From Heteronotia binoei (taxonomy: Eukaryota), in the NCBI RefSeq assembly GCF_032191835.1, contig NC_083233.1, positions 84,568,001-84,632,000 of the forward strand: a DNA stretch of 64,000 nucleotides, given 5' to 3'. Below the pieces are notes generated by a model. It had not been told where the DNA came from and searched no databases. It saw nothing but the letters and a program-made list of their open reading frames with translations. Positions 1-64,000 of the stretch are shown piece by piece. A program made the translations under genes and the position numbers. Numbering within the stretch: position 1 is the first letter of the stretch; each line of letters starts with the position of its first letter.

Positions 1-134
1 CCTTTGGAGTTCATTGATGCTTGTCACAGCCTTGATCTTGGCTCCACCCCAATGTCTCCTGGCTCCACCCCCAAAGTCTCCTGGCTCCGCCCCCAAAGTC
101 CCCAGATATTTCTTGAATTGGACTTGGCAACCCT
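1..134. mobile_element. End of a non-autonomous DNA transposon (MITE-like, terminus ...TTGGCAACCCTA) in a CHEK2 intron
   Basis: Near-identical to 1095-1206; the end sequence resembles TAGGGTTGCCA-type hAT termini. Confidence 0.55.
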
Positions 135-226
135 AGGAGCATCACAACCGGGGGGCGGAGTCTGCTTCCCAGGCCCCGCCCAGGTGTCCCCAGAGGGGGC
201 GTGTCCTCCCCCCCCCCCCCCCGTAC

Positions 227-410
227 CGAGGCCGGCGAACCCGGGGCTGCGGGGGAAGAGGCGCCCCCAGGGCTGCTCCTGCTCCTCCTCCTCGGCGATG
301 GGCGGCAGCGTCTCCTGGGCCGGGCCGGGCAGCGTCTCCAGCGAGCTCTGCGTGCCGGACGAGGAGGAGGAGGAGGCGGAGGCGGAGGCCTGGCTGCCCT
401 GAGAGGCCAT
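227..410 (-). CDS. CHEK2: Checkpoint kinase 2, first coding exon (SQ/TQ region up to the start of the FHA domain); the rest of the gene lies left of the window
   Basis: Translates MASQGSQASASASSSSSSGTQSSLETLPGPAQETLPPIAEEEEQEQPWGRLFPRSPGFAGL, resembling human CHK2 [10 protein letters not shown]...QEL...PWARL...GFANL. Kozak GCCGCCATCATGG; 184 nt ending in a phase-1 donor G|GTACGG at the same position as in human CHEK2; head-to-head with HSCB as in human. Confidence 0.9.
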
Positions 411-527
411 GATGGCGGCGCTGCCTCCCGCTCGCTCTTTCCCGCGCTTTCCCTCTCGCGCGGGGGCCGCCGGGAAGGGGCGTGGCCGGGGCGCGGGGGC
501 TGCCGGGAGTGGTAGTCCCGGGCGGGG
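411..527. promoter_or_regulatory. Bidirectional CpG-island promoter between CHEK2 and HSCB
   Basis: 117 bp between divergent ATGs, very GC/CpG-rich. GC box GGGCGGGG at 520-527; ZNF143/SBS-like motif (minus strand ACTACCACTCCCGGCAGC, about 499-516); YY1-like GATGGCGGCG at 411-420. Confidence 0.7.
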
Positions 528-3500
528 ATGTGGGCGCTGCGGGGCCTGGGGCGGGCGTGGAGGGGCGCGGGGGCGCTGCGGGGCTTCTCCTGCTGGAGCT
601 GCGGCCGGCCCTTCCCCCCGCTCTCCGCCGCGGCGCCTCCCCGCTTCTGCCCGGCCTGCCAAGCCCTGCAGCCCCCGGACGCCGCCGCCGACCTCTTCCG
701 CCTCCTCGGGTGGTGCGTCTGGGGGGGGGGGGTCCCCCGGTTTGGAGGTCCTCCCCCCCCCTTCAGGGTGGTCAGAAAGCGGGGGAGGGGAGGGGAATGT
801 CTGCCGGGAACTCTGCTATTCCCTGGGGAGATTTATTCCCATAGAAAATAATGGAGAATTGATCCGCAGGTATCTGGGGCTCTGGGGGGGCTGCTTTTTG
901 GGGTAGAGGCACCAAATTTTCAGTATAGCATCTTGTGCCTCTCCCCAAAATATCTCCCAAGTTTCAAAAGGATTGGACCAGGGGGTCCAATTCTATGAGT
1001 CCCAAAAGAAGGTGACCCCTATCCTTCATTATTTCCTATGGAAAGAAGGCATTTAAAAGGCGTGCCGTCTCTTTAAATGTGATGACCAGAACTCCCTTGG
1101 AGTTCAATTATGCTTGTCACAGCCTTGATCTTGGCTCCACCCCCAAAGTCTCCTGGCTCCACCCCCAAAGTCCCCAGATATTTCTTGAATTGGACTTAGC
1201 AACCCTAGGGGAGGGTGCCGGGGGAGGGAGGGCACCTAAAAGGGGAGGAGGGCATGGAGGGGAGGGCACCTAAGGGGGGAGGAGGGCATGGGAGGGAGGG
1301 CACCAGGGGGGGAGGGTGCCGGAGGGAGGAGGGCATAAGGGCAGGGCGCCAGAGGGGGGAGGGTGCCAGAGTGGGGAGGAGGGCGCTGGAGGGGGGAGGG
1401 CGTGGGGGGGAGTTCGCCAGAGGGGGGAGGGCGCCTGAGGGGATCCCTCCCTCCCCCCTCCTCACAGACTGACGCCCCTCTCTCTGCTCCCCCCCCCCCC
1501 CGCAGCCCACGCACCTTCCGGCTGGACGAGGCCGAACTCCAGCAGCGGTTCCGCAGCCTCCAGCGCCGCCTCCACCCAGACCTCTTCAGCCGCAGGCCCC
1601 AGGTCGGGAGGGGAGATGTGGGGGTGGGGGGGGGGAGGGAGGGAGAGGGACTGACCATGCTCTTTTCTCCCCTCTTCCCAGACGGAGCAGGGCTTCTCGG
1701 AGCAGCACTCGGCGCTGGTCAACACGGCCTACAGCACCCTCCGCACCCCCCTCAGCCGCGGACTCTACCTAGTGAGCTCCACCACCATCCTGGGGGGGAG
1801 GGGCGGGGGGCATGAGGAGGCCTCCCGGGAGGGGGGGCAGCGGTGGGGGAGGTCCAGCATATCAGGCCCAGGGGGTGGGGTGGGGGCTCTTCGGTGCCCG
1901 CCAGCAACTGGTGCCAGGCAGGGGTCAGACAGCTGAGCCACCTCACCCCACCCTCAAGCAGCGGCGGGGGGAGGGTCTGGGCGGCCCACCAAGGGGGGTG
2001 GGTTCAGGGCACCCCCTCCAGCCCTGAAGGGACACCAGTGCAGAGCTTCCCGGCTGTTGTCCGCCTTACTGAGATCAGATAGAAGAACCCAGAGCTCCAC
2101 AGTCCAGCTCAAGACAACGCAGAACCTGGGGAAGCAAAACATTAAGCAGAAATTTTTGTTTTTCAACGTTTATATAAGTTGTGATTCCATAATGAACAAC
2201 AGCTGCACAGTAGAAACTGACTTGTGTTTATCAAAGAATTCAGGTTTTCAGGGCTGGTAACATCATTAGGGTTTGTAGAATCTTTCGGGATCAGGTGCCG
2301 TGTTCTACTGGAGAAAGTTTTCCTTCCAGACGTTTCGTTCTCAGCTGTGGAGATGAGGATGTTCTCCGCAGCTGAGAACGAAACGTCTGGAAGGAAAACT
2401 TTCTCCAGTAGAACATGGCACTTGATCCCGAAAGATTCTACAAACCCTAATGACTTGTGTTTGTCTAGCCTCTAGTACTTTCCAAAGCACAAAACACCAT
2501 ATAACTATTGTGACCAAAGTTCAAAACTCCTTTTGTAAAGTCCACAAGTCAGCAGCAGTTCCCTGCTGGAAGCCCTCCGGTGTGTGCACGGAAATGTCGA
2601 GGATGCAAGAGGAACCGGTTTCAGTCCTAAGACCTTCTTCAGCTATGGCTTCACAGCCCAAATGCGGTATTATTCTTGGAAGCAGCACTCTAGTCGAGCA
2701 GTGTCCTAAAACTCTCCCAGCTATACCAGGTCACAATAACAATGTGGTGTTTTGTACTTAGGAAAATATTAGACAAACACAGGTCAATTTGCTCTGTGTA
2801 ACTGTTGCTTATTATGGAATAATTTCTTATATAAATGTTGAAAAAGAGTAATTTCTATTTAATGTTTTGATGCCACGTGGTTGAGCTGTCCTTTATGCAG
2901 TCTGTATCTCCGGTACCTGGCATTATGTGACCTGGCTTGACAAAGTGGCATTTATGTCAAACCCAGCCATGTAACAAATGACATAGAGGGTTCGTGTCAG
3001 CGGAAACTACAAAACAGTCGACTGTGGCAGCTCTTTACAGAGGCACTCCCTTAGGGTTAAATGCCTTGCACAGCATCGGGGAGGGTGGCTGCATTTGCAG
3101 GAAAGCCACCTTTAGATGAGGAAGCTCTAAACAGAGTTGTGCTCTTCATTACCAGCTGGAGTTAAATGGGGTGGAGCTGGAGAAAGGAACAGACTGTGAG
3201 GCAGATCCTGAATTCCTCTCAGAAATCATGGAAATTAATGAGAAACTGACAGAAACGAACAATGAAGATGCAACAGAAGAGATGGAAAGCTACATAGCAG
3301 GTTTGGGAGAGGCTTGTGCTAGGAGAGGTTTCTGTGCAGAAACTGTGGAGGTGCTGTTTACTCTAATGGGAAGTCAGAGCTAGCTCTGCATTTATCATTT
3401 TTGCCCATTAACCTGCAGAACAAGTATTGTTGTGTGCAACTCTCTATATGAATTGAAATTTATATAATCCTTATTAACCTGTAAACATTGGACTAGTGAT

Positions 3501-5071
3501 ACATTTGTGTAGAAATCAGTGCCAGCTGTGCTGAAGAAGGAAACCCCCAGTGCAGCCATCATGTTCTATGCAGGAATCATGTGAAGTCATGTCAAGTGGT
3601 TTCCACATCCAGGGGCAGTCAACCCCTGTAGACCAGTGCCATCAACATCAGGGAAAGGCTTCAGCCTCTGTGTCTTGTTGGTCTTCCAGAGGAACTGGCT
3701 GGCCACTGTGTGAGACAGGAGGCTGGACTAGATGGACCCTCACTGGTCTGATCTAGCAAGGCTCTTATGATGCTCTTCTCAGGGGAAGGCCTCTGCCTCT
3801 CTGCCCTGTTGTTGGCCCTCCAGAGGCACTGGCTGGCCACTGTGTGAGACAGGAGGCTGGACTAGATGGACCCTCCCTGGTCTGATCCAGCGGGGTTCTC
3901 TTTATGAGATAATAATAATAATAATAATTTTTTATTTCTATCCCGCCCTCCCCGCCGGGGCAGGCTCAGGGCGGCTCACAACATAAAACACACATTACAT
4001 CAATTATACTTATAAAATAGTTAAAACAATTACAGAGTATTAATGATGGAGTGAGAAAGAATTCCAGGCTGAGCTGATGACATTTGCAGTGTGTGTGTGT
4101 GTGTGTGTGTACACGCACGCACCTGCTGTAATGTTAGACGATCAGAGGACGTTCTTATTTCTAAGTGCCTTAAGTGAGACATTCTTTGTGAAAGCTGTAA
4201 CTTGTTAAAGCCTAGCGGCTTCCTTCATGTTCAAAGCACACATTTCTCGCTGTTTTAGCTACCTTGGAAGCTCCCCACTGACTTTCCCCAGATCTCTTTT
4301 CGCAGCATTGGTGAGGCTGAAAGTGCCTATAATCTGAATTCCATTTCTCTCTTATTTGTTCCCAACTAGCTAAACAAGAGGAGCTGGCCAAAGATGTAGG
4401 CCAAGCCTTTGACCAAGGTAGGTCATTCCCACCCTTCCTCTACAAGGGCTTGTCAGATGCGCTGCTGCATTCACGGGGCTTGTGAGCCAGTCTGGACTGC
4501 AGGTAGCGGGAAATCCTTGGCACTTGTGCCATTGTGCTTGCTTGCTTTCCTCTTGTGAATACATACAACAGGGCACATATTAGGTAGTTCTGCTAGATGT
4601 AGGAGTAAGTTTGTACAGAAATGCCTTCTGGCAAGAGCAGCTCAGTTCCAAAAGTGATTGAATTGCTGTGTTGGTTCCTGTCACTGTATACAAATGCAGA
4701 GAGAGAGAGAGATCTGATGAGCTTTTGGATCGATAGGCCCTGACTGTCAAGGTAGAGTATCTGGTTTTAAGTCTTGTCTGTATTTTTAGCCAGTTCATAT
4801 TGAAATTGTAATTTGTTCTTAACCATTTTAATTGTTGGATCTCTGATGTCAGCCTGCTTTGCAGGAAAAGGCCAGGATATAAGCCAAATAAAATAAATGA
4901 ATAAATGTATGTATGGAAAAGCAACATAGAAATGTGTAAATGACATTTTTAAAACCCTGCTTTTTTCCTTGAATTGCAGATGATTTTCAGAAAGCAAAAA
5001 AAATATTGGCCAAAATGAAATATTTTGCCAACCTGGAAGAAAAGGTGAAGAAGAAAAAGCTCCCCTCCTAA
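528..5071 (+). CDS. HSCB: Iron-sulfur cluster co-chaperone HscB (HSC20), 6 exons, 218 aa
   Basis: Exons 528-712, 1506-1602, 1682-1771, 3156-3300, 4370-4417, 4980-5071, all GT-AG with compatible phases (657 nt). Contains the CWSC...CPAC tetracysteine motif, a J-domain with HPD (RRLHPDLFS), EFLSEIMEINEKL and the C-terminal KMKYFANLEEK. Internal exon sizes 97/90/145/48 match human HSCB. Confidence 0.96.
730..1206. mobile_element. Non-autonomous DNA transposon of the same family in HSCB intron 1
   Basis: The 3' part duplicates 1-134 and ends TTAGCAACCCTA; the left boundary is approximate. Confidence 0.5.
2263..2453. repeat. Long inverted repeat (about 91-bp arms, 9-nt loop), Penelope-like
   Basis: TCATTAGGGTTTGTAGAATC... 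pairs with ...GATTCTACAAACCCTAATGA with about 3 mismatches; contains the GACGTTTCG/CGAAACGTC motif typical of Penelope pseudo-LTRs. Confidence 0.75.
3655..3990. mobile_element. Two tandem CR1-type 3' ends (+) followed by an L2-type 3' tail (-)
   Basis: Duplicated ...GGCCACTGTGTGAGACAGGAGGCTGGACTAGATGGACCCTC...; then (AAT)n and CCCGCCCTCCCC...CTCAGGGCGGCTCACAAC, the reverse complement of the L2 tail seen at 9384-9446. Confidence 0.6.
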
Positions 5072-5131
5072 CATTGCACTATGAATTGTGATGAGCTTTT
5101 GCCGTTTGATATTTCCCAGGTAACTGAAAGC

Positions 5132-5137
5132 AATAAA
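5132..5137 (+). terminator. Candidate HSCB polyadenylation signal
   Basis: AATAAA about 60 nt after the HSCB stop codon. Confidence 0.55.
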
Positions 5138-5523
5138 ACCAGCATTGTGGGCAGCTCTTGGTTTGTCTGCTCCTGAGACAATGCAGAGAGCTGCTGGGTG
5201 AGACCACAGGTTCAGCATCCTGCTTCCTGCCAGCGGACTCCAAGCAAGACAGTCCTCCCTCCAACGACTTTAGATGCTGCAGGGCATGCTGGCTTGGAAC
5301 CTGGGGGGTCCAGGAAGACCTTGTCACTAGTGGCCTTCGGCAGGCCAAGAGGAACAGGAATCCAGAGCCGCGGAAGTGGGTTGCAGCTCATGAAGGAGTT
5401 CACTAGAATAAAAACATCTTTAAGGTGCTGCAAGAGTCTTCTCTGTTTTTGCTTCCATTTACTGCCACTTAAGCCCACGGCTGCAGCCACCCTTTGTGGC
5501 AGTCCACTTATGACATTAGACTG

Positions 5524-6835
5524 TAAGAGAAGCCCTGTTGGATCAGGCCAATGGCCCAGTCTGTCAAACACTCTGTGTCACATAAGAGAAGCCATGTTGG
5601 ATCAGGCCAATGGCCCCTCCAGTCCAACACTCTGTGTCACATAAGAACATCAGACAAGCCATGTTGGATCAGGCCAGTGGCCCATCCAGTCCAGCACTCT
5701 GTGTCACATAAGAACATCAGACAAGCCTTGTTGGATCAGGCCAATGGCCCATCCAGTCCAACACTCTGTGTCACATAAGAACATAAGTGAAGCCATGTTG
5801 GATCAGGCCAATGGCCCCTCCAGTCCAATACTCTGTGTCACATAAGAACATCAGAGAAGCCATGTTGGATCAGGCCAGTGGCCCCTCCAGTCCAACACTC
5901 TGTGTCACATAAGAACATAAGAGAAGCCCTGTTGGATCAGGCCAATGGCCCATCCAGTCCAACACTGTGTCACATAAGAACATAAGAGAAGCCCTGTTGG
6001 ATCAGGCCAGTGGCCCATCCAGTCCAGCACTCTGTGTCACATAAGAACATCAGACAAGCCATGTTGGATCAGGCCAGTGGCCCATCCAGTCCAGCACTCT
6101 GTGTCACATAAGAACATCAGACAAGCCTTGTTGGATCAGGCCAATGGCCCATCCAGTCCAACACTCTGTGTCACATAAGAACATAAGAGAAGCCCTGTTG
6201 GATCAGGCCAATGGCCCATCCAGTCCAACACTCTGTGTCACAGAAGAACATAAGAGAAGCCATTTTGGATCAGGCCAATGGCCCATCCAATCCAACACTG
6301 TGTCACATAAGAACATAAGAGAAGCCATGTTGCATCAGGCCAATGGTTTGGTGTAGTGGTTAAGTGTGGACTCTTATCTGGGAGAACCAGGTTTGATTCC
6401 CCACTCCTCCACTTGCACCTGCTAGCATGGCCTTGGGTCAGCCATAGCTCTGGCAGAGGTTGTCCTTGAAAGGGCAGCTGCTGTGAGAGCCCTCTCCAGC
6501 CCCACCCACCTCACAGGGTGTCTGTTGTGGGGGAGGAAGGTAAAGGAGATTGTGAGCCGCTCTGAGACTCTTCGGAGTGGAGAGCGGGATATAAATCCAA
6601 TATCTTCTTCTCCAGTCCAACACTCTGTGTCACATAAGAACATAAGAGAAGCCATGTTGGATCAGGCCAATGGCCCATTCAGTCCAACACTCTGTGTCAC
6701 ACAGTGGCCAAAACACCCAGGGGGCATCAGGAGGCCCACCAGTGGGGCCAGGGCACTAGAAGCCCTCTCCCCAAGAACCAGGAATACAGAGTATCGCTGC
6801 CCCAGACAGAGAGTTCCAATATTGTTTTTGAAATC
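5524..6835 (-). mobile_element. 5'-truncated CR1 with about 13 tandem copies of its 67-bp 3' end, interrupted by a SINE
   Basis: Unit ACATAAGAACATAAGAGAAGCCATGTTGGATCAGGCCAATGGCCCATCCAGTCCAACACTCTGTGTC is the reverse complement of the CR1 terminus at about 52510-52585; 6700-6835 matches the CR1 3' UTR at 38620-38750. Confidence 0.85.
6346..6610 (+). mobile_element. tRNA-derived SINE (Squam3-like)
   Basis: A-box-like TGGTGTAGTGG, B-box-like GGTTTGATTCC, L2-type tail GTGAGCCGCTCTGAG...GCGGGATATAAAT and (TCT)n end; six copies in the window. Confidence 0.85.
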
Positions 6836-7182
6836 CTACCCCCCCCCCATCTCCCTGCATCACCCAGTGCTTCCCTGCAGAAATGGGTTTGGGCTTTTCA
6901 GGGCCAGTTCAAAGGTCTGCTGCTGTTTCTTCAGGATAATTTGGAAGGCGAAGCTCCAGGTCATCTTAATCACTGGCCCAAAGTCCCTTTAGGGGAACCA
7001 GGTGGAGTGGGTGAATTCTGAATTCAGTAAACCTTGAAGTGCAGTAACCTTTGTCCACAAAGACACGTACAGGGTGGTCAGAACAGGTACAAGTGGTTGA
7101 TGTGCAGTTCATTGTCCCAAGAATCCAGCCTGTTCTGTTCCCAGCGCTTCTTTGCCGTGATGATATAAGTAAGTCTTCACCA

Positions 7183-9446
7183 GGCGATTCCCTGGATGAC
7201 CTGGGGGAGTCTTGGAATGATAGGCTCTCCAGGGCCATCGACAAGATCGCACCTAGACGTCCTCTGCGCCCTAGCCTAAAGCTAGTACCTTGGTATAACC
7301 AGGAGTTGCGGCAATTAAAGCGACTCAAACGACTAGAGAGGCAATGGCGGTGTACTCGAGACGAAGTGACTAGAACATCTTATAGAGAATGTATGAAGTC
7401 CTATGAGATGGCAGTCAAAGCCGCAAAGAAAACATACTTTGCGGCTAAGATTGCGTCTGCAATTTCGCGCCTGGCACAATTGTTCAACACAATTCGGACT
7501 CTTATAACGCTGCCACAGGGCAGTCCAAATTCTAATCAATTGGAAATTGGCTGTGAGGTTTTTGCGAATTTTTCTGCAGATAAAGTGTTGCTCTGCCGCG
7601 ACTTCCCTGCCATATTGGAGACAGTATGTGAACCTGAGGCTCCTTGCCTGTCTTCAGACTGTGTCTTGGATGGTTTCAGTGCTCTCAGTCTGGAGGAAGT
7701 TGACAGGATCCTCTTGTCTGCATGCCCTACAACTTGCAATTTGGACCCTTGCCCCTCCTGGCTTATTAAAACCTGCCAGAGGGAGCTTAGGTATCCTGTA
7801 CGGGATATCATAAATAGATCCCTGATGGAAGGGCATTTTCCAGCACCTCTTAAAGAGGCAGTGGTCCGCCCCCTCTTGAAAAAACCAACGTTAGATCCGG
7901 CTGAATTGGCACACTAGTGGCCGGTCTTGAATTTACCCGTTTTGGGCAAACTTATTGAGAGGGCAGTGGCGTTGCAATTACAGAGTTTCCTGGAGGATGC
8001 TTCCGTTCTTGATCCCCATCAGTCGGGCTTTCGTCCGGATCATGGGACGGAGACAGTGCTGGTTGCCCTGGTGGATGATCTTCAGCGGCATCTGGATCAA
8101 GGCGGCTCGGCGGTGCTGATGCTGTTAGACCTATCGGCAGCGTTCGACACGGTCGACCATCGGTTGCTGACCTGCCGTCTCGCCGACATGGGGATTCAGG
8201 GGTTGGCTTTACAATGGCTTTCCTCGATGGGGACAAAGGGTGGTGATTGGGGGTGAACTGTCCCGGAGGCGCCCGCTCGATTGCAAGGTGCCTCAGGGGG
8301 CAGTACTTTCCCTGATATTGTTCAACATCTACATGCGCCCCCTTGCCCAGATTGCCCGGAGATATGGGCTAGGCTGCCACCAGTACGCTGATGACACCCA
8401 GCTCTATCTACTCATGGACGGCCGGCCTGCCTGTGTCCCAGAAAATCTGGACCTGGCATTGCAAGCCGTGTCTAGATGGCTCAGGCTGAGGGGATTGAAA
8501 CTAAATCCAGCGAAGACAGAGGTCCTTTGCTTAGGTTGCCGTGGTCCGGGGTGGGAGGAGATTCCCTTACCAGCCCTTGATGGTGTGCCTCTGACAGTGG
8601 TGCACAGGGTCAGGAGCTTGGGGGTACTATTGGAGCCTACTTTAACTATGGAGGCCCAAATAGCAGCCACTGCCAAGTCCGCATTCTTTCACCTTAGGCG
8701 AGCAAAGCAGTTGGCCCCTTTCCTGGAGGACGGCGATCTGGCAGCAGTGATCCATGCAACGGTCACCTCGAGGTTGGACTACTGTAATGCCCTCTACATG
8801 GGGCTGCCCCTGTGCCGAACCCAGAAGTTGCAACTAGTGCAGAATGCTGCCGCCTGGTTGTTATTAGGGCTCCCTAGACGGGAGCACATTCAACTGGGGC
8901 TCCGGGGACTGCATTGGCTGCCGATAACATACCGAGTTCGATACAAGGTGCTGGTTATTACCTTTAAAGCCCTTTATGGCCTAGGACCTGCCTACCTTAG
9001 GGACTGTCTCTCCCCATATGTTCCCCAGAGAGTGCTGAGATCGGGTTCTCAGAATCTCCTTACAATCCCTGGGCCAAAGGAGACCCATCTGAAATCAACT
9101 AGGGACAGGGCCTTTTCGATCACAGCCCCCTGCTGGTGGAACCAGTTGTCAGAGGAGGTGAGGGCCCTGCGCAACCTTGGGCAGTTCTGCAGGGCCTGTA
9201 AGACAGTCCTCTTCCGGTTGGCATACAACTGACTGATATCTGAACATCAGAATATTTGAACATCAGAATGTCTGAATTTTTAAGGAAGACTTAGCATGGC
9301 ATACTGATAATTGTGTTTTTACTCTATTTTATTGTATAAATTATTAATGTATTTTAAATTGATTTATTGTTAGAATTTTGTGTTGTGAGCCGCCCTGAGC
9401 CCGCTTCAGTGGGGTAGGGCGGGATATAAATTGAAATAAATAAATC
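7183..9446 (+). mobile_element. 5'-truncated, inactivated L2 LINE (RT region and 3' tail)
   Basis: RT motifs QSGFR, LDLSAAFDTVDH, VPQGAVL and QYADDTQLY. In-frame TAG at 7915-7917 and a frameshift near 8230. 3' tail TGTGAGCCGCCCTGAG...GGGCGGGATATAAAT followed by (AAAT)n. Confidence 0.92.
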
Positions 9447-11039
9447 ATTGCAGAAATTTACTCACGTTGATAGAGAAAAGAGGCCACCGGGGAAGGGATT
9501 TGTTTTTATTGCACTTAACGTATTTATATGCCTTTTCTTCTTCGACTCAAGGAAGCTTAACAAAGCATCAACATTGTAGCTGCATACAGCATAACCAAAC
9601 GGCAAGATCAAAACATGCAAGAAAGGCCCAACAGCCAGATCTGCAAGAACACTTAATCCTCTCTCTGAAAGAGAAGTGTCTTGCGTGCCCCCACTCCTCT
9701 TCTGGTAAACGCTCCCGAAAGATGGACCGTGAGCTGAGTGTGGCTGAACAGCGCAGTCCTGAGCCAGGAGGCCTACAAGGAAAGGTTGGCGGAACTGGGC
9801 ACCCGGCAGCACAGAGGAACATATGCCAGGAGATGCTGCTTGAGCAGCATGGGGGCACCGGGGCTGCTGAGGGCTTGGAAGGGAACAACCAGTAGGAGTT
9901 GCTGGCTGAGCACTGGCACGGCACGTTCCAAGAGTCTGATTGGGAAAGGGAGTCTCACTGCTACAGTTTTTACTTGTTGAAGGTTCCAGGACGTCTTTAG
10001 AGGCGGCAGCCCAGTAAGGAATGGGTTACAGTAAACCACGCTAGGGACGATATGGTGCTGTAAGTCAAGGTAGCTAGGCTGGCAGATTCTTCATGAAGGA
10101 TCAGTTTGCAAACTGGGTGTGCTTGAAAGAAGGGGCTCCTGGCAACTGCACTGACCTGTTTACCTTAAAAAAAAACCCTGCTCATTTCTAATAGCAAAAT
10201 GTCTCTTCCAGTAATAAAAACAAAAGTCCACTTTTGTTGAAAACTGAGGAGAGTTCTGCTATACCAGAACGAAGTCTTTCTTCACCGTTTATCCATCAGT
10301 GTGATGTCCATGACCTTATTAAATCCTTTTTGGACTGAAGGTGCAGAAAAGCCCTACTGATATTTTGCCCGGACAAGGCCTGCAGCTTGCAGAAGATTTG
10401 TTGCTCATAAAGTAATATTGACTGAATGGAGCAGGATCCATACTGGGGCCAATTGCTTATATAATTGTTACAATGTGTAACAAGTATTGGGGAACATTAA
10501 GACGAACATCAAAGGAGATAAAGAAATCTGCATAGTGGGCAAAGTATTCCGTCATTCAAATCTATTATTGATTTTATTTTGCCTTGCTGGAGCAAGACAC
10601 CACCTGGGAAAGTTTTTTTTTTAATGTGCTGCTTTAAATAAAGGGTAAATGTGCTATTTCTGTACACAAAAAGAGAAAATAACTGAAACCTGCTCTTTCT
10701 CCTAGGACCTGACATTTGTGTGTCTGGCTAGGGGAGTTTAATGCCAGAGGAGTTTTCTTTTTTTGCCAAGAGCACTTCTCTTTCGGAAATCGCTCAGGGC
10801 TGAATGCTTCCTTTTAGACAATGGGTGCAATAACAGTTTAAAGAATATTAGGGTCACTCCTGGGAAGAGACCCCAATATTCTTAAAACTACTTGCCCAAC
10901 ATAACATATATTGGAACAATGTAGGAATTTACCCATTTGGTTTTCTGTTCCTCTGCTCCATAGTTAAAAAGAGTCCATTCTCCAACAGATCTTCTCCATC
11001 TGGGTATAATATAATGTTCCCACTCAGAAAATAAAACCG

Positions 11040-11235
11040 TATCTCCAGCCGTGTTGGTCTGAAGCAGTACAACAGAGGTAGAACCCAAATGCAACTTTTA
11101 TTCCGGGTGTGAGCTTTAATGTGCGCATACACTTTCATACCGTCTGGAGAAGTGCACATGCGCAGGAAAGCTCACACCCAGAATAAAACCTCGTTGGTCT
11201 TAAAGGTGCCTGACTGGGCTCTAACTTTGTTCCAA
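11040..11235. mobile_element. Penelope-like fragment with a short inverted duplication
   Basis: TTTTATTCCGGGTGTGAGCTTT pairs with AAAGCTCACACCCAGAATAAAA; the following GTTGGTCTTAAAGGTGCC is typical of reptile PLE ends. Confidence 0.45.
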
Positions 11236-12253
11236 TCTGGCCTGTAGTTCTAAACAAGGGCTCTTATGATCAAGTTCCTGGACCTAGATAAGTCCCAAAT
11301 TTAGACCATGCATTAAGTGCAGGAGTAGATTCCCTTTTTCGCCATCTTTCCTTGTCTGCCTTCCCAAACCATAATATATCTTTTAGAAAGAGACACTGGA
11401 GCTGAAATTATCCATTGTTCTACCAAGAAGGCTAGCGGCCTGTATATCTGCCAACAGGAGAGAATCCAAGAGAACTCAGCAAGGTCCAAAGTTGGTCCTA
11501 CCAGAGCTTAACCCCATCTCAGACGGGTAAATTAATATCAACCTTCCCAGCCAGCATCTCTGCCTCATCTGGATGAAGCTTCTTTTTGTTTGCTCTCTGG
11601 AGCTCTGGCCTCAAAACTGCCCCTGTCCCTTCAAAGCCACGTGCAGAGGCAAAGAGAATGCCATGGAGATCATCCAGGTGACCACTGACTCCCAGCTTCT
11701 GGCTACTAGTGGACTAAAGTTTAACATAAACCAGTTGGCCTGAAATTGGCCTTTGGGGCACCCCACAAGCTGGCTTTGGGTTCCAGCTAGCTGACTCTGC
11801 CTCTCCTACAGAGACACTTTCTTGCCAGAAAAAAAGAAACGAGGGTGATGAAGGACTGTCCCTTTTAACTAAATCAGTGTAGCCCCAATATTGTGATTGA
11901 GCGCCTCAAATGCTTCTGTTGCACCTGACAGTATAAACAGCAATCCGTTTATTAAGTAGCCCATTTCAATCCAAATTCAGGACTGTTTGAAATGGACATA
12001 GCCATGGTTGCCCCAAGTGACGACAGCCTTTGCCAGCCAAGAGATGATGGGGAACGGCTCCCTGTGGTGCTCCTGGACCCCCATTCCGAGCCTGCCGTCC
12101 TTTGGGGCAGCCTGGGTGAGCTGGGGGTGTGACGGATGGCTCCATTACCACGTGGCTGACTAATTCTGGAAGGAGGGTCTGGGAGCTGCTGCTCTGTCAT
12201 GTGCATTTGTCCTGTGGGGTGGGGGAGCACAGTGTTCCATCGGGTCCCCCTCC

Positions 12254-13401
12254 AGAGAGCCAGGTTGGTGTAGTGGTTAAGTGTGCAGACTCTTATCTGG
12301 GAGAACTGGGTTTGATCCCCCACTCCTCCACTTGCACCTGCTGGAACAGCCTTGGGTCAGCCAGAGCTCTCTTATCTGGGAGAACCGGGTTGGATTCCCC
12401 ACTCCTCCACTTGCAGCTGCTGGAATGGCCTTGGGTCAGCCAGAGCTCTCTTATCTGGGAGAACCGGGTTGGATTCCCCACTCCTCCACTTGCACCTGCT
12501 GGAATGGCCTTGGGTCAGCCAGAGCTCTCTTATCTGGGAGAACCGGGTTGGATTCCCCACTCCTCCACTTGCACCTGCTGGAGTGGCCTTGGGTAAGCCA
12601 GAGCTCTTATCTGGGAGAACCGGGTTGGATTCCCCACTCCTCCACTTGCACCTGCTGGAGTGGCCTTGGGTCAGCCAGAGCTCTCTTATCTGGGAGAACC
12701 GGGTTGGATTCCCCACTCCTCCACTTGCACCTGCTGGAATGGCCTTGGGTCAGCCATAGCACTCTTATCTGGGAGAACCGGGTTGGTTTCCCCACTCCTC
12801 CACTTGCACCTGCTGGAGTGGCCTTGGGTCAGCCAGAGCTCTCTTATCTGGGAGAACCGGGTTGGATTCCCCACCCCTCCACTTGCACCTGCTGGAATGG
12901 CCTTGGGTCAGCCATAGCACTCTTATCTGGGAGAACCGGGTTGGATTCCCCACTCCTCCACTTGCACCTGCTGGAGTGGCCTTGGGTCAGCCAGAGCTCT
13001 CTTATCTGGGAGAACCGGGTTGGATTCCCCACTCCTCCACTTGCACCTGCTGGAATGGCCTTGGGTCAGCCATAGCACTCTTATCTGGGAGAACCGGGTT
13101 GGTTTCCCCACTCCTCCACTTGCACCTGCTGGAATGGCCTTGGGTCAGCCAGAGCTCTCTTATCTGGGAGAACCGGGTTGGATTCCCCACTCCTCCACTT
13201 GCAGCTGCTGGAATGGCCTTGGGTCAGCCAGAGCTCTCACAGAGTTGTCCTTGAATGGGCAGCTTCTGGGAGAGCTCTCTCAGCCCCACTCACCTCACAG
13301 GGTGTCTGTTGTGGGGGAAGAAGGGAAAGGAGATTGTGAGCCGCTCTGAGACTCTTCGGAGTGGAGGGCGGGATATAAATCTGCAATTCTCCTTCTTCTT
13401 C
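12254..13401 (+). mobile_element. Squam3-like SINE carrying 12 tandem copies of an internal 79-bp unit
   Basis: Normal head (GAGAGCCAG...TAGTGGTTAAG); TTATCTGGGA recurs every 79 bp from 12293 to 13160; normal tail from about 13238. Confidence 0.9.
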
Positions 13402-13402
13402 T

Positions 13403-14380
13403 AGAGAGCCAGTTTGGTGTAGTGGTTAAGTGTGCAGACTCTTATCTGGGAGAACCGGGTTTGATCCCCCACTTGCAGCTGCTGGAGTGGTCTTGGGTCA
13501 GCCAGAGCTCTCTTATCTGGGAGAACCGGGTTGGATTCCCCACTCCTCCACTTGCAGCTGCTGGAATGGCCTTGGGTCAGCCAGAGCTCTCTTATCAGGG
13601 AGAACCGGGTTTGATTCCCCACCCCTCACTTGCAGCTGCTGGAATGGCCTTGGGTCAGCCATAGCACTCTTATCTGGGAGAACCGGAATTCATTCCCCCC
13701 TCCTCCACTTGCACCTGCTGGAATGGCCTTGGGTCAGCCAGAGCTCTTATCTGGGAGAACTGGGTTGGATTCCCCACTCCTCCACTTGCACCTGCTGTCA
13801 TGGCCTTGGGTCAGCCATGGCTCTCTTATCTGGGAGAACCAGGTTTGATTCCCCACTCCTCCACTCGCACCTGCTGGAATGGCCTTGGGTCAGCCATAGT
13901 GGTAAAGTTTGCGGACTCTTATCTGGGAGAACCGGGTTTGATTCCCCACTCCTCCACTTGCAAATGCTGGAATGGCCTTGGCTCAGCCAGAGCTCTCTTA
14001 TCTGGGAGAACTGGGTTTGGTTCCCCACTCCTCCACTTGCAGCTGCTGGAATGGCCTTGGGTCAGCCAGAGTTCTCTTATCTGGGGGACCGGGTTTGATT
14101 CCCCTCTCCTCCACTCACCGCTGCTGGAATGGCCTTGGGTCAGCCAGAGCTCTCTTATCTGGGCGAACCGGGTTTGATTCCCCACTCCTCCACTTGCAGC
14201 TGCTGGAATGGCCTTGGCTGAGCCAGAGCTCTGGCAGAGGTTGTCCTTGAAGGGGCAGCTGCTGTGAGAGCCCTCTTAGCCCCACCCACCTCAGAGGGTG
14301 TCTGTTGTGGGGGAGGAAGATAATTATGAGTCGCTCTGAGATTCGGAGTGAAAGGCGGGATATAAATCCAATATCTTCAT
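13403..14380 (+). mobile_element. Second Squam3-like SINE with about 10 more degenerate 79-bp units and an internal head restart
   Basis: Head at 13403, repeated units, a partial head GTGGTAAAGTTTGCGGACTC at about 13899, and a tail ending ATATAAATCCAATATCTTC. Confidence 0.85.
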
Positions 14381-14397
14381 TTCCCAAACATCCAAAG

Positions 14398-14636
14398 GAA
14401 CATAATAACATAAGAGAAGCCCTGTTGGATCAGGCCAATGGCCCATCCAGTCCAACACTCTGTGTCACATAAGGACACAAGAGAAGCCATGTTGGATTAG
14501 GCCAGTGGGCCCTCTAGTCCAACACTCTGTGTCACATAAGAACATAAGAGAAGCCATGTTGGATCAGGCCAATGGCCACTCCAGTCCAACACTCTGTGTC
14601 ACACAGTGGCCCAAAAAAAAATTATATATATCTATA
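14398..14636 (-). mobile_element. CR1 3' stub with 3 tandem 67-bp terminal units
   Basis: Same 67-bp unit, followed by CACAGTGGCCC-A9-(TA)n, the reverse complement of the CR1 3' UTR at about 31405-31440. Confidence 0.8.
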
Positions 14637-15332
14637 TGGGTCACGTTGCTTCAGTGCAGAGGGGCAGTCTGAGGCTCGGCAGGAAGGGTGGGGGGTCAGG
14701 GCCACTGTTCAGCTGATATTCCCCCACCCCTTTTGTTCCAAAGACACTTTCTTCGGAAGAGGTCTAATCAGCGTTTCATTCTGCTGTGGGGGAAGCACGC
14801 CTTGTAAGAGGGACAGATTAATAATTTCCCTCTGCGAAGGAGTGGGCTTCACAGCTGCAACCCCTGTCCACAGCAAGTAGGGAGCACCACATTAAGTTGT
14901 CAATAGGACTTTAACAAGAAGTTCCCACCTAGATCCTTAACACCAGATCTCAAGTGGAGTCCAAGCGGGATCAGATTAGATAGACTTTATCACCAAAGAA
15001 CCCACCAAAACCTTCACATTGGGTATCAACGAGCATGTCAGTCGCAGGGCTGTTCAGCCGCAATCCCCTAAATACTCGTGTTGCTCTTTCTTTCCTTGTC
15101 CGGGCCCACTGCTACCTTGACCCCCCCCCCCATCTCCTTGATGCAGTTGCTCAGAACCTTAGCACAGAATGTGGCTCCTTCCAGAAACCCTGACCTCTCA
15201 GTGACACCTGCTGAGTTGAACCACCTGCCCTTGGTCCTCCTGGCCCAGCAGCCTCCCCCTTGACTGTGGCTCTGGAAGGGCTGTTTCCTTTACGCGAGGA
15301 AGCAGTCAGACTGAAGAAGAGCTGCATGTCCT

Positions 15333-15338
15333 TTTATT
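15333..15338 (-). terminator. Candidate polyadenylation signal of the GLUT gene
   Basis: TTTATT on the plus strand (AATAAA on minus), about 145 nt past the stop codon. Confidence 0.45.
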
Positions 15339-15481
15339 TAACGGAGACCTTGTGCAGGCTACAACATGCTGAGGAAAGCCAAGCGTGCAGAACCAGAGCT
15401 CCCCATGAGGGAGGACTCGTCACCCCCTCCGCAGCAGGCTCTCTGAGGGCTCCATTTCCGGGCTGTGCCCACCATCCCCCT

Positions 15482-18400
15482 CTAGAACTCACAGCTGAGG
15501 TGCCGCCTCTCGCATAGTTCTCCCTTGCGCTCTTCCATCTTTCTGCCAAAGTTGAGCTTGTGAAATTCTCTCTTAATTTCCAGAAAGGTTTTATTTTTTG
15601 TCTCGGGAATAACAAAGAAGATGAAAATGGCAACCAAGCTGCATTCCACCAGAAACACAAGAAAGCAATACTGTTTGAGACCTTTCTGTAAAACAAAATT
15701 GAAATTTTTAGAATGGCTATTCATTCAGAATGAATCTTAGCTACGTGCAACTGAGTATTGTGCATTTTCTGGCACTGCTCCCCAAAGCGTCCCTCCCCCA
15801 ATACTCTAGATGCGGAAATGCCAGCTGCATCAGTCTTGCCATGTGCCACCCTTTACATTACAATTTATTTTTACCTCACGTTTTCCCCAAATGTAGATTT
15901 CCTTTGAAATGTGGTGTTGGAGGAGATATTTAGGGACGCCATGGGCCCCTCCCCCCCCAATCAGTGGGGTCTTCTAGGTCAAAGCAAGCCTGACCTCTCT
16001 CTAGAAGCGAAAAGGACTCAACTGCGGCTATTGTACTTTGGTCGCATTGTGAGAAGACAAGACTCCCTGGAAAAGACAGTCACATGGGGGGAAGTGGAAG
16101 GCAGTGGGAGAAGAGGAAGACTCAACACGAGATGGACGGACTCTATCGGGAAGCCACGGGGTCTGCAGATTACAAGACCTGAGAATGGCTGTTAACAATC
16201 AGATGTTTCGAAGGACATTAATGCATGCGGTCTAAGTCCAAAGCGACTTGGCAGTTAGCCCCTGTCCATGCGTTTCTCAAATAGGCACCCTCAGCCAGGT
16301 CAACACACTCTCCAGTGAAATAAAGCAGGAGTCCTCTGGCATCTCATAGCATGGCAACACCTATCCGATCACATCCTCTCTGGCTCAGGAAAGCTTCTTA
16401 CGGAAGATCTCTCTCTATATCTAGCCTTTCATGGGCCTCTTGCTTTCTTTTGGTGTGAGACCAACTAACGTTCTCCAGTGGTGGAGCATTCTTGATCCAA
16501 TCTAGAGAACTGCAAAGAAAAATTGGCAGAGCCCCCCCCCCCCCTCGCTCTTGCCCTCTGGGCTTCGCACCTGAGCCAGACCAGGCAGCCCCCTCCGACT
16601 TCGTCTTGTTTTTTCTCAATACTTGCAATCTTTTGTACTCTATCTTTATAAAATATTCAATAAAGTTTCTTTAAATACCAACATGAATAATGTGAAACTT
16701 ATTTATGTCTGTTAAATATATGCTAATAAATTCTATCACCCCCCCATAAGAGAGCAATTTATTATGCAGTATTTAAACATTGTTTCTTAAAGAGCCACGC
16801 TATTTCTAACACCGTTCACATAGAAGGTCCTTCTAGATTTCCAAAGTCAACCGTTCTGTCTGGTTCCACGGAGTCAAGGGGTCTAATTTTGCTGTTTCCT
16901 GGTGGATGCATCTCCACAGACAGCTTCATTGTAAGTATCTAAATGTTTCAATACTTAGGGAATACACGTGCAAGTGCTTTATTCATGGAGCCCATAAGCC
17001 ACTTATATCGCATAAGCTTACCAGTGAAAAGAAAAACTTCTAAAACTCTGGAGAGCCTGGTGTGAGTTTTAGAAGTTTTTCCCCCCTTGCTGGTGAGATT
17101 ATGCGATATAAGTGGCTTACGGGTTCCATGAATAAGTTTTTATGCAGATGCACTTTAATTAAGAGCTGACATGGCCGCAGCTTGACAAACATTTAGACAC
17201 TTACAATGAAGCTGTCTGTGGAGATGCATCCAAAATCAGACCCCTTGACTCCATGCATCCAAATAGAACGGTCGACTTTGGAAATCTAGAAGGACCTTCC
17301 AGATGAAGAAACCATGGGACAGACATATCTGAGGGGCTGCCTCTCCCCATATTTGCCCCGAAGGACTTTATGTTCAGCTGATCACCACCTGCTGGCTGTC
17401 CCATCTTGCCGCCACTGGAGTCAGGGCCTTTTCTGCCTTGGCTCCGGCCTGTTGGAACATGCTTCTGTTGGAGATTAGGGCCCTACCTGATTTACTACCT
17501 TTTTGTAGGGCCTGTAAAATGGAGCTGTTCCACCAGGCCTTCGAGCGAGGCAGCTGATGTCCACAGCACTTCGAGTCTGGCCTCCCTGTTGCCGCAGCCC
17601 ATCATCTGTCAGGCCTGCTGGAACATCATCCGTTCCAGCTGCATTTGCACTATGGCTGGATTAGTTGTCTTCCACCTGAAATGAAGTAATTTTATTGTTT
17701 TAATTATTCTATTCTATTGGTTTTTTACTTCTAATTTTATTGCTTACTGTTATTGTTTGTTGTGATCTGCCCCGAGCCCCCTTGTGGGATACGGCAGACT
17801 AGAATTTAACATAAATACTGCGTAATGGATCGATCTCTTACGTGGTGGGGGCGACAGAATGTATTAGTATATATTTAACAGAGATGAATAAATTTCACAT
17901 GATTCATGTTGGTATCTAAACAAACTTTATTGAATATTTTATGAAATAGTGCAAAACTGAACACGTATTGAGAAAAATATATATACCCCCCCTCCCAATC
18001 TATACCATAGTTATCCTTCCCTTGATGCTCGCCTCTGTGCAGGGACTTGCTTCTTCCTAGCGGCAGGACCCCTTCAGACAAGCTGCTCTGAAGACATCCG
18101 GCGCTGACAAGTCGTTTGATTGCTGCTCTAATGTGCAAGTGCTGCTCCGCAAGACTGTCGCTCCTCTGAACCTTCTGGGCCAGCCTGGCTCTTTGCTAAC
18201 CCCCACTTGCTGGCTCCCCCCTCAGATGAGCTCCCCTTCTGTTTCCTACCCGGAAACCATTTCTCATTTAGCATTGAAGACCTCCGAGGTACTTCAGCTA
18301 GTTTTCTTTGTGTGTCTTGTCAGCAGGGGTGCATGTAAGTGAGAGAGGGTGACATGCTGAGAGTTATTAAAGGCTTAGAAAACAGCATTCAGGTGCATTT

Positions 18401-21400
18401 CTGGATTCAGTAATGGCTTGCTCTTGTGAATATACCTGTCAGATTTCTTTGTGGGGAATGGGGGTGGCTTCTAAAGCAAGCAGACCAGAAAGGAATGGGC
18501 AAAGCATGCCTACCCCTCTGAGCAGCAAGAGGTGTCTGGATCGCAGGGGCTGAAGGAGGAGGCCCTCCAACCAACCACACAGAGGCACACTGAAAAGGGG
18601 ACATGTGACAAATTCCTCCCACGAAAGACTAGCAACACTTCTTGCTCTGTGAGCCCCAACTCAGTTCTTCAGATATGTAAAAGGAAGATCCCCGCCCAGA
18701 TGCTCTGCATGCCTCTGACCAAAGTCCAGGGGCACCTGGAAGACAAGCAAGAGCCCCGCCCAGATGTCTGTTTCCTTTTGCCAAGACAGGCCAGCCTGGC
18801 TGTCCCTCTGCAATGGCGAAGAATTCCTAATCTGGGTGGGATGTTTGCTGCAACTGGTGGTGACTGCTGAAGGCTGTTTGGGCAGCTCCCCTCTGCCTTG
18901 TCAGCTTGGAAGGGGTCCGGGCTGCTTGCTGGGCCTCTTGGGAGAAGTGGTGCCAACCACCTGGGGGGGGGACCACTCTCTGGCAGAAGAGGGCACTGAG
19001 GTCTACCTACCACTATAAAGGGGAACAGCATTCCAACGGTGAAGAAGCTCAGCCAGCTCATAGAGCCTGCGATCATGTAAGCAGCTGGGCGCGAAGACTG
19101 AGTGAACAGTTCTGCAGTCAAAATGTTTGTCACTCCACCTGGGGTTAAGTTCAGGAAGAGCTGGTTATGGCAACAGCAGCAGACATGGATTTCCCTTTAA
19201 AGAAGCCAAAACAGCCCAGCCGCAAGCCCAGTGGTCTCCTCAGATCTCAGAAGCTCAGCAGGGCCGACTCTGGCAACGACTTGGATGGGAGAACTCCTTG
19301 GAATACCAGCAGTTGGAAAGCAGGGGCAGGCTGTACTCAGCCACCTCTTCCCACCGCCACTGCTGCTGCCACCACCAGCCCCCTCCCTTCCCTTCCACCA
19401 TGCCCCCCCCCAAGCTTGCTGTGAGGAGGCTGGGTCCCACCAGCTTGGAGGCATCTGGCATCTGGAGGACATTCATCACCTGGGTATCCCCTAGAACCCC
19501 AGTAGGGGCACCAGAGGTCGACATCACTTCCAGGTGCAAACTCTCTCTCTCTCACACACACACACACACAGAATACCAAAAATAAAGAAGCAAAAAGAGA
19601 ACAGCTTGCAAGGGTAGTCACTAGTCAGTGTCTGCAGGATGGAAACCAGCTTCAGACCACTCAAAGACACAAAAGAGTCTTTGCAGCCTGTTTTGACTCT
19701 AGGCAAGATTGTGAAGAACAATCACCTTTTCTGATTCTGGGCAAGAATGCAAGAGCCCCACAGTAGTTCCATCTGGGAGGCCAGACTGGGCTTTACAGGG
19801 GCCAGGGCCTTATCGGTGGCAGCACCAATGCTGTGGAATGATCTCTCTGAGGCTCTGCGGGAGCTCTCCCAATTCTGCAGAGCTTGTAAAACAACTTTTT
19901 AAACAGGCCTCTAACAACTAGGGGACAAGGCTGCCGCTTTATGCTGCTGGGCAACTCCACCAGAAGGACCACCAACAGATAAAGTGTATACTCTGTATAG
20001 CACCAGTACTTTAAATTGTTTTAAATTATAATTGACTGTCTTATTGTTTTATATTTGAAATAGAGATGTTGGTTTTTATATGATTGTTAGCCGCCCTGAG
20101 TCTGTTTGGAATGGGCGGGATATCAATGGGAAGTAAATAAAAATAAATAAGTAAATCTTGAGCAATGCACATCTGGACTAGATCAGCAGGACGGCTGAGA
20201 CCTGCTCTGCCCGCCCCCCCAATAGCCAGGTCTGACAGCTGGTGATAACGAAGGGCGTGCAGTAGGCAAAGGCCTAGTTCTTCTTTGGGCAGCTTCAACC
20301 TGCTTTTATCTCTTTAACAGATTGGTTCCCTTGTTCTTCTCTCTTTGCAACTTTATCTTGTATTTGTAGCCCACTCAAGGCTAAGAAGGTGAGGGGGGAC
20401 GTGAATCTTTTAAACAAATAAGTAAGAGATTAAAAGACCTCGTGCTGCTGCAGGCTTCCTCTGGACAAGCATATCACGCTGCCCCTAAAGGTACTGCTTT
20501 GCTCATGCTCAGGCATCCTGTTAGCCAGTGCTTTCCCCCCCACACACAAGGCCTTAGCTGTGTCCATTGCTAGGAGCTTTTTAAAAGTAAATGGCTGAGT
20601 GCTTTGTAGAAGGGTAAGATGTAAGTAAATACAAGCCAGAGCCCTGAAGATACCCTACTGGGCAGCAGGGAAGAGGCGCCTGCAGCATTCACCCAAAGCC
20701 AAAGAAAAGAGAGATACCTGGTCCGAGCCCAAAGCTTAGGATGAAAGCAAATATCGAAGCCATGCTCAGATACGGTGCCCAAGCGTACATCTGCAAGAGG
20801 GGAAAACACACGGCCAACTCTTGCAGCTGCTGCTGCTCGACTCCTCTGGCAGGGGTTTTAGCACGGAGGTTTAGCACCCCAGTACTGAGCAAGGATCTGA
20901 GGACAAGAGTCTGTAGGAGTCCAGTGTTGTTTCCCCCACCCCCCACCCCAGGCAAGCCGCATTTGGCCACTTGTGCACCACAGACAAGACACGGAGACTG
21001 TCCCACTCTTCCCAGCATGATGGCCAGGGTTCTCTTACAGCCTCCCGGACAGCACAGCTGGGGTGGGAAGGCAGATGCCACAGCACTCCTCAGCCCAGAG
21101 TCCTCCTCACCTACCTTGTAGGTCAGCGAGCAGGTCAACACGACGCACCAAACCGTCATCAGGGAGTAGCCCCCCAGGATCAGCCTCCTCCTCCCCATGG
21201 ACTCAATCAGCAGGCCCTGCAGAGAGGACACCCCCCCCTTGTGCTCAGCACCAAAGACTCTTCCTCCCCAATCAGGGAAATCCAGATGTTCAAGGCGTGT
21301 CACTTACACAAGTGAGGGCAGTGAGGCACTCGCAGGCCCCCGTCCCCAGAGTCACATAGGGGATCTTGGCGGAGGGGATGCCGGCTTCCGTGAAAACATA

Positions 21401-24400
21401 ACTGGCATAGAAGTAAATCTGTGGGGGGGACCAAAGTCAATCAATCATCAATCAACCAATCAGCAAGTGGTCCAGCAGCAAGCATCCGGGGCCCTCTGGT
21501 CATCTTGAACCAGCCGCTGGTACTTGGGCAATAAAGACGTAACATAAATGGGGCTTTGCCAGACATCGCTGCTCACGACGAGGAGTAACCACAAAGAATC
21601 AGGCCTCCTGTCCTGACAGGGAGGGAGCTGGCGGGTGCCCATACACCCCCCCCCAAGATCAGTGTCCCCTCTAAGCTGAGTTAGTGTGAGCCAGCTCACA
21701 GGTTTTTAGCCTCCAGCTCACACCTTTTTGTCTCCGCTCAGGAAGGATGGCTCCAGAGCACACTGAATGATGCAGGAGCTTCCCCACTTTAATGGCAGCA
21801 GCTCACAAAGCAGAATTTTTGCTCACAGGACTCTGCAGCTTAGAAGGAACACTGCCCAAGGTGGGGTGTGGGTGAACAATAGCACCAGGTAGCTGGTTCT
21901 GTTTGCTGATCAAAGAACAAGGTGAGATTGGGCATGAAAAGGGGTGGCGAGAAACCCGACTGGTCTCCTGGAGGGAGCTCATTTTGGAACCGGGGAGATG
22001 TTGTTGTTTGGGGCAAACTCTGCAGTGTTTCAGAGGCAAGGATGTTGCCCCAATTCTGGAAGAGCTGCTCTACCTCCTTCAGGGTGGTCTTTCAGCATTT
22101 GAGAGCTGCCATTCAAGAGGAGGCGGGTCCTTCATCTCACCTTGGTGCTCCCCTTTAAGCCTTGTCTACACTGCCCTGAACTAGTTTTGGATTGTTTCAT
22201 TCTCATGGATCCTTGCTAAAGTATCCTTCAGTTCTGCCAAGTTCGGGGGGGGGGGGTGGATCTTCTCTTTCTGAGCACCTTCTTAAAGCCAAAGTTCCCA
22301 AGATTATTTGGGGGGAGCTTGGACGACTCAGTCAGTTCCAAGCTGGTTGACATTTCAGGTCAGGAGGGGCGCTGATTCTCATGGGAGGTGGCTGGTGCCA
22401 AGCTGGGCACTGCGGCTAACGGCAATGTCCTTGGCAAAAAGTGGGGCTCATTCTCACCGCATTGATCCCACTCAGCTGCTGGCCCATTGGCATGAGAAAG
22501 ATGGTGATGAGCTGCCACCTGAGGCTGCGGTCCGTGAAGAGTTCCCAGGGTTTCTTGGGCTTCTCGCCCCCAAGGGCAACACGCTCTTGCCGAATGTCCT
22601 CCAGTTCCATCTGGTATTGCAGAGGGCCATGGAAGCGCTTCAGGGCTGGGTGGGGACAAGGCGAGACACGGGCAGCACAGAGCCCTTTGCCCCTCTGAGG
22701 GCACGCAAAGCTGCCGCTGCTTCCCAGGCAGGGTTACCCTTTCCCTCCCGGGAGCCCTGCGCAGTCGCCAGGGAGGCCACTCTTGTTCAGACTGCTTTGG
22801 CTCTCGCAGGTGGGACACTGTGGCAGGGGTGGCCAAGCCCAGGGCGGACGGCTGCCTGGCGCAGAAGGCTCTTCCTACAGGCCACCAGAGGCTGCTGGGT
22901 GACAGGCAGGAAATGGCTCAAGCGCCAGGGGGGACAGGCAGGTGGTGCTCAGAAGTGGGCGAGAACCAGGGCTGTTGTGGGCTCCGGGGGCTCCTCCTGC
23001 TCTCGCTCAGGGCATCACGTGTGACTTACCTTGGATGCTTTTCCTCTCATCCCCTCTGTCAATGAAGAGATACCGGGGGCTTTCTGGAAACCAGGGAAGG
23101 GCCAAGAGCTGGAAAAGGGCTGGGAAGCAGCAGCTTGACAGCAGGAAAGGCCAGTACTTTTCTCCACCAAGTAACTCCCTGTGAGAAGGCAGTTATTACT
23201 AAAGCTAGAAGTGTGAAGCAGACAGAAGAATAATTCTTCACCATCCTAAAGAACTGGGTGTCATCTGCAAATTTGGCCACTGCACTGCTCACCCCTTGTT
23301 CCACATCACGGATGAGCAAACCAAAGAGGGGCAGCCCGAACACCGATCCCTCGTGCGACCCCACTGCTGACTTCCCTCCACCGCCCACGGATCCCTGCGC
23401 CTGGCTGCCTGTCAGTTCTTAATCCACAAGAGCTCTCTTATCCCACAGCTGTGAAGTTCAGTCAGAAGACTTCGGTGGGGTTCCAGGCCAGCTCCCACCT
23501 GAAGGTTTGCAACCTCAGAAAAAACACACTACAGCTTACGGAACTCACTGCCACAGGATAGGGTGGTGTCCACACAGCTTTAAAGGGTGAAAGGGCCCTC
23601 AGCTCAGCAGCCATTAGCCAGGCTAGCCAACTGGGACCTCCATCTCCCACGGCAGGAACACCGATGGTTAGCTTGGCTTCCCCTTCTGCTTGTGCCTCCC
23701 CATCCCAACCCATTCAGAGCCCAGTCCCATGAGCAGAACCAGCCCTTTCTGGGCCTCAGGTGCCCTCTGCCCCTGGCACAGCAGACCTGAAGCCCAGAGG
23801 CTGCTGGCAGGACTGAACAGATCTGAGCTGCCTCCTCAGCTGCGGCCAAGGGGCTCTGAGTGGCACTCACCTTAAGCCAATGACCTGTCCCGTCAGAATC
23901 CCCCCCGTCAGGAAGATGGAGCTGCCCATGGTCATCATACCTCGGAGGTGCTTGGGGGCGGCTTCTCCTATGTAGAGGGGCTGCAAGCAGAGGCCGATGC
24001 CTGGGAAGGGAAAAGCAGGTCATGCCCGGGCCCTTCAGCCAACCTGTGCATCCCCCCCCCCCTCGGCAAATCTCCCAGCACTGCTGCCCCTCCTTCCTAG
24101 GTCCTGGCGCAGTGCCCCTCCCAGCAGGTGGGCAGTGACCAGAGATCCCCTCCAGCTGCCGCTCCCAAAAGCAGTGTGAGGAGGGTGGCAGTGGAGGGCA
24201 ACCCTAAAACCTTCTTGGTCTTTGTGGGGCCAGAAGAGTCCTGCTCTTTGTGCTGCAGCAGACTTGGGCAGGGCGGCCTCTCCGGAACGAATTACCCCGG
24301 CCATTCTTAACACTCGGAGACACTGATTTGCCTGTTTTCTCCCAGAACCGAATCTCAACTATAATGACTTTATGAACTTAACTTGTTATTTCGTTTTGCA

Positions 24401-27400
24401 TCTGTTAAAACATTTCATTATATTATCTGATTGCATGCTGATTTGCTGTTCAACCTCTGCCTTGTGTGTACACACACACACACACACACGCAGGCAGGCA
24501 AGTCTGATTCCTTTCTGCTTGAGCAAGTGTGCCTGCAGACGAGAGCTCCCAGCCCGAATCAAACTTTGTTGGGCTGAAGCAGGCTGACCCAGTTAGAGTC
24601 CTTGAAAGGGCAGCTGCTGTAAGAGCCCTCTCAAGCCCACCCACCTCACAGGGTGTCTGTTGTGGGGGAGGAAGAGAAGGTGATCGTAAGAGAGCCAGTT
24701 TTGTGTAGTGGTTAAGTGTGTGGACTCTTATCTGGGAGAATCGGGTTTGATTCCCCACTCCTTCACTTGCAGCTGCTGGAATGGCCTTGGGTCAGCCATA
24801 GCTCTCTTCTCTGGGAGAACTGGGTTTGATTCCTCACTCCTCCACTTGCACCTGCTAGCATGGCCTTGGGTCAGCCAGAGCTCTGGCAGAGGTTGTCCTT
24901 GAAAGGGCAGCTGCTGTAAGAGCCCTCTCAGCCCCACCCACCTCACAGGGTGTCTGTTGTGGGGGAGGAAGGGAAAGGAGATTGTGAGCCGCTCTGAGAC
25001 TCTTCGGAGTGGAGGGCGGGATATAAACCCAATATCATCATCTTCTTCTTCTGCAGTGGAATCAGCTGCCAAGGGCCGTGGGGAGCCTCCCCCACACCAG
25101 CAGTCTTGAAGCAGCAGCTGGACAAAGCTGATTTTTAGCCTCCAGCTCACACATTTTTGTCTTAGCTTAGTAAAAATGGCCCCAGAGCACACTAATTTAT
25201 GCAGGAGCTCACAACTTTAATGCCAGTGGCTCACAAAGTAGAGTTTTTGCTCACAAGACTCTGCAGCTTAGAGGGGACACTGCCTGCCAGGGACACTCTA
25301 GAGGCTGACCCTGCACTGAGCGGGGGGAGGGGAGGGGGTTGGATTAGATGGCCTCTATGGCCCCTTCCAGCTCCCTGAGATGCTACAATTCCTCAGAGAA
25401 AGCACAGCAGCATGATACAGCTGATCAGCATCGTTGACAAAACCCTCCTGCTTGACATTCATTCTGAGATGCTTTCACCCGTGTTCAGGCCGATCAAAAA
25501 TCTCCCAACAATGAGTAATTCAAAGAGCCCCGTAGGGGAGCTAAGGCCCATCAGGAGAGCGGCAAGGAGAGCGACGAAGTTGTTTGTCCACAGGCCACCT
25601 TTCCTGGAAGGAGAGGAGAGCAAGAGAATCCCTTTTGTTAGAGCCAGCAGGGAAATGCTGGTGTGGCATGGCACGGTCGATACCCATTAGTTGCTTTTAG
25701 AAATATAATAACCCACAGCTGGAATGGACCCCAAGGATCATCTAGTCCCCCCCCCCGCACACTCCCCCTCCCCCAGTGACCCCTGCTCTGCCCAGAGGAA
25801 GGCAACCCTTCTGGCCAGAAGAGAAATTCCTTCTCGACCTCAGCAGTGGCGGAGGGGGGGGGGCGGCTTTCTTCTCCAGCTTTGGCTTGCCTGTGCTCAG
25901 GGCAAGAGAAACCTTCAGCTGGAGAAACTTTCTGGCTAGAATTCTAGAGCTTTTCTTCCCACTAAACCATCCCACGGAAGTTATTCTAGAGGGAGCCCTG
26001 CATTTCTCCCAGCAGTATCGACCTGGGGCCTGGGTTCAAATGCCCACACAGCCGTGAAGATCACCGGGTGCTCTTAGGCCAGGCACACAGCTCACTCGAG
26101 CCTACCCCACAAAGCTGTGCAAGTGGGCGTGGAGGGGGGGGTTTCTGTTCTGCCAAGCCCCAGGAGGAGGGTGTGTGAGGGCAGCTGAAAAACAAGCAAC
26201 AGGGCCCTGTTCTTCCCAAGAGTCAGAATGTTTCCCTTGTCATAACTAGTCTCTCTCTCTCTCTTTTTTGAGCTCCATTCTCCTCCTCCTCCAGGGCCGA
26301 ACTCACCTCCCTAGGCGCATGGCCAAGCTGCCTCCCAAGTGTGCCCCAAACAGGCCCCCAAGGGAGAAGATGGACGCCACCGTGGACCAGAGCAGGGTCA
26401 GCAGGCCAGGGCTGAGGGCTGCTTGGTAGCGCCTCTGCCAGCTCTCGTTCAAGAACTTGTGGATGTGCTGAAAGGGCAAAGAGGAGGCCTGCAGTCTCTG
26501 AGAGCCCGAAGGAGCCCCCTGGGTGAGGCTTTCACATGCATTCCCCTGCCCGGCTGCCCTGGGTTACGTTTCCAAGCCAATGGACACCTGTGCTCCCCCT
26601 CCCTTGGCCAGGCAGGTCCACACTGACCTCCAGCTGACCCAACCCCAGCCCTGCCACTTGCCCTCCCTGGCACCACGGCCCGGAGTCAGCTGGGGGCACT
26701 GTGCTTGCCAAGCGGGCCCTCAGGTTAGCTCCAGCTGCTTGCTGGTCCCAGGAAGGAGGCCCATGACCCCCCCCCCCTCCTCAGCTGCCGGAACACAAGG
26801 CTGGCTGCCTGCCCCTCTTCCCCCTCATGACCCGAATGGGCCTGGCTTCTGCTTCCACCCGCTTTGATCTTTCCACGGTTATTTGGTTCTTAACAAGCAT
26901 GAAATGTTACAGTAAACTTACATTGCATAGTTTAATCAGAAAAGTCATCAGCTGATAGCGCTGCTGGTCCCACATTAACAACAGGGAGGCCAGGCCACCA
27001 CTCCCCGTCTCTCGGCACTTTGTGCAGCCTCTGGGTTTCCTCAGGCATTGGTAGCCCTTTGGTCTTAGCCAGCAGGAAGGGCAGCCTGCTTCACTCCCCC
27101 CCCCTCCCCGAGCAGCCAGGCTCAAGCAGAGACTCCTGGGTTCTTGGACCATGCGAGTGGCAGACAAAGAATGAAGCACAGATCTGGGCCATCCACTGTG
27201 GGCGGAACAAACCAGGGAAGCAAAGCGGCCTGGATTTTACCAGCTAGCCAGTCCCTCTGAAATGGAGCTGGGAAGAACATGGAGCCCTGCTCCTAAGCAA
27301 GGCCTGAAGTCTTCTGGGAAAGAGCTGCATGCAAATCAGGGGCATCAGATCATTTCGAATGCTCCAAAGCACCGGAGAACACGAAACTGCCCCACGGCCT

Positions 27401-29600
27401 GTTGCTCCCACTGCCCCTGAGGGCACCCAAGAGACACCGCAGGCCTCAGAGATGCTTGCTTACCTCCGTGGGGGCATTGATCACAGAGACATTGTACCCA
27501 TACTGGAAGGTCCCTCCAATCCCAGCGGCACACATAGCCAGAAAGAGCGTCCAAGTAGGGAGCTACAGGAAGAAAGGCAACACTCAGTGGGCAGGACAGC
27601 CGGGTCTGTCCCCCTCCCCGCCAGGGTCATTCTCTCATGGAGGCAAAACAAAACACCCACCCACCCCACGGGTGCTCTTGAGGCCAGGCCTCTGGCGTTG
27701 GCAAAGCAGGTTCTGAAGGCAGCCGGAGTACGCCTGGCGGATGTGAGAGCTGCCCCCCCTAGTCTGCCTTCCCACAGGCACAGGAGAGGAGAGAGACTGT
27801 CTGGCCCCAACCGGCCCCGGGGACTGCAGCCTGGTGTTATGGCCGCCAGAGCAGAGCACAGCTCACCCACAAGCCACCTTCCTGAGGAGCCAGCTGGGCT
27901 GCCCTCCAAGGCTGCCAGGACGGATCTGGGGGTGACTCAGCCAGGCAATGCCTTCTCTCCCTTACACATGCCCAGGGCAGGGGGGGGCAGAGGTTCAGGA
28001 TCACCTGGCCCAGAGGAGTCAGGTCTTGCTAAGAGACCTCTGGAAAGCACCCACACACACACACACTAGTGGCCCAGAAAGACTTGAGGGGGCATGAACA
28101 GGCGAGGCAGATCCCCCTTGAGCTATGGGGCAGGAAGGCCCGTTTGAGCCCTCTGGCCCGAGTGGAGATCAGAACCGCAGAGTGGCAGCCAGGCCCTGGA
28201 AGGGTGGCCATCCCATTCCCCTCGGGGGGGGGGGGGGTTAAAAGACAGCCTCAGCAGGGGAGAAGGGAAGGGCTGCAGTTCCCCTGAAACCTCCCCCCTC
28301 ATTGCCACTGCCTGGCTGGCTGGAGGATCCCATGTTGGCCCCTGCAGCAGGAGCTCATGAGTCCCGAGGAAGGCAGTGCCACGACGATGCCCGCCTCCAT
28401 ATCCCAGCCTTGCAGCATTCTTGGTGGGGAAGGCGGCTGGGCCTCTTTGCCTGAGGAATAACCCCTCTGCATGTGACTGGGCAGCCTGTGGGCACAGAAG
28501 GGTCTTCACATGAGGGGCGTCCCGTGGAGCGCCTGAACCCCACTTCATCCCTCCACCCTCTGGCAGACAAACCTGTGCTCTGAGCAGAGGCCGAAGACCT
28601 TGGCCCCTCTCCAATCTAGCAGGGCTGGTATGCCTCTCAGATGCCTAAGCCCAGGCTCTGCCCGCATGACTCTCTGCCTTGTGATGGGGGGGGGGGGCGG
28701 ATGAGCTCCCAGGGACTCTGCCTTCCTGCCCTGCGGGTGATCCAGCTGCCTGCTGACCACCTCTCCACCCTGAAATGGCAGCAGGCAGGACTAGAAGCAG
28801 GCGTTCCTGGAGGGGGGCACTTGCTTCTCAGGCCACAAGCCATTCCCAGGTGGCCAGTTATGGATTTAACAAGGGAAGCACCGGAAAAGGGGGCGACCAG
28901 ATGACCCTCGAAGCAGCCTTTGGACCCTGCTGCTATGGCCCTGCATTTCAGTGCCTGGAGAGTAAAAAATCACCCGCTTCCATAATGGGCAGGAAAGCTA
29001 AAGTGTGGTGTTCAAAGTCCAGCTGGCACACGGGTTCCCTTGCGCGCAGGCATCTTCTGCATCCCAAATGAGAACACTTGCCGGGATGCTGACAACCTGG
29101 TCGCTGGAAGCTGCTTTTAAACCCGGAGGAGAAATCCCCCTTGGAAGCAGTGCTGCACTCCCCACCTCCGGTTCTGTTGCCCCTCTCGGCACCGCCCCCC
29201 CCCCCCAGCTCACAGCAGGCAACTCCTGGGATAGCAGCTGGTTCAAGAGCAGCGGCAGCAGCGGCAGGAGGAGTCCTGGTCGCCCTGGAGGTCCAAGGAG
29301 GCTCCAGTTTCGGGGAAGGCGGTGCTGCCTCCTTGCTCAGTCTGGCCAGGCACAAAAGAAGCCTCCCGCTGCACGTCTGGGAGGGGAGGGGGGAACGGCG
29401 TCGGGGATGTCTTCTTTCTTTAAAGGACAGCGGGTGGGGGGACCGAGGAGCCCCTTCCTGCTGCCTGGCGCCGCCGAGGGCAGGGCTGTGCCGCGGAGCC
29501 TGCTCTGCGTGGGCTCCCCGCTCTGCCGCCGGTGCGCTTCGCTTACCTTGCCGGGCGGGGCGGCGCCTTTGGGCGGCGGCAGGAGCGGTTGGGCCTCCAT
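15482..29600 (-). CDS. SLC2A11B: Facilitative sugar transporter, class II GLUT (SLC2A11-like, most likely SLC2A11B), 12 exons, 507 aa
   Basis: Exons (minus): 29600-29547, 27562-27464, 26467-26307, 25603-25479, 24000-23871, 23178-23030, 22645-22458, 21418-21308, 21216-21115, 20790-20718, 19138-19011, 15685-15482. All GT-AG and phase-consistent, 1524 nt. Motifs [45 protein letters not shown] and PETKNKTF. Family assignment is confident; the paralogue name is an inference. Confidence 0.85.
15975..16255 (+). mobile_element. Degenerate RTE/BovB 3' fragment
   Basis: Encodes a decayed ...[19 protein letters not shown]...[11 protein letters not shown]...RWTDSI, typical of the BovB ORF C-terminus. 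Confidence 0.75.
16823..17299. repeat. Nested palindromic (foldback) element, about 477 bp
   Basis: Outer arms 16823-16948 and 17187-17299; inner arms 16979-17048 and 17064-17135. Confidence 0.75.
21660..21854. mobile_element. hAT-type MITE with an 8-bp target-site duplication; partial second copy at about 25120-25282
   Basis: TIRs CAGTGTCCCCTCTAAGCTG / CAGCTTAGAAGGAACACTG; flanks CCCAAGAT / CCCAAGGT. Confidence 0.8.
23240..23375 (-). mobile_element. Old CR1 RT fragment
   Basis: Reverse strand encodes a decayed [15 protein letters not shown], matching the CR1 RT elsewhere in the window. Confidence 0.6.
24595..25051 (+). mobile_element. Squam3-like SINE with a duplicated 79-bp unit, preceded by a partial SINE tail
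   Basis: Head at 24689, two 79-bp units, standard tail and (TCT)n end. Confidence 0.85.
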
Positions 29601-30200
29601 GCTCAGCGCCAGGCCGGGCCCAGGGCGCCCCCCAGCGAGAGAGGCCCCGCGGCTGCTTCTCCTCCGGCTGCTGGGCTGCCTTGCTCCGCCTGGAGAGCGG
29701 GAGGAGCGCGGCAAGGGCGCGCCTGCCCCAGCAGCAGCCGCTGGAACGAATGGAGCGGGGCGCGCCCGCCCAGAGAAGCAGCTCTTGCGCGGCGATGCCT
29801 TCCTGCCCCTCCTGCAGCCGGCGCGAACTGGAGCCGACGAGCCTAGAGCCCCTTACCCTGTGCCCCGCCGCCGCCGCCGCCTGCTGACCGCATTCCATGA
29901 CGGGCGATTTGCAAAGGTCCGAGCGGAGCTGCTCAGCAGAGCCGCCGCGGGGGGGGGGGGGAGAGACAGAGGGCCCCGCCCTGCCCGCTCCGAGTTCCTC
30001 CGGCGCCTCTGCCCCCCCCCCCCGCCCCGGCCGGCCGCCAGACAAGAGCGCGCTCCTCCAGCCGCCCCCGGGAGCGCTTGGGAAAGCTGGGAGGCCGAGC
30101 GACTGAGTGAGGAGGGCTGCCTGGGGCCCCTCCTCGCCCCCCCTCGGACAGAAGCCCAAAGGACCAGGCGCAGGCCTCTCCGCAGCCCTAGAGATGTGCC
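29380..30200. promoter_or_regulatory. CpG island over the GLUT gene 5' end
   Basis: High GC and CpG density surrounding both candidate first exons. Confidence 0.7.
29857..29898 (-). CDS. SLC2A11B: Candidate alternative first coding exon of the GLUT gene (MECGQQAAAAAGHR)
   Basis: Good Kozak (GTCATGG), 14 codons, phase-0 donor AGG|GTAAGG compatible with exon 2. Confidence 0.5.
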
Positions 30201-30418
30201 ATTGCTGGACCCGAGGAATTTTTTTTGGGGGGGGGGGCGGAAAGGCGCTGCTGACTTGCCCAGCAAACCTAAACTTCTGCCTTTTGCCTAGCAAACTTTT
30301 GTTTGTGAGTTTCCTGCATTGTGCAGGGTGTTGGACTAGATGACCTTAGAGATCCCTTCCAACTCTGTGATTCTGATTCTTTTACTGAATGAACAGCATA
30401 AAGTATGCATTATTTAAC

Positions 30419-31903
30419 TGTGGATCAAAAACTGGCTGATTAATAGGAAGCAGAGAGTGAGTATAAATGGGCAGTCTTCGCAGTGGAGGACGGAAAGCAG
30501 TGGGGTGCCGCAGGGCTCAGTACTGGGTCCCATGCCCTTTAACTTGTTCATAAATGATTTAAAGTTGGGAGTGAGCAGTGAAGTGGCCAAGTTTGCGGAT
30601 GACACTAAATTGTTCAGGGTGGTGAGAACCAGAGAGGATTGTGAGGAACTCCAAAGGGATCTGTTGAGGCTGGGTGAGTGGGCGTCAACGTGGCAGATGC
30701 GGTTCAATGTGGCCAAGTGCAAAGTAATGCACATTGGGGCCAAGAATCCCAGCTACAAATACAAGTTGATGGGGTGTGAACTGGCAGAGACTGACCAAGA
30801 GAGAGATCTTGGGGTCGTGGTAGATAATTCACTGAAAATGTCAAGACAGTGTGCGTTTGCAATAAAGAAGGCCAATGCCATGCTGGGATTTATTAGGAAG
30901 GGAATTGATAACAAATCAGCCAGTATCATAATGCCCCTGTATAAATCGATGGTGCGGTCTCATTTGGAGTACTGTGTGCAGTTCTGGTCGCCGCACCGCA
31001 AAAAGGATATTATAGCATTGGAAAAAGTCCAGAGAAGTGCAACTAGAATGATTAAAGGGTTGGAATACTTTCCCTATGAAGAAAGGTTGAAACGCTTGGG
31101 GCTCTTTAGGTTGGGGAAACTTCGCCTGCAGGGTGACATGATAGAGGTTTACAAGATAATGCATTGGATGGAGAAAGTAGAGAAATAAGTACTTTTCTCC
31201 CTTTCTCACAATACAAGAACTCATGGGCATTTGATGAAATTGCTGAGCAGTCAGATTAAAACAGATAAAAGGAAGTAGTTCTTCACCCAAAGGGTGATTA
31301 ACATGTGGAATTCACTGCCACAGGAGGTGGTGGTGACTACAAGCATAGGCAGCTTCAAGAGGGGATTGGATAAAAATATGGAGCAGAGGTCCATCAGTGG
31401 CTATTATATATATATATAATTTTTTTTTGGCCACTATGTGACACAGAGTGTTGGACTGGATGGGCCATTGTCCTGATCCAACAGAGCTTCTCTTATGTTC
31501 TTATGTGACACAGAGTGCTGGACTGGATGGGCCATTGGCCTGATCCAACATGGCTTCTCTTATGTTCATATGTGACACAGTGTTGGACTGGATGGGCCAT
31601 TGGCCTGATCCAACCTGGCTTCTCTTATGTTCTTATGTGCCATAGAGTGTTGGACTGGACGGGCCATTGGCCTGATCCAACAGGGCTTCTTTTATGTTCT
31701 TATGTGACACAGAGTGTTGCACTGGAGGGGCCACTGGCCTGATCCAACACGGCTTCTCTTCTGTTCTTATGTGACACAGAGTGTTGGACTGAATGGGCCA
31801 TTGGCCTGATCCAACATGGCTTCTCTTCTGTTCTTATGTGACACAGAGTGTTGGACTGGATGGGCCATTGGCCTGATCCAACATGGCTTCTCTTATGTTC
31901 TTA
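30419..31903 (+). mobile_element. 5'-truncated CR1 (RT C-terminal part) with 7 tandem 67-bp terminal units
   Basis: GVPQGSVLGP and FADDTKL motifs; premature TAA at 31186-31188; tail array 31440-31903. Confidence 0.92.
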
Positions 31904-32414
31904 TAACTTAGCATGATGTAACGTGGTACAATATGGGGCATATTCATGGGATTTACTGTTGGGCATGTTTCTGGAGTTTGGCATTTTTAAACTGTAACTT
32001 TTTATATATTTTTATTTGGTTTTTTTTGTAATAGTTTTATTTCTCTCGTCATCATAAGGCTCCTTGAGTTCTACAAGAGAGAACGGCATCTAACAGATGC
32101 TTACAAACATCTTCATTTTCTATTAGAAAACCACCAGTAGATGCGGCCCCCGGTGCCCCCCCCCGACAGAGGACCCCCTCAAAAAACATGTAGATCCGGT
32201 CTTCCTTGCAAGCTCAAGCCATTGCTATTCCAACACAAAGGAAACACGGTGGAGGACCCAAGAAGCCCAAGTAGATGAACAGAGAACTCCATGATGAGTT
32301 ATGGAAGAGAAAGGAAATGTTCAAGAAATGGAGGGAAGCAGAAGCCTCTAAAGTATTTGATGTTGCTAGGGGTCAGTCTGTGGGCACCTAAAGGGCCACT
32401 CGGGGATCCAGGGG

Positions 32415-33310
32415 AGTCAGCACGGATTTGTCCTGCCAGACCAACCTCATTTCCTTCTTTGATCAAATGTTGGGCTTCCTGGATCAGGAGAGCATAGCTG
32501 ACATTGTTTACCTGGATTTCAGTAAAGCTTTTGCCAGGGTTCCCCCTGATATTCCACCGGGTAACTTGGAGGACTGTGGACTGGACTCCAGCACAGTTAG
32601 GTGGACAGGGAACTGGTTGGAGAACTGCACTCAAAGAGTGGTTGTCAAGGCCATTTCACCTGAATGGAGGGGGGTGTCCAGTGGGATGCCACAGGGCTTG
32701 GATCTGGGCCAGGTACTTGTTAATATTTTCATCAGTGATCTGGATGAAGGTGTGGAGGGGCCACGTTAATTTTGCAGATGAAACCGGGAGCAGCAGTGAA
32801 CATTGTGGAAGACAGAGAGAGAACTCAATGATATCTGAACATGCTGCCAAAGTAAGCAGACATGAATGAGATGCAATTCATGAAGGATAAGTGCAGCGCT
32901 CTACTTCTGGGTAACAAACATGAGAGGCCCCTGTACTGAACAGGCGACACACGTCTGTGTGGTAGTGTGCATAAACAAGATCTAGGACTATGAGTGGACT
33001 GTAAACTAAATGAGCAGCCAGTGTGATGCAGTGACAAAAATAAAAGGCTAACGTGACCTTGGGGTGCATCAACAGAGGCATAACATCTGAATCACAAGAG
33101 GTCCTAGTTTCACTATACGCTGCACTGATCAGGCCACACCTAGAGTCTTGTGTGCAGTTCTGGAGGCCTCGCTTCAAGAAGGAGGTGGATGGGATGGGGT
33201 GGGTGCAGAGGAGAGCAAGGAGGAGGATCAGGGGCCTGGAGACCAAGAAGCCCTCCGAGGAGGAGAGGCTGAGGAGGGACTTGGACATGTCACTGGAAAA
33301 GAGGAGGCTG
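32415..33310 (+). mobile_element. Old, heavily decayed CR1 RT fragment
   Basis: [19 protein letters not shown] and YAALIRPHLESCVQFW, with multiple frameshifts. Confidence 0.8.
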
Positions 33311-33349
33311 ACGGGGAGATGTGATTACTCTCTTGGTGTATAATTGCAG

Positions 33350-33469
33350 CTAGGGCTTTCATTGTAGAAAAGGCCCAGCAGGAACTCATTTGCATATTAG
33401 GCCACACACCTCTGATGCCAAGCCAGCCGGAACTACGTTCCTGTGTGTTCCTGCTCAAAAAAAGCCCTG
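33350..33469. mobile_element. Short MITE-like element
   Basis: TAGGGCTTTCATTGTAG at the left end and CTCAAAAAAAGCCCTG at the right end form imperfect terminal inverted repeats. Confidence 0.45.
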
Positions 33470-33511
33470 ATGGCAGCAATTAAGTTGCTGTAAGGAAAAA
33501 GACACATTGAG

Positions 33512-34474
33512 ACATAAGAACATAAGAGAAGCCATGTTGGATCAGGCCAACGGCCCATCAAGTCCAACACTCTGTGTCACAGAAGAACAGAAGAGAAGCC
33601 ATGTTGGATCAGGCTAGTGGCCCATCCAGTCCAACAATCTGTGTCACATAAGAACATAAGAGAAGCCATGTTGGATCAGGCCAATGGCCCATCCAGTCCA
33701 ACTCTCTGTGTCACATAAGAACATCAGAGAAGCCATGTTGGATCAGGCCAACGGCCCATCAAGTCCAACACTCTGTGTCACACAGTGGCAAAAAAATTTA
33801 TATACACACATACACTGTGGCTAATAGCCACTGATGGACCTGTGCTCCATATTTTTATCTAAATCCCTCTTGAAGGTGGCTATACTTGTGGCCGCCGCCA
33901 CCTCCTGTGGCAGTGAATTCCACATGTCAATCACCCTTTGGGTGAAGAAGTACTGCCTTTTATCCGTTTTAACCTGTCTGCTCAGCAATTTCATCGAATG
34001 CCCACGAGTTCTTGTATTGTGAGAAAGGGAGAAAAGTACTTCTTTCTCTACTTTCTCCATCCCATGCATTGTCTTGTAAACCTCTATCATGTCACCCCTC
34101 AGTCAACGTTTCTCCAAGCTAAAGAGTCCCAAGCGTTTCAACCTTTCTTCATAGGGAAAGTGTTCCAGCCCTTTAATCATTCTAGTTGCCCTTCTCTGGA
34201 CTTTCTCCAATGCTATAATATCCTTTTTGAGGTGCGGCGACCAGAACTGCACACAGTACTCCAAATGAGACCGCACCATCGATTTATGCAGGGGCATTAT
34301 GATACTGGCTGATTTGTTTTCAATTCCCTTCCTAATAATTCCCAGCATGGCGTTGGCCTTTTTTATTGCAAACGCACACTGTCTTGACATTTTCAGTGAG
34401 TTATCTACCACGACCCCAAGATCTCTCTCTTGGTCCGTCTCTGCCAGTTCACACCCCCTCAACTTGTATTTGTA
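33512..34474 (-). mobile_element. 5'-truncated CR1 with 4 tandem terminal units, abutting the TTC28 CpG island
   Basis: Reverse strand encodes YKYKL.GCELAETDQERDLGV...SISGY, nearly identical to 51815-52467. Confidence 0.92.
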
Positions 34475-34559
34475 TCCATCCCACGCACACCGGGCTTGTA
34501 GAAGCGGACTGCCTTCCCTCAGGCAGCAGGGGCCCAAAGTGGCCGGCCCTGCTCTCTCT

Positions 34560-35900
34560 CCGGCAGCTACCCGATGAGGCAGGCAGGCGGGCCGGCGGAC
34601 GGGCCTGAGTGGCGACTCTCCCGGGTGGGCTGGGGTCTGTCTGGCAGGTGGAGTCCGAGCTGGAAGAGAAGGGGGGGGCAGCCAAACAGGACTCCCCCCC
34701 CCGCCCCGCCCGTGTGCTTTGTGCCCCAGGCTGCTTCTCCCCCCCCCCTCGGGCCAGAGCCTGCGGAGTGCAGCAAGAGGGCGAGGGGACTGCAAGGGAG
34801 GGGGCGACCGCGGCCCACTGGGGAGAAGCCGTGGGCCCCGTCGGGTGGAGCCGCTGGAGGGAGCTGCGCTGCCTGCCCTGGAGGGGGGGGACGGCCGGTG
34901 CCAGGGCCCCTGCTGCTGCTGCCGCGCTGTGGTGGGGCAGGGAGAGCGGGCGGGCAGGACGGGGTCCCCGAGGAGAGGGGCTGCACTCTTGCCGGGGCAG
35001 GCGGAGGAGGCGCCCGTCGGGGGGCGGGAGGCGGGCTGCGTTGGGGGTCCCGGCCAGGCCCTCCCGCCCGCCTTCTCTCTCTCTCTCCCCGCCTCCCCTC
35101 CCCTCCCCTCCCCTGGGCGGCCGGAGCGCGAAGATGGCGGCGGCGGCGGCGGGCGGGGAGCGGGCCGGGGGCGCGCAGCGGCGGCAGGAGGCGGCGGCGG
35201 GGGCGTGGTGAGGGCCCGCTCCCCATGGAGGCGGCGGCGGCGTCGTGGTCGCGGCGGGGGTGGCGGCGGGGCAGCGCGGGGGACGCGGCGGCGGAGGAGG
35301 AGGAGCGGCAGCGCGCAGCGCCTCTCCTGGCCCGGGTGAGTCCGGCGGCCGGCGGGGGGAGGGGGGCGCCGTCGGCCAAGCTCCAGGCGGCCTCCGGACG
35401 GCAGCGGCGCCTCCTCCTCGGGCTGGGGGGGGCAAGGGGGCTGGCGGCCTCACCCGGGTCCCTGCCGCCCAGCCCAGCCCGCGCGTCGTCGAAGGGGCGG
35501 CCGCCAGGCTCGGCGGGCGGGGGCGCTGCTGATGCTGCCCGGGGCCGGGAGGGGGGCTCCTTCGCTGGCGGGCGGGAGCTGCGGGCCTTTGGGCGCCCTC
35601 GGGGGCGAAGGGGCGGCGGCAGCAGGGGGCGCCGGGGGACGGAGGGAGGGAGGGCGGGAGAAGCGCTTGCAGGCGCCGCGCCTTGGCAGAGCCACGCTCG
35701 GCGGGCGCCTTCCTCGACGGCCCCGCTCGCGCAGCAGGCAGCGGGCAGAGAGACGTGGCAGAGGCTGGGCAGCAGCGTGGCGGGGCGGCCAGAAAGCGCG
35801 AGGCAGCTTCAGCGGCGGGGGGGAACTTCCGCGGGGGAGAAGGCGGCGGCTTCCCAGGGTCCCCGGCGGAGTGCAGAACCGTCGCTTTGAATGTCAGCAG
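34560..35900. promoter_or_regulatory. CpG island / promoter of TTC28
   Basis: Very high GC and CpG density spanning exon 1; YY1-like GAAGATGGCGGC at about 35130-35141. Confidence 0.75.
35225..35335 (+). CDS. TTC28: TTC28 candidate coding exon 1 (MEAAAASWSRRGWRRG...APLLAR)
   Basis: ATG in CCCCATGG, 37 codons, phase-0 donor CGG|GTGAGT, inside the CpG island; size and phase similar to human exon 1. Sequence similarity itself is low. Confidence 0.65.
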
Positions 35901-36547
35901 AGGGGATTTTGTTAAGCGGAGGGCAGCAGTCAAAAGAAAGTTAAAAAGGAGCCTCCCCTCCGCCCCCCAATGCCTGGAAACATTTAAGCTCCCCGAGCTG
36001 CAGCCCAAGTGGAAGAAGGCGGGCCTCGCTCCAATCAAGGCAGCGGCCACCAAGACTAAAAGGAAGCCTTCTCCAGCTGAGGAAGCCATGCAAGACAAAA
36101 TGGTTTCTCTCTGGGTCAGGTTCATCACCACAAAGCCCTCGGGGCCCACAGAACGGCATCAAGGCCTCTCTTCTGCTGCTGCTGGGCGGGAGAGGAGCGC
36201 AGCGGTTCAGTGGGCTCTTGGGGGTGTCCCTGTGAGGACACAAGCCACGGCATCCTGGACCAGCTGGAGTTTCTGGGCCAGGCTCAAGAGTAGCCCTGTG
36301 TAAAGTGCATTACAGTAGTCCATACAAGTTTCAATACAAATTTTGTATATAACGCGCTTTTAGAAAACAAGTTGTCTCCCTTGCAAGTACAAAAGGTCGT
36401 TTTCCAGCAAAACCCGCCCTCCCCCCACCTCAAAACCCGCCCTCCCCCCACCTCCAGCCTCAGCAGCTGCGCATGGCCATGATCCGTCTTCTCTTCACTT
36501 GTCCTTCCTCTGAGGGTCTCAAGGAGCCGCATGGGACTCCCCCCTCC

Positions 36548-39390
36548 TAAGAACATAAGAGAAGCCATGTGCGACCAGCCCAGTGGCCCATCCAGTCCAA
36601 CACTCTGTGTCACATAAGAACATAAGAGAAGCCATGTTGGATCAGGCCAATGGCCCATCCAGTCCAACACTCTGTGTCACATAAGAACATAAGAGAAGCC
36701 ATGTTGGATCAGGCCAATGGCCCATCCAGTCCAACACTCTGTGTCACATAAGAACAGAAGAGAACCCCTGTTGGATCAGGCCAGTGGCCCCTCCAGTCCA
36801 ACACTCTGTGTCACATAAGAACATAAGAGAAGCCATGTTGGATCAGGCCAGTGGCCCCTCCAGTCCAACACTCTGTGTCACATAAGAACATAAGAGAAGC
36901 CATGTTGGATCAGGCCAATGGCCCATCCAGTCCAACACTCTGTGTCACATAAGAACATAAGAGAAGCCATGTTGGATCAGGCCAGTGGCCCCTCCAGTCC
37001 AACACTCTGTGTCACATAAGAACATAAGAGAAGCCATGTTGGATCAGGCCAATGGCCCATCCAGTCCAACACTTTGTGTCACATAAGAACATAAGAGAAG
37101 CCATGTTGGATCAGGCCAATGGCCCATCCAGTCCAACACTCTGTGTCACATAAGAACATAAGAGAAGCCATGTTGGATCAGGCCAATGGCCCATCCAGTC
37201 CAACACTCTGTGTCACATAAGAACATAAGAGAAGCCATGTTGGATCAGGCCAATGGCCCATCCAGTCCAACACTCTGTGTCACATAAGAACATAAGAGAA
37301 GCCATGTTGGATCAGGCCAATGGCCCATCCAGTCCAACACTTTGTGTCACATAAGAACAGAAGAGAAGCCCTGTTGGATCAGGCCAGTGGCCCCTCCAGT
37401 CCAACACTCTGTGTCACATAAGAACATAAGAGAAGCCATGTTGGATCAGGCCAGTGGCCCCTCCAGTCCAACACTCTGTGTCACATAAGAACATAAGAGA
37501 AGCCATGTTGGATCAGGCCAATGGCCCATCCAGTCCAACACTTTGTGTCACATAAGAACATAAGAGAAGCCATGTTGGATCAGGCCAGTGGCCCATCCAG
37601 TCCAACACTCTGTGTCACATAAGAACATAAGAGAAGCCATGTTGGATCAGGCCAGTGGCCCCTCCAGTCCAACACTCTGTGTCACATAAGAACATAAGAG
37701 AAGCCATGTTGGATCAGGCCAATGGCCCATCCAGTCCAACACTTTGTGTCACATAAGAACATAAGAGAAGCCATGTTGGATCAGGCCAGTGGCCCATCCA
37801 GTCCAACACTCTGTGTCACATAAGAACATAAGAGAAGCCATGTTGGATCAGGCCTATGGTCCCTCCAGTCCAACACTCTGTGTCACATAAGAACAGAAGA
37901 GAAACCATGTTGGATCAGGCCAGTGGCCCCTCCAGTCCAACACTCTGTGTCACATAAGAACATAAGAGAAGCCATGCTGGATCAGGCCAGTGGCCCCTCC
38001 AGTCCAACACTCTGTGTCACATAAGAACAGAAGAGAAGCCATGTTGGATCACGCCAGTGGCCCCTCCAACACTCTGTGTCACATAAGAACATAAGAGAAG
38101 CCATGTTGGATCAGGCCAATGGCCCATCCAGTCCAACACTTTGTGTCACATAAGAACATAAGTGAAGCCATGTTGGATCAGGCCAGTGGCCCATCCAGTC
38201 CAACACTCTGTGTCACATAAGAACATAAGAGAAGCCCTGTTGGATCAGGCCAGTGGCCCCTCCAGTCCAACACTCTGTGTCACATAAGAACATAAGAGAA
38301 GCCATGTTGGATCAGGCCAATGGCCCATCCAGTCCAACACTTTGTGTCACATAAGAACATAAGAGAAGCCATGTTGGATCAGGCCAGTGGCCCATCCAGT
38401 CCAACACTCTGTGTCACATAAGAACATAAGAGAAGCCATGTTGGATCAGGCCTATGGTCCCTCCAGTCCAACACTCTGTGTCACATAAGAACAGAAGAGA
38501 AGCCATGTTGGATCAGGCCAATGGCCCATCCAGTCCAACACTCTGTGTCACATAAGAACATAAGAGAAGCCATGTGGGATCAGGCCAGTGGCCCATCCAG
38601 TCCAACACTTTGTGTCACACAGTGGCCAAAAATCCAAGTGCCATCAGGAGGTCCATCAGTGGGGCCAGGACACTAGAGGCCCTCCCACTGTTGCTCCCAC
38701 CTCCCCAGACACCAAGAATACAGAGCATCACCACCCCAGACATAGAATTCCAGCAATACGCTGTGGCTAATAGCTACAGATGGACCTCTGCTCCACATGT
38801 TTCTCCAATCTCGTCTTGAAGCTGGCTATGCTTGCAGCTGCCACCACCTCTTGTGTCAGTGAATTCCATGTGTTAATCACCCTTTGGGTAAAGAAGTACT
38901 TCCTTTTATACATTCTAACCCAACTGCTCAGCAATTAAATTGAATTTCCTTGAGTTCTTGTATTGTGAGAAAGGGAGAAAAGTACTTCTTTCTCTACCTT
39001 CTCTATCCCATGCATAATCTTGTAAACCTCTATCATGTCACCCCTCAGTCGACATTTCTCCCAGCTAAAGAGCCCCCAAGCGTTTTAACCTTTCTTCATA
39101 GGGAAAGTGTTCCAACCCTTTAGTCATTCTAGTTGCCCTTTTCTGCACTTCTCCCAATGCTATAATATATTTTTTGAGGTGGGGTGACCAGAATTGTACA
39201 CAGTATTCCAAATGAGACCACACCATCAGTTTATACAAGGGCATTATGATGCTGGCTGATTTGTTTTCAGTTCCCTTCCTAATAATTCCCAGCATGGTGT
39301 TGGCCTTTTTTTATTGCCATCGCACACTGTCTTGACATTTTCAGTGAGTTATCTATCGTAACTCCAAGATCTGTCTCTTGGTCAGTCTCT
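36548..39390 (-). mobile_element. 5'-truncated CR1 with about 31 tandem 67-bp terminal units (TTC28 intron 1)
   Basis: Array 36548-38616, then 3' UTR and RT C-terminus to 39390; CCCTCC flanks both ends (36542-36547 and 39391-39396), a candidate target-site duplication. Confidence 0.92.
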
Positions 39391-39685
39391 CCCTCCATCG
39401 TCCCCCCAACCATGTGAGGTGGGCAAGGCTGAGCAACCAGCCCCGGGTGACCTGGATATCAAGGCCCTGGCTCAGGAAGGGGGGAGTCTGCTTCTGGCTT
39501 TCCTACATCCCCTCCTGCATTCCCCACAGAAGCAGTGGGGTGGAGGGGAAGTCCTGACAGAGAGGCTGTTCCCTAAACCTTCAGGGGCACCTTTTGTCCT
39601 CCTGTGACCCCTTTTTCCTGTGGGCTGAGAACAGGAGAGGGGTAGAAGGGAGGTTGCTGTCCCACTCACTCTGCCCTTTGGCTCG

Positions 39686-40320
39686 GGCTGTTCACACCTG
39701 AAGAAGAAGACTGCAGTTTTACACCCCTTCTCAGGCTGTTCACACCTGAAGAAGAAGACTGCAGTTTTACACCCCTTCTCGGGCTGTTCACCCCTGAAGA
39801 AGAAGACTGCAGTTTTACACCCCTTCTCGGGCTGTTCACACCTGAAGAAGAAGACTGCAGTTTTACACCCCTTCTCTCTGAATCCGAAGCTCAGCGGCTT
39901 ACAATCTCCTTTATCTTCTTCCCTGTGAGGTGGATGGGGCTGAGAGAGCTTTCACAGCAGCTGCCCTTTCAAGGACAGAGTCTCAGAGCGGCCTACAATC
40001 TCCTTTCCCTTCCTCCCCCACAACAGACACTCTGTGAGGTGGGTGGGGCTGAGAAGGTTCTCCCAGAAGCTGCTTTTCAAGGACAGAGACTCAGAGCGGC
40101 TTACAATCTCCTATATCTTCTCCCCTCACAACAGACACCCTGTGAGGTGGGTGGGGCTGAGAGGGCTCTCACAACAGCTGCCCTTTCAAGGACAACTCCC
40201 ATGAAAGCTATGACTGACCCAAGGCCCTTCCAGCAGCTGCAAGTGGAGGAGTGGGGACTCAAACCCAGTTCTCCCAGATAAGCGTCCGCGCACTTCACCA
40301 CTGCACCAAACTGGCTCTCT
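39686..40320 (-). mobile_element. Squam3-like SINE with triplicated body segment and 4 tandem copies of the tail plus flank (about 47 bp)
   Basis: Head reverse complement ends at about 40320; an approximately 110-bp segment is repeated three times; GCTGTTCACACCTGAAGAAGAAGACTGCAGTTTTACACCCCTTCTC is repeated four times. Confidence 0.8.
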
Positions 40321-41270
40321 ACCTGCTCAGAGACAGCAGAGCTCCCCCTCAGGCAGCTGAGGCCAGCTGAGTGCTTTCCTTTCAGAGCGGCAGGTGCAAG
40401 GCGGCCCAGCTGCCTCCCCATCCCCACGCCAGCCCTCCTCTTCCTCTCTTTCCTGCTGGCCCCGGCCCCTCGTCAGCTGGCTACTGCTGTGCATGTCCCC
40501 TCTCACCCACCTTCACTGGGCTGCAGTTAGAGGAGGCAGGAGGGAAAGCCATCCTGCCTCCTCTTTCTCCGCCTTTTGCCATCTCTCCCCCCCCCCGCCC
40601 CGGGTAGCCATTTCCTTACTATTCCTCGACAGCTTCGCCTGCCCACCGCTCACCACCTGTGCCCGCTCACCCTCCCCAGGCAGCCTTCCCCCTCCTGGGG
40701 CCAGTTGCTCTGACCCCTGGGCTGTGTGACACGCCTGCCTTAGAGCCCTCGCCCCTGAGTCTCGGATATGAGATGCAACACCTGCTTGGCAAATTTAGTG
40801 CCATCAATGAGGGGAGAAGAGATGAGGTTTGCTGAGTTTTGGCTTTTGGTGGCACTTTAATTCTAGTTGTAAGTGTGAAGAGGTTAGTTCGTCTGCCTTG
40901 CAGCATCCTTATCACTACTCAAATGCATCTGATATTTTTGGAGAGGGATGGTGTCACAAGCAGGGGATCAGGGCCCTTGGGAGTGGGATGGTGCCACAAG
41001 CAGGGCCTTCTACTGGCTGCCACTGCTTTGGTAAGGGTCTGTCTGGGAGAGCTCGGAGCACCCACCCAACCCATCTTCCTTCTCAGCAAGCACATTTTAT
41101 CTGTGACCCAAGAGGCCTGCAGACCCAGGTGGTATAACAACAACGGTTTTATTGTAAGTGCTCAAGAACAAACAAGTGGGTTGTTACTTTTAGTACAGTA
41201 ATGAACATGGAAAAACAGTAAAGCCGCCCTGAGACACCTAGGTGAGAAGGGCGGGGTATAAATCTTAATA

Positions 41271-41313
<43 letters not shown>

Positions 41314-42614
41314 AGGGGGTGCAAAGAAAATAAAGGGGGTGCAAAGAAAATAAAGGCCCTGCTGCAACTAACTATACATTCCCTTCCTTCTGCTTCCAAC
41401 TGACTCACAGCTCTTTGGATGAGGGAGCTCTCCTGACTGCAGCCTTCTCTCCAGCCCAGGCTTTCCAGAGAGAGAACACGCCTCTTCCTCCAGCTAGGCC
41501 TTTTATCCTTTCCTCCCAGATCCGACACCTCTGGTCTCCACTGAGCAAGTTTTCCCTCGAAAACTTCTTCCCACCCAGTCAGAGGGACAGACAGGGCCCG
41601 CGTGCGGGAGTAGGCCAGGTACGTGGGTGCCATCTGACCTATAGGCACAGCCAGGTGCCCCCTCCCTCCACCCCGCTGCTCTTGGCTTCCCCGGTCTGTG
41701 AAGGGTCTTTCAAGGGAAGGTGGGCTCAGAGGAGAGCACACCCCACCCCGCCATTCTTGGCTTTGAACCTAAGAGCGTCAGGTTGATGTGGCACCCTGCA
41801 CACTCTTTGGAGCCCACCTTTGGCACAGACCTCAGCCCCACCCCCTTTTGACTTCCTGGTTCTGCACAGACCTGGGAAGCCGAGATTGGGGCAGTGCGAC
41901 CTGTGCACTCTTCAGAGCCACCAAAGGCAGGCTCCATCAAGCACACAGGCTGCCACTCTGCCCTGCCCCAGCCTTGCCTTTCTGGGTCTGCCCAGGGCAA
42001 GGCCTCCGGCTCACAGACGTCTGGCACTGACCGTGGGGACAGAAGGGATCCTGGGAAATGTAGGCCCTGTAGCTGCTTTAATACAGGCTTCCCTGGAGCC
42101 TGTAGGCCTCACTAGGCCTAGGATCATGACAGATGGCTATAGAGGTATAAATGGCAGGGCTGTCCTTGAAGGGGTCCCGATTCTGTGCCAACAGCTGCCA
42201 TACAAGGAAAGGGTAGGAAAGGACAGGTGATGCATGGGGGAAATGGCAAGGCAGGGATGAGCGTTGCTGTTCTGTGAGCGAGCCGTCCTGGCAGTTCAGT
42301 CTGAAGGAGCTGATGGCTCTGAATGCCAAGCAGCCAACCTGTGTTTTGTTCAGAGAAGGCCCCTGCATGCTCAGCACTCAGAGTTGGAGCCGTGGTGGGA
42401 CTCCCAGCGAGGGGTCTGGGAAGACCCTCAGCGCTGCCGCTTCCTGTGAAGCAAAACCACCAGGGCCAGCGGGTCCGCTGTGGCGCCATTGCCTTTCAAG
42501 AGGGAGGCAGTTGAACTAACAACAAGCCACAGAATCGCCTGCTGCCGTTTGTTTTTGTGAGGGTGGCCGGTGGTGATTCCTGCCTGGGAGTTCATTGCTC
42601 TTTTTCACTTGCAG

Positions 42615-42887
42615 ATGTTTGGCTCCAAACACTTTGGCGGTGGCAGCCCCGAGGCCCCCCTGCTGAGCAAGTCGGAGTTTGTGGAGAAGGTTCGCCAGAG
42701 CAACCAGGCCTGCCGCGAGGGGGACTTCCACAAGGCCGTGGCCCTTTACAGCGAGGCTCTGGCAGTGGATCCGCAGAACTGCATCCTCTACAGCAATCGC
42801 TCCGCAGCCTACCTGAAAACTCAGCAGTATGACAAAGCTCTAGATGATGCCCTGAAGGCCCAGCTCCTGAACCCCAAATGGCCAAAG
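42615..42887 (+). CDS. TTC28: TTC28 exon 2 (first TPR repeats)
   Basis: LSKSEFVEKVRQSNQACREGDFHKAVALYSEALAVDPQNCILYSNRSAAYLKTQQYDKALDDALKAQLLNPKWPK is near-identical to human TTC28; acceptor TTGCAG|ATG, donor AAG|GTAGGG, 273 nt, phase 0-0. Confidence 0.96.
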
Positions 42888-44118
42888 GTAGGGAAGCCCG
42901 GCTCTCCCCAGGTGCCTGAGCTCGAACCCCTGGCAAGGACGGTGTCTCCTCTCTGCTCCGCTTGTGGGGACGAGGCCTGGTGCCTGGGAGGCAGCAGGGA
43001 GGCTGCTTGGGGCTGGCCTGGCTCTGTGGAGGTGGGAGAGTTGTGCTGTGTACAAATGCGAGGGCGTCTGGCAGGGCTGTCCTGTCTCTCTGTCTCAGGC
43101 GTTTCCTCACGGAAGTGTGCCTGCAAGAAGGTGCCTTGACTTTGCAGGATGTGCTTGTGGCACCGCTTGGCCTGCAAGAGAAGGCTGAACAACTGCCTCA
43201 CCCTTTGTGCATGATGTGCCGGGAGGCTTTGGTGTTTCAGGCCTTGTTTGTGTGGGCCCTGGAAGGCATCCCCAGGAGCTGTGCCTGAGTACAGCAGTGG
43301 GTGTGTGTGTGTGGGGGGGGCGCCCTTGCCTTTGAGCAGTCTTTGGGCCTTCCCTTCCGAGGGGGCCAGTCTCCTGCAAAGATGGGCTGCTGTGCCTTTT
43401 TCCCTTTTGCAAGCAATGGCTTCTGCACATAAGGAGCCCAGCTGGTGTGCCAGAGGCTGCTCAGTCCCAGGTCTCTGCTCATTTATTTGGAAGAAGCGTC
43501 ACAGGGCGCCTCTGCAGAGGGTCCCAACAAAAACATGATAGTCAAAGCATGAAGTCAGACCATGAGAACAAGCCAGGCCATAAAAGCAGCTCTGAGAGTC
43601 CCAACAAGTTGCCCATTAAAATGACAAATGAGGAGGGAACTCCTCAGTCCAAAGCCTGGTTCAGAAGAGAGTTGGGGCTGGGGCCTGAAGAGGAGAGGGC
43701 AGAGAGGTCCAGGAAGCTGCAGGTGTGTGTGGGGGCTTTCCAGAGGCAAGGGGCCACCACTGAGAAACTGCTGCCAGTGGTTTCGTGAGGTCAGGAAACG
43801 ATCCTGTTGTTCCTCATTATTCTGGGTCATGGCATAAGACTATAAAGTCTCGTTCTTGGTAACGGCTTTTGTTGCATGAGAAGACCCTTGTATGTCTTCA
43901 CATCTGAACTTGAGTGCTGGTGAGTGGTGGAGTTCTTCCTTAAGAAACTCCAAACCTTCTGGTGCCTGCACACCAAGGGGACTCTCAAAGGCCCCCCCCC
44001 CCCCACACCGCTAAGCATTGTCTCCCCTGCTGCGCAGAAGACGCAACAGCGGAAGGGGCTTTGTGTTCTTTGTGTTTTGCTTTCGGTGGCTTGATAGGGG
44101 ATGACCAGTCCCATAGAT

Positions 44119-44252
44119 CAGGGGTGGCCAACGGTAGCTCTCCAGATGTTTTTTGCCTACAACTCATCAGCCCCAGCCAGCATGGTCAATGGCTGGGGCT
44201 GATGGGAGTTGCAGGCAAAAAACATCTGGAGAGCTACCGTTGGCCACCCCTG
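44119..44252. mobile_element. Palindromic hAT-type MITE with an 8-bp target-site duplication
   Basis: CAGGGGTGGCCAACGGTAGCTCTCCAGATG...CATCTGGAGAGCTACCGTTGGCCACCCCTG; flanks CCATAGAT / CCATTGAT. Confidence 0.85.
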
Positions 44253-44991
44253 CCATTGATGATCCTCGTCTGAGGCTCTGCTGGTATTTCCATGGCAACC
44301 CCAAGGAGGGCTGTCCCACTGCCTCTGTTGCACTAAAGACGAGAATCCACTGCAGGGATCTAGATTTGGAGGAGGCAGGAAGAACCTTCGCAGCCCCTGT
44401 CTGTCTTGTTTTATGGAGAGCTCTGGCGTTAATGAGATAGGCCTTTTCAGTCTTTTTCCAGTTGTAGTTTCCCTTTGCCCTTTATCATGTGGGTGCAGCC
44501 AAAGTGGGTCTTCTTGCAGCCTGGGGAAGCTGTCAGCCAAACAGCCAGGTCTGGTTTGCTGCCTCTAGATGTCCACTGACTTGATGGGATGAATTGAATG
44601 ACTTGCTTTGGCTCTCATGTGCCCCTAGGCTGGAGGGATGAGCCCTCTGCAAGCCTGGCCCAGGGCTGGACTGAGATCGGCAGAGTGCAAGAGAAATCCA
44701 CCCCCCCCCCCCCCCGCCGAGAACTAGTTTGTTTGCTAGACGGGCTTGTTTGCCAGACGGGTTTCCAGGTGGATGTCAGGATCCATCTTGGCTGCTTCTA
44801 GGAGTGCCTTCCTGACTCCTCTGCTGTGCTGGTTGCCGGGGCTGAGGTTGTTAATGGTCTGATCTGTGTTCTTGCAGGTGATGCTGAAAAAGTGACAGTG
44901 TTTGCTTAAAATGTTGCACTTGGAAAGACCCTGTTGCAGAGTGTGTGGGGGAGCAGTGATGGAATGAATTGACTGTACAGGTGTGGAGGCT

Positions 44992-46760
44992 GGAACTCTT
45001 GGGGAGCCCTTGGTGGTGAGGAACTCTTGGGGAGCCCTTGGTGGTGAGGAACTCTTGGGGAGCCCTTGGTGGTGAGGAACTCTTGGGGGGCCCTTGGTGG
45101 TGAGGAACTCTTGGGGGGCCCTTGGTGGTGAGGAACTCTTGGGGAGCCCTTAGTGGTGAGGAACTCTTGGGGAGCCCTTGGTGGTGAGGAACTCTTGGGG
45201 AGCCCTTGGTGGTGAGGAACTCTTGGGGAGCCCTTGGTGGTGAGGAACTCTTGGGGAGCCCTTGGTGGTGAGGAACTCTTGGGGAGCCCTTGGTTGTGAG
45301 GAACTCTTGGGGAGCCCTTGGTGGTGAGGAACTCTTGGGGAGCCCTTGGTGGTGAGGAACTCTTGGGGAGCCCTTGGTGGTGAGGAACTCTTGGGGAGCC
45401 CTTGGTGGTGAGGAACTCTTGGGGAGCCCTTGGTGGTGAGGAACTCTTGGGGAGCCCTTGGTGGTGAGGAACTCTTGGGGAGCCCTTGGTGGTGAGGAAC
45501 TCTTGGGGAGCCCTTGGTGGTGAGGAACTCTTGGGGGGCCCTTGGTGGTGAGGAACTCTTGGGGAGCCCTTGGTGGTGAGGAACTCTTGGGGAGCCCTTG
45601 GTGGTGAGGAACTCTTGGGGAGCCCTTGGTGGTGAGGAACTCTTGGGGGGCCCTTGGTGGTGAGGAACTCTTGGGGGGCCCTTGGTGGTGAGGAAGTCTT
45701 GGGGAGCCCTTGGTGGTGAGGAAGTCTTGGGGAGCCCTTGGTGGTGAGGAACTCTTGGGGAGCCCTTGGTGGTGAGGAAGTCTTGGGGGGGCCCTTGGTG
45801 GTAAGGAACTCTTGGGGAGCCCTTGGTGGTGGGGAACTCTTGGGGAGCCCTTGGTGCTGAGGAAGTCTTGGGGGGGGCCTTGGTGGTGAGGAACTCTTGG
45901 GGGGCCCTTGCTGGTGAGGAAGTCTTGGGGAGCCCTTGGTGGTGAGGAACTCTTGGGGGGCCCTTGCTGGTGAGGAAGTCTTGGGGAGCCCTTGGTGGTG
46001 AGGAACTCTTGGGGAGCCCTTGGTGGTGAGGAACTCTTGGGGAGCCCTTGGTGGTGGGGAACTCTTGGGGAGCCCTTGGTGCTGAGGAAGTCTGGGGGGG
46101 GCCTTGGTGGTGAGGAACTCTTGGGGGGCCCTTGCTGGTGAGGAAGTCTTGGGGAGCCCTTGGTGGTGAGGAACTCTTGGGGGGCCCTTGCTGGTGAGGA
46201 AGTCTTGGGGAGCCCTTGGTGGTGAGGAACTCTTGGGGAGCCCTTGGTGGTGAGGAACTCTTGGGGAGCCCTTGGTGGTGGGGAACTCTTGGGGAGCCCT
46301 TGGTGCTGAGGAAGTCTTGGGGGGGGCCTTGGTGGTGAGGAACTCTTGGGGGGCCCTTGCTGGTGAGGAAGTCTTGGGGAGCCCTTGGTGGTGAGGAACT
46401 CTTGGGGGGCCCTTGCTGGTGAGGAAGTCTTGGGGAGCCCTTGGTGGTGAGGAACTCTTGGGGAGCCCTTGGTGGTGAGGAACTCTTGGGGAGCCCTTGG
46501 TGGTGAGGAACTCTTGGGGGGGCCCTTGTTGGTGAGGAACTCTTGGGGAACCCTTGGTGGTGAGAAACTCTTGGGGGGCCCTTGTTGGTGAGCAACTCTT
46601 GGGGAGCCCTTGGTGCTGAGGAAGTCTTGGGGGGGGGCCCTTGGTGGTGAGGAACACTTGGGGAGCCCTTGGTGGTGAGGAACTCTTGTGGAGCCCTTGC
46701 TGGTGAGGAACTCTTGGGGGGGCCCTTGCTGGTGAGGAATTCTTGGGGGGCCCTTGATGG
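44992..46760. repeat. 28-bp G-rich minisatellite, about 63 copies
   Basis: Unit GAACTCTTGGGGAGCCCTTGGTGGTGAG with patterned variants. Confidence 0.95.
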
Positions 46761-47439
46761 TTTGGCAGCTTGGAGGGACGCCTGGTGATTCTCGTGGCTG
46801 ACTGTGCTGCCCTCTGGTGTCTCTTGCTGAGCCTGCAGGGTGGCCAGAGCAAGCAGCCGGCCTTGGAGTTTCTCTTGAATGGGGGCGAAGAGGGAGAGAC
46901 TTACTGGGTGTTCCTTCCTGTGCCAAAGGAGGAGGAGGGCCTTGGTTTTCAGGCTGTGCCTTTATCTGTGAGAAGAAGGCAGGCTGCTCTTCAGAACGTC
47001 GAGGCTTTGCACCGAGAGGCCAGCTTGTGCGTCCTGCCCTTTCGTGGGGCTGGGGAGGAGGGAGGGAGGGAGGGACAGCCCTTGTGTGCCTGGACCATGA
47101 AGAGGAAGCCCCTGCAGTCATGGAGTTCTTCAAAGGTCCTTGAAGATGACGAAGCAGAGTGGTAGCCTGCTGGCGTGAGGCAGGGCCTGAAATGGAGACA
47201 AGCCTTTGGGGTTTTGAGTGTGAAAGATGGCAGCACCTCCCTGGACAGCACACGGCCCTGGAGATTGTCCTGGATTTGAATATTCAACAAGAAATGCCAA
47301 ATGGCCCATGGTTGTAATCACTTCACAACTGAAAAAGGAATTTTAGCAAAAAAATTTGTGTATTTGTCATATAATATCATTCTCATGAACACGACTCACA
47401 GTATGACTAACAATAAACATCGTGACCCGAAACAAACCC

Positions 47440-48290
47440 CAGGGGTGTCAAACTCATTTGTTAAGAGGGCCGGATCTGACATAAATGAGACCTTGTCGGG
47501 CTGGGCCAGGTCTGGCTGGCTGTGTGCATTCCTATTTAAGATTAGGTAGCAGAGAAATAAGAGCCCCGTGGCGCAGAGTGGTAAAGCTGCAGTTCTGCAG
47601 TCAGAGCCCTCTGCTCACGACCTGAGTTCGATCCCAGTGGAAGCTGGTTCAGGTAACTGGCTCCAGGTTGACTCAGCTTTCCATCCTTCCGAAGTCAGTA
47701 AAATGAGTACCCAGCTTGCTGGGGGGAAAGTGTAGATGACTGGGGAAGGCAATGGCAAACCACCCCGTAAAAAAGTCTGCCGTGAAAACGTTGTGAAAGC
47801 AACGTCACCCCAGAGGCGAAAATGACTGGTGTTTGCACAGGGGACTACCTTTACCTTTTTACCTTTAGAAGAGATATAAACTTTGTAAACGACACAGACA
47901 AATACAATTAAAGATTTTGTATCTCTCCCATGTGATCCAGGGAACTGGGCAAAGGAAGCTCTTGCTTTTTCTTTCCTTCCTCAGGGGGCCAGGAGGGTGA
48001 GGAGCCTCAGCCAGTAGAAGGAAGAGAGGCCTGGCTCATTAGCTCTGCTGTGCGATTGAAAGAGCCTGGTAAAGCAAGCTCTGTCTTGTAAAGCAAGGGA
48101 GGAGCCTGGGACAATGGAGAAAATAGAGGTTTTGCTTTGTAGCTCCTGTGTGATTGAGCAAGCCTGACAAAACAAGCTGTGATGTAGAAGGAGAGGGAAA
48201 AGGAAGCAGATGACAGCCGGTTGCTCGGGGGGCCTGATAGGAGCTCTCTGGGGGCCTGATTTGGCCCCCGGCTGCATGTTTGACACCCCT
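47440..48290. mobile_element. hAT-type non-autonomous element containing a nested SINE
   Basis: Termini CAGGGGTGTCAAAC / GTTTGACACCCCT. Confidence 0.65.
47561..47866 (+). mobile_element. Sauria-like SINE (intact copy)
   Basis: tRNA-like head with GAGTTCGATCCC B box, BovB-like GGAAGGCAATGGCAAACCAC segment and (ACCTTT)n tail; imperfect 13-bp flanking duplication. Confidence 0.8.
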
Positions 48291-48489
48291 CCCCTACATA
48301 GAGGGGCTGAACCTCTCACAAAGACCACTTAGACATTCAAACAGAGACCAAACATTTGAAAAAAGTCTCTTCACAAGTGTCCAAAAGTGCAAATTCCTGA
48401 AGTGTCCCACATGATCTGGCCACACCCCTCTGGCAACGGCACCATCTTTTTAAAGACGGGGGTGACATTAGCTGCCTTCCAGTCCATGA

Positions 48490-48992
48490 AACTGAGGAGG
48501 TCCTACAACTGGCAGACAATTTAAAAACTGACAAGTCACCAGGCCCAGATGGCATACATCCAAGAGTTCTGAAAGAACTCAAAGGTGAAATTGTGGACCT
48601 CCTGACAAAAATATGTAATCTTTCATTAAAATCTGCCTCTGTTCCTGAGGACTGATAAAAGGAAGTCCTTCACCCAAAGGGTGATTAACATGTGGAATTC
48701 ACTGCCACAGGAGGTGGTGGTGGCTACAAGCATAACCAGTTTCAAGAGGGGGTTAGATAAAAATATGGAGCACAGGTCCATCAGTGGCTATTAGCCACAG
48801 CCTATTGTTGGAACTCTCTATCCAGGGCTCTGTATTCTTGGTGCTTGGGGGGCAACAGTGGGAGGGCTTCTAGTGTCCTGGCCCCACTGGTGGACCTCCT
48901 GATGGCACTTGGGTTTTTTGGCCACTGTGACACAGAATGTTGGACTGGATGGGCCATTGGCCTGATCCAACATGACTTCTCTTATGTTCTTA
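48490..48992 (+). mobile_element. CR1 fragment with an internal deletion of about 1.2 kb
   Basis: KSPGPDGIHPRVLKEL...VPED is joined directly to the DKRK...SISGY region at about 48655; single terminal unit. Confidence 0.8.
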
Positions 48993-49337
48993 ATAACACG
49001 AAAGTCAATTTTAACATGAAGCTTCCCACAGTCTTTCTGTAGTCCAGCAATGCTGGCTTCCCCTGAAGGTGCAAAGAGACCAACAGGAAATCTCACAATC
49101 TAAATGCCACGTCTTAAGTTATAACTGCAACAGGCCTCTGTCTCTTCAAAGAGACAGACCCTCACGCCCCGCTCTGAACGTAGCAGCCCCGTTGCTGCCA
49201 GAGAGCGTGAGGGTCGAGAGGGAACAGGGCACCGTGCTGAGGATAAGGGGAATGCGCCCTCAGAAGGGACCTCTTCTTCGGTTGGTGAGCGGGAATCCTT
49301 TCGCGCCAAGGAACCATCCCTGAGCAGGGGGAGAGGG

Positions 49338-49844
49338 GGGGTACTGGTAGTTGGTGATTCGATCATTAGGCAAGTAGACAGCCGGGTGGCGAAACCGCGT
49401 ACTGACCGTATGGTGACTTGCCTGCCTGGTGCGAAGGTAGCGGACATTACGCGTGTAGTAGATAGACTGATAGACAGTGCTGGGGAGGAGCCTGTGGTCG
49501 TGGTGCATGTTGGCACCAACGATGTGGGGAAATGCAGTCGTGAGGTCCTGGAGGAAAAATTTAGGCTGCTAGGCAGGAGACTTAAGGCCAGGACCTCCAA
49601 GGTAGCCTTCTTGGAAGTGCTACCTGTTCCACGTGCAGGGCAGGAGAGACAGGCACAAATTAGAAGTCTCAATGTGTGGATGAGACGATGGTGTAAGGAG
49701 GAAGGGTTTAAGTTTCTTAGGCACTGGGATGCTTTCTGGAACAAGCGGGAGCTGTACAAAAGAGACGGTCTCCACTTGTCCCCGGATGGAACCAGGCTGC
49801 TGGCGCTTAAAATCAAAAAGGTGGCAGAGCAGTTTTTAAACTAA
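49338..49844 (+). CDS. CR1 ORF1 C-terminal SGNH/GDSL esterase-like domain
   Basis: Motifs VVGDS, VHVGTND and DGLH. Confidence 0.85.
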   Translation, partial: GVLVVGDSIIRQVDSRVAKPRTDRMVTCLPGAKVADITRVVDRLIDSAGEEPVVVVHVGTNDVGKCSREVLEEKFRLLGRRLKARTSKVAFLEVLPVPRAGQERQAQIRSLNVWMRRWCKEEGFKFLRHWDAFWNKRELYKRDGLHLSPDGTRLLALKIKKVAEQFLN

Positions 49845-49873
49845 ATCTTGGGGGAAAGCCGACAGGAGATGAA

Positions 49874-52467
49874 ATGTCTCTGGTTCGGGAGGACTCGTCT
49901 CAAAGAGATGAAGGGTTAGCTACTATTTTTCTACCGGGTAACGGACCGGAGTTGTCCACTGTGAAGGTGACAAACAATATGGACTGTCTGCCAGTGTCTC
50001 GAGGCGGCAGGAGGAAGGTGGCGGGCCTAGCTCGCCTGGGAAATTATAGATGTTTGTATGCAAATGCTAGAAGTGTTCGAAGTAAAATTGGTGAATTGGA
50101 ATGTTTAGTGTTGGGAGAAAACATAGACATTGTGGGAATTTCAGAAACTTGGTGGAATGAGGAGAATCAGTGGGACACGGTGATTCCTGGATATAAGCTA
50201 TATCGGAAGGATAGGGAGGGAAGGGTTGGAGGTGGGGTGGCTCTGTATGTCAGAGAGGATATACAGTCCAGTAAGGCTGAGATCAGAGAATTAGATTCAC
50301 TTTTAGAAATGCTTTGGGTTGAAATAGAGGGCCCAAAAGGAAATTTAACTATGGGAGTTTGTTATCGCCCACCAAATCAAAAGAGAGAGGACGATTATAA
50401 TATGATGGAAGGCTTAAAGATAGCGGCTAAACGTAAAAACTGTGTTGTAATAGGTGATTTTAACTACCCGCAGATTGATTGGGTCAATATGTGTTCTGGT
50501 CGAGAGAAAGAGATTGAGTTTCTTGATGCTCTCAATGACTGTGCTATGGAGCAGATGGTCTCAGAACCTACCAGGGGTGGGGCGATCCTGGATTTGGTCC
50601 TAAGTAATGCCCAAGACTTGGTGAGAGATGTAAAAGTGATTGCGCCGCTTGGGAGCAGTGACCATAATGTTATTGATTTCACCGTTTGTATAAATAGGGA
50701 GTTGTCCAAAAAGACCACCACAAGCACGTTTAACTTTAAAAGGGGTAAATACACTGAGATGAGGAGGCATGTGAGGAAGAAACTGAAAGGAAAGGTACAT
50801 ACGGTCAAAACCCTTGGGGAAGCTTGGACGCTATTTAAAACTATAATCCTAGAAGCTCAGATAAAATACATACCACAAGTTAGGAAAAGCACAAACAGGC
50901 ATAAGAAAAGGCCTGCGTGGTTAACAAACAAAGTAATGGAAGCTGTAAAAGGTAAGAAGGACTCCTTTAAGCGGTGGAAAACCAGTCCAAGTGAGATTAG
51001 TAAAAGGGAACACAGGCTGTGGCAAATCAAATGCAAGACTGTGATCAGGCAGGCAAAAAGGGACTATGAGGAGCATATTGCAAAAAACATAAAGACCAAC
51101 AATAAAACTTTCCTGAGGACTGGAAGGTAGCAAATGACACCCCCATCTTTAAAAAAGGTTCCAGAGGAGATCCGGGAAATTACAGGCCAGTCAGTCTGAC
51201 TTCAATACCGGGAAAGTTGGTAGAAACCATTATCAAGGACAGAATGAGTAGGCACATTAATGAACACGGGTTATTGAGGAAGACTCAGCATGGGTTCTGC
51301 AAGGGAAGATCTTGCCTCACTAACCTGTTGCATTTCTTTGAGGGGGTGAACAAACATGTGGACAAAGGAGACCCGATAGATGTTGTTTACCTTGACTTCC
51401 AGAAAGCTTTTGATAAAGTTCCTCATCAAAGGCTCCTTAGAAAGCTTGAGAATCATGGAGTAAAAGGACAGGTCCTCTTGTGGATCAAAAACTGGCTGAG
51501 TAATAGGAAGCAGAGAGTGAGTATAAATGGGCAGTCTTCGCAGTGGAGGACGGTAAGCAGTGGGGTGCCACAGGGCTCGGTACTGGGTCCCATGCTCTTT
51601 AACTTGTTCATAAATGATTTAGAGTTGGGAGTGAGCAGTGAAGTGGCCAAGTTTGCGGATGACACTAAATTGTTCAGGATGGTGAGAACCAGAGAGGATT
51701 GTGAGGAACTCCAAAGGGATCTGTTGAGGCTGGGTGAGTGGGCGTCAACGTGGCAGATGCGGTTCAATGTGGCCAAGTGCAAAGTAATGCACATTGGGGC
51801 TAAGAATCCAAGCTACAAATACAAGTTGATGGGGTGTGAACTGGCAGAGACTGATCAAGAGAGAGATCTTGGGGTCATGATAGATAACTCACTGAAAGTG
51901 TCAAGACAGTGTGCGTTTGCAATAAAAAAGGCCAATGCCATGCTGGGAATTATTAGGAAGGGAATTGAAAACAAATCAGCCAGTATCATAATGCCCCTGT
52001 ATAAATCGATGGTGCGGTCTCATTTGGAGTACTGTGTGCAGTTCTGGTCGCCGCACCTCAAAAAGGATATTATAGCTTTAGAGAAGGTGCAGAGAAGGGC
52101 AACTAGAATGATTAAAGGGCTGGAGCACTTTCCCTATGAAGAAAGGTTGAAACACTTGGGACTCTTTAGCTTGGAGAAACGTCGACTGCGGGGTGACATG
52201 ATAGAGGTTTACAAGATAATGCATGGAATGGAGAAAGTAGAGAAAGAAGTACTTTTCTCCCTTTCTCACAATACAAGAACTCGTGGGCATTCGATGAAAT
52301 TGCTGAGCAGACAGGTTAAAACGGATAAAAGGAAGTACTTCTTCACCCAAAGGGTGATTAACATGTGGAATTCACTGCCACAGGAGGTGGTGGCGGCCAC
52401 AAGTATAGCCACCTTCAAGAGGGGTTTAGATAAAAATATGGAGCACAGGTCCATCAGTGGCTATTAG
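49874..52467 (+). pseudogene. CR1 ORF2 (APE endonuclease plus RT), frameshifted by an internal deletion at about 51110
   Basis: CLYANARS, ISETWW, GDFN and SDH endonuclease motifs; DFQKAFD, PQGSVLGP and FADD RT motifs. NNK.F is fused directly to the PEDWK region in another frame. Confidence 0.9.
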
Positions 52468-53560
52468 CCACAGTGTATGTGTGTATATAACATTTTTTGC
52501 CACTGTGTGACACAGAGTGTTGGACTTGATGGGCCGTTGGCCTGATCCAGCATGGCTTCTCTTATGTTCTTATGTTCTTATGTTCAAAGGGACAATCATA
52601 CATATTCTATAAGCGGACTATTACTACAGTGTTCAAATCCAGGAACCACATTTATGGTTTCTATGCAGAACAAGGAAGACAGGTAAAAGCAAGCAAAAAC
52701 CTTTACAATGACATTAAAATCAACATTCAACAATAAGCTTACCACAGTCTTTCTATACATCCGCAGAATGCTTGGCTTGTCCTGAAGGCTCAGAGAGAGC
52801 AACGGGGATCACACTTATAGTTTCTGTGCAGAGCGTGACAAACAAACAAACCAAGAGGAAGCTCTCCAGTGACACTGAAGTCAGTTTCAGCGTGGAGCTT
52901 CCCCCAGTCTTTCTGAGTGACCACATCTGGGTCCAGCAGTGCTGGTGTTGAGAAGGAGCAACATGAGAGCTCCCCGTCTAGATGCCACTTCACAGATTAC
53001 AGCTGCTGTGTGTCTCTGTCTCCTTAAAGGAGCACTTGTGCATATTTTATAATGTGAACATTCAAATCAAGACACAACAATTACCATTATTCGCAGGAAT
53101 ATATACATCCAAAAAAATTTACTCATGAAGCATCACAGTTCTATGCTTTAGTAAAGTGCACCAAAAATAACATTTCTGGCCTCAGGGTGTCACTGGACCC
53201 GGGCTTCTTGCTGGGTAAGGCTGGTGTAGCTTTTCCTGGGCTAACAAAAATTGCCTCTGTGGTGCACCCTCTAGGTACATGCAGATGATGTTTCTGCAGT
53301 GCAGGGTACATGTGTCTGACCTTGAAGGGTGTCGGCAGTGAATGCTGCAAGGAGGATGCTGGCTGGAGGCAGCCCATCAGAGTGGATGCTGGCTCCCAGG
53401 TTGCTTCTGGGCCCAGGTCAAGGGGCTGGTGTTGACCTTTAAAATCAGATGTGACTTGGGGAGCAGTGGCGTGGCTAGCTCAGGCCAGCTCAGGCGCATC
53501 CAGCCTGGGAAGCCAAGCAGGGGTTTGGGGATGCTACAACTGCGCACTTTATTTCTTTTA

Positions 53561-53892
53561 GTTTGGTGTGGTGGTTAAGTTGTGCAGACTCTTATCTGGG
53601 AGAACCGAGTTGGATTCTGCACTCCTCCACTTGCAGCTGCTGGAATGGCCTTGGGTCAGCCATAGCTCTTGCAGGAGTTGTCCTGGAAAGGGCAGCTGCT
53701 GTAAGAGCTCTCTCAGACTCACTCACCTCATAGGGTGTCTGATGTGGGGGAGGAAGGTAAAGGAGATTGTGAGCTACTCTGAGTCTCTGAAATTCAGAGT
53801 GGAGGGCAGGATATAAATCTAATGTCTTCGATGTCTTCTTCTTCATCATCGTCGTCTTCTTCTTTGTCGTCTTCTTCTTCGTCTTCTTCTTG
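53561..53892 (+). mobile_element. Squam3-like SINE, single unit, with an expanded (TCT/TCG)n tail
   Basis: Colinear with the other SINE copies. Confidence 0.85.
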
Positions 53893-55003
53893 TTGCTCAT
53901 TGTAATCTGTAATGAAATAATTATACAACTCATGGCCCGGTTGCTAACAGGCTACGGACTGGTACCGGTCCATGGCCCGGGGGTTGGGACCCCTCTGTAG
54001 ACAACCAAGAATCTTAGCAGGAAAGTGCTCCTTTGGAAGACCAGGCAGGTAACACCCCCCCCCCCCACACACACATCTTGAGGGTCTGGTGTCTGCAGCA
54101 GCAGCAGCCCCATTGTCAGATCCGTTTGGAGCAGCATTCATTCAGTTGCGTCTGTGGGAGGCAGTGTTGCACTGCATGCAGGTGTGTGCTAGTAGCCGTT
54201 TCGGTGACTCTGCCTGTCGTGGCCTGAACCCAACTCCCCTTTTGGCGTGGGTCTTGGAGATGGGGCGCCACTTGCATTTTGACCTGCTAAGCAGCCAGAA
54301 ATAGGGGGACAAACCCCTGGGATGTCTGTTTTCAGACCGCAAGGCAGTTTTCAGGTGCAAATGTTTGTGGTATTTCTTTGTGCCTTGGTGTTTATTTTAT
54401 TATTATTTCTATTGTTATGTTTGCAACACAGTCCGTCTCCAGCCCCAAGACCTAGTGTAGGAATCCGATACCTTGAATTCTTTTGACTTTTGAGGAGTGG
54501 TTTCTCTGTGATTCCCATTGTGGGGTGTTTGGGGGACTATGGAGACTTTACGTGTTCGGAGGAGAAAGTTCCCTGTGAGCTGCAGGCCTCGAGCGTTTCA
54601 CCCAGTCCGGCTGGCCTGCAGCTTCTGAGAGGGGTGGGTTGGGTGTTGTGGGAAGGGGCTGACCTGCCTGGAGCTGCTCCTCCCCCACTCCAGCATGAGG
54701 GCTCCCCTCCGTCCTGTGGACGCTCAGTCCAGGAGCTGCTGGTGGTGGTGTGTGGGGGGGTCAGCAGAGGAAAGCGTCTGGGAGACAGCAGGCTGGGGTG
54801 GTGGAGAGGGGAGGGGCAGCTGCGGCACGTCGGGTCATGTGGGTTGGGTTTCTCGCTGATGAGCAGCATGGAGCAACAGGTTGCTGTGGCTTTGGGAAGT
54901 GCAACCAGCGGGGGGGGGGGGAACTGGAGAGACGGTGGAAGAGAGACGCATGGAGGTTTTCTTGCATAGAAGCCTATCTCTGGAATTAGCCACAGGTCCT
55001 ACT

Positions 55004-55272
55004 GCCCCGTGGCGCAGGGTGGTAAAGCTGCAGCACTGCAAGTCGGAGCCCTCTGCTCATGACCTGAGTTCAATCCCGGCGGAAGCTGGGTTCAGGTAGC
55101 CGGCTCCAGGTTGACTCAGCCTTCCATCCTTCCGAGGTCGGTAAAATGAGTACCCAGCTTGTTTGGCGGGGGGGGAATGTAGATGACTGGGGAAGGCAAT
55201 GGCAAACCACCCCGGGAAAAGTCTGCCGTGAAAACGTGAAAGCAACGTCACCCCAGAGTTGGAAACGACTGG
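55004..55272 (+). mobile_element. Sauria-like SINE, 5' part; the 3' end resumes at 61102-61132 after the DIRS insertion
   Basis: Colinear with the intact copy at 47561-47866, broken between GACTGG and TGCTTGC. Confidence 0.88.
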
Positions 55273-55673
55273 ATCTTCTTCGTGGTCTCTGTGCATCACA
55301 CTGATGGGAGTAGGCGCCAGCGCCGATCTCGATCGGTAAACTTCAAAAGCTGCGGATTTCCGCGCCGACGTCCCAGTGCGCATGCCCGGGCCCCCCCCCC
55401 CGCGCATGCTCACTGGGACAGGAGCGGACATCCCGCCAGTTCTCTTCTGACCGCCGCGCTGATCAGTCGATCTTCTCTGCTACGGTCGGTGAACTTACCC
55501 TTGGATAATAATTTTTTCTTCTATTCTTCTTAGTTAGATAGTTGTAGTTATAGTTGTCGTTATAGTGTAGTTTTAGATAGTTAGTAATAGTTGCGGGAGA
55601 GCGGGGGAGTTTTTCCCGCCCTTCGGGGCCCCCTCTCCCTACTTTCGTTTTTCCCGCCGTTCGTTTCCCTCGT

Positions 55674-57800
55674 ATGGAAAGACGGTGGGGGTTCTTTCGC
55701 CGCTGCTCCTCGTGCGGGAGTAAAATCGCCCCTCCGGACGGGCACGAACTGTGTTTGCTGTGCCTGGGCGAGAGGCACCGTCCTGACTCCTGTCCTCATT
55801 GCGCCAAGTTTTCGCGCCAAACGAGGAAGAACAGGGCAGCCCGACTTGCAGCGGCACTGATGGAGCAGGCTCTTTCCCCTCGTCGCCAGCAGGCTGAGCA
55901 GGCGGAACAGCCCTCCGGTCATTCCGACCAGTCGGCACCGAAGTCGGTCGACACCGACCAGACCCCTCCCGACACCGACCGCCCTAAGAAAAAGCCGGGC
56001 GATGCGGTAACCTCGGGATCCTCGACGCCAGCTAAACGGCGCAAGGAGGAGAAAGGGGCATCAGCTGTAAAGGGGAAGAAGGACAAGAAACAGAGACACA
56101 AATCGGCGCCGCTCTCCGCGCCGGTGTCTCCCGTGGACCCTACGGCTCCGATAGTCCCTCCGCTAAAGCTCTTCGCGTCCCCGATACGCCACTCCGACAC
56201 TCCTTTAGACTCGAGGTCGACGCAGCTGGTCATTTCGGACTCTGATTCGGACATAGAATCGGGCCAGAGGGTCGGTACCGACCGCAGCCCTCTCGGCCGA
56301 AGCACCCCTCGACAGCGAAGCCCACTGGTCAGACCGAGTGATCGGCCCCGAGACCGTTCAGCCAGCAGGTCACGATCTCCTCTCGGCAAGGACGAAGGCC
56401 GATCGCCTCGTGGAGCCCCGTCCCACGTCCCATGGGACCAGAGGCAATGGCAGTATTTGTATGGGGCTTACCCAGTACAACCTCATTACCCATGGCTGCC
56501 GCCGCGACAACCCGAATGGGACCAAGCTTCTGAGACATCTTACCGGTCCCGCACGTCTTTTCGCACGGTGAAGACGGCACCGTCGGCGTCGGTGTCGAAA
56601 CCCCTAGAGCCACGCACGAAGGAGCACGACTTCGCCCCACCGTTAAAGCCGAGGTCGACCCCGACAGCCCCAGCATCCCCATCGAAGCCGGTGCAGCCAT
56701 CGGACTTGTCCGACTCCCCGGACGAGTCTCCCAGGTCGCCGGGGGGTTCGTCTCCTGACGGAGGACCTTCGTCGCCGGACGAGCCATCGCCACCGGGAAA
56801 GACCTCGGACGAACAGCCGATCTCGCCATCGGAGGACCTCAAGTCCTACGGCGACTTAGTAAAGCGGATGGCTCACACCCTCTCGCTCCCGACGGTCCAG
56901 CCACAACCGGTCGTTACCGATACGGTTTTCGACATCGTGCAACAGGACACTTCCACCGCTGTGGCACTGCCTCTGACCAATGTTATGTTGCAGACTGCCA
57001 AGTCCTCATGGGACAAGCCGGCGTCCACGCCTGTGTCCTCTCGCAGGCTGGACCATATGTACAGGATCCAGGAGTCATCAGCAGAGTTCCTGTACGTGCA
57101 CCCGAGACCGAACTCAGTGGTAGTGTCCTCTTCGTCAAAGGCGAAGAAGACCCATTCCACGCCCCCCGATAAGGAGGGTAGGAAACTGGATGCAATAGGA
57201 AGACGGCTTTACACCACAGGCTCACTGGGAGTCAAAGTTGCAAACTACGCAGCCTGTATGGGCAGATATCAATATGCCCTATGGGACCAGGTCTCCACCA
57301 TTCTTGGTTCCATCCCGGAGCAGGCGAAGGCCTCACTGAGAAAGCTGCAAAAGGAGGGCATGGCCCTCGCAAAACAGCAGCTGAACTCAGCAAAACACTC
57401 GGGGGACACGTGCGCCAAAACATTGACCACTGCTATCGCCCTCCGCAGACATTCCTGGCTCCGTTCCACGGCACTGCAACACGACACGCAGGCTTATGTG
57501 GAGGATCTACCGTTCGATGGCTCGGGATTGTTTAGCTCAAACACGGACTCGGTCTTGCAAGAGTTAGACAAAAGTATAAAGACATCTCGGAACCTGGGAG
57601 TAACAAGCCCCCGCACTCCAGCCAAGAGACAGTGGCCAAAGACGTGGCACAAGAAGCCCTACTCAAAGTCGCCAGAGCGGCAATGGCGCTCCAAGCAGCC
57701 AGCTTTTCCGCGGCCCCAGTACCAGCAGAAACCTAAGTACTCGCCACCCTCTACCCAGGTACCCAGGCAGAAGGGTTCCAAACAAAAGCAGGGCCTTTGA
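55674..57800 (+). CDS. DIRS ORF1 (gag-like, 708 aa): N-terminal Cys/His zinc finger, low-complexity middle, LAP2alpha-like C-terminal domain
   Basis: CSSC...HELCLLCLG..H....CPHC; the C-terminal ...TAIALRRHSWLRS...EDLPFDGSGLF is typical of vertebrate DIRS gag. Confidence 0.9.
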   Translation: MERRWGFFRRCSSCGSKIAPPDGHELCLLCLGERHRPDSCPHCAKFSRQTRKNRAARLAAALMEQALSPRRQQAEQAEQPSGHSDQSAPKSVDTDQTPPDTDRPKKKPGDAVTSGSSTPAKRRKEEKGASAVKGKKDKKQRHKSAPLSAPVSPVDPTAPIVPPLKLFASPIRHSDTPLDSRSTQLVISDSDSDIESGQRVGTDRSPLGRSTPRQRSPLVRPSDRPRDRSASRSRSPLGKDEGRSPRGAPSHVPWDQRQWQYLYGAYPVQPHYPWLPPRQPEWDQASETSYRSRTSFRTVKTAPSASVSKPLEPRTKEHDFAPPLKPRSTPTAPASPSKPVQPSDLSDSPDESPRSPGGSSPDGGPSSPDEPSPPGKTSDEQPISPSEDLKSYGDLVKRMAHTLSLPTVQPQPVVTDTVFDIVQQDTSTAVALPLTNVMLQTAKSSWDKPASTPVSSRRLDHMYRIQESSAEFLYVHPRPNSVVVSSSSKAKKTHSTPPDKEGRKLDAIGRRLYTTGSLGVKVANYAACMGRYQYALWDQVSTILGSIPEQAKASLRKLQKEGMALAKQQLNSAKHSGDTCAKTLTTAIALRRHSWLRSTALQHDTQAYVEDLPFDGSGLFSSNTDSVLQELDKSIKTSRNLGVTSPRTPAKRQWPKTWHKKPYSKSPERQWRSKQPAFPRPQYQQKPKYSPPSTQVPRQKGSKQKQGL

Positions 57801-59688
57801 CTGCCTCCCGCCCCTGTATGGCCCTGTGGACTTGCACAGTATCCGGTTGGCACGTTTTCTCCCTGCCTGGGCCCGCATCACGTCGGACCGCTGGGTGCTG
57901 TCAATTATTCAACAGGGCTATGGGATAGAGTTTACCAACCCCCCACCCACCCCGACTTTCGTTTACACCCCTCCTTCGCAAACCCTCCGGGAAGAAGTAT
58001 GCTCCCTCCTCGACAAGGCCGCGATCGAGAGGGTCCCTACGCACCAGCTCCGGCGTGGCTTCTACTCCCGATATTTTGCAGTCCCGAAACGGGACGGGGG
58101 CCTTCGGCCAATTATGGACCTACGGGCCTTGAACCGATTCGTAAGATGCGACAAGTTCAGGATGACAACCCTGCAGTATATCCTCCCGCTGCTGGGACAA
58201 GGGGACTGGATGGCCACGCTCGATCTAAAGGACGCATATTTTCATATATCGATTCATCCCTTCCACAGACAGTTCCTCCGCTTCACAATTGGAGAGGAGC
58301 ACTTCCAATACAGGGCTCTTCCCTTTGGGCTATGCACGGCCCCTCGGGTGTTCACCAAGGCGATGGTGGTGATTGCCGCTCACTTGAGACAGCAAGGGGT
58401 AACACTCTTCCCGTACATCGACGATTGGCTCCTGGTGGCGGAGTCCAGGGAGTCCTTGCTGCGGCACATAGAAATCACCCTTGCCCTGGTGGAAGAACTG
58501 GGACTCCAAATAAACCAGAAGAAGTCCCATCTCCAGCCCGCGCAACGCGTGCAATTCATAGGGGCGATATTGGATTCAAGGGAGTGCAAGGCATTCCTCC
58601 CTCCAGACCGCGCGAATGCCATCGTGCGAACAGTAGCGGCTTTCCGGCAGAATCCCGTGGTCTCAGCACAGAAGGTCCAGAGACTGTTAGGACTTATGGC
58701 AGCCACCACGGCGGTGCTCCCCTTCGCAAGGCTGAGAATGCGGACTCTACAGCTTTGATTCTTGAGGAGCTTCAAATGCAACCTGGAGCCGTACTCCAGA
58801 CTCCTAACGGTACCGCCGGAGGTGCTGGAGTCCCTAAGCTGGTGGGGTCAGAAACAGTACCTAGTGGTGGGAGCCCCCTTCCACAAACCAGTACCAGTGC
58901 TAACGATCACAACGGACGCATCCCTATGGGGCTGGGGTGCCCACATGGGAGGAATATGTGTGGGGGACAGGTGGCCGAGTCGCTACAGTCAACAGCACAT
59001 CAACCTGCTGGAGCTCCTGGCCATCTTCCACGCCATCTTCTCCTTCCAGACTCTTCTGAAGGGAAAAGCAGTAGCGGTGTTGACCGACAACACCACAGCG
59101 GTGGCGTACGTCAACAGGCAAGGGGGGACGGTGTCCCGCAACCTTTGCAAATTGGCCATCTCGCTGTGGGAGCTGTGCAGATCGCTGGGGGTCTCCCTAC
59201 AGGCAGCCCACCTGCCGGGAGTGAACAATGTGCAGGCAGATTTCCTCAGTCGCGGAGGAGCCCTGTCTCACGAGTGGGAACTGAACTCAGAGTTCCTGGA
59301 TCCGGTCTTCCGCAGCTGGGGGACACCGGAGCTGGACGTGTTTGCTACGAGGCACAATGCGAAGTGCGACCTGTTTTGCTGCAGAGGGGGAGCGGACCCC
59401 TTGGCCCTCGGGGACGGTCTCCTAATCCCCTGGACCCACCATACAGTGTATCTGTTCCCGCCCATCCCATTGCTAACCAAGGTCGTGCAGAAACTTCTAC
59501 GGGAGCGCCCACAGGGGATCTTGGTGACGCCATGGTGGCCGAGACAACACTGGTTCCCCTTGGTCCTACGACTGGCCAAGGGGAGGTATTACCGATTCCC
59601 ACAGGCCCCGGACCTTCTCCTCTCCTACCAGGGCAGGATCCTCCATCACGATGTGCCGCACCTCAGGCTGACGGCATGGCGCCTGTGA
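57799..59688 (+). CDS. DIRS pol: reverse transcriptase, RNase H and methyltransferase-like domain; one in-frame TGA at 58756-58758
   Basis: LDLKDAYF, LPFGL and PYIDDWLL (RT); TTDASLWGWGAH and DNTTAVAYVNRQGGT (RNase H); LDVFA and YLFPP (MT-like). The two ORF-track pieces are in the same frame. Confidence 0.9.
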
Positions 59689-60701
59689 TTTCGGACAGGG
59701 CGCAGTTTGTCATAATGAACGCGTGGAAGGCATCTACGAGGAAGTCATACGCAGCTAAGTGGGCGAAGTTTGCGGAGTTCGCGGCCAGTCGCTCCGTACC
59801 TCCCAGTGGAGCGGGACTGCCCGTGATTTTTGATTTCCTGATTGTGCTGCTGGACAAGGGCCTCGCCCAATCGTCCGTGCGGGTTTACCTGGCGGCCATT
59901 TCGGCACAACATCAGAATATAGAGGGCCGGTCGGTTTTCACGCATCCGGACACAAAGCGGTTCCTCAAGGGCATGACGAGACTGTACCCGGCAGTTCGGA
60001 GCCCTGCCCCAGCCTGGGACTTGCCCCTGGTCCTGAGGGCACTAACGGGAAGACCTTTTGAGCCTATGGCCTCCTGCTCTCCTCACCTATTGGCCTGGAA
60101 AACAGCCTTTTTGGTGGCCATCACCTCGGCGAGGAGGGTGGGGGAGCTGGCGGCGCTGCGCTGCGATGCCCCCTACCTTAATTTCTCAGCGGATGGGGTG
60201 ATGCTCCGCCCTGACGTTAAGTTCCTACCGAAGGTGGTATCCCCGTTTCACCTGAATTCGGAAATATTTCTGCCGGTTTATTTCCCGTTGCCGGCTAATG
60301 ACTCAGAACGGCGCCTTCACGCCCTGGATGTTAAACGGGCGCTATCTTTCTATCTTCACCGCACAAGTCAGTCGCGGAGAGACCCCAGACTGTTTGTATC
60401 GTACGCTGGACCCTCCACGGGCCTGCGGATCTCCTCGCAGCGCTTGTCCAAATGGATTACGGGGGCGATCCGCCTGTGCTACATGCTCCACAAGAGGCCG
60501 CTGCCCGGCCCTCTACGGGCTCATTCCACGCGAGCTATGGCAGCATCGGCTGCGTTCATGAAGGGAGTGGCCCTGCAGGACATCTGTAAAGCTGCCACAT
60601 GGGCATCAGCTCACACCTTCGTGACACACTACGCGCTGGACCTGGGGCAGAGACGAGCTTCCGCTGTGGGCCACGCTGTGTTGCAGTCCGTCTCCTCGTG
60701 A
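57999..60701 (+). CDS. DIRS tyrosine recombinase ORF (YR domain from about 59686; N-terminal part overlaps pol)
   Basis: Catalytic pattern SARRVGEL, AHSTRA, ATWAS and THYALD; 900 codons open from the ATG at 57999. Confidence 0.92.
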   Translation: MLPPRQGRDREGPYAPAPAWLLLPIFCSPETGRGPSANYGPTGLEPIRKMRQVQDDNPAVYPPAAGTRGLDGHARSKGRIFSYIDSSLPQTVPPLHNWRGALPIQGSSLWAMHGPSGVHQGDGGDCRSLETARGNTLPVHRRLAPGGGVQGVLAAAHRNHPCPGGRTGTPNKPEEVPSPARATRAIHRGDIGFKGVQGIPPSRPRECHRANSSGFPAESRGLSTEGPETVRTYGSHHGGAPLRKAENADSTALILEELQMQPGAVLQTPNGTAGGAGVPKLVGSETVPSGGSPLPQTSTSANDHNGRIPMGLGCPHGRNMCGGQVAESLQSTAHQPAGAPGHLPRHLLLPDSSEGKSSSGVDRQHHSGGVRQQARGDGVPQPLQIGHLAVGAVQIAGGLPTGSPPAGSEQCAGRFPQSRRSPVSRVGTELRVPGSGLPQLGDTGAGRVCYEAQCEVRPVLLQRGSGPLGPRGRSPNPLDPPYSVSVPAHPIANQGRAETSTGAPTGDLGDAMVAETTLVPLGPTTGQGEVLPIPTGPGPSPLLPGQDPPSRCAAPQADGMAPVISDRAQFVIMNAWKASTRKSYAAKWAKFAEFAASRSVPPSGAGLPVIFDFLIVLLDKGLAQSSVRVYLAAISAQHQNIEGRSVFTHPDTKRFLKGMTRLYPAVRSPAPAWDLPLVLRALTGRPFEPMASCSPHLLAWKTAFLVAITSARRVGELAALRCDAPYLNFSADGVMLRPDVKFLPKVVSPFHLNSEIFLPVYFPLPANDSERRLHALDVKRALSFYLHRTSQSRRDPRLFVSYAGPSTGLRISSQRLSKWITGAIRLCYMLHKRPLPGPLRAHSTRAMAASAAFMKGVALQDICKAATWASAHTFVTHYALDLGQRRASAVGHAVLQSVSS

Positions 60702-62204
60702 TGGACCGTCGCACCCGCCTCCAGGTAGGCTTGAGCTTGCTAGTCTCCCATCAGTGTGATGCACAGAGACCACGAAGAAGATAAACAGGTTTCCTACCTG
60801 TAACTGATGATCTTCGAGTGGTCATCTGTGCAGTCACACTACCCGCCCGACCTTCCCCGCTGCTGACGGTCCCTCCTGAGGGGCTAACGTGGCGGTCAGA
60901 AGGAACTGGCGGGATGTCCGCTCCTGTCCCAGTGAGCATGCGCGGGGGGGGGGGGCCCGGGCATGCGCACTGGGACGTCGGCGCGGAAATCCGCAGCTTT
61001 TGAAGTTTACCGATCGAGATCGGCGCTGGCGCCTACTCCCATCAGTGTGACTGCACAGATGACCACTCGAAGATCATCAGTTACAGGTAGGAAACCTGTT
61101 TTGCTTGCCCAGGGGACTACCTTTACCTTTTTAATCTACTGCTCACTGCACTCCCCTCTCCCCGCCAGAAGTGGTGATGGGTGTGTGTGTGTGAGAGAGA
61201 AAATACTTATTTGTGAGGTGCGCTGTGGCTGAGCAGACAGTTAAACACTCTTCTGCATGAGCAGCATGGTGGAACAGCCCCTCTCCACCCATTTGCAGCC
61301 TGTCTTTGTGGATGGGTGTAGAAATCTGGTTTTATCGATTTGGGAATGCTGCCTTGAAGTGGTGGGCTGGTCTGTGCTCCCCCCCACCCTCAGGGCAACT
61401 GTGTTGACTGTGTGAGTTGTCATGGAATTGCAGGGCATGCAGCAGCGGCATTCCTAGGATGACTGGCTTTCCTCCTCCTCCTCCTCCTCCTCTTGCAATT
61501 AGTCCCAGGTGTTGGTCATGCAGCCAGTTTGGGGGGCAGTTTGAGGCCAAGTGTCTCACCTCCTTTGCCTCAGGGCAGCGGTGCATGTTTCTGGAGGGGG
61601 CAGGGTTGAAATGATGCTCTTTGCAAATGGAGTGCTCCCCCCAATGCACATAAAAACCATGGAGTAAAACATGCAGCTCAGCCAGTGAAGTCCTTTCTAT
61701 GAATAGGGCTCTTGTTTTTAATTCGATGAGCAGGGAACTTTCCAGCTCTGTTCGCCTCTTTGCAATCTGTCTTTAATTTGCAGGGAGATGCATTCCAGTT
61801 TTTCAGACATGAAACTGTTTAATGGGGTTTTTTTGGCTTCGCTAGAGCTCCAGTTGTGTTAGTTTATCCTGAGACCGAGTATGTCTACTCCTTGCGAAGT
61901 GTAGCCAGGTATACTTTTTGGGCTACTCTTACAGGTTTTTCTTGGGCTCCTTTGGTAGCCCGTTCTTCGTTTCCTGTGGGAAGTAGCCAGCAGGTTCACA
62001 GGTGAGGTTTTTGCCATTGTTGAGTCCTGCTGAAAGTAGAGTGGAGGCACACTGGGCAGTGTGGACTGTTTTTGCCAGAGGACTTTGGGAATGTTGACTT
62101 GCTTGTCAGTGAGCTCAAGTGACCCCAAGAGCCTCCAGCCAGAGGCCGAACTTTCATTTTTGGCCCAGGCGCTGCAGCAGGCGCTGCAGCTCCCTGTTGG
62201 TGGA

Positions 62205-62587
62205 ACCAGCACCCAAAGGAGGTGAGGGCCCTGCGGAACCTTGAACAGTTCCGCAGGGCCTGCAAAACAGCCCTCTTCTGGTTGGCATATAATTAATTGT
62301 TATCGGAATGCCTGAACATTCAAATCTCGAACATCAGATTATTCAATACTGGAATATTGAAGAATTGATTTAAGGAAGGTAGCATAGTAGATACTGAAGT
62401 GAGTTTTACGTGTTTTTATGTATTTTATAAGTATTTTATGTATTTTATTGTATAATTATAATTATTAATGTATTATTAATGTATTTTAAATTGATTTTGT
62501 TAGCTTTTTGTGTTGTGAGCCGCCCTGAGCCCGCCTCGGTGGGGTAGGGCGGGATATAAATCGAATAAAATAAATAAATAAATAAAT
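62205..62587 (+). mobile_element. L2 3' fragment
   Basis: Matches 9135-9446 (EVRALRNL.QFRRACKT.LF, 3' UTR and tail) and ends in (AAAT)n. Confidence 0.85.
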
Positions 62588-62710
62588 GTGCCGCTGCTTC
62601 AGGTTGCCTCATCTAGCCCTGTTGCTTCCACCTGGATCCAGGCCCAGCCTTCGGAAGGGAATTGTCTTGGGGCGCCCTGACGGGTGACTTTTGCCAGGAA
62701 AGTGCCCCGG

Positions 62711-63025
62711 CTGGGGGTGGGGGCGGGTCCCTGTTGGTGGATGCTGAGACTGCTGAGCGGGGTTTGGGGAGGCTGACTGGGGGTGCAGTGCTTTGGTGGC
62801 TCCACTCATACTGGGGGTGGGGGCGGGTCCCTGTTGGTGGATGCTGAGACTGCTGAGCGGGGTTTGGGGAGGCTGACTGGGGGTGCAGTGCTTTGGTGGC
62901 TCCACTCATACTGGGGGGGGGGGGCGGGTCCCTGTTGGTGGATGCTGAGACTGCTGAGCGGGGTTTGGGGAGGCTGACTGGGGGTGCAGTGCTTTGGTGG
63001 CTCCACTCATACTGGGGGGGGGGGG
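62711..63025. repeat. 100-bp G-rich tandem repeat, 3 copies
   Basis: CTGGGGG...GCGGGTCCCTGTTGGTGGATGCTGAGACTGCTGAGCGG...CTCCACTCATA starts at about 62711, 62811 and 62911. Confidence 0.9.
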
Positions 63026-64000
63026 CTGCTGCTGGGGCTTGTGGCATTGGTGCTGCTCTGGGTCCCCCTGCTGTTCACTGTCTGCTGAAACTGTTGGGGG
63101 GGGGGGGGCGTGAGGGATTTGGAGTGAGGGGCCACCAGGTGTCAGTCAGTAACTTAAAGAAAATGAGCTGGGATTGCTGACAGGCTGCAGGCAAGCAGGA
63201 GGGCACCAGGAAAGCAGCAGCTGTCCATGCACTCCAGATGTCCTTTGGCCAGGCTGGTTTTGCCAGCTCCCTTTGCCAGGCTTCTTCCAGCTGACAGTGC
63301 CTAGGCAAAATGGCAGAGCCCTCTAGGCTGCCATCCCGAACTCCTTTGAGGGCAAGAGTGCTGTGGGTGGGAGGGGAGCCCTGAATCCAAAGGGATGGAT
63401 CAGTGCCGTTAAGAGGCATCGGGTGTTTCTCTCCAGCGCCGTCGGCCTCCAAAGTAGCCAAGGCTTAGGGCAGGACTGGGTGTGGCGTTTGCGTGAGATC
63501 TTGCAGGGGTGTTGGATGAGGCTGCTCATGAAGGGGCGGGTGAGGAGCTGGGAGTTGGAGCCCCTGCTTGTTTGTCCTGATCCCTGCTTGCAGGGCTTGT
63601 TGGGCCTCCTGCCTCGCTTTTCCATCAACGCGGGGGGAGGGGAGGGGGGCTTCATGAAAAGACCAGCACACCAAGAGAAGGCGGCAGAGTCCTGTTCAGG
63701 CCTGGTGGGGCAACCTGGGCCGTTCTTTCTTCTGGCCTGATACCTCTTCTGCATAAAGCTGGTTGAGCTCCAAAGCTTTTGCTGCACGGTTAGACCATCA
63801 CTGGTTGGGAATAATGATGGGTTGGATCCTGTGACCCCCATGTACAAGAACTGTGGCTCTCCCCACATTCCCTTCCCCTCAGCAGCCCTCTCTCTCTGAC
63901 ACTGGCCCAGTCCCAGGACTGGGAGACTCCTGTGGGCAAAGAGCTGCATGGCTTGGCTGGTGGGGGCAACTACAGAGGGGCTCCTGCAGGAGGCGGGGCC

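Follow-up and report, generated by a model that had tools for sequence, protein, structure and literature searches.

Tandem arrays of the CR1 3′-terminal module in Heteronotia binoei as a probable LINE counterpart of squamate SINE-derived satellites

In the genome of Heteronotia binoei, the tail of one 5′-truncated CR1 copy is repeated 31 times in register. Was this array made by the reverse transcriptase (RT) while the element was inserted, or did it grow later in resident DNA? The preliminary description of the locus proposed the former. According to that proposal, the RT copies the terminal 67 nt, its cDNA end (..ACA) realigns on the UGU in the tail of either that CR1 RNA or a different one, and copying restarts up to about 30 times before the body is reached, so that arrays are born at insertion. 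Pre-existing mixed arrays, as well as post-insertion unequal exchange with gene conversion, were named as alternatives. The analyzed DNA, herein referred to as the window, is a 64-kb stretch of contig NC_083233.1 (positions 84,568,001 to 84,632,000), and all inferences concern seven CR1 loci in this one window.

The tail module and its arrays in the window

The window was analyzed with Tandem Repeats Finder at period 67, and each locus was then parsed unit by unit (Table 1). In total, five 5′-truncated CR1 copies with arrays were found, carrying 3, 4, 7, 14, and 31 in-register 67-bp tail units, together with two copies (F and G) having one tail unit each. These results confirm the preliminary description, which listed five repeated loci with up to about 31 units and single units at 48.9 and 52.5 kb. 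The proximal side of every array joins a CR1 3′UTR or an ORF2 remnant; the arrays are thus distal to the bodies, as had been noted. The complete list of unit-length deviants comprises one 59-bp unit, which has one octamer fewer, and two 65-bp units and one 62-bp unit, all of them with internal deletions. The distal edge unit of array A is strongly decayed.

Table 1. Coordinates of CR1 tail units, CR1 copies, and SINE-internal arrays in the window.
Feature	Position	Strand	Content	Tandem Repeats Finder, period 67
Array A	5506-6699	−	14 units on ~140 bp of old long-type 3′UTR	5580-6346, 11.5 copies
SINE insertion	6306-6632		in unit 2 of array A	
Two SINE-internal 79-bp arrays	12291-14231	+	12 and 10 units	
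Array B	14393-14601	−	3 units on ~30 bp of CR1 3′UTR	14400-14603, 3.0 copies
Third SINE 79-bp array	24726-24884			
Array C	31439-31905	+	7 heterogeneous units on a CR1 body of at least 1 kb	31435-31904, 7.0 copies
Array D	33505-33780	−	4 units	33512-33782, 4.0 copies
CCCTCC, distal copy	36542-36547		candidate target-site duplication of E	
Array E (focal)	36548-38617	−	31 units of CR1 tail (hairpin and two octamers); CR1 sense is the minus strand	36548-38619, 31.0 copies, 95% matches
Distal edge unit E31	36548-36612	−	three private changes and C42; hairpin stem broken	
Block E12-E17	37484-37885	−	duplicate of E03-E08	
Block E03-E08	38082-38483	−	higher-order block of six units	
Proximal edge unit E01	38551-38617	−	C42, common to E31 only; locus-private A8	
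CR1 body of E	38618-39390	−	5′-truncated; ORF2 C-terminal remnant and long-type 3′UTR	
CCCTCC, proximal copy	39391-39396		candidate target-site duplication of E	
Copy F, tail	48928-48995	+	1 unit	
Copy G	49386-52585	+	near full-length CR1; tail (52508-52585) of 1 unit (52508-52574) and 3.2 octamers	

The parent element was assigned to the CR1 clade of LINEs by its ORF2-linked 3′ end. Copy G, the only near-intact CR1 in the window and the youngest there, carries reading frames for an esterase, an EN, and an RT, with matches to the GDSL lipase domain (4e-13), Exo_endo_phos (2e-16), and RVT_1 (2.5e-30). Some CR1-like elements have an ORF1 of the esterase type. The closest proteins to its RT frame are CR1-type RTs of turtles and birds (50-74% identity); the protein search with this frame returned solely turtle and bird CR1 proteins and no close gecko copies.

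The CR1 RT is thought to recognise the 67-bp module, which consists of a predicted hairpin and an octamer tail. An inverted repeat, GTTGGA...TCCAAC with an inner GGCC-loop-GGCC, is located directly before the tail, and pairing of its arms is predicted. A single unit does not fold with a better energy than shuffled sequences do (z = -0.03). No Rfam family was found for this hairpin. In copy G the octamer TCTTATGT is repeated 3.2 times (52560-52585), forming an 8-nt microsatellite tail, and each array unit contains two octamers. A hairpin followed by an 8-nt microsatellite has been reported for the CR1 3′ end (Suh, 2015, as cited in PMC8665684), and the architecture found here, an inverted repeat and then an octamer repeat resembling ATTCTRTG, agrees with it. 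The published tail repeats have a motif of 3-8 nt; in the window, it is the entire 67-bp module that is repeated.

All 54 internal junctions are located at one position, where the tail end ...TTCTTATG is followed by TGACAC, and they are identical, without extra letters. The same junction is found on two 3′UTR subfamilies. The earlier claim of one junction at every locus is thereby borne out, and the constancy of this junction, with its 2-3 nt microhomology at all loci and on both subfamilies, fits re-priming by the RT. The same is true of the placement of the arrays at the first-synthesised end, inside a candidate 6-bp target-site duplication: CCCTCC repeats directly flank the tail end of E and the 5′ end of its CR1 body, bracketing body and array as previously described. 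However, exactly two octamers are kept at 53 of the 54 internal junctions, and the terminal tails range between about 11 and 24 nt in length. Tail length is thus constant inside the arrays and variable at their ends, which speaks against re-priming. Two metagenome scans, one with the junction and one with the hairpin core, gave no matches.

Tandems of transposable elements can seed satellites through double insertion and subsequent unequal exchange (McGurk and Barbash, 2018, PMC5932611), and the non-LTR tail-to-internal tandems described there resemble the CR1-tail arrays in being able to expand by unequal exchange. Double insertions, however, differ in where their 5′ ends are truncated and leave copies of the target site in the junction. 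Double insertion was rejected as the origin of each CR1-tail junction, all of these being identical and without a target-site copy.

Arrays of another kind were also found in the window. The two SINE-internal 79-bp arrays of 12 and 10 units share one junction and have dimeric higher-order repeats and a native-like edge unit. The SINE-internal arrays are located in the 5′ part of the SINE, and therefore tail re-priming cannot act there.

Ages of array interiors and CR1 bodies

The body of the focal copy is old and broken. Its private divergence is 10-12% (42 of 441 and 15 of 124 positions; in the latter comparison, the same-type copy F sides with the other copies), 8 of 10 CpGs are decayed, and the coding remnant contains two frameshifts and one stop. 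In contrast, the 29 interior units E02-E30 have only four private events in 1943 bp (0.2%), and the difference in private-change density between body and interior is significant (Fisher P ~1e-15). Most of the 31 units are therefore much younger than the insertion. The interiors of arrays E and A are 20-fold or more younger than their bodies.

The interior of E is also ordered in blocks. The blocks E03-E08 and E12-E17 differ at 2 of 402 bp in a direct comparison, which was used because a fixed-lag identity scan at 603 bp is confounded by the 62-bp unit. Higher-order periods of three and nine units were found in E, and in array A the units A05-A06 equal A11-A12. The locus-private variant A8 is present in E01 and in six interior units. 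The most diverged units are E31 and A14, which constitutes an edge effect. Judged from the young interiors of E and A together with the duplicated blocks, the unit number changed at a fixed locus after insertion, and the long arrays look like the product of ordinary DNA-level minisatellite growth and not of one RT re-priming burst.

These results bear directly on the mechanism proposed at first. Repeats formed by tail slippage or jumping of an RT are well documented: the UAA repeats of the I factor and TGTAA of UnaL2 (PMC3747384), and the head-to-tail products of the R2 RT, which jumps to further 3′UTR RNAs (PMC11371274). The proposal resembles them in that the cDNA 3′ end re-pairs over 2-3 nt with the template 3′ end and copying is repeated, and they provide its precedents. 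Additionally, the youngest, near-intact copy G has one unit and its sister D, 96.5% identical, has four, and the own-type units found first and last in A, D, and E would fit copying that begins and ends on the RNA of the element itself. Nevertheless, the repeats of the I factor, UnaL2, and R2 are made during insertion, whereas most units of the long CR1-tail arrays postdate it, and the units of one array do not derive from a single template. DNA events in situ are indicated by the duplicated blocks and by the spreading of a variant private to the locus, and the SINE-internal arrays have the same signature without any 3′ tail. The descriptive parts of the preliminary account thus stand, but an origin of the focal array by re-priming at insertion is contradicted by the contrast between its old body and its young interior, and as an explanation of the arrays this mechanism is very improbable. 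The alternatives named beside it, pre-existing mixed arrays and later exchange with conversion, are favoured by the evidence.

The interior unit types of E equal unit C07, and many interior units are identical to the cross-species family consensus; the interior therefore does not descend from old resident units. A consensus-like interior in an old copy would also fit units templated by the RNA of an active element. Such renewal could begin at nicks or breaks in a resident CR1 tail, where an exposed DNA 3′ end would anneal to an active CR1 RNA at its tail; cDNA of the tail alone would be added in register, in a telomerase-like manner, and resolved by homology. Old copies would gain young units between duplicated old edges, and CR1 tails would be self-renewing landing pads. 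This would explain the fixed junction and the element-specific variants common to first and last units, and it agrees with the consensus-like interiors of the old copies E and A and with the old private variants shared by the edge units. A further agreement comes from rare contigs of another organism, in which CR1 tail ends are joined to a 5′-truncated CR1 3′UTR with filler letters. Yet several coincidences of register are required, the presence of A8 in E01 and six interior units represents DNA-level exchange within the locus, and the pattern recurs in the SINE-internal arrays, where no tail is available for priming. Tail renewal from RNA is accordingly rated as quite improbable, although above re-priming at insertion.

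Collapsed or mis-polished repeats could in principle have altered the length of an array or produced a consensus-like interior, as mis-mapped polishing would. However, the arrays retain units of irregular length (62, 65, and 59 bp), variants private to a locus, and higher-order blocks in a definite order, the unit orders are distinct at the five array loci in the window, and the window contains no N. An artefact of assembly or polishing is extremely improbable.

Mixed unit types and the founding of short arrays

The short arrays have another history. Unit private divergence in C and D is similar to that of their own bodies; in C it is 2.1%, about equal to the 1.8-4.1% of the body. In A, B, and C, units of the same locus are at least as distant from one another as units of different loci are, and nearest neighbours are found in other loci. 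The old unit types mixed in the arrays are also common in four other organisms, in a comparison of short contigs matched to locus C; in these contigs, the T/C variant at column 30 is the sole common unit variant. By these comparisons, arrays of 3-7 units have roughly the age of their bodies and combined different old unit types from the outset, which excludes re-priming on one single-unit RNA for them. The variants named in the preliminary description recur across loci. Re-priming on one RNA fails for every array, the units of a locus not being one another's closest relatives and old types being mixed.

In array D, units D01 and D04 are of the T20+G29 type and match the single unit of the sister copy G, and D02 and D03 are of foreign types. 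Across A, D, and E, an element-specific variant is common to the first and the last unit and absent from the interior. This pattern is not predicted by simple expansion in situ; it needs at least two own-type founder units and foreign units imported later. Simple break repair using one old unit was rejected, as it cannot put the same private variant in both edge units.

A more limited role of the RT may be considered here. Jumping or re-priming would make only the founding short array, with two or a few units, own-type ends, and sometimes units from other RNAs between them, and DNA processes would do the rest. Arrays C and D, as old as their bodies and heterogeneous at birth, are in agreement with this, as are the match of D01 and D04 to the unit of G, the foreign D02 and D03, and the availability of G-like single-unit elements as possible templates. 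On the other hand, copying of a multi-unit mosaic master, or early exchange between arrays, explains the data equally well, and the seven loci do not separate these alternatives. The junction variability expected from re-priming on tails of variable length is not seen. This limited role is unlikely, but it is the strongest of the alternatives considered. Template jumping by the RT is possible for the founding duplication only, and jumping between RNAs is not needed for the founding of the short arrays.

Unit number rises with copy age in the order G (1), D (4), C (7), E (31), and A (14), with F as the exception (Spearman rho 0.70, P = 0.12, n = 6). The succession of a deletion-type unit and a G46 unit is common to A and C, which is not significant (P of about 0.08, calculated by hand).

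Relation to SINE-derived satellites

Retroposon-derived satellites are documented for SINEs of squamates, especially geckos (sSat; Vassetzky et al., 2023, PMC10702118), and the 79-bp SINE arrays represent this class in the window. The sSat are head-to-tail arrays of a retroposon segment in which the terminal unit runs on into the parent element, and many dispersed loci have one unit boundary in common. Middle units are uniform in long loci, short loci contain heterogeneous units, and orthologous loci differ in unit number. The CR1-tail arrays likewise have head-to-tail units with a terminal unit continuing into the element, and their unit boundary is constant over five loci and 54 junctions; the SINE arrays likewise share a boundary of their own. 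Their long loci have a uniform middle and diverged edges, and their short loci are heterogeneous; the change of unit number after insertion, deduced for E and A from young interiors and duplicated blocks, would correspond to the copy-number shifts between orthologous sSat loci (PMC10702118). The difference lies in the parent, which is a CR1 LINE, and in the unit, which is exactly the 3′-terminal recognition module of hairpin and octamer tail. Since the parent is not a SINE, the CR1-tail arrays are a counterpart of sSat and not a member of the class. CR1 is not mentioned in PMC10702118, and no description of arrays made of the CR1 recognition tail was found in a literature search.

The arrays are thus probably CR1-tail minisatellites, the LINE counterpart of squamate sSat, with a history in two phases. 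The 67-bp module exists as a head-to-tail multimer with one fixed junction. In the first phase, short multi-unit tails (2-7 units), mosaics of several old unit types, would already be present when a copy inserts, produced either by copying of a multi-unit template or by template switching between CR1 RNAs. In the second phase, which is shown for E and A, long arrays arise much later in resident DNA through out-of-register recombination, break repair, or replication slippage, combined with unit exchange between arrays. Interior units would be renewed and multiplied in blocks and edge units left to decay, and the fixed junction would be passed on by copying and not remade at each unit.

The only near-intact CR1 in the window, copy G, is single-unit, and a multi-unit master is unseen there.

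If confirmed genome-wide, the CR1-tail arrays would extend the class of retroposon-derived satellites to LINEs and provide a system for following the birth of minisatellites. The parent element dates each locus, and growth, import of units, and the edge effect can therefore be timed. In genome annotation, arrays of this type raise the CR1 counts artificially and mask the real 3′ ends. More speculatively, RT-recognition hairpins multimerised in RNA might decoy the CR1 machinery or offer it additional points of entry. A related phenomenon is the seeding of microsatellites by CR1 tails in snakes (PMC3157835), in which, as here, the tail gives rise to tandem repeats that retrotransposition disperses.

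CR1 Tail Arrays and Their Parent Copies

The repeated unit is a 67-bp module from the 3′ end of CR1, composed of a hairpin (GTTGGA...TCCAAC) and two octamers. Arrays with period 67 were found at five places in the window by Tandem Repeats Finder and are visible directly in the sequence; the largest of them (36548-38619) contains 31.0 copies with 95% matches. Searching the window for the hairpin core yielded 59 units. The arrays were cut at the unit start and read in the CR1 sense, resulting in seven loci, A to G, with units numbered within each locus.

Loci with CR1 tail units and SINE-internal arrays in the window
Feature	Position	Strand	Content
Locus A	5506-6699	(-)	14 units, SINE within unit 2
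Locus B	14393-14601	(-)	3 units
Locus C	31439-31905	(+)	7 units
Locus D	33505-33780	(-)	4 units
Locus E (focal)	36548-38617	(-)	31 units
Locus F	48928-48995	(+)	1 unit
Locus G	52508-52585	(+)	1 unit + 3.2 octamers
SINE-internal 79-bp array	12291-13236		12 units
SINE-internal 79-bp array	13440-14231		10 units
SINE-internal 79-bp array	24726-24884		2 units

CR1 sequence adjoins every array on the proximal side, and the array-bearing 3′UTRs belong to two subfamilies: a long type (A, E, and F) and a short type (B, C, D, and G). In the five multi-unit loci, all internal junctions (54 of 54) lie at the identical position. One unit lacks one octamer, and three units have small internal deletions. Internal tails contain exactly two octamers at 53 of the 54 junctions, whereas the seven terminal tails range from about 11 to 24 nt; thus, inheritance of the junction by copying fits better than its renewed formation on tails that differ in length. 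The preliminary description of 67-bp CR1 tail arrays with an identical junction at five loci was right in every checked detail. The short direct repeat that it placed around the whole array at locus E was also recovered: CCCTCC directly flanks the array and its body (the adjoining CR1 remnant) on both sides (36542-36547 and 39391-39396). No family for the 67-bp unit was found in Rfam, and metagenome scans gave no match. The analysis covers these seven loci in one window.

Copy G (49386-52585) is near full length, with reading frames matching a GDSL esterase (a piece of ORF1), an endonuclease, and a reverse transcriptase (RT), the latter two being long. Among proteins, it is closest to CR1-type RTs of turtles and birds. 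This copy is the youngest and the only near-intact CR1 of the window. Its tail consists of one unit, and no multi-unit master was seen in the window. In copy F (48300-48995), the N-terminal RT region is fused directly to the ORF2 end by an internal deletion, and the junction between body and unit lacks 2 bp. The SINE in array A is tRNA-derived, has a (CTT)n-type tail, and lies in reverse orientation at 6306-6632; six unit bases were lost at its insertion site.

Age of the Focal Array

Private differences were defined as aligned CR1-body positions where one copy differs and all others agree. The ORF2 remnant of E has 42 such differences in 441 positions (9.5%), and 15 of 124 (12%) were found where copy F, also of the long type, sides with the others; for the long 3′UTR the value is about 15%. 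Of the 10 CpGs that D and G have retained, 8 are now TG or CA in E. Two frame changes are needed to read the ORF2 remnant of E, which also contains a stop; the number of stops is one in D and two in C, and the G frame stays open over 416 codons. Together, the private differences, CpG decay, and frame damage show that E inserted long ago and has since decayed.

Across the 29 interior units of E (1943 bp), only 4 events are private (0.2%), and comparison with the body gives a Fisher P of about 1e-15. Six of them are identical to unit C07, and in contigs of four other organisms aligned to C07 the only common variant is T/C at column 30, so the interior of E equals the consensus of the family across species. 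Had the units been in place since E inserted, about 6-7 fixed changes would be expected in each; 0-2 were observed. Most of the 31 units are therefore much younger than the insertion and are not descended from old resident units. Array A follows the same pattern of a young interior and an old body. Private differences amount to about 17% in its 3′UTR remnant (counting indel columns), which over the last 63 bases is about 11% different from copy F; 1-4 changes separate its interior units from the consensus, and 9 separate its distal edge unit.

The focal array is probably a minisatellite that arose from a CR1 tail by growth in resident DNA. It had been proposed that RT copies 67 nt, re-primes on the tail in a telomerase-like manner, and builds the array during insertion; one such bout as the source of array E is contradicted by the difference between interior (0.2%) and body (9.5-12%). 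RT may have contributed to the founding duplication, although the data do not require it. Tail slippage in UnaL2 and I factor (PMC3747384) and serial template jumping in R2 (PMC11371274) are known chemistry compatible with such a founding step.

Edge Units, Turnover, and Short Arrays

Arrays A, D, and E each have an element-specific variant found in both the first and the last unit but in none of the interior ones. Named by base and unit column, these variants are A21 in A01/A14, T20+G29 in D01/D04 (the type of the single unit in sister copy G), and C42 in E01/E31, the only 2 of the 59 units with it. The joint chance of this sharing in the three arrays is about 2e-5; a hand estimate from per-array chances puts the probability of meeting it in at least three of five arrays at roughly 0.01. 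Edge sharing is not predicted by any simple expansion model; it requires at least two founder units of the element's own type and the arrival of foreign units between them. Three routes fit: break-repair exchange between arrays; copying that begins and ends on the element's own RNA and switches to other RNAs in between; and RT-templated synthesis of further tail units within old tails.

Signs of turnover at the DNA level were found in both long arrays. Array E shows higher-order periodicity at 3 and 9 units, and a second copy of its six-unit block at 38082-38483 lies at 37484-37885 (402 bp, 2 differences); in array A, units 5-6 equal units 11-12. The variant A8 is private to locus E within the window. 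Besides edge unit E01, six interior units of another type carry it, a distribution that unit exchange inside the array would give. The most diverged units are the edge units E31 and A14, and private changes in E31 break its hairpin stem.

In the short arrays C and D, private divergence of the units (10/469 and 3/268, respectively) is close to that of the bodies (1.8-4.1% and 1.0-3.5%), so array and insertion are of about the same age at both loci. Mean within-locus distances in A, B, and C equal or exceed the distances to other loci, and many units have their nearest neighbor in another locus. Linked variants (e.g., G23+C30+C57) and a 2-bp deletion are common to different loci. All four other organisms have the column-30 variant at high frequency, and their contigs also contain the native body junction ahead of a deletion-type unit; the unit types are therefore old. 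The short arrays were heterogeneous from the start, and re-priming on one single-unit RNA cannot yield them. This leaves two origins: a template that was already a mosaic multimer, or the successive copying of several RNAs.

SINE-Internal Arrays and Other Repeats

The three 79-bp arrays share one junction (AGCTC/TCTTATC) and have dimeric higher-order repeats, with a native-like edge unit beside an array-specific interior. Their unit is located in the 5′ part of the SINE, out of reach of tail re-priming. These arrays belong to a published class of SINE-derived satellites, in which unit number differs between orthologous loci (PMC10702118). As in the CR1 tail arrays, long loci of this class have uniform middle units and short loci are heterogeneous (PMC10702118). 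The most parsimonious placement of the CR1 tail arrays is in the same process. No published description of CR1 tail arrays was found in the literature searched. Minisatellites (tandem repeats whose period is at least 10) make up about 13% of the window, indicating a region prone to such growth.

A 28-bp minisatellite at 44992-46761 (63 copies, 92% matches) has no evident transposon parent. Others are located at 39682-39876 (48 bp, 4 copies), 39921-40194 (108 bp, 2.5 copies, from the SINE 3′ part), and 62711-63026 (100 bp, 3 copies). In rare high-depth contigs of a related organism, the CR1 tail end is followed by 1-9 filler letters and then by CR1 3′UTR, joining sequence of window positions 31367-31381 to that of 31633-31638 and 31902-31905. 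The 3′UTR partner lies about 60-70 bp upstream of the unit, and thus other tail-to-internal junctions exist in that organism.

What the first reader, a model, noticed from the sequence alone, without database searches (positions are those of the whole stretch)
57792..57810. One stop codon may route DIRS translation into three proteins: termination, +1 frameshift or readthrough
Seen in sequence: gag ends CAG GGC CTT TGA CTG. (1) The pol frame begins at +1 (TTT GAC TGC CTC...) and has no ATG until inside the RT domain. (2) Reading codon by codon in the gag frame from 57801, there is no stop before the ATG at 57999 or anywhere up to 60701, so gag and the recombinase ORF are separated only by this TGA. 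Established knowledge: CUU-UGA-C is the +1 'shifty stop' of bacterial prfB (RF2), Ty1 shifts +1 on a CUU codon, and UGA followed by C is a leaky readthrough context in alphaviruses and some cellular mRNAs. Inference: one heptamer could set the ratio of Gag (708 aa), Gag-RT-RNaseH-MT (about 1337 aa by +1 shift if the internal stop is repaired) and Gag-YR (about 1675 aa by readthrough). This would explain why about 630 codons upstream of the YR domain are kept stop-free. I do not recall this being described for DIRS elements, but could not check the literature.
Basis: partly seen in the sequence, partly recalled or inferred. Interest (0 to 1): 0.85.

Follow-up and report, generated by a model that had tools for sequence, protein, structure and literature searches.

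The report
Three-frame recoding hub at DIRS gag stop
In this reptile-type DIRS1 retrotransposon, and in most of its relatives sampled from other animals, the reverse-transcriptase and recombinase reading frames both begin at the single stop codon that ends gag and lack start codons of their own. The best reading is that one stop codon sends ribosomes three ways (stop, +1 shift, read-through), which I did not find described for these elements.

Summary
The gag frame has no other stop up to 60699, so gag and the 966-codon recombinase (YR) ORF are separated only by TGA 57798. Synonymous shuffling of pol predicts about 12 stops in that frame; none of 20,000 shuffles had zero.

I compared 90 related loci. 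Gag stop, YR ORF in the same frame and pol at +1 is the majority layout: 35 intact families, and 32 of 33 families picked by RT motif alone whose gag lies in the YR frame. The gag stop is TGA or TAG, never TAA, and is never followed by A. CTN follows it more often than expected, and +1-slippery last codons are enriched. No AUG is conserved; the first lies 7 to 542 codons downstream. Three families have no stop, giving one gag-X-YR ORF.

CTT-TGA-C itself is conserved only in the window's subclade (5 of 5). Exceptions exist: an Anolis family with extra stops, a Sceloporus family with gag-TGA-pol in frame, and families with gag in the third frame.

Best reading: dual recoding at the gag stop, confidence about 0.5. 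This copy's pol is broken by one in-frame stop. No prior description was found in the searchable literature, but three key DIRS papers were not available.

The parts
55258..55458 (+). Left terminus and inverted terminal repeat of the DIRS1-like element. The element starts GTT.
   Evidence: 55277-55458 pairs with 60888-61073 (96%, with a 106-nt core 100% complementary). 55258-55310 pairs with the internal complementary region.
55674..57800 (+). gag ORF, 708 aa, ending in a hydrophilic tail ...KQKQGL followed by TGA.
   Evidence: Weak Pfam LAP2alpha match. Homologous to the gag of relatives.
57795..57801 (+). Junction heptamer CTT TGA C, the proposed recoding site: termination, +1 shift (CUU to UUU, next codon GAC) or read-through.
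   Evidence: The identical heptamer occurs in L001, L002, L088 and L089.
57604..59688 (+). pol reading frame (+1 relative to gag) with RT, RNase H and an MT-like region. It is open 194 nt upstream of the gag stop and has no ATG before 58114.
   Evidence: RVT_1 3.5e-27; RT_RNaseH 8.9e-5. Dam at E 0.099, below threshold.
58756..58758 (+). In-frame TGA that interrupts pol in this copy. The copy is not autonomous as it stands.
57801..60701 (+). 966-codon ORF in the gag frame. The X region (57801 to about 59675) is overprinted on pol, rich in Gly and Pro, and has no Pfam match. The tyrosine recombinase part follows.
59676..60698 (+). Tyrosine recombinase domain. The R...HxxR...Y motifs are visible as ARRVGEL, HSTR and THY.
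   Evidence: for the translation; homologues named Tyr recombinase domain-containing, some carrying PF00589 or PF02899. PF00589 at E 0.063 only.
60745..60840 (+). Internal complementary region (ICR), complementary to both termini.
   Evidence: (pairs I2 and I4).
60888..61106 (+). Right inverted terminal repeat and terminus. The element ends CTT.

Best explanation
The window holds a young DIRS1-like tyrosine-recombinase retrotransposon (55258-61106). Its gag stop, UGA at 57798 in the context CUU-UGA-C, is the single entry point to both downstream reading frames.

- Most ribosomes terminate and make Gag.
- A fraction shift +1 with the stop in the A site. The peptidyl-tRNA-Leu re-pairs from CUU to UUU and the next codon is GAC, giving Gag-RT/RNaseH/MT.
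- Another fraction read through the UGA. They translate about 625 codons of a fast-evolving, Gly/Pro-rich region (X) overprinted on pol, whose only visible constraint is the absence of stops. They then reach the recombinase, giving Gag-X-YR.

The element has no protease, so both enzymes would be made as Gag fusions.

What is shown: the ORF geometry, that it is not chance, its conservation and the biases in the stop context. What is inferred: that ribosomes actually shift and read through, and at which nucleotide. In this particular copy pol is cut by an in-frame stop, so the Gag-Pol arm would be truncated.
For: 1. Frame 0 is stop-free over the pol overlap against 11.8 stops expected; 0 of 20,000 shuffles match it.

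2. The same geometry (YR ORF opening at the codon after the gag stop, pol at +1) holds in 35 intact families at no more than 80% amino-acid identity. It also holds in 32 of 33 families that were found by RT motifs alone and have gag in that frame. About 55 stops were expected between the gag stop and the conserved pol Trp; none was seen.

3. No AUG is conserved. The first AUG in the YR ORF lies 7 to 542 codons after the stop (66 in the window, 372 in L088, 196 in L089, 183 in L001). The codon overlapping the conserved Trp is ATG in only 7 of 24 families. The first pol AUG is inside RT.

4. The stop is TGA in 24 families, TAG in 11 and TAA in none. The next base is never A (p about 9e-5). CTN follows in 9 of 35 against 4% expected (p about 1e-5). 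The last sense codon belongs to {CTT, TTT, CCC, AAA, GGG, TCC} in 17 of 35 against 15% expected (p about 4e-6).

5. The window's subclade has CTT TGA C in 5 of 5 members, although the gag tails are only about 36-49% identical.

6. Three families have no stop at all: one 1313-1367-codon ORF whose N-terminal part is homologous to gag (1e-17 to 1e-30). So a Gag-X-YR product is encoded directly there.

7. In close pairs, pol third positions in the overlap diverge almost as fast as third positions in gag and YR. X is therefore kept open rather than kept as a protein sequence.
Against: No translational data were obtained.

The 100 nt after the stop show no stable structure (z = +1.3), unlike the MuLV and antizyme stimulators.

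Half of the families have last codons that cannot re-pair in +1.

Intact relatives reach YR without an open path from the gag stop. Anolis sagrei L087 has 9 further stops. Sceloporus L086 has gag-TGA-pol in frame, and its YR ORF opens about 110 codons later in the -1 frame. Both YR ORFs still lack AUGs for 125-269 codons. About 10 families have gag in the third frame.

The set of slippery codons was defined after seeing the data, and the families are related to one another.

A Gag fusion carrying 625 residues of apparently arbitrary sequence is an unusual product.
Confidence: 0.5

Rival explanations
1. pol is made by a +1 shift. The YR ORF, however, is translated by separate initiation just after the gag stop: termination-reinitiation, an internal entry site, or a near-cognate start such as the CUG that overlaps the conserved pol Trp. 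The product would be X-YR without Gag.
For: In all 24 families that keep the TGG, the YR-frame codon over the conserved pol Trp is NTG: ATG 7, CTG 7, TTG 8, GTG 2. It is CUG in the window. The ORF geometry alone cannot separate reinitiation within a few codons of the stop from read-through.
Against: No AUG is conserved, and ATG at the Trp is at chance frequency. The 20-170 codons between the gag stop and that Trp are stop-free in every type I family, against about 55 stops expected; initiation at the Trp would not require this. Reinitiation after a 700-codon ORF is normally very inefficient (established knowledge). Type II elements fuse gag directly to the YR ORF.
Confidence: 0.2
2. YR is reached from the pol frame by a -1 frameshift somewhere inside pol, giving Gag-Pol'-X'-YR. 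The openness of the YR frame back to the gag stop would be secondary.
For: The YR frame is the -1 frame of pol in every family. In L086, L087 and L090 the AUG-less YR ORF opens 110-225 codons after the gag stop, so entry from pol or an unknown internal entry is needed there. A G GGA AAA heptamer lies in the pol frame at 59061.
Against: Heptamers are few and not positionally conserved among relatives. A shift inside pol does not explain why the YR frame is open right from the gag stop in 32 of 33 unbiased families.
Confidence: 0.12
3. The +1 shift to pol happens upstream of the stop in the 194-nt gag/pol overlap, for example at the UUU-C site (GCU UUU CCG, 57702-57710; compare influenza PA-X). 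On this reading the stop-proximal heptamer matters only for termination or read-through.
For: The pol frame is open 56-515 nt upstream of the gag stop in 34 of 35 families. TTT_C occurs in the overlap of 16 of 34 families, including the window at -93.
Against: The long overlap is explained by the hydrophilic gag tail: 0-1.3 stops are expected in the 15 families computed before the script stopped. TTT_C is absent from L088 and L001, while CTT TGA C is present in 5 of 5. Slippery last codons are enriched at the stop.
Confidence: 0.12
4. Spliced or subgenomic RNAs, not recoding, deliver ribosomes to pol and YR.
For: Unverified first-reader notes on Ngaro elements of the same genome propose gag-donor splicing. 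NCBI gene models join gag to the YR ORF through predicted introns.
Against: Contigs from RNA libraries of related copies run colinear across the gag stop (records at 57666-58079 and 57765-57932), and no supported joint skips it. This is weak evidence, because contigs cannot show absence. Splicing would not need 600 stop-free codons, nor a stop context biased against TAA and against a following A. The gene-model introns look like devices for avoiding stops.
Confidence: 0.06

Closest known systems
DIRS1-like retrotransposons with 'long ORF overlap' (Piednoel et al. 2011, PMC3266345; Xenopus families, PMC9210276)
   Same: ITR and ICR architecture. gag, RT/RH/MT and YR ORFs. The YR ORF extensively overlaps pol, with the catalytic domain in the non-overlapping 3' end. 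Size is about 5.9 kb with NTT termini.
   Different: Those papers record the overlap but say nothing about how pol and YR are translated. They do not note that gag and the YR ORF share a frame across a single stop, or that AUGs are lacking.
Bacterial prfB (RF2) +1 'shifty stop' CUU UGA C, and eukaryotic antizyme UCC UGA U
   Same: A stop codon in the A site with a re-pairing-capable P-site codon and the downstream ORF in +1. The window's heptamer is identical to that of prfB. L005 and L052 have TCC TGA, as antizyme does.
   Different: No Shine-Dalgarno-like or pseudoknot stimulator was found. No autoregulatory logic is evident. Here the 0 frame also continues past the stop.
Yeast Ty1 (CUU AGG C) and Ty3 (GCG AGU U) +1 frameshifting for Gag-Pol
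   Same: A retroelement Gag-Pol made by a +1 shift, and DIRS RT is related to Ty3/gypsy RT. Ty3 shows that a +1 shift need not involve re-pairing, which could cover the families with non-slippery last codons.
   Different: Ty elements pause at a rare sense codon, not at a stop, and have no third ORF in the 0 frame.
Stop-codon read-through for Gag-Pol or replicase (MuLV UAG, alphavirus UGA-C, UGA-CUA type motifs)
   Same: A leaky stop (UGA or UAG), C or CUN after UGA, and an in-frame downstream ORF without an AUG.
   Different: MuLV needs a 3' pseudoknot and none is evident here. Here the read-through arm crosses about 625 codons overprinted on another gene before reaching an enzyme domain.
Arterivirus (PRRSV) -2/-1 frameshifting at one slippery site
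   Same: One site yields three protein products from three frames.
   Different: The mechanism is protein-stimulated -2/-1 slippage at a sense-codon site in an RNA virus. It does not involve a stop codon.

Membership tests
DIRS1-like (DIRS order) YR retrotransposon | Inverted terminal repeats plus an internal complementary region that matches both termini | tested here: met
   ITRs at 55277-55458 and 60888-61073. The ICR at 60745-60840 is complementary to 55258-55310 and to 61044-61106.
DIRS1-like (DIRS order) YR retrotransposon | RT/RNase H of the Ty3/gypsy-related type, with no protease or DDE integrase | tested here: met
   RVT_1 (3.5e-27) and RT_RNaseH (8.9e-5). No protease or integrase family was hit in any ORF.
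DIRS1-like (DIRS order) YR retrotransposon | Tyrosine recombinase ORF at the 3' end | tested here: met
   homologues at E down to 1e-117, some named Tyr recombinase or carrying PF00589 or PF02899. The R, HxxR and Y motifs are visible. Pfam on this copy alone is below threshold (E 0.063).
DIRS1-like (DIRS order) YR retrotransposon | Methyltransferase-like domain after RNase H | tested here: inconclusive
   Dam PF05869 at only E 0.099, below the cutoff. A relative (P0237) carries PF05869.
Shifty-stop +1 programmed frameshift (prfB/antizyme type) | Downstream ORF in the +1 frame, overlapping the stop and without its own start | tested here: met
   for the window; 34 of 35 type I families.
Shifty-stop +1 programmed frameshift (prfB/antizyme type) | P-site codon able to re-pair in +1, next to a poorly terminating stop | tested here: met
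   The window and 4 subclade members have CTT TGA C. Across families this holds in only 17 of 35, which is still enriched over the 15% expected.
Shifty-stop +1 programmed frameshift (prfB/antizyme type) | Cis stimulator (upstream rRNA-pairing element or downstream pseudoknot) | tested here: not met
   the 100 nt after the stop fold no better than shuffles (z = +1.3). Only modest structure appears in some relatives (z -1 to -1.7).
Shifty-stop +1 programmed frameshift (prfB/antizyme type) | Demonstrated trans-frame protein | not testable with these tools
   Needs reporters, ribosome profiling or mass spectrometry.
Programmed stop-codon read-through | Leaky stop identity and 3' context | tested here: met
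   TGA 24, TAG 11, TAA 0. The next base is never A. TGA-C occurs 15 times. CTN follows in 9 of 35 against 4% expected.
Programmed stop-codon read-through | Conserved in-frame ORF directly after the stop, kept open across lineages | tested here: met
   Exceptions are L083, L087 and L086.
Programmed stop-codon read-through | Read-through protein observed | not testable with these tools
   No proteomic or ribosome-profiling data could be reached. The RNA runs were contigs only.

The most novel reading that the evidence does not exclude
A single gag stop codon is an ancient three-way translational switch in DIRS1-like retrotransposons of vertebrates and other animals: terminate, +1 shift to Gag-Pol, or read through to Gag-X-YR. 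The recombinase is reached only by translating about 600 codons of sequence overprinted on pol that is selected merely to stay open. Some lineages have dropped the stop, which makes Gag-X-YR the default product. Others have moved pol in frame with gag.
Probability: 0.45. Interest if true: 0.85.

Novelty: new variant of a known kind. Interest (0 to 1): 0.78.

Why it matters
How DIRS elements translate pol and YR from one full-length RNA has not been explained in the papers I could read. Those papers only record 'overlapping ORFs'.

If the hub model holds:
- It gives a protease-less retroelement a way to set the Gag : Gag-Pol : Gag-YR ratios with one codon.
- It would be a rare eukaryotic case of +1 shifting and read-through competing at the same stop.
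- It would be one of the longest overprinted regions kept open only as a ribosome path.

It also has a practical consequence for annotation. Public gene models split, fuse or misname these ORFs, and knowing the recoding layout would correct that.

Tried and rejected
- The gag protein search in the 5.8-billion-protein set found nothing; low-complexity words swamped it.
- The viral-contig scan gave no relatives.
- RNA structure after the stop: no signal in the window.
- The long opening of the pol frame upstream of the gag stop looked like evidence for an upstream shift site. Synonymous shuffling of gag shows it is a passive result of the hydrophilic tail. The script stopped after 15 families, all consistent.
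- Canonical -1 heptamers in the pol frame are few and not positionally conserved.
- The X region has no Pfam family even at E 5.
- RNA evidence: only three metatranscriptome runs of related organisms hold 7% of the words, and only as contigs. They show colinear coverage of the junction and no supported splice, but they cannot show absence, strand or abundance.
- Literature: no mention of frameshifting or read-through in the DIRS papers held, and the 2016 frameshifting review has no hit for 'DIRS' or 'tyrosine recombinase'.
- Of the three key DIRS papers, Goodwin and Poulter 2001 and Poulter and Butler 2015 are not held, and I did not look up Poulter and Goodwin 2005. Prior mention there cannot be excluded.
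- Some 'type III' loci may be single copies with indels in homopolymer runs of the gag tail. I did not count them as firm exceptions, except the family seen in seven copies.
Full report
**1. What is in the window**

The region 55258-61106 is one DIRS1-like tyrosine-recombinase retrotransposon of 5,849 bp.
- It has inverted terminal repeats at 55277-55458 and 60888-61073, with a 106-nt core that is 100% complementary.
- An internal complementary region at 60745-60840 matches both termini.
- The element starts GTT and ends CTT, as described for the superfamily (PMC3266345).
- It is the only copy in the window.

gag is 55674-57800 (708 aa) with a weak LAP2alpha match. LAP2alpha is also reported for Xenopus DIRS gag (PMC9210276).

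pol lies in the +1 frame. It is open from 57604, has its first ATG at 58114 inside RVT_1, contains RVT_1 and RT_RNaseH, is interrupted by an in-frame TGA at 58756 and ends at 59686.

The gag frame has no stop from 57801 to 60698. Its last 340 codons carry the R...HxxR...Y recombinase motifs. They match proteins named Tyr recombinase at E down to 1e-117. The sequence at the stop is GGC CTT TGA CTG.

**2. Is it more than chance?**

I kept the pol protein and its codon usage and shuffled synonymous codons. The gag frame then carries 11.8 ± 2.9 stops across the overlap, and none of 20,000 shuffles has zero. The third frame has 28 stops, as expected.

An exhaustive profile search with the 966-residue ORF found 8,667 relatives. 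Many are 910-980 aa long and align over nearly the full length. The long ORF is therefore real and widespread.

This part is already known. 'Long ORF overlap' between pol and YR is recorded for half of 28 annotated DIRS1-like elements, with the catalytic domain in the non-overlapping end (PMC3266345).

**3. The junction in relatives**

I fetched DNA for 10 loci through their proteins. They come from Pogona, Anolis sagrei, Sceloporus, other vertebrate assemblies and metagenome or run assemblies. I also fetched 80 loci found only by two RT peptide motifs in metagenome contigs. Those 80 are unbiased with respect to gag and the YR ORF. In each locus I mapped pol by tblastn and read the three frames. 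Clustering at 80% amino-acid identity gave 69 families.

Type I layout (35 intact families, including the window):
- gag lies in the frame one base before pol.
- The YR ORF opens at the very codon after the gag stop and runs 960-1,140 codons.
- Among the motif-selected loci with gag in that frame, 32 of 33 families have no second stop. L083 is the exception.
- With pol kept constant, about 55 stops would be expected between the gag stop and the conserved pol Trp across the 35 families. That sum was computed on families chosen for the layout, so the 32-of-33 count is the unconditioned figure.

Other layouts:
- Three families (L066, L071, L076) have no stop at all. One ORF of 1,313-1,367 codons begins with a region homologous to the gag of L073 (E 1e-17 to 1e-30) and ends with YR, with pol at +1 inside it.
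- About ten families have gag in the third frame, with both other ORFs opening near the gag end. Some of these may be copies with indels in homopolymer runs.
- Some families lack the long overlap.

On a pol tree the window sits in a well-supported group of three with L001 and L002. That group lies inside a 46-family clade that is almost entirely type I.

**4. No start codons**

- In type I families the first AUG of the YR ORF lies 7 to 542 codons after the gag stop. It is more than 150 codons away in 11 of the 35.
- In the window's subclade the values are 66 in the window, 372 in L088, 196 in L089 and 183 in L001.
- Many database proteins begin 'MG', where ATG overlaps a conserved pol Trp codon. 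Across families, however, that codon is ATG 7, CTG 7, TTG 8, GTG 2, so ATG is at chance frequency.
- pol likewise has no conserved AUG.

Entry into both frames from upstream translation is therefore the simplest reading.

**5. Signals at the stop**

All figures below are from the 35 type I families.
- The gag stop is TGA in 24, TAG in 11 and TAA in none. The pol and YR ORFs of the same elements use TAA in 6 of 56 cases (p 0.049).
- The next base is never A (p about 9e-5). TGA-C occurs 15 times.
- CTN follows the stop in 9 families against 4.3% expected (p about 1e-5). This is the class of context known for leaky UGA in alphaviruses and some cellular genes (established knowledge).
- The last sense codon has identical second and third bases in 21 of 35, against 29% expected (p 1.5e-4).
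- It belongs to {CTT, TTT, CCC, AAA, GGG, TCC} in 17 of 35, against 15% expected (p 4e-6).

These tests treat related families as independent, and the codon set was chosen after seeing the data.

The exact heptamer CTT TGA C is present in all five members of the window's subclade: the window, L088, L089, L001 and L002 (Pogona). Their gag tails are only about 36-49% identical.

**6. Where is the +1 shift?**

The pol frame is open a median of 85 codons upstream of the gag stop, against 11 for the third frame. This looked like evidence for an upstream site.

The gag tail is hydrophilic, however (0-18% hydrophobic residues). Shuffling gag synonymously predicts only 0-1.3 stops there in the 15 families computed before the script stopped. 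The overlap is therefore passive.

The stop-proximal site is better supported, but the position is not proven.

**7. What is the X region?**

- It is 625 residues long, with 15% Gly and 14% Pro. Hydrophobic residues make up 21%, against 38% in pol.
- It has no Pfam family even at E 5.
- In related pairs, pol third positions (the first positions of X codons) differ almost as much as third positions in gag and in the YR domain. For example the figures are 0.44 against 0.59 and 0.56, and 0.52 against 0.56 and 0.51.

X therefore looks like a path kept open for ribosomes, or a linker, rather than a conserved domain. The comparisons are near saturation, so weak constraint cannot be excluded.

**8. 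Evidence against, and exceptions**

- The 100 nt after the stop fold no better than shuffled sequence (z +1.3). Some relatives show modest structure.
- Anolis sagrei L087 has TTT TGA C with pol at +1, but nine more stops in the gag frame. Its YR ORF opens 225 codons later.
- Sceloporus L086 has gag-TGA-pol in one frame (AAC TGA GGG), and its YR ORF opens about 110 codons later in the -1 frame. A second copy, L090, shares the junction.
- In both of those families the YR ORF still lacks AUGs for 125-269 codons.
- L072 also has gag-TGA-pol in frame.

The gag stop is thus consistently the gateway to pol, by +1 shift or by read-through. YR, however, can be reached in other ways, perhaps by -1 shifting from pol. 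Canonical -1 heptamers are sparse and not conserved in position.

RNA-library contigs from related organisms (90-99% alike) cover the element colinearly, including across the stop, and no supported joint skips it. These are contigs and cannot exclude rare spliced forms.

**9. Literature**

In the searchable library, DIRS papers describe 'three overlapping ORFs' without a translation mechanism. Searches combining DIRS with frameshifting, read-through, recoding or initiation codon found nothing relevant. The 2016 frameshifting review has no hit for 'DIRS' or 'tyrosine recombinase', and it reports that only 2 of 51 animal LTR elements had pol at +1. Two founding DIRS1 papers are not held and a third was not looked up, so I cannot rule out an earlier remark there.

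Unverified notes from other windows of this genome report the same CTT-TGA-C in further copies and a second family with CAA TGA CTA. I treat them as leads only.

**10. Verdict**

It remains an inference about translation, it is not universal among DIRS1-like elements, and the particular heptamer is lineage-specific. This copy cannot make full-length Gag-Pol, because pol carries an in-frame stop at 58756.

Noticed in passing
L066:183-4256, L071:576-4679, L076:81-4022: DIRS1-like elements in metagenome contigs in which gag runs into the YR ORF with no stop at all, giving one ORF of 1313-1367 codons. pol lies at +1 inside it.
   Followed up: partly
L086:3796-3798 (Sceloporus undulatus assembly); also L072:1801-1803: gag-TGA-pol in the same frame, a layout like MuLV read-through. 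In L086 the AUG-less YR ORF opens about 110 codons later in the -1 frame. A second Sceloporus copy (L090) has the same junction but its gag is shifted upstream.
   Followed up: partly
proteins P0007, P0026, P0161, P0155, P0157: Public annotation gives DIRS ORFs host-gene names (mediator subunit 19 isoform, shieldin subunit 1 isoform, C6orf132 homolog). It also builds 1430-1527-aa models that join gag to the YR ORF through predicted introns skipping the stop region.
   Followed up: partly
window 60718-61106: In three RNA-library runs of related organisms, summed contig depth over the ICR and right ITR is 640-4,660, against about 0-120 over the coding part and 180-456 over the left ITR. Possible causes are many truncated or solo copies, terminal transcripts or small RNAs.
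   Followed up: no
window 62711-63010: Three tandem copies of a G-rich unit of about 100 bp (99-100% identical), about 1.6 kb downstream of the element.
   Followed up: no
L029:4707-4923 and six sister copies (WLWD contigs): A family seen in seven copies in which gag lies in the third frame. The pol and YR ORFs open within 17 nt of each other about 200 nt before the gag stop, next to G and C homopolymer runs. This would need two different shifts at one place.
   Followed up: partly
window 57702-57710: GCT TTT CCG in the gag frame inside the gag/pol overlap. This UUU-C type +1 slip candidate is present in only 3 of 5 members of the window's subclade.
   Followed up: yes
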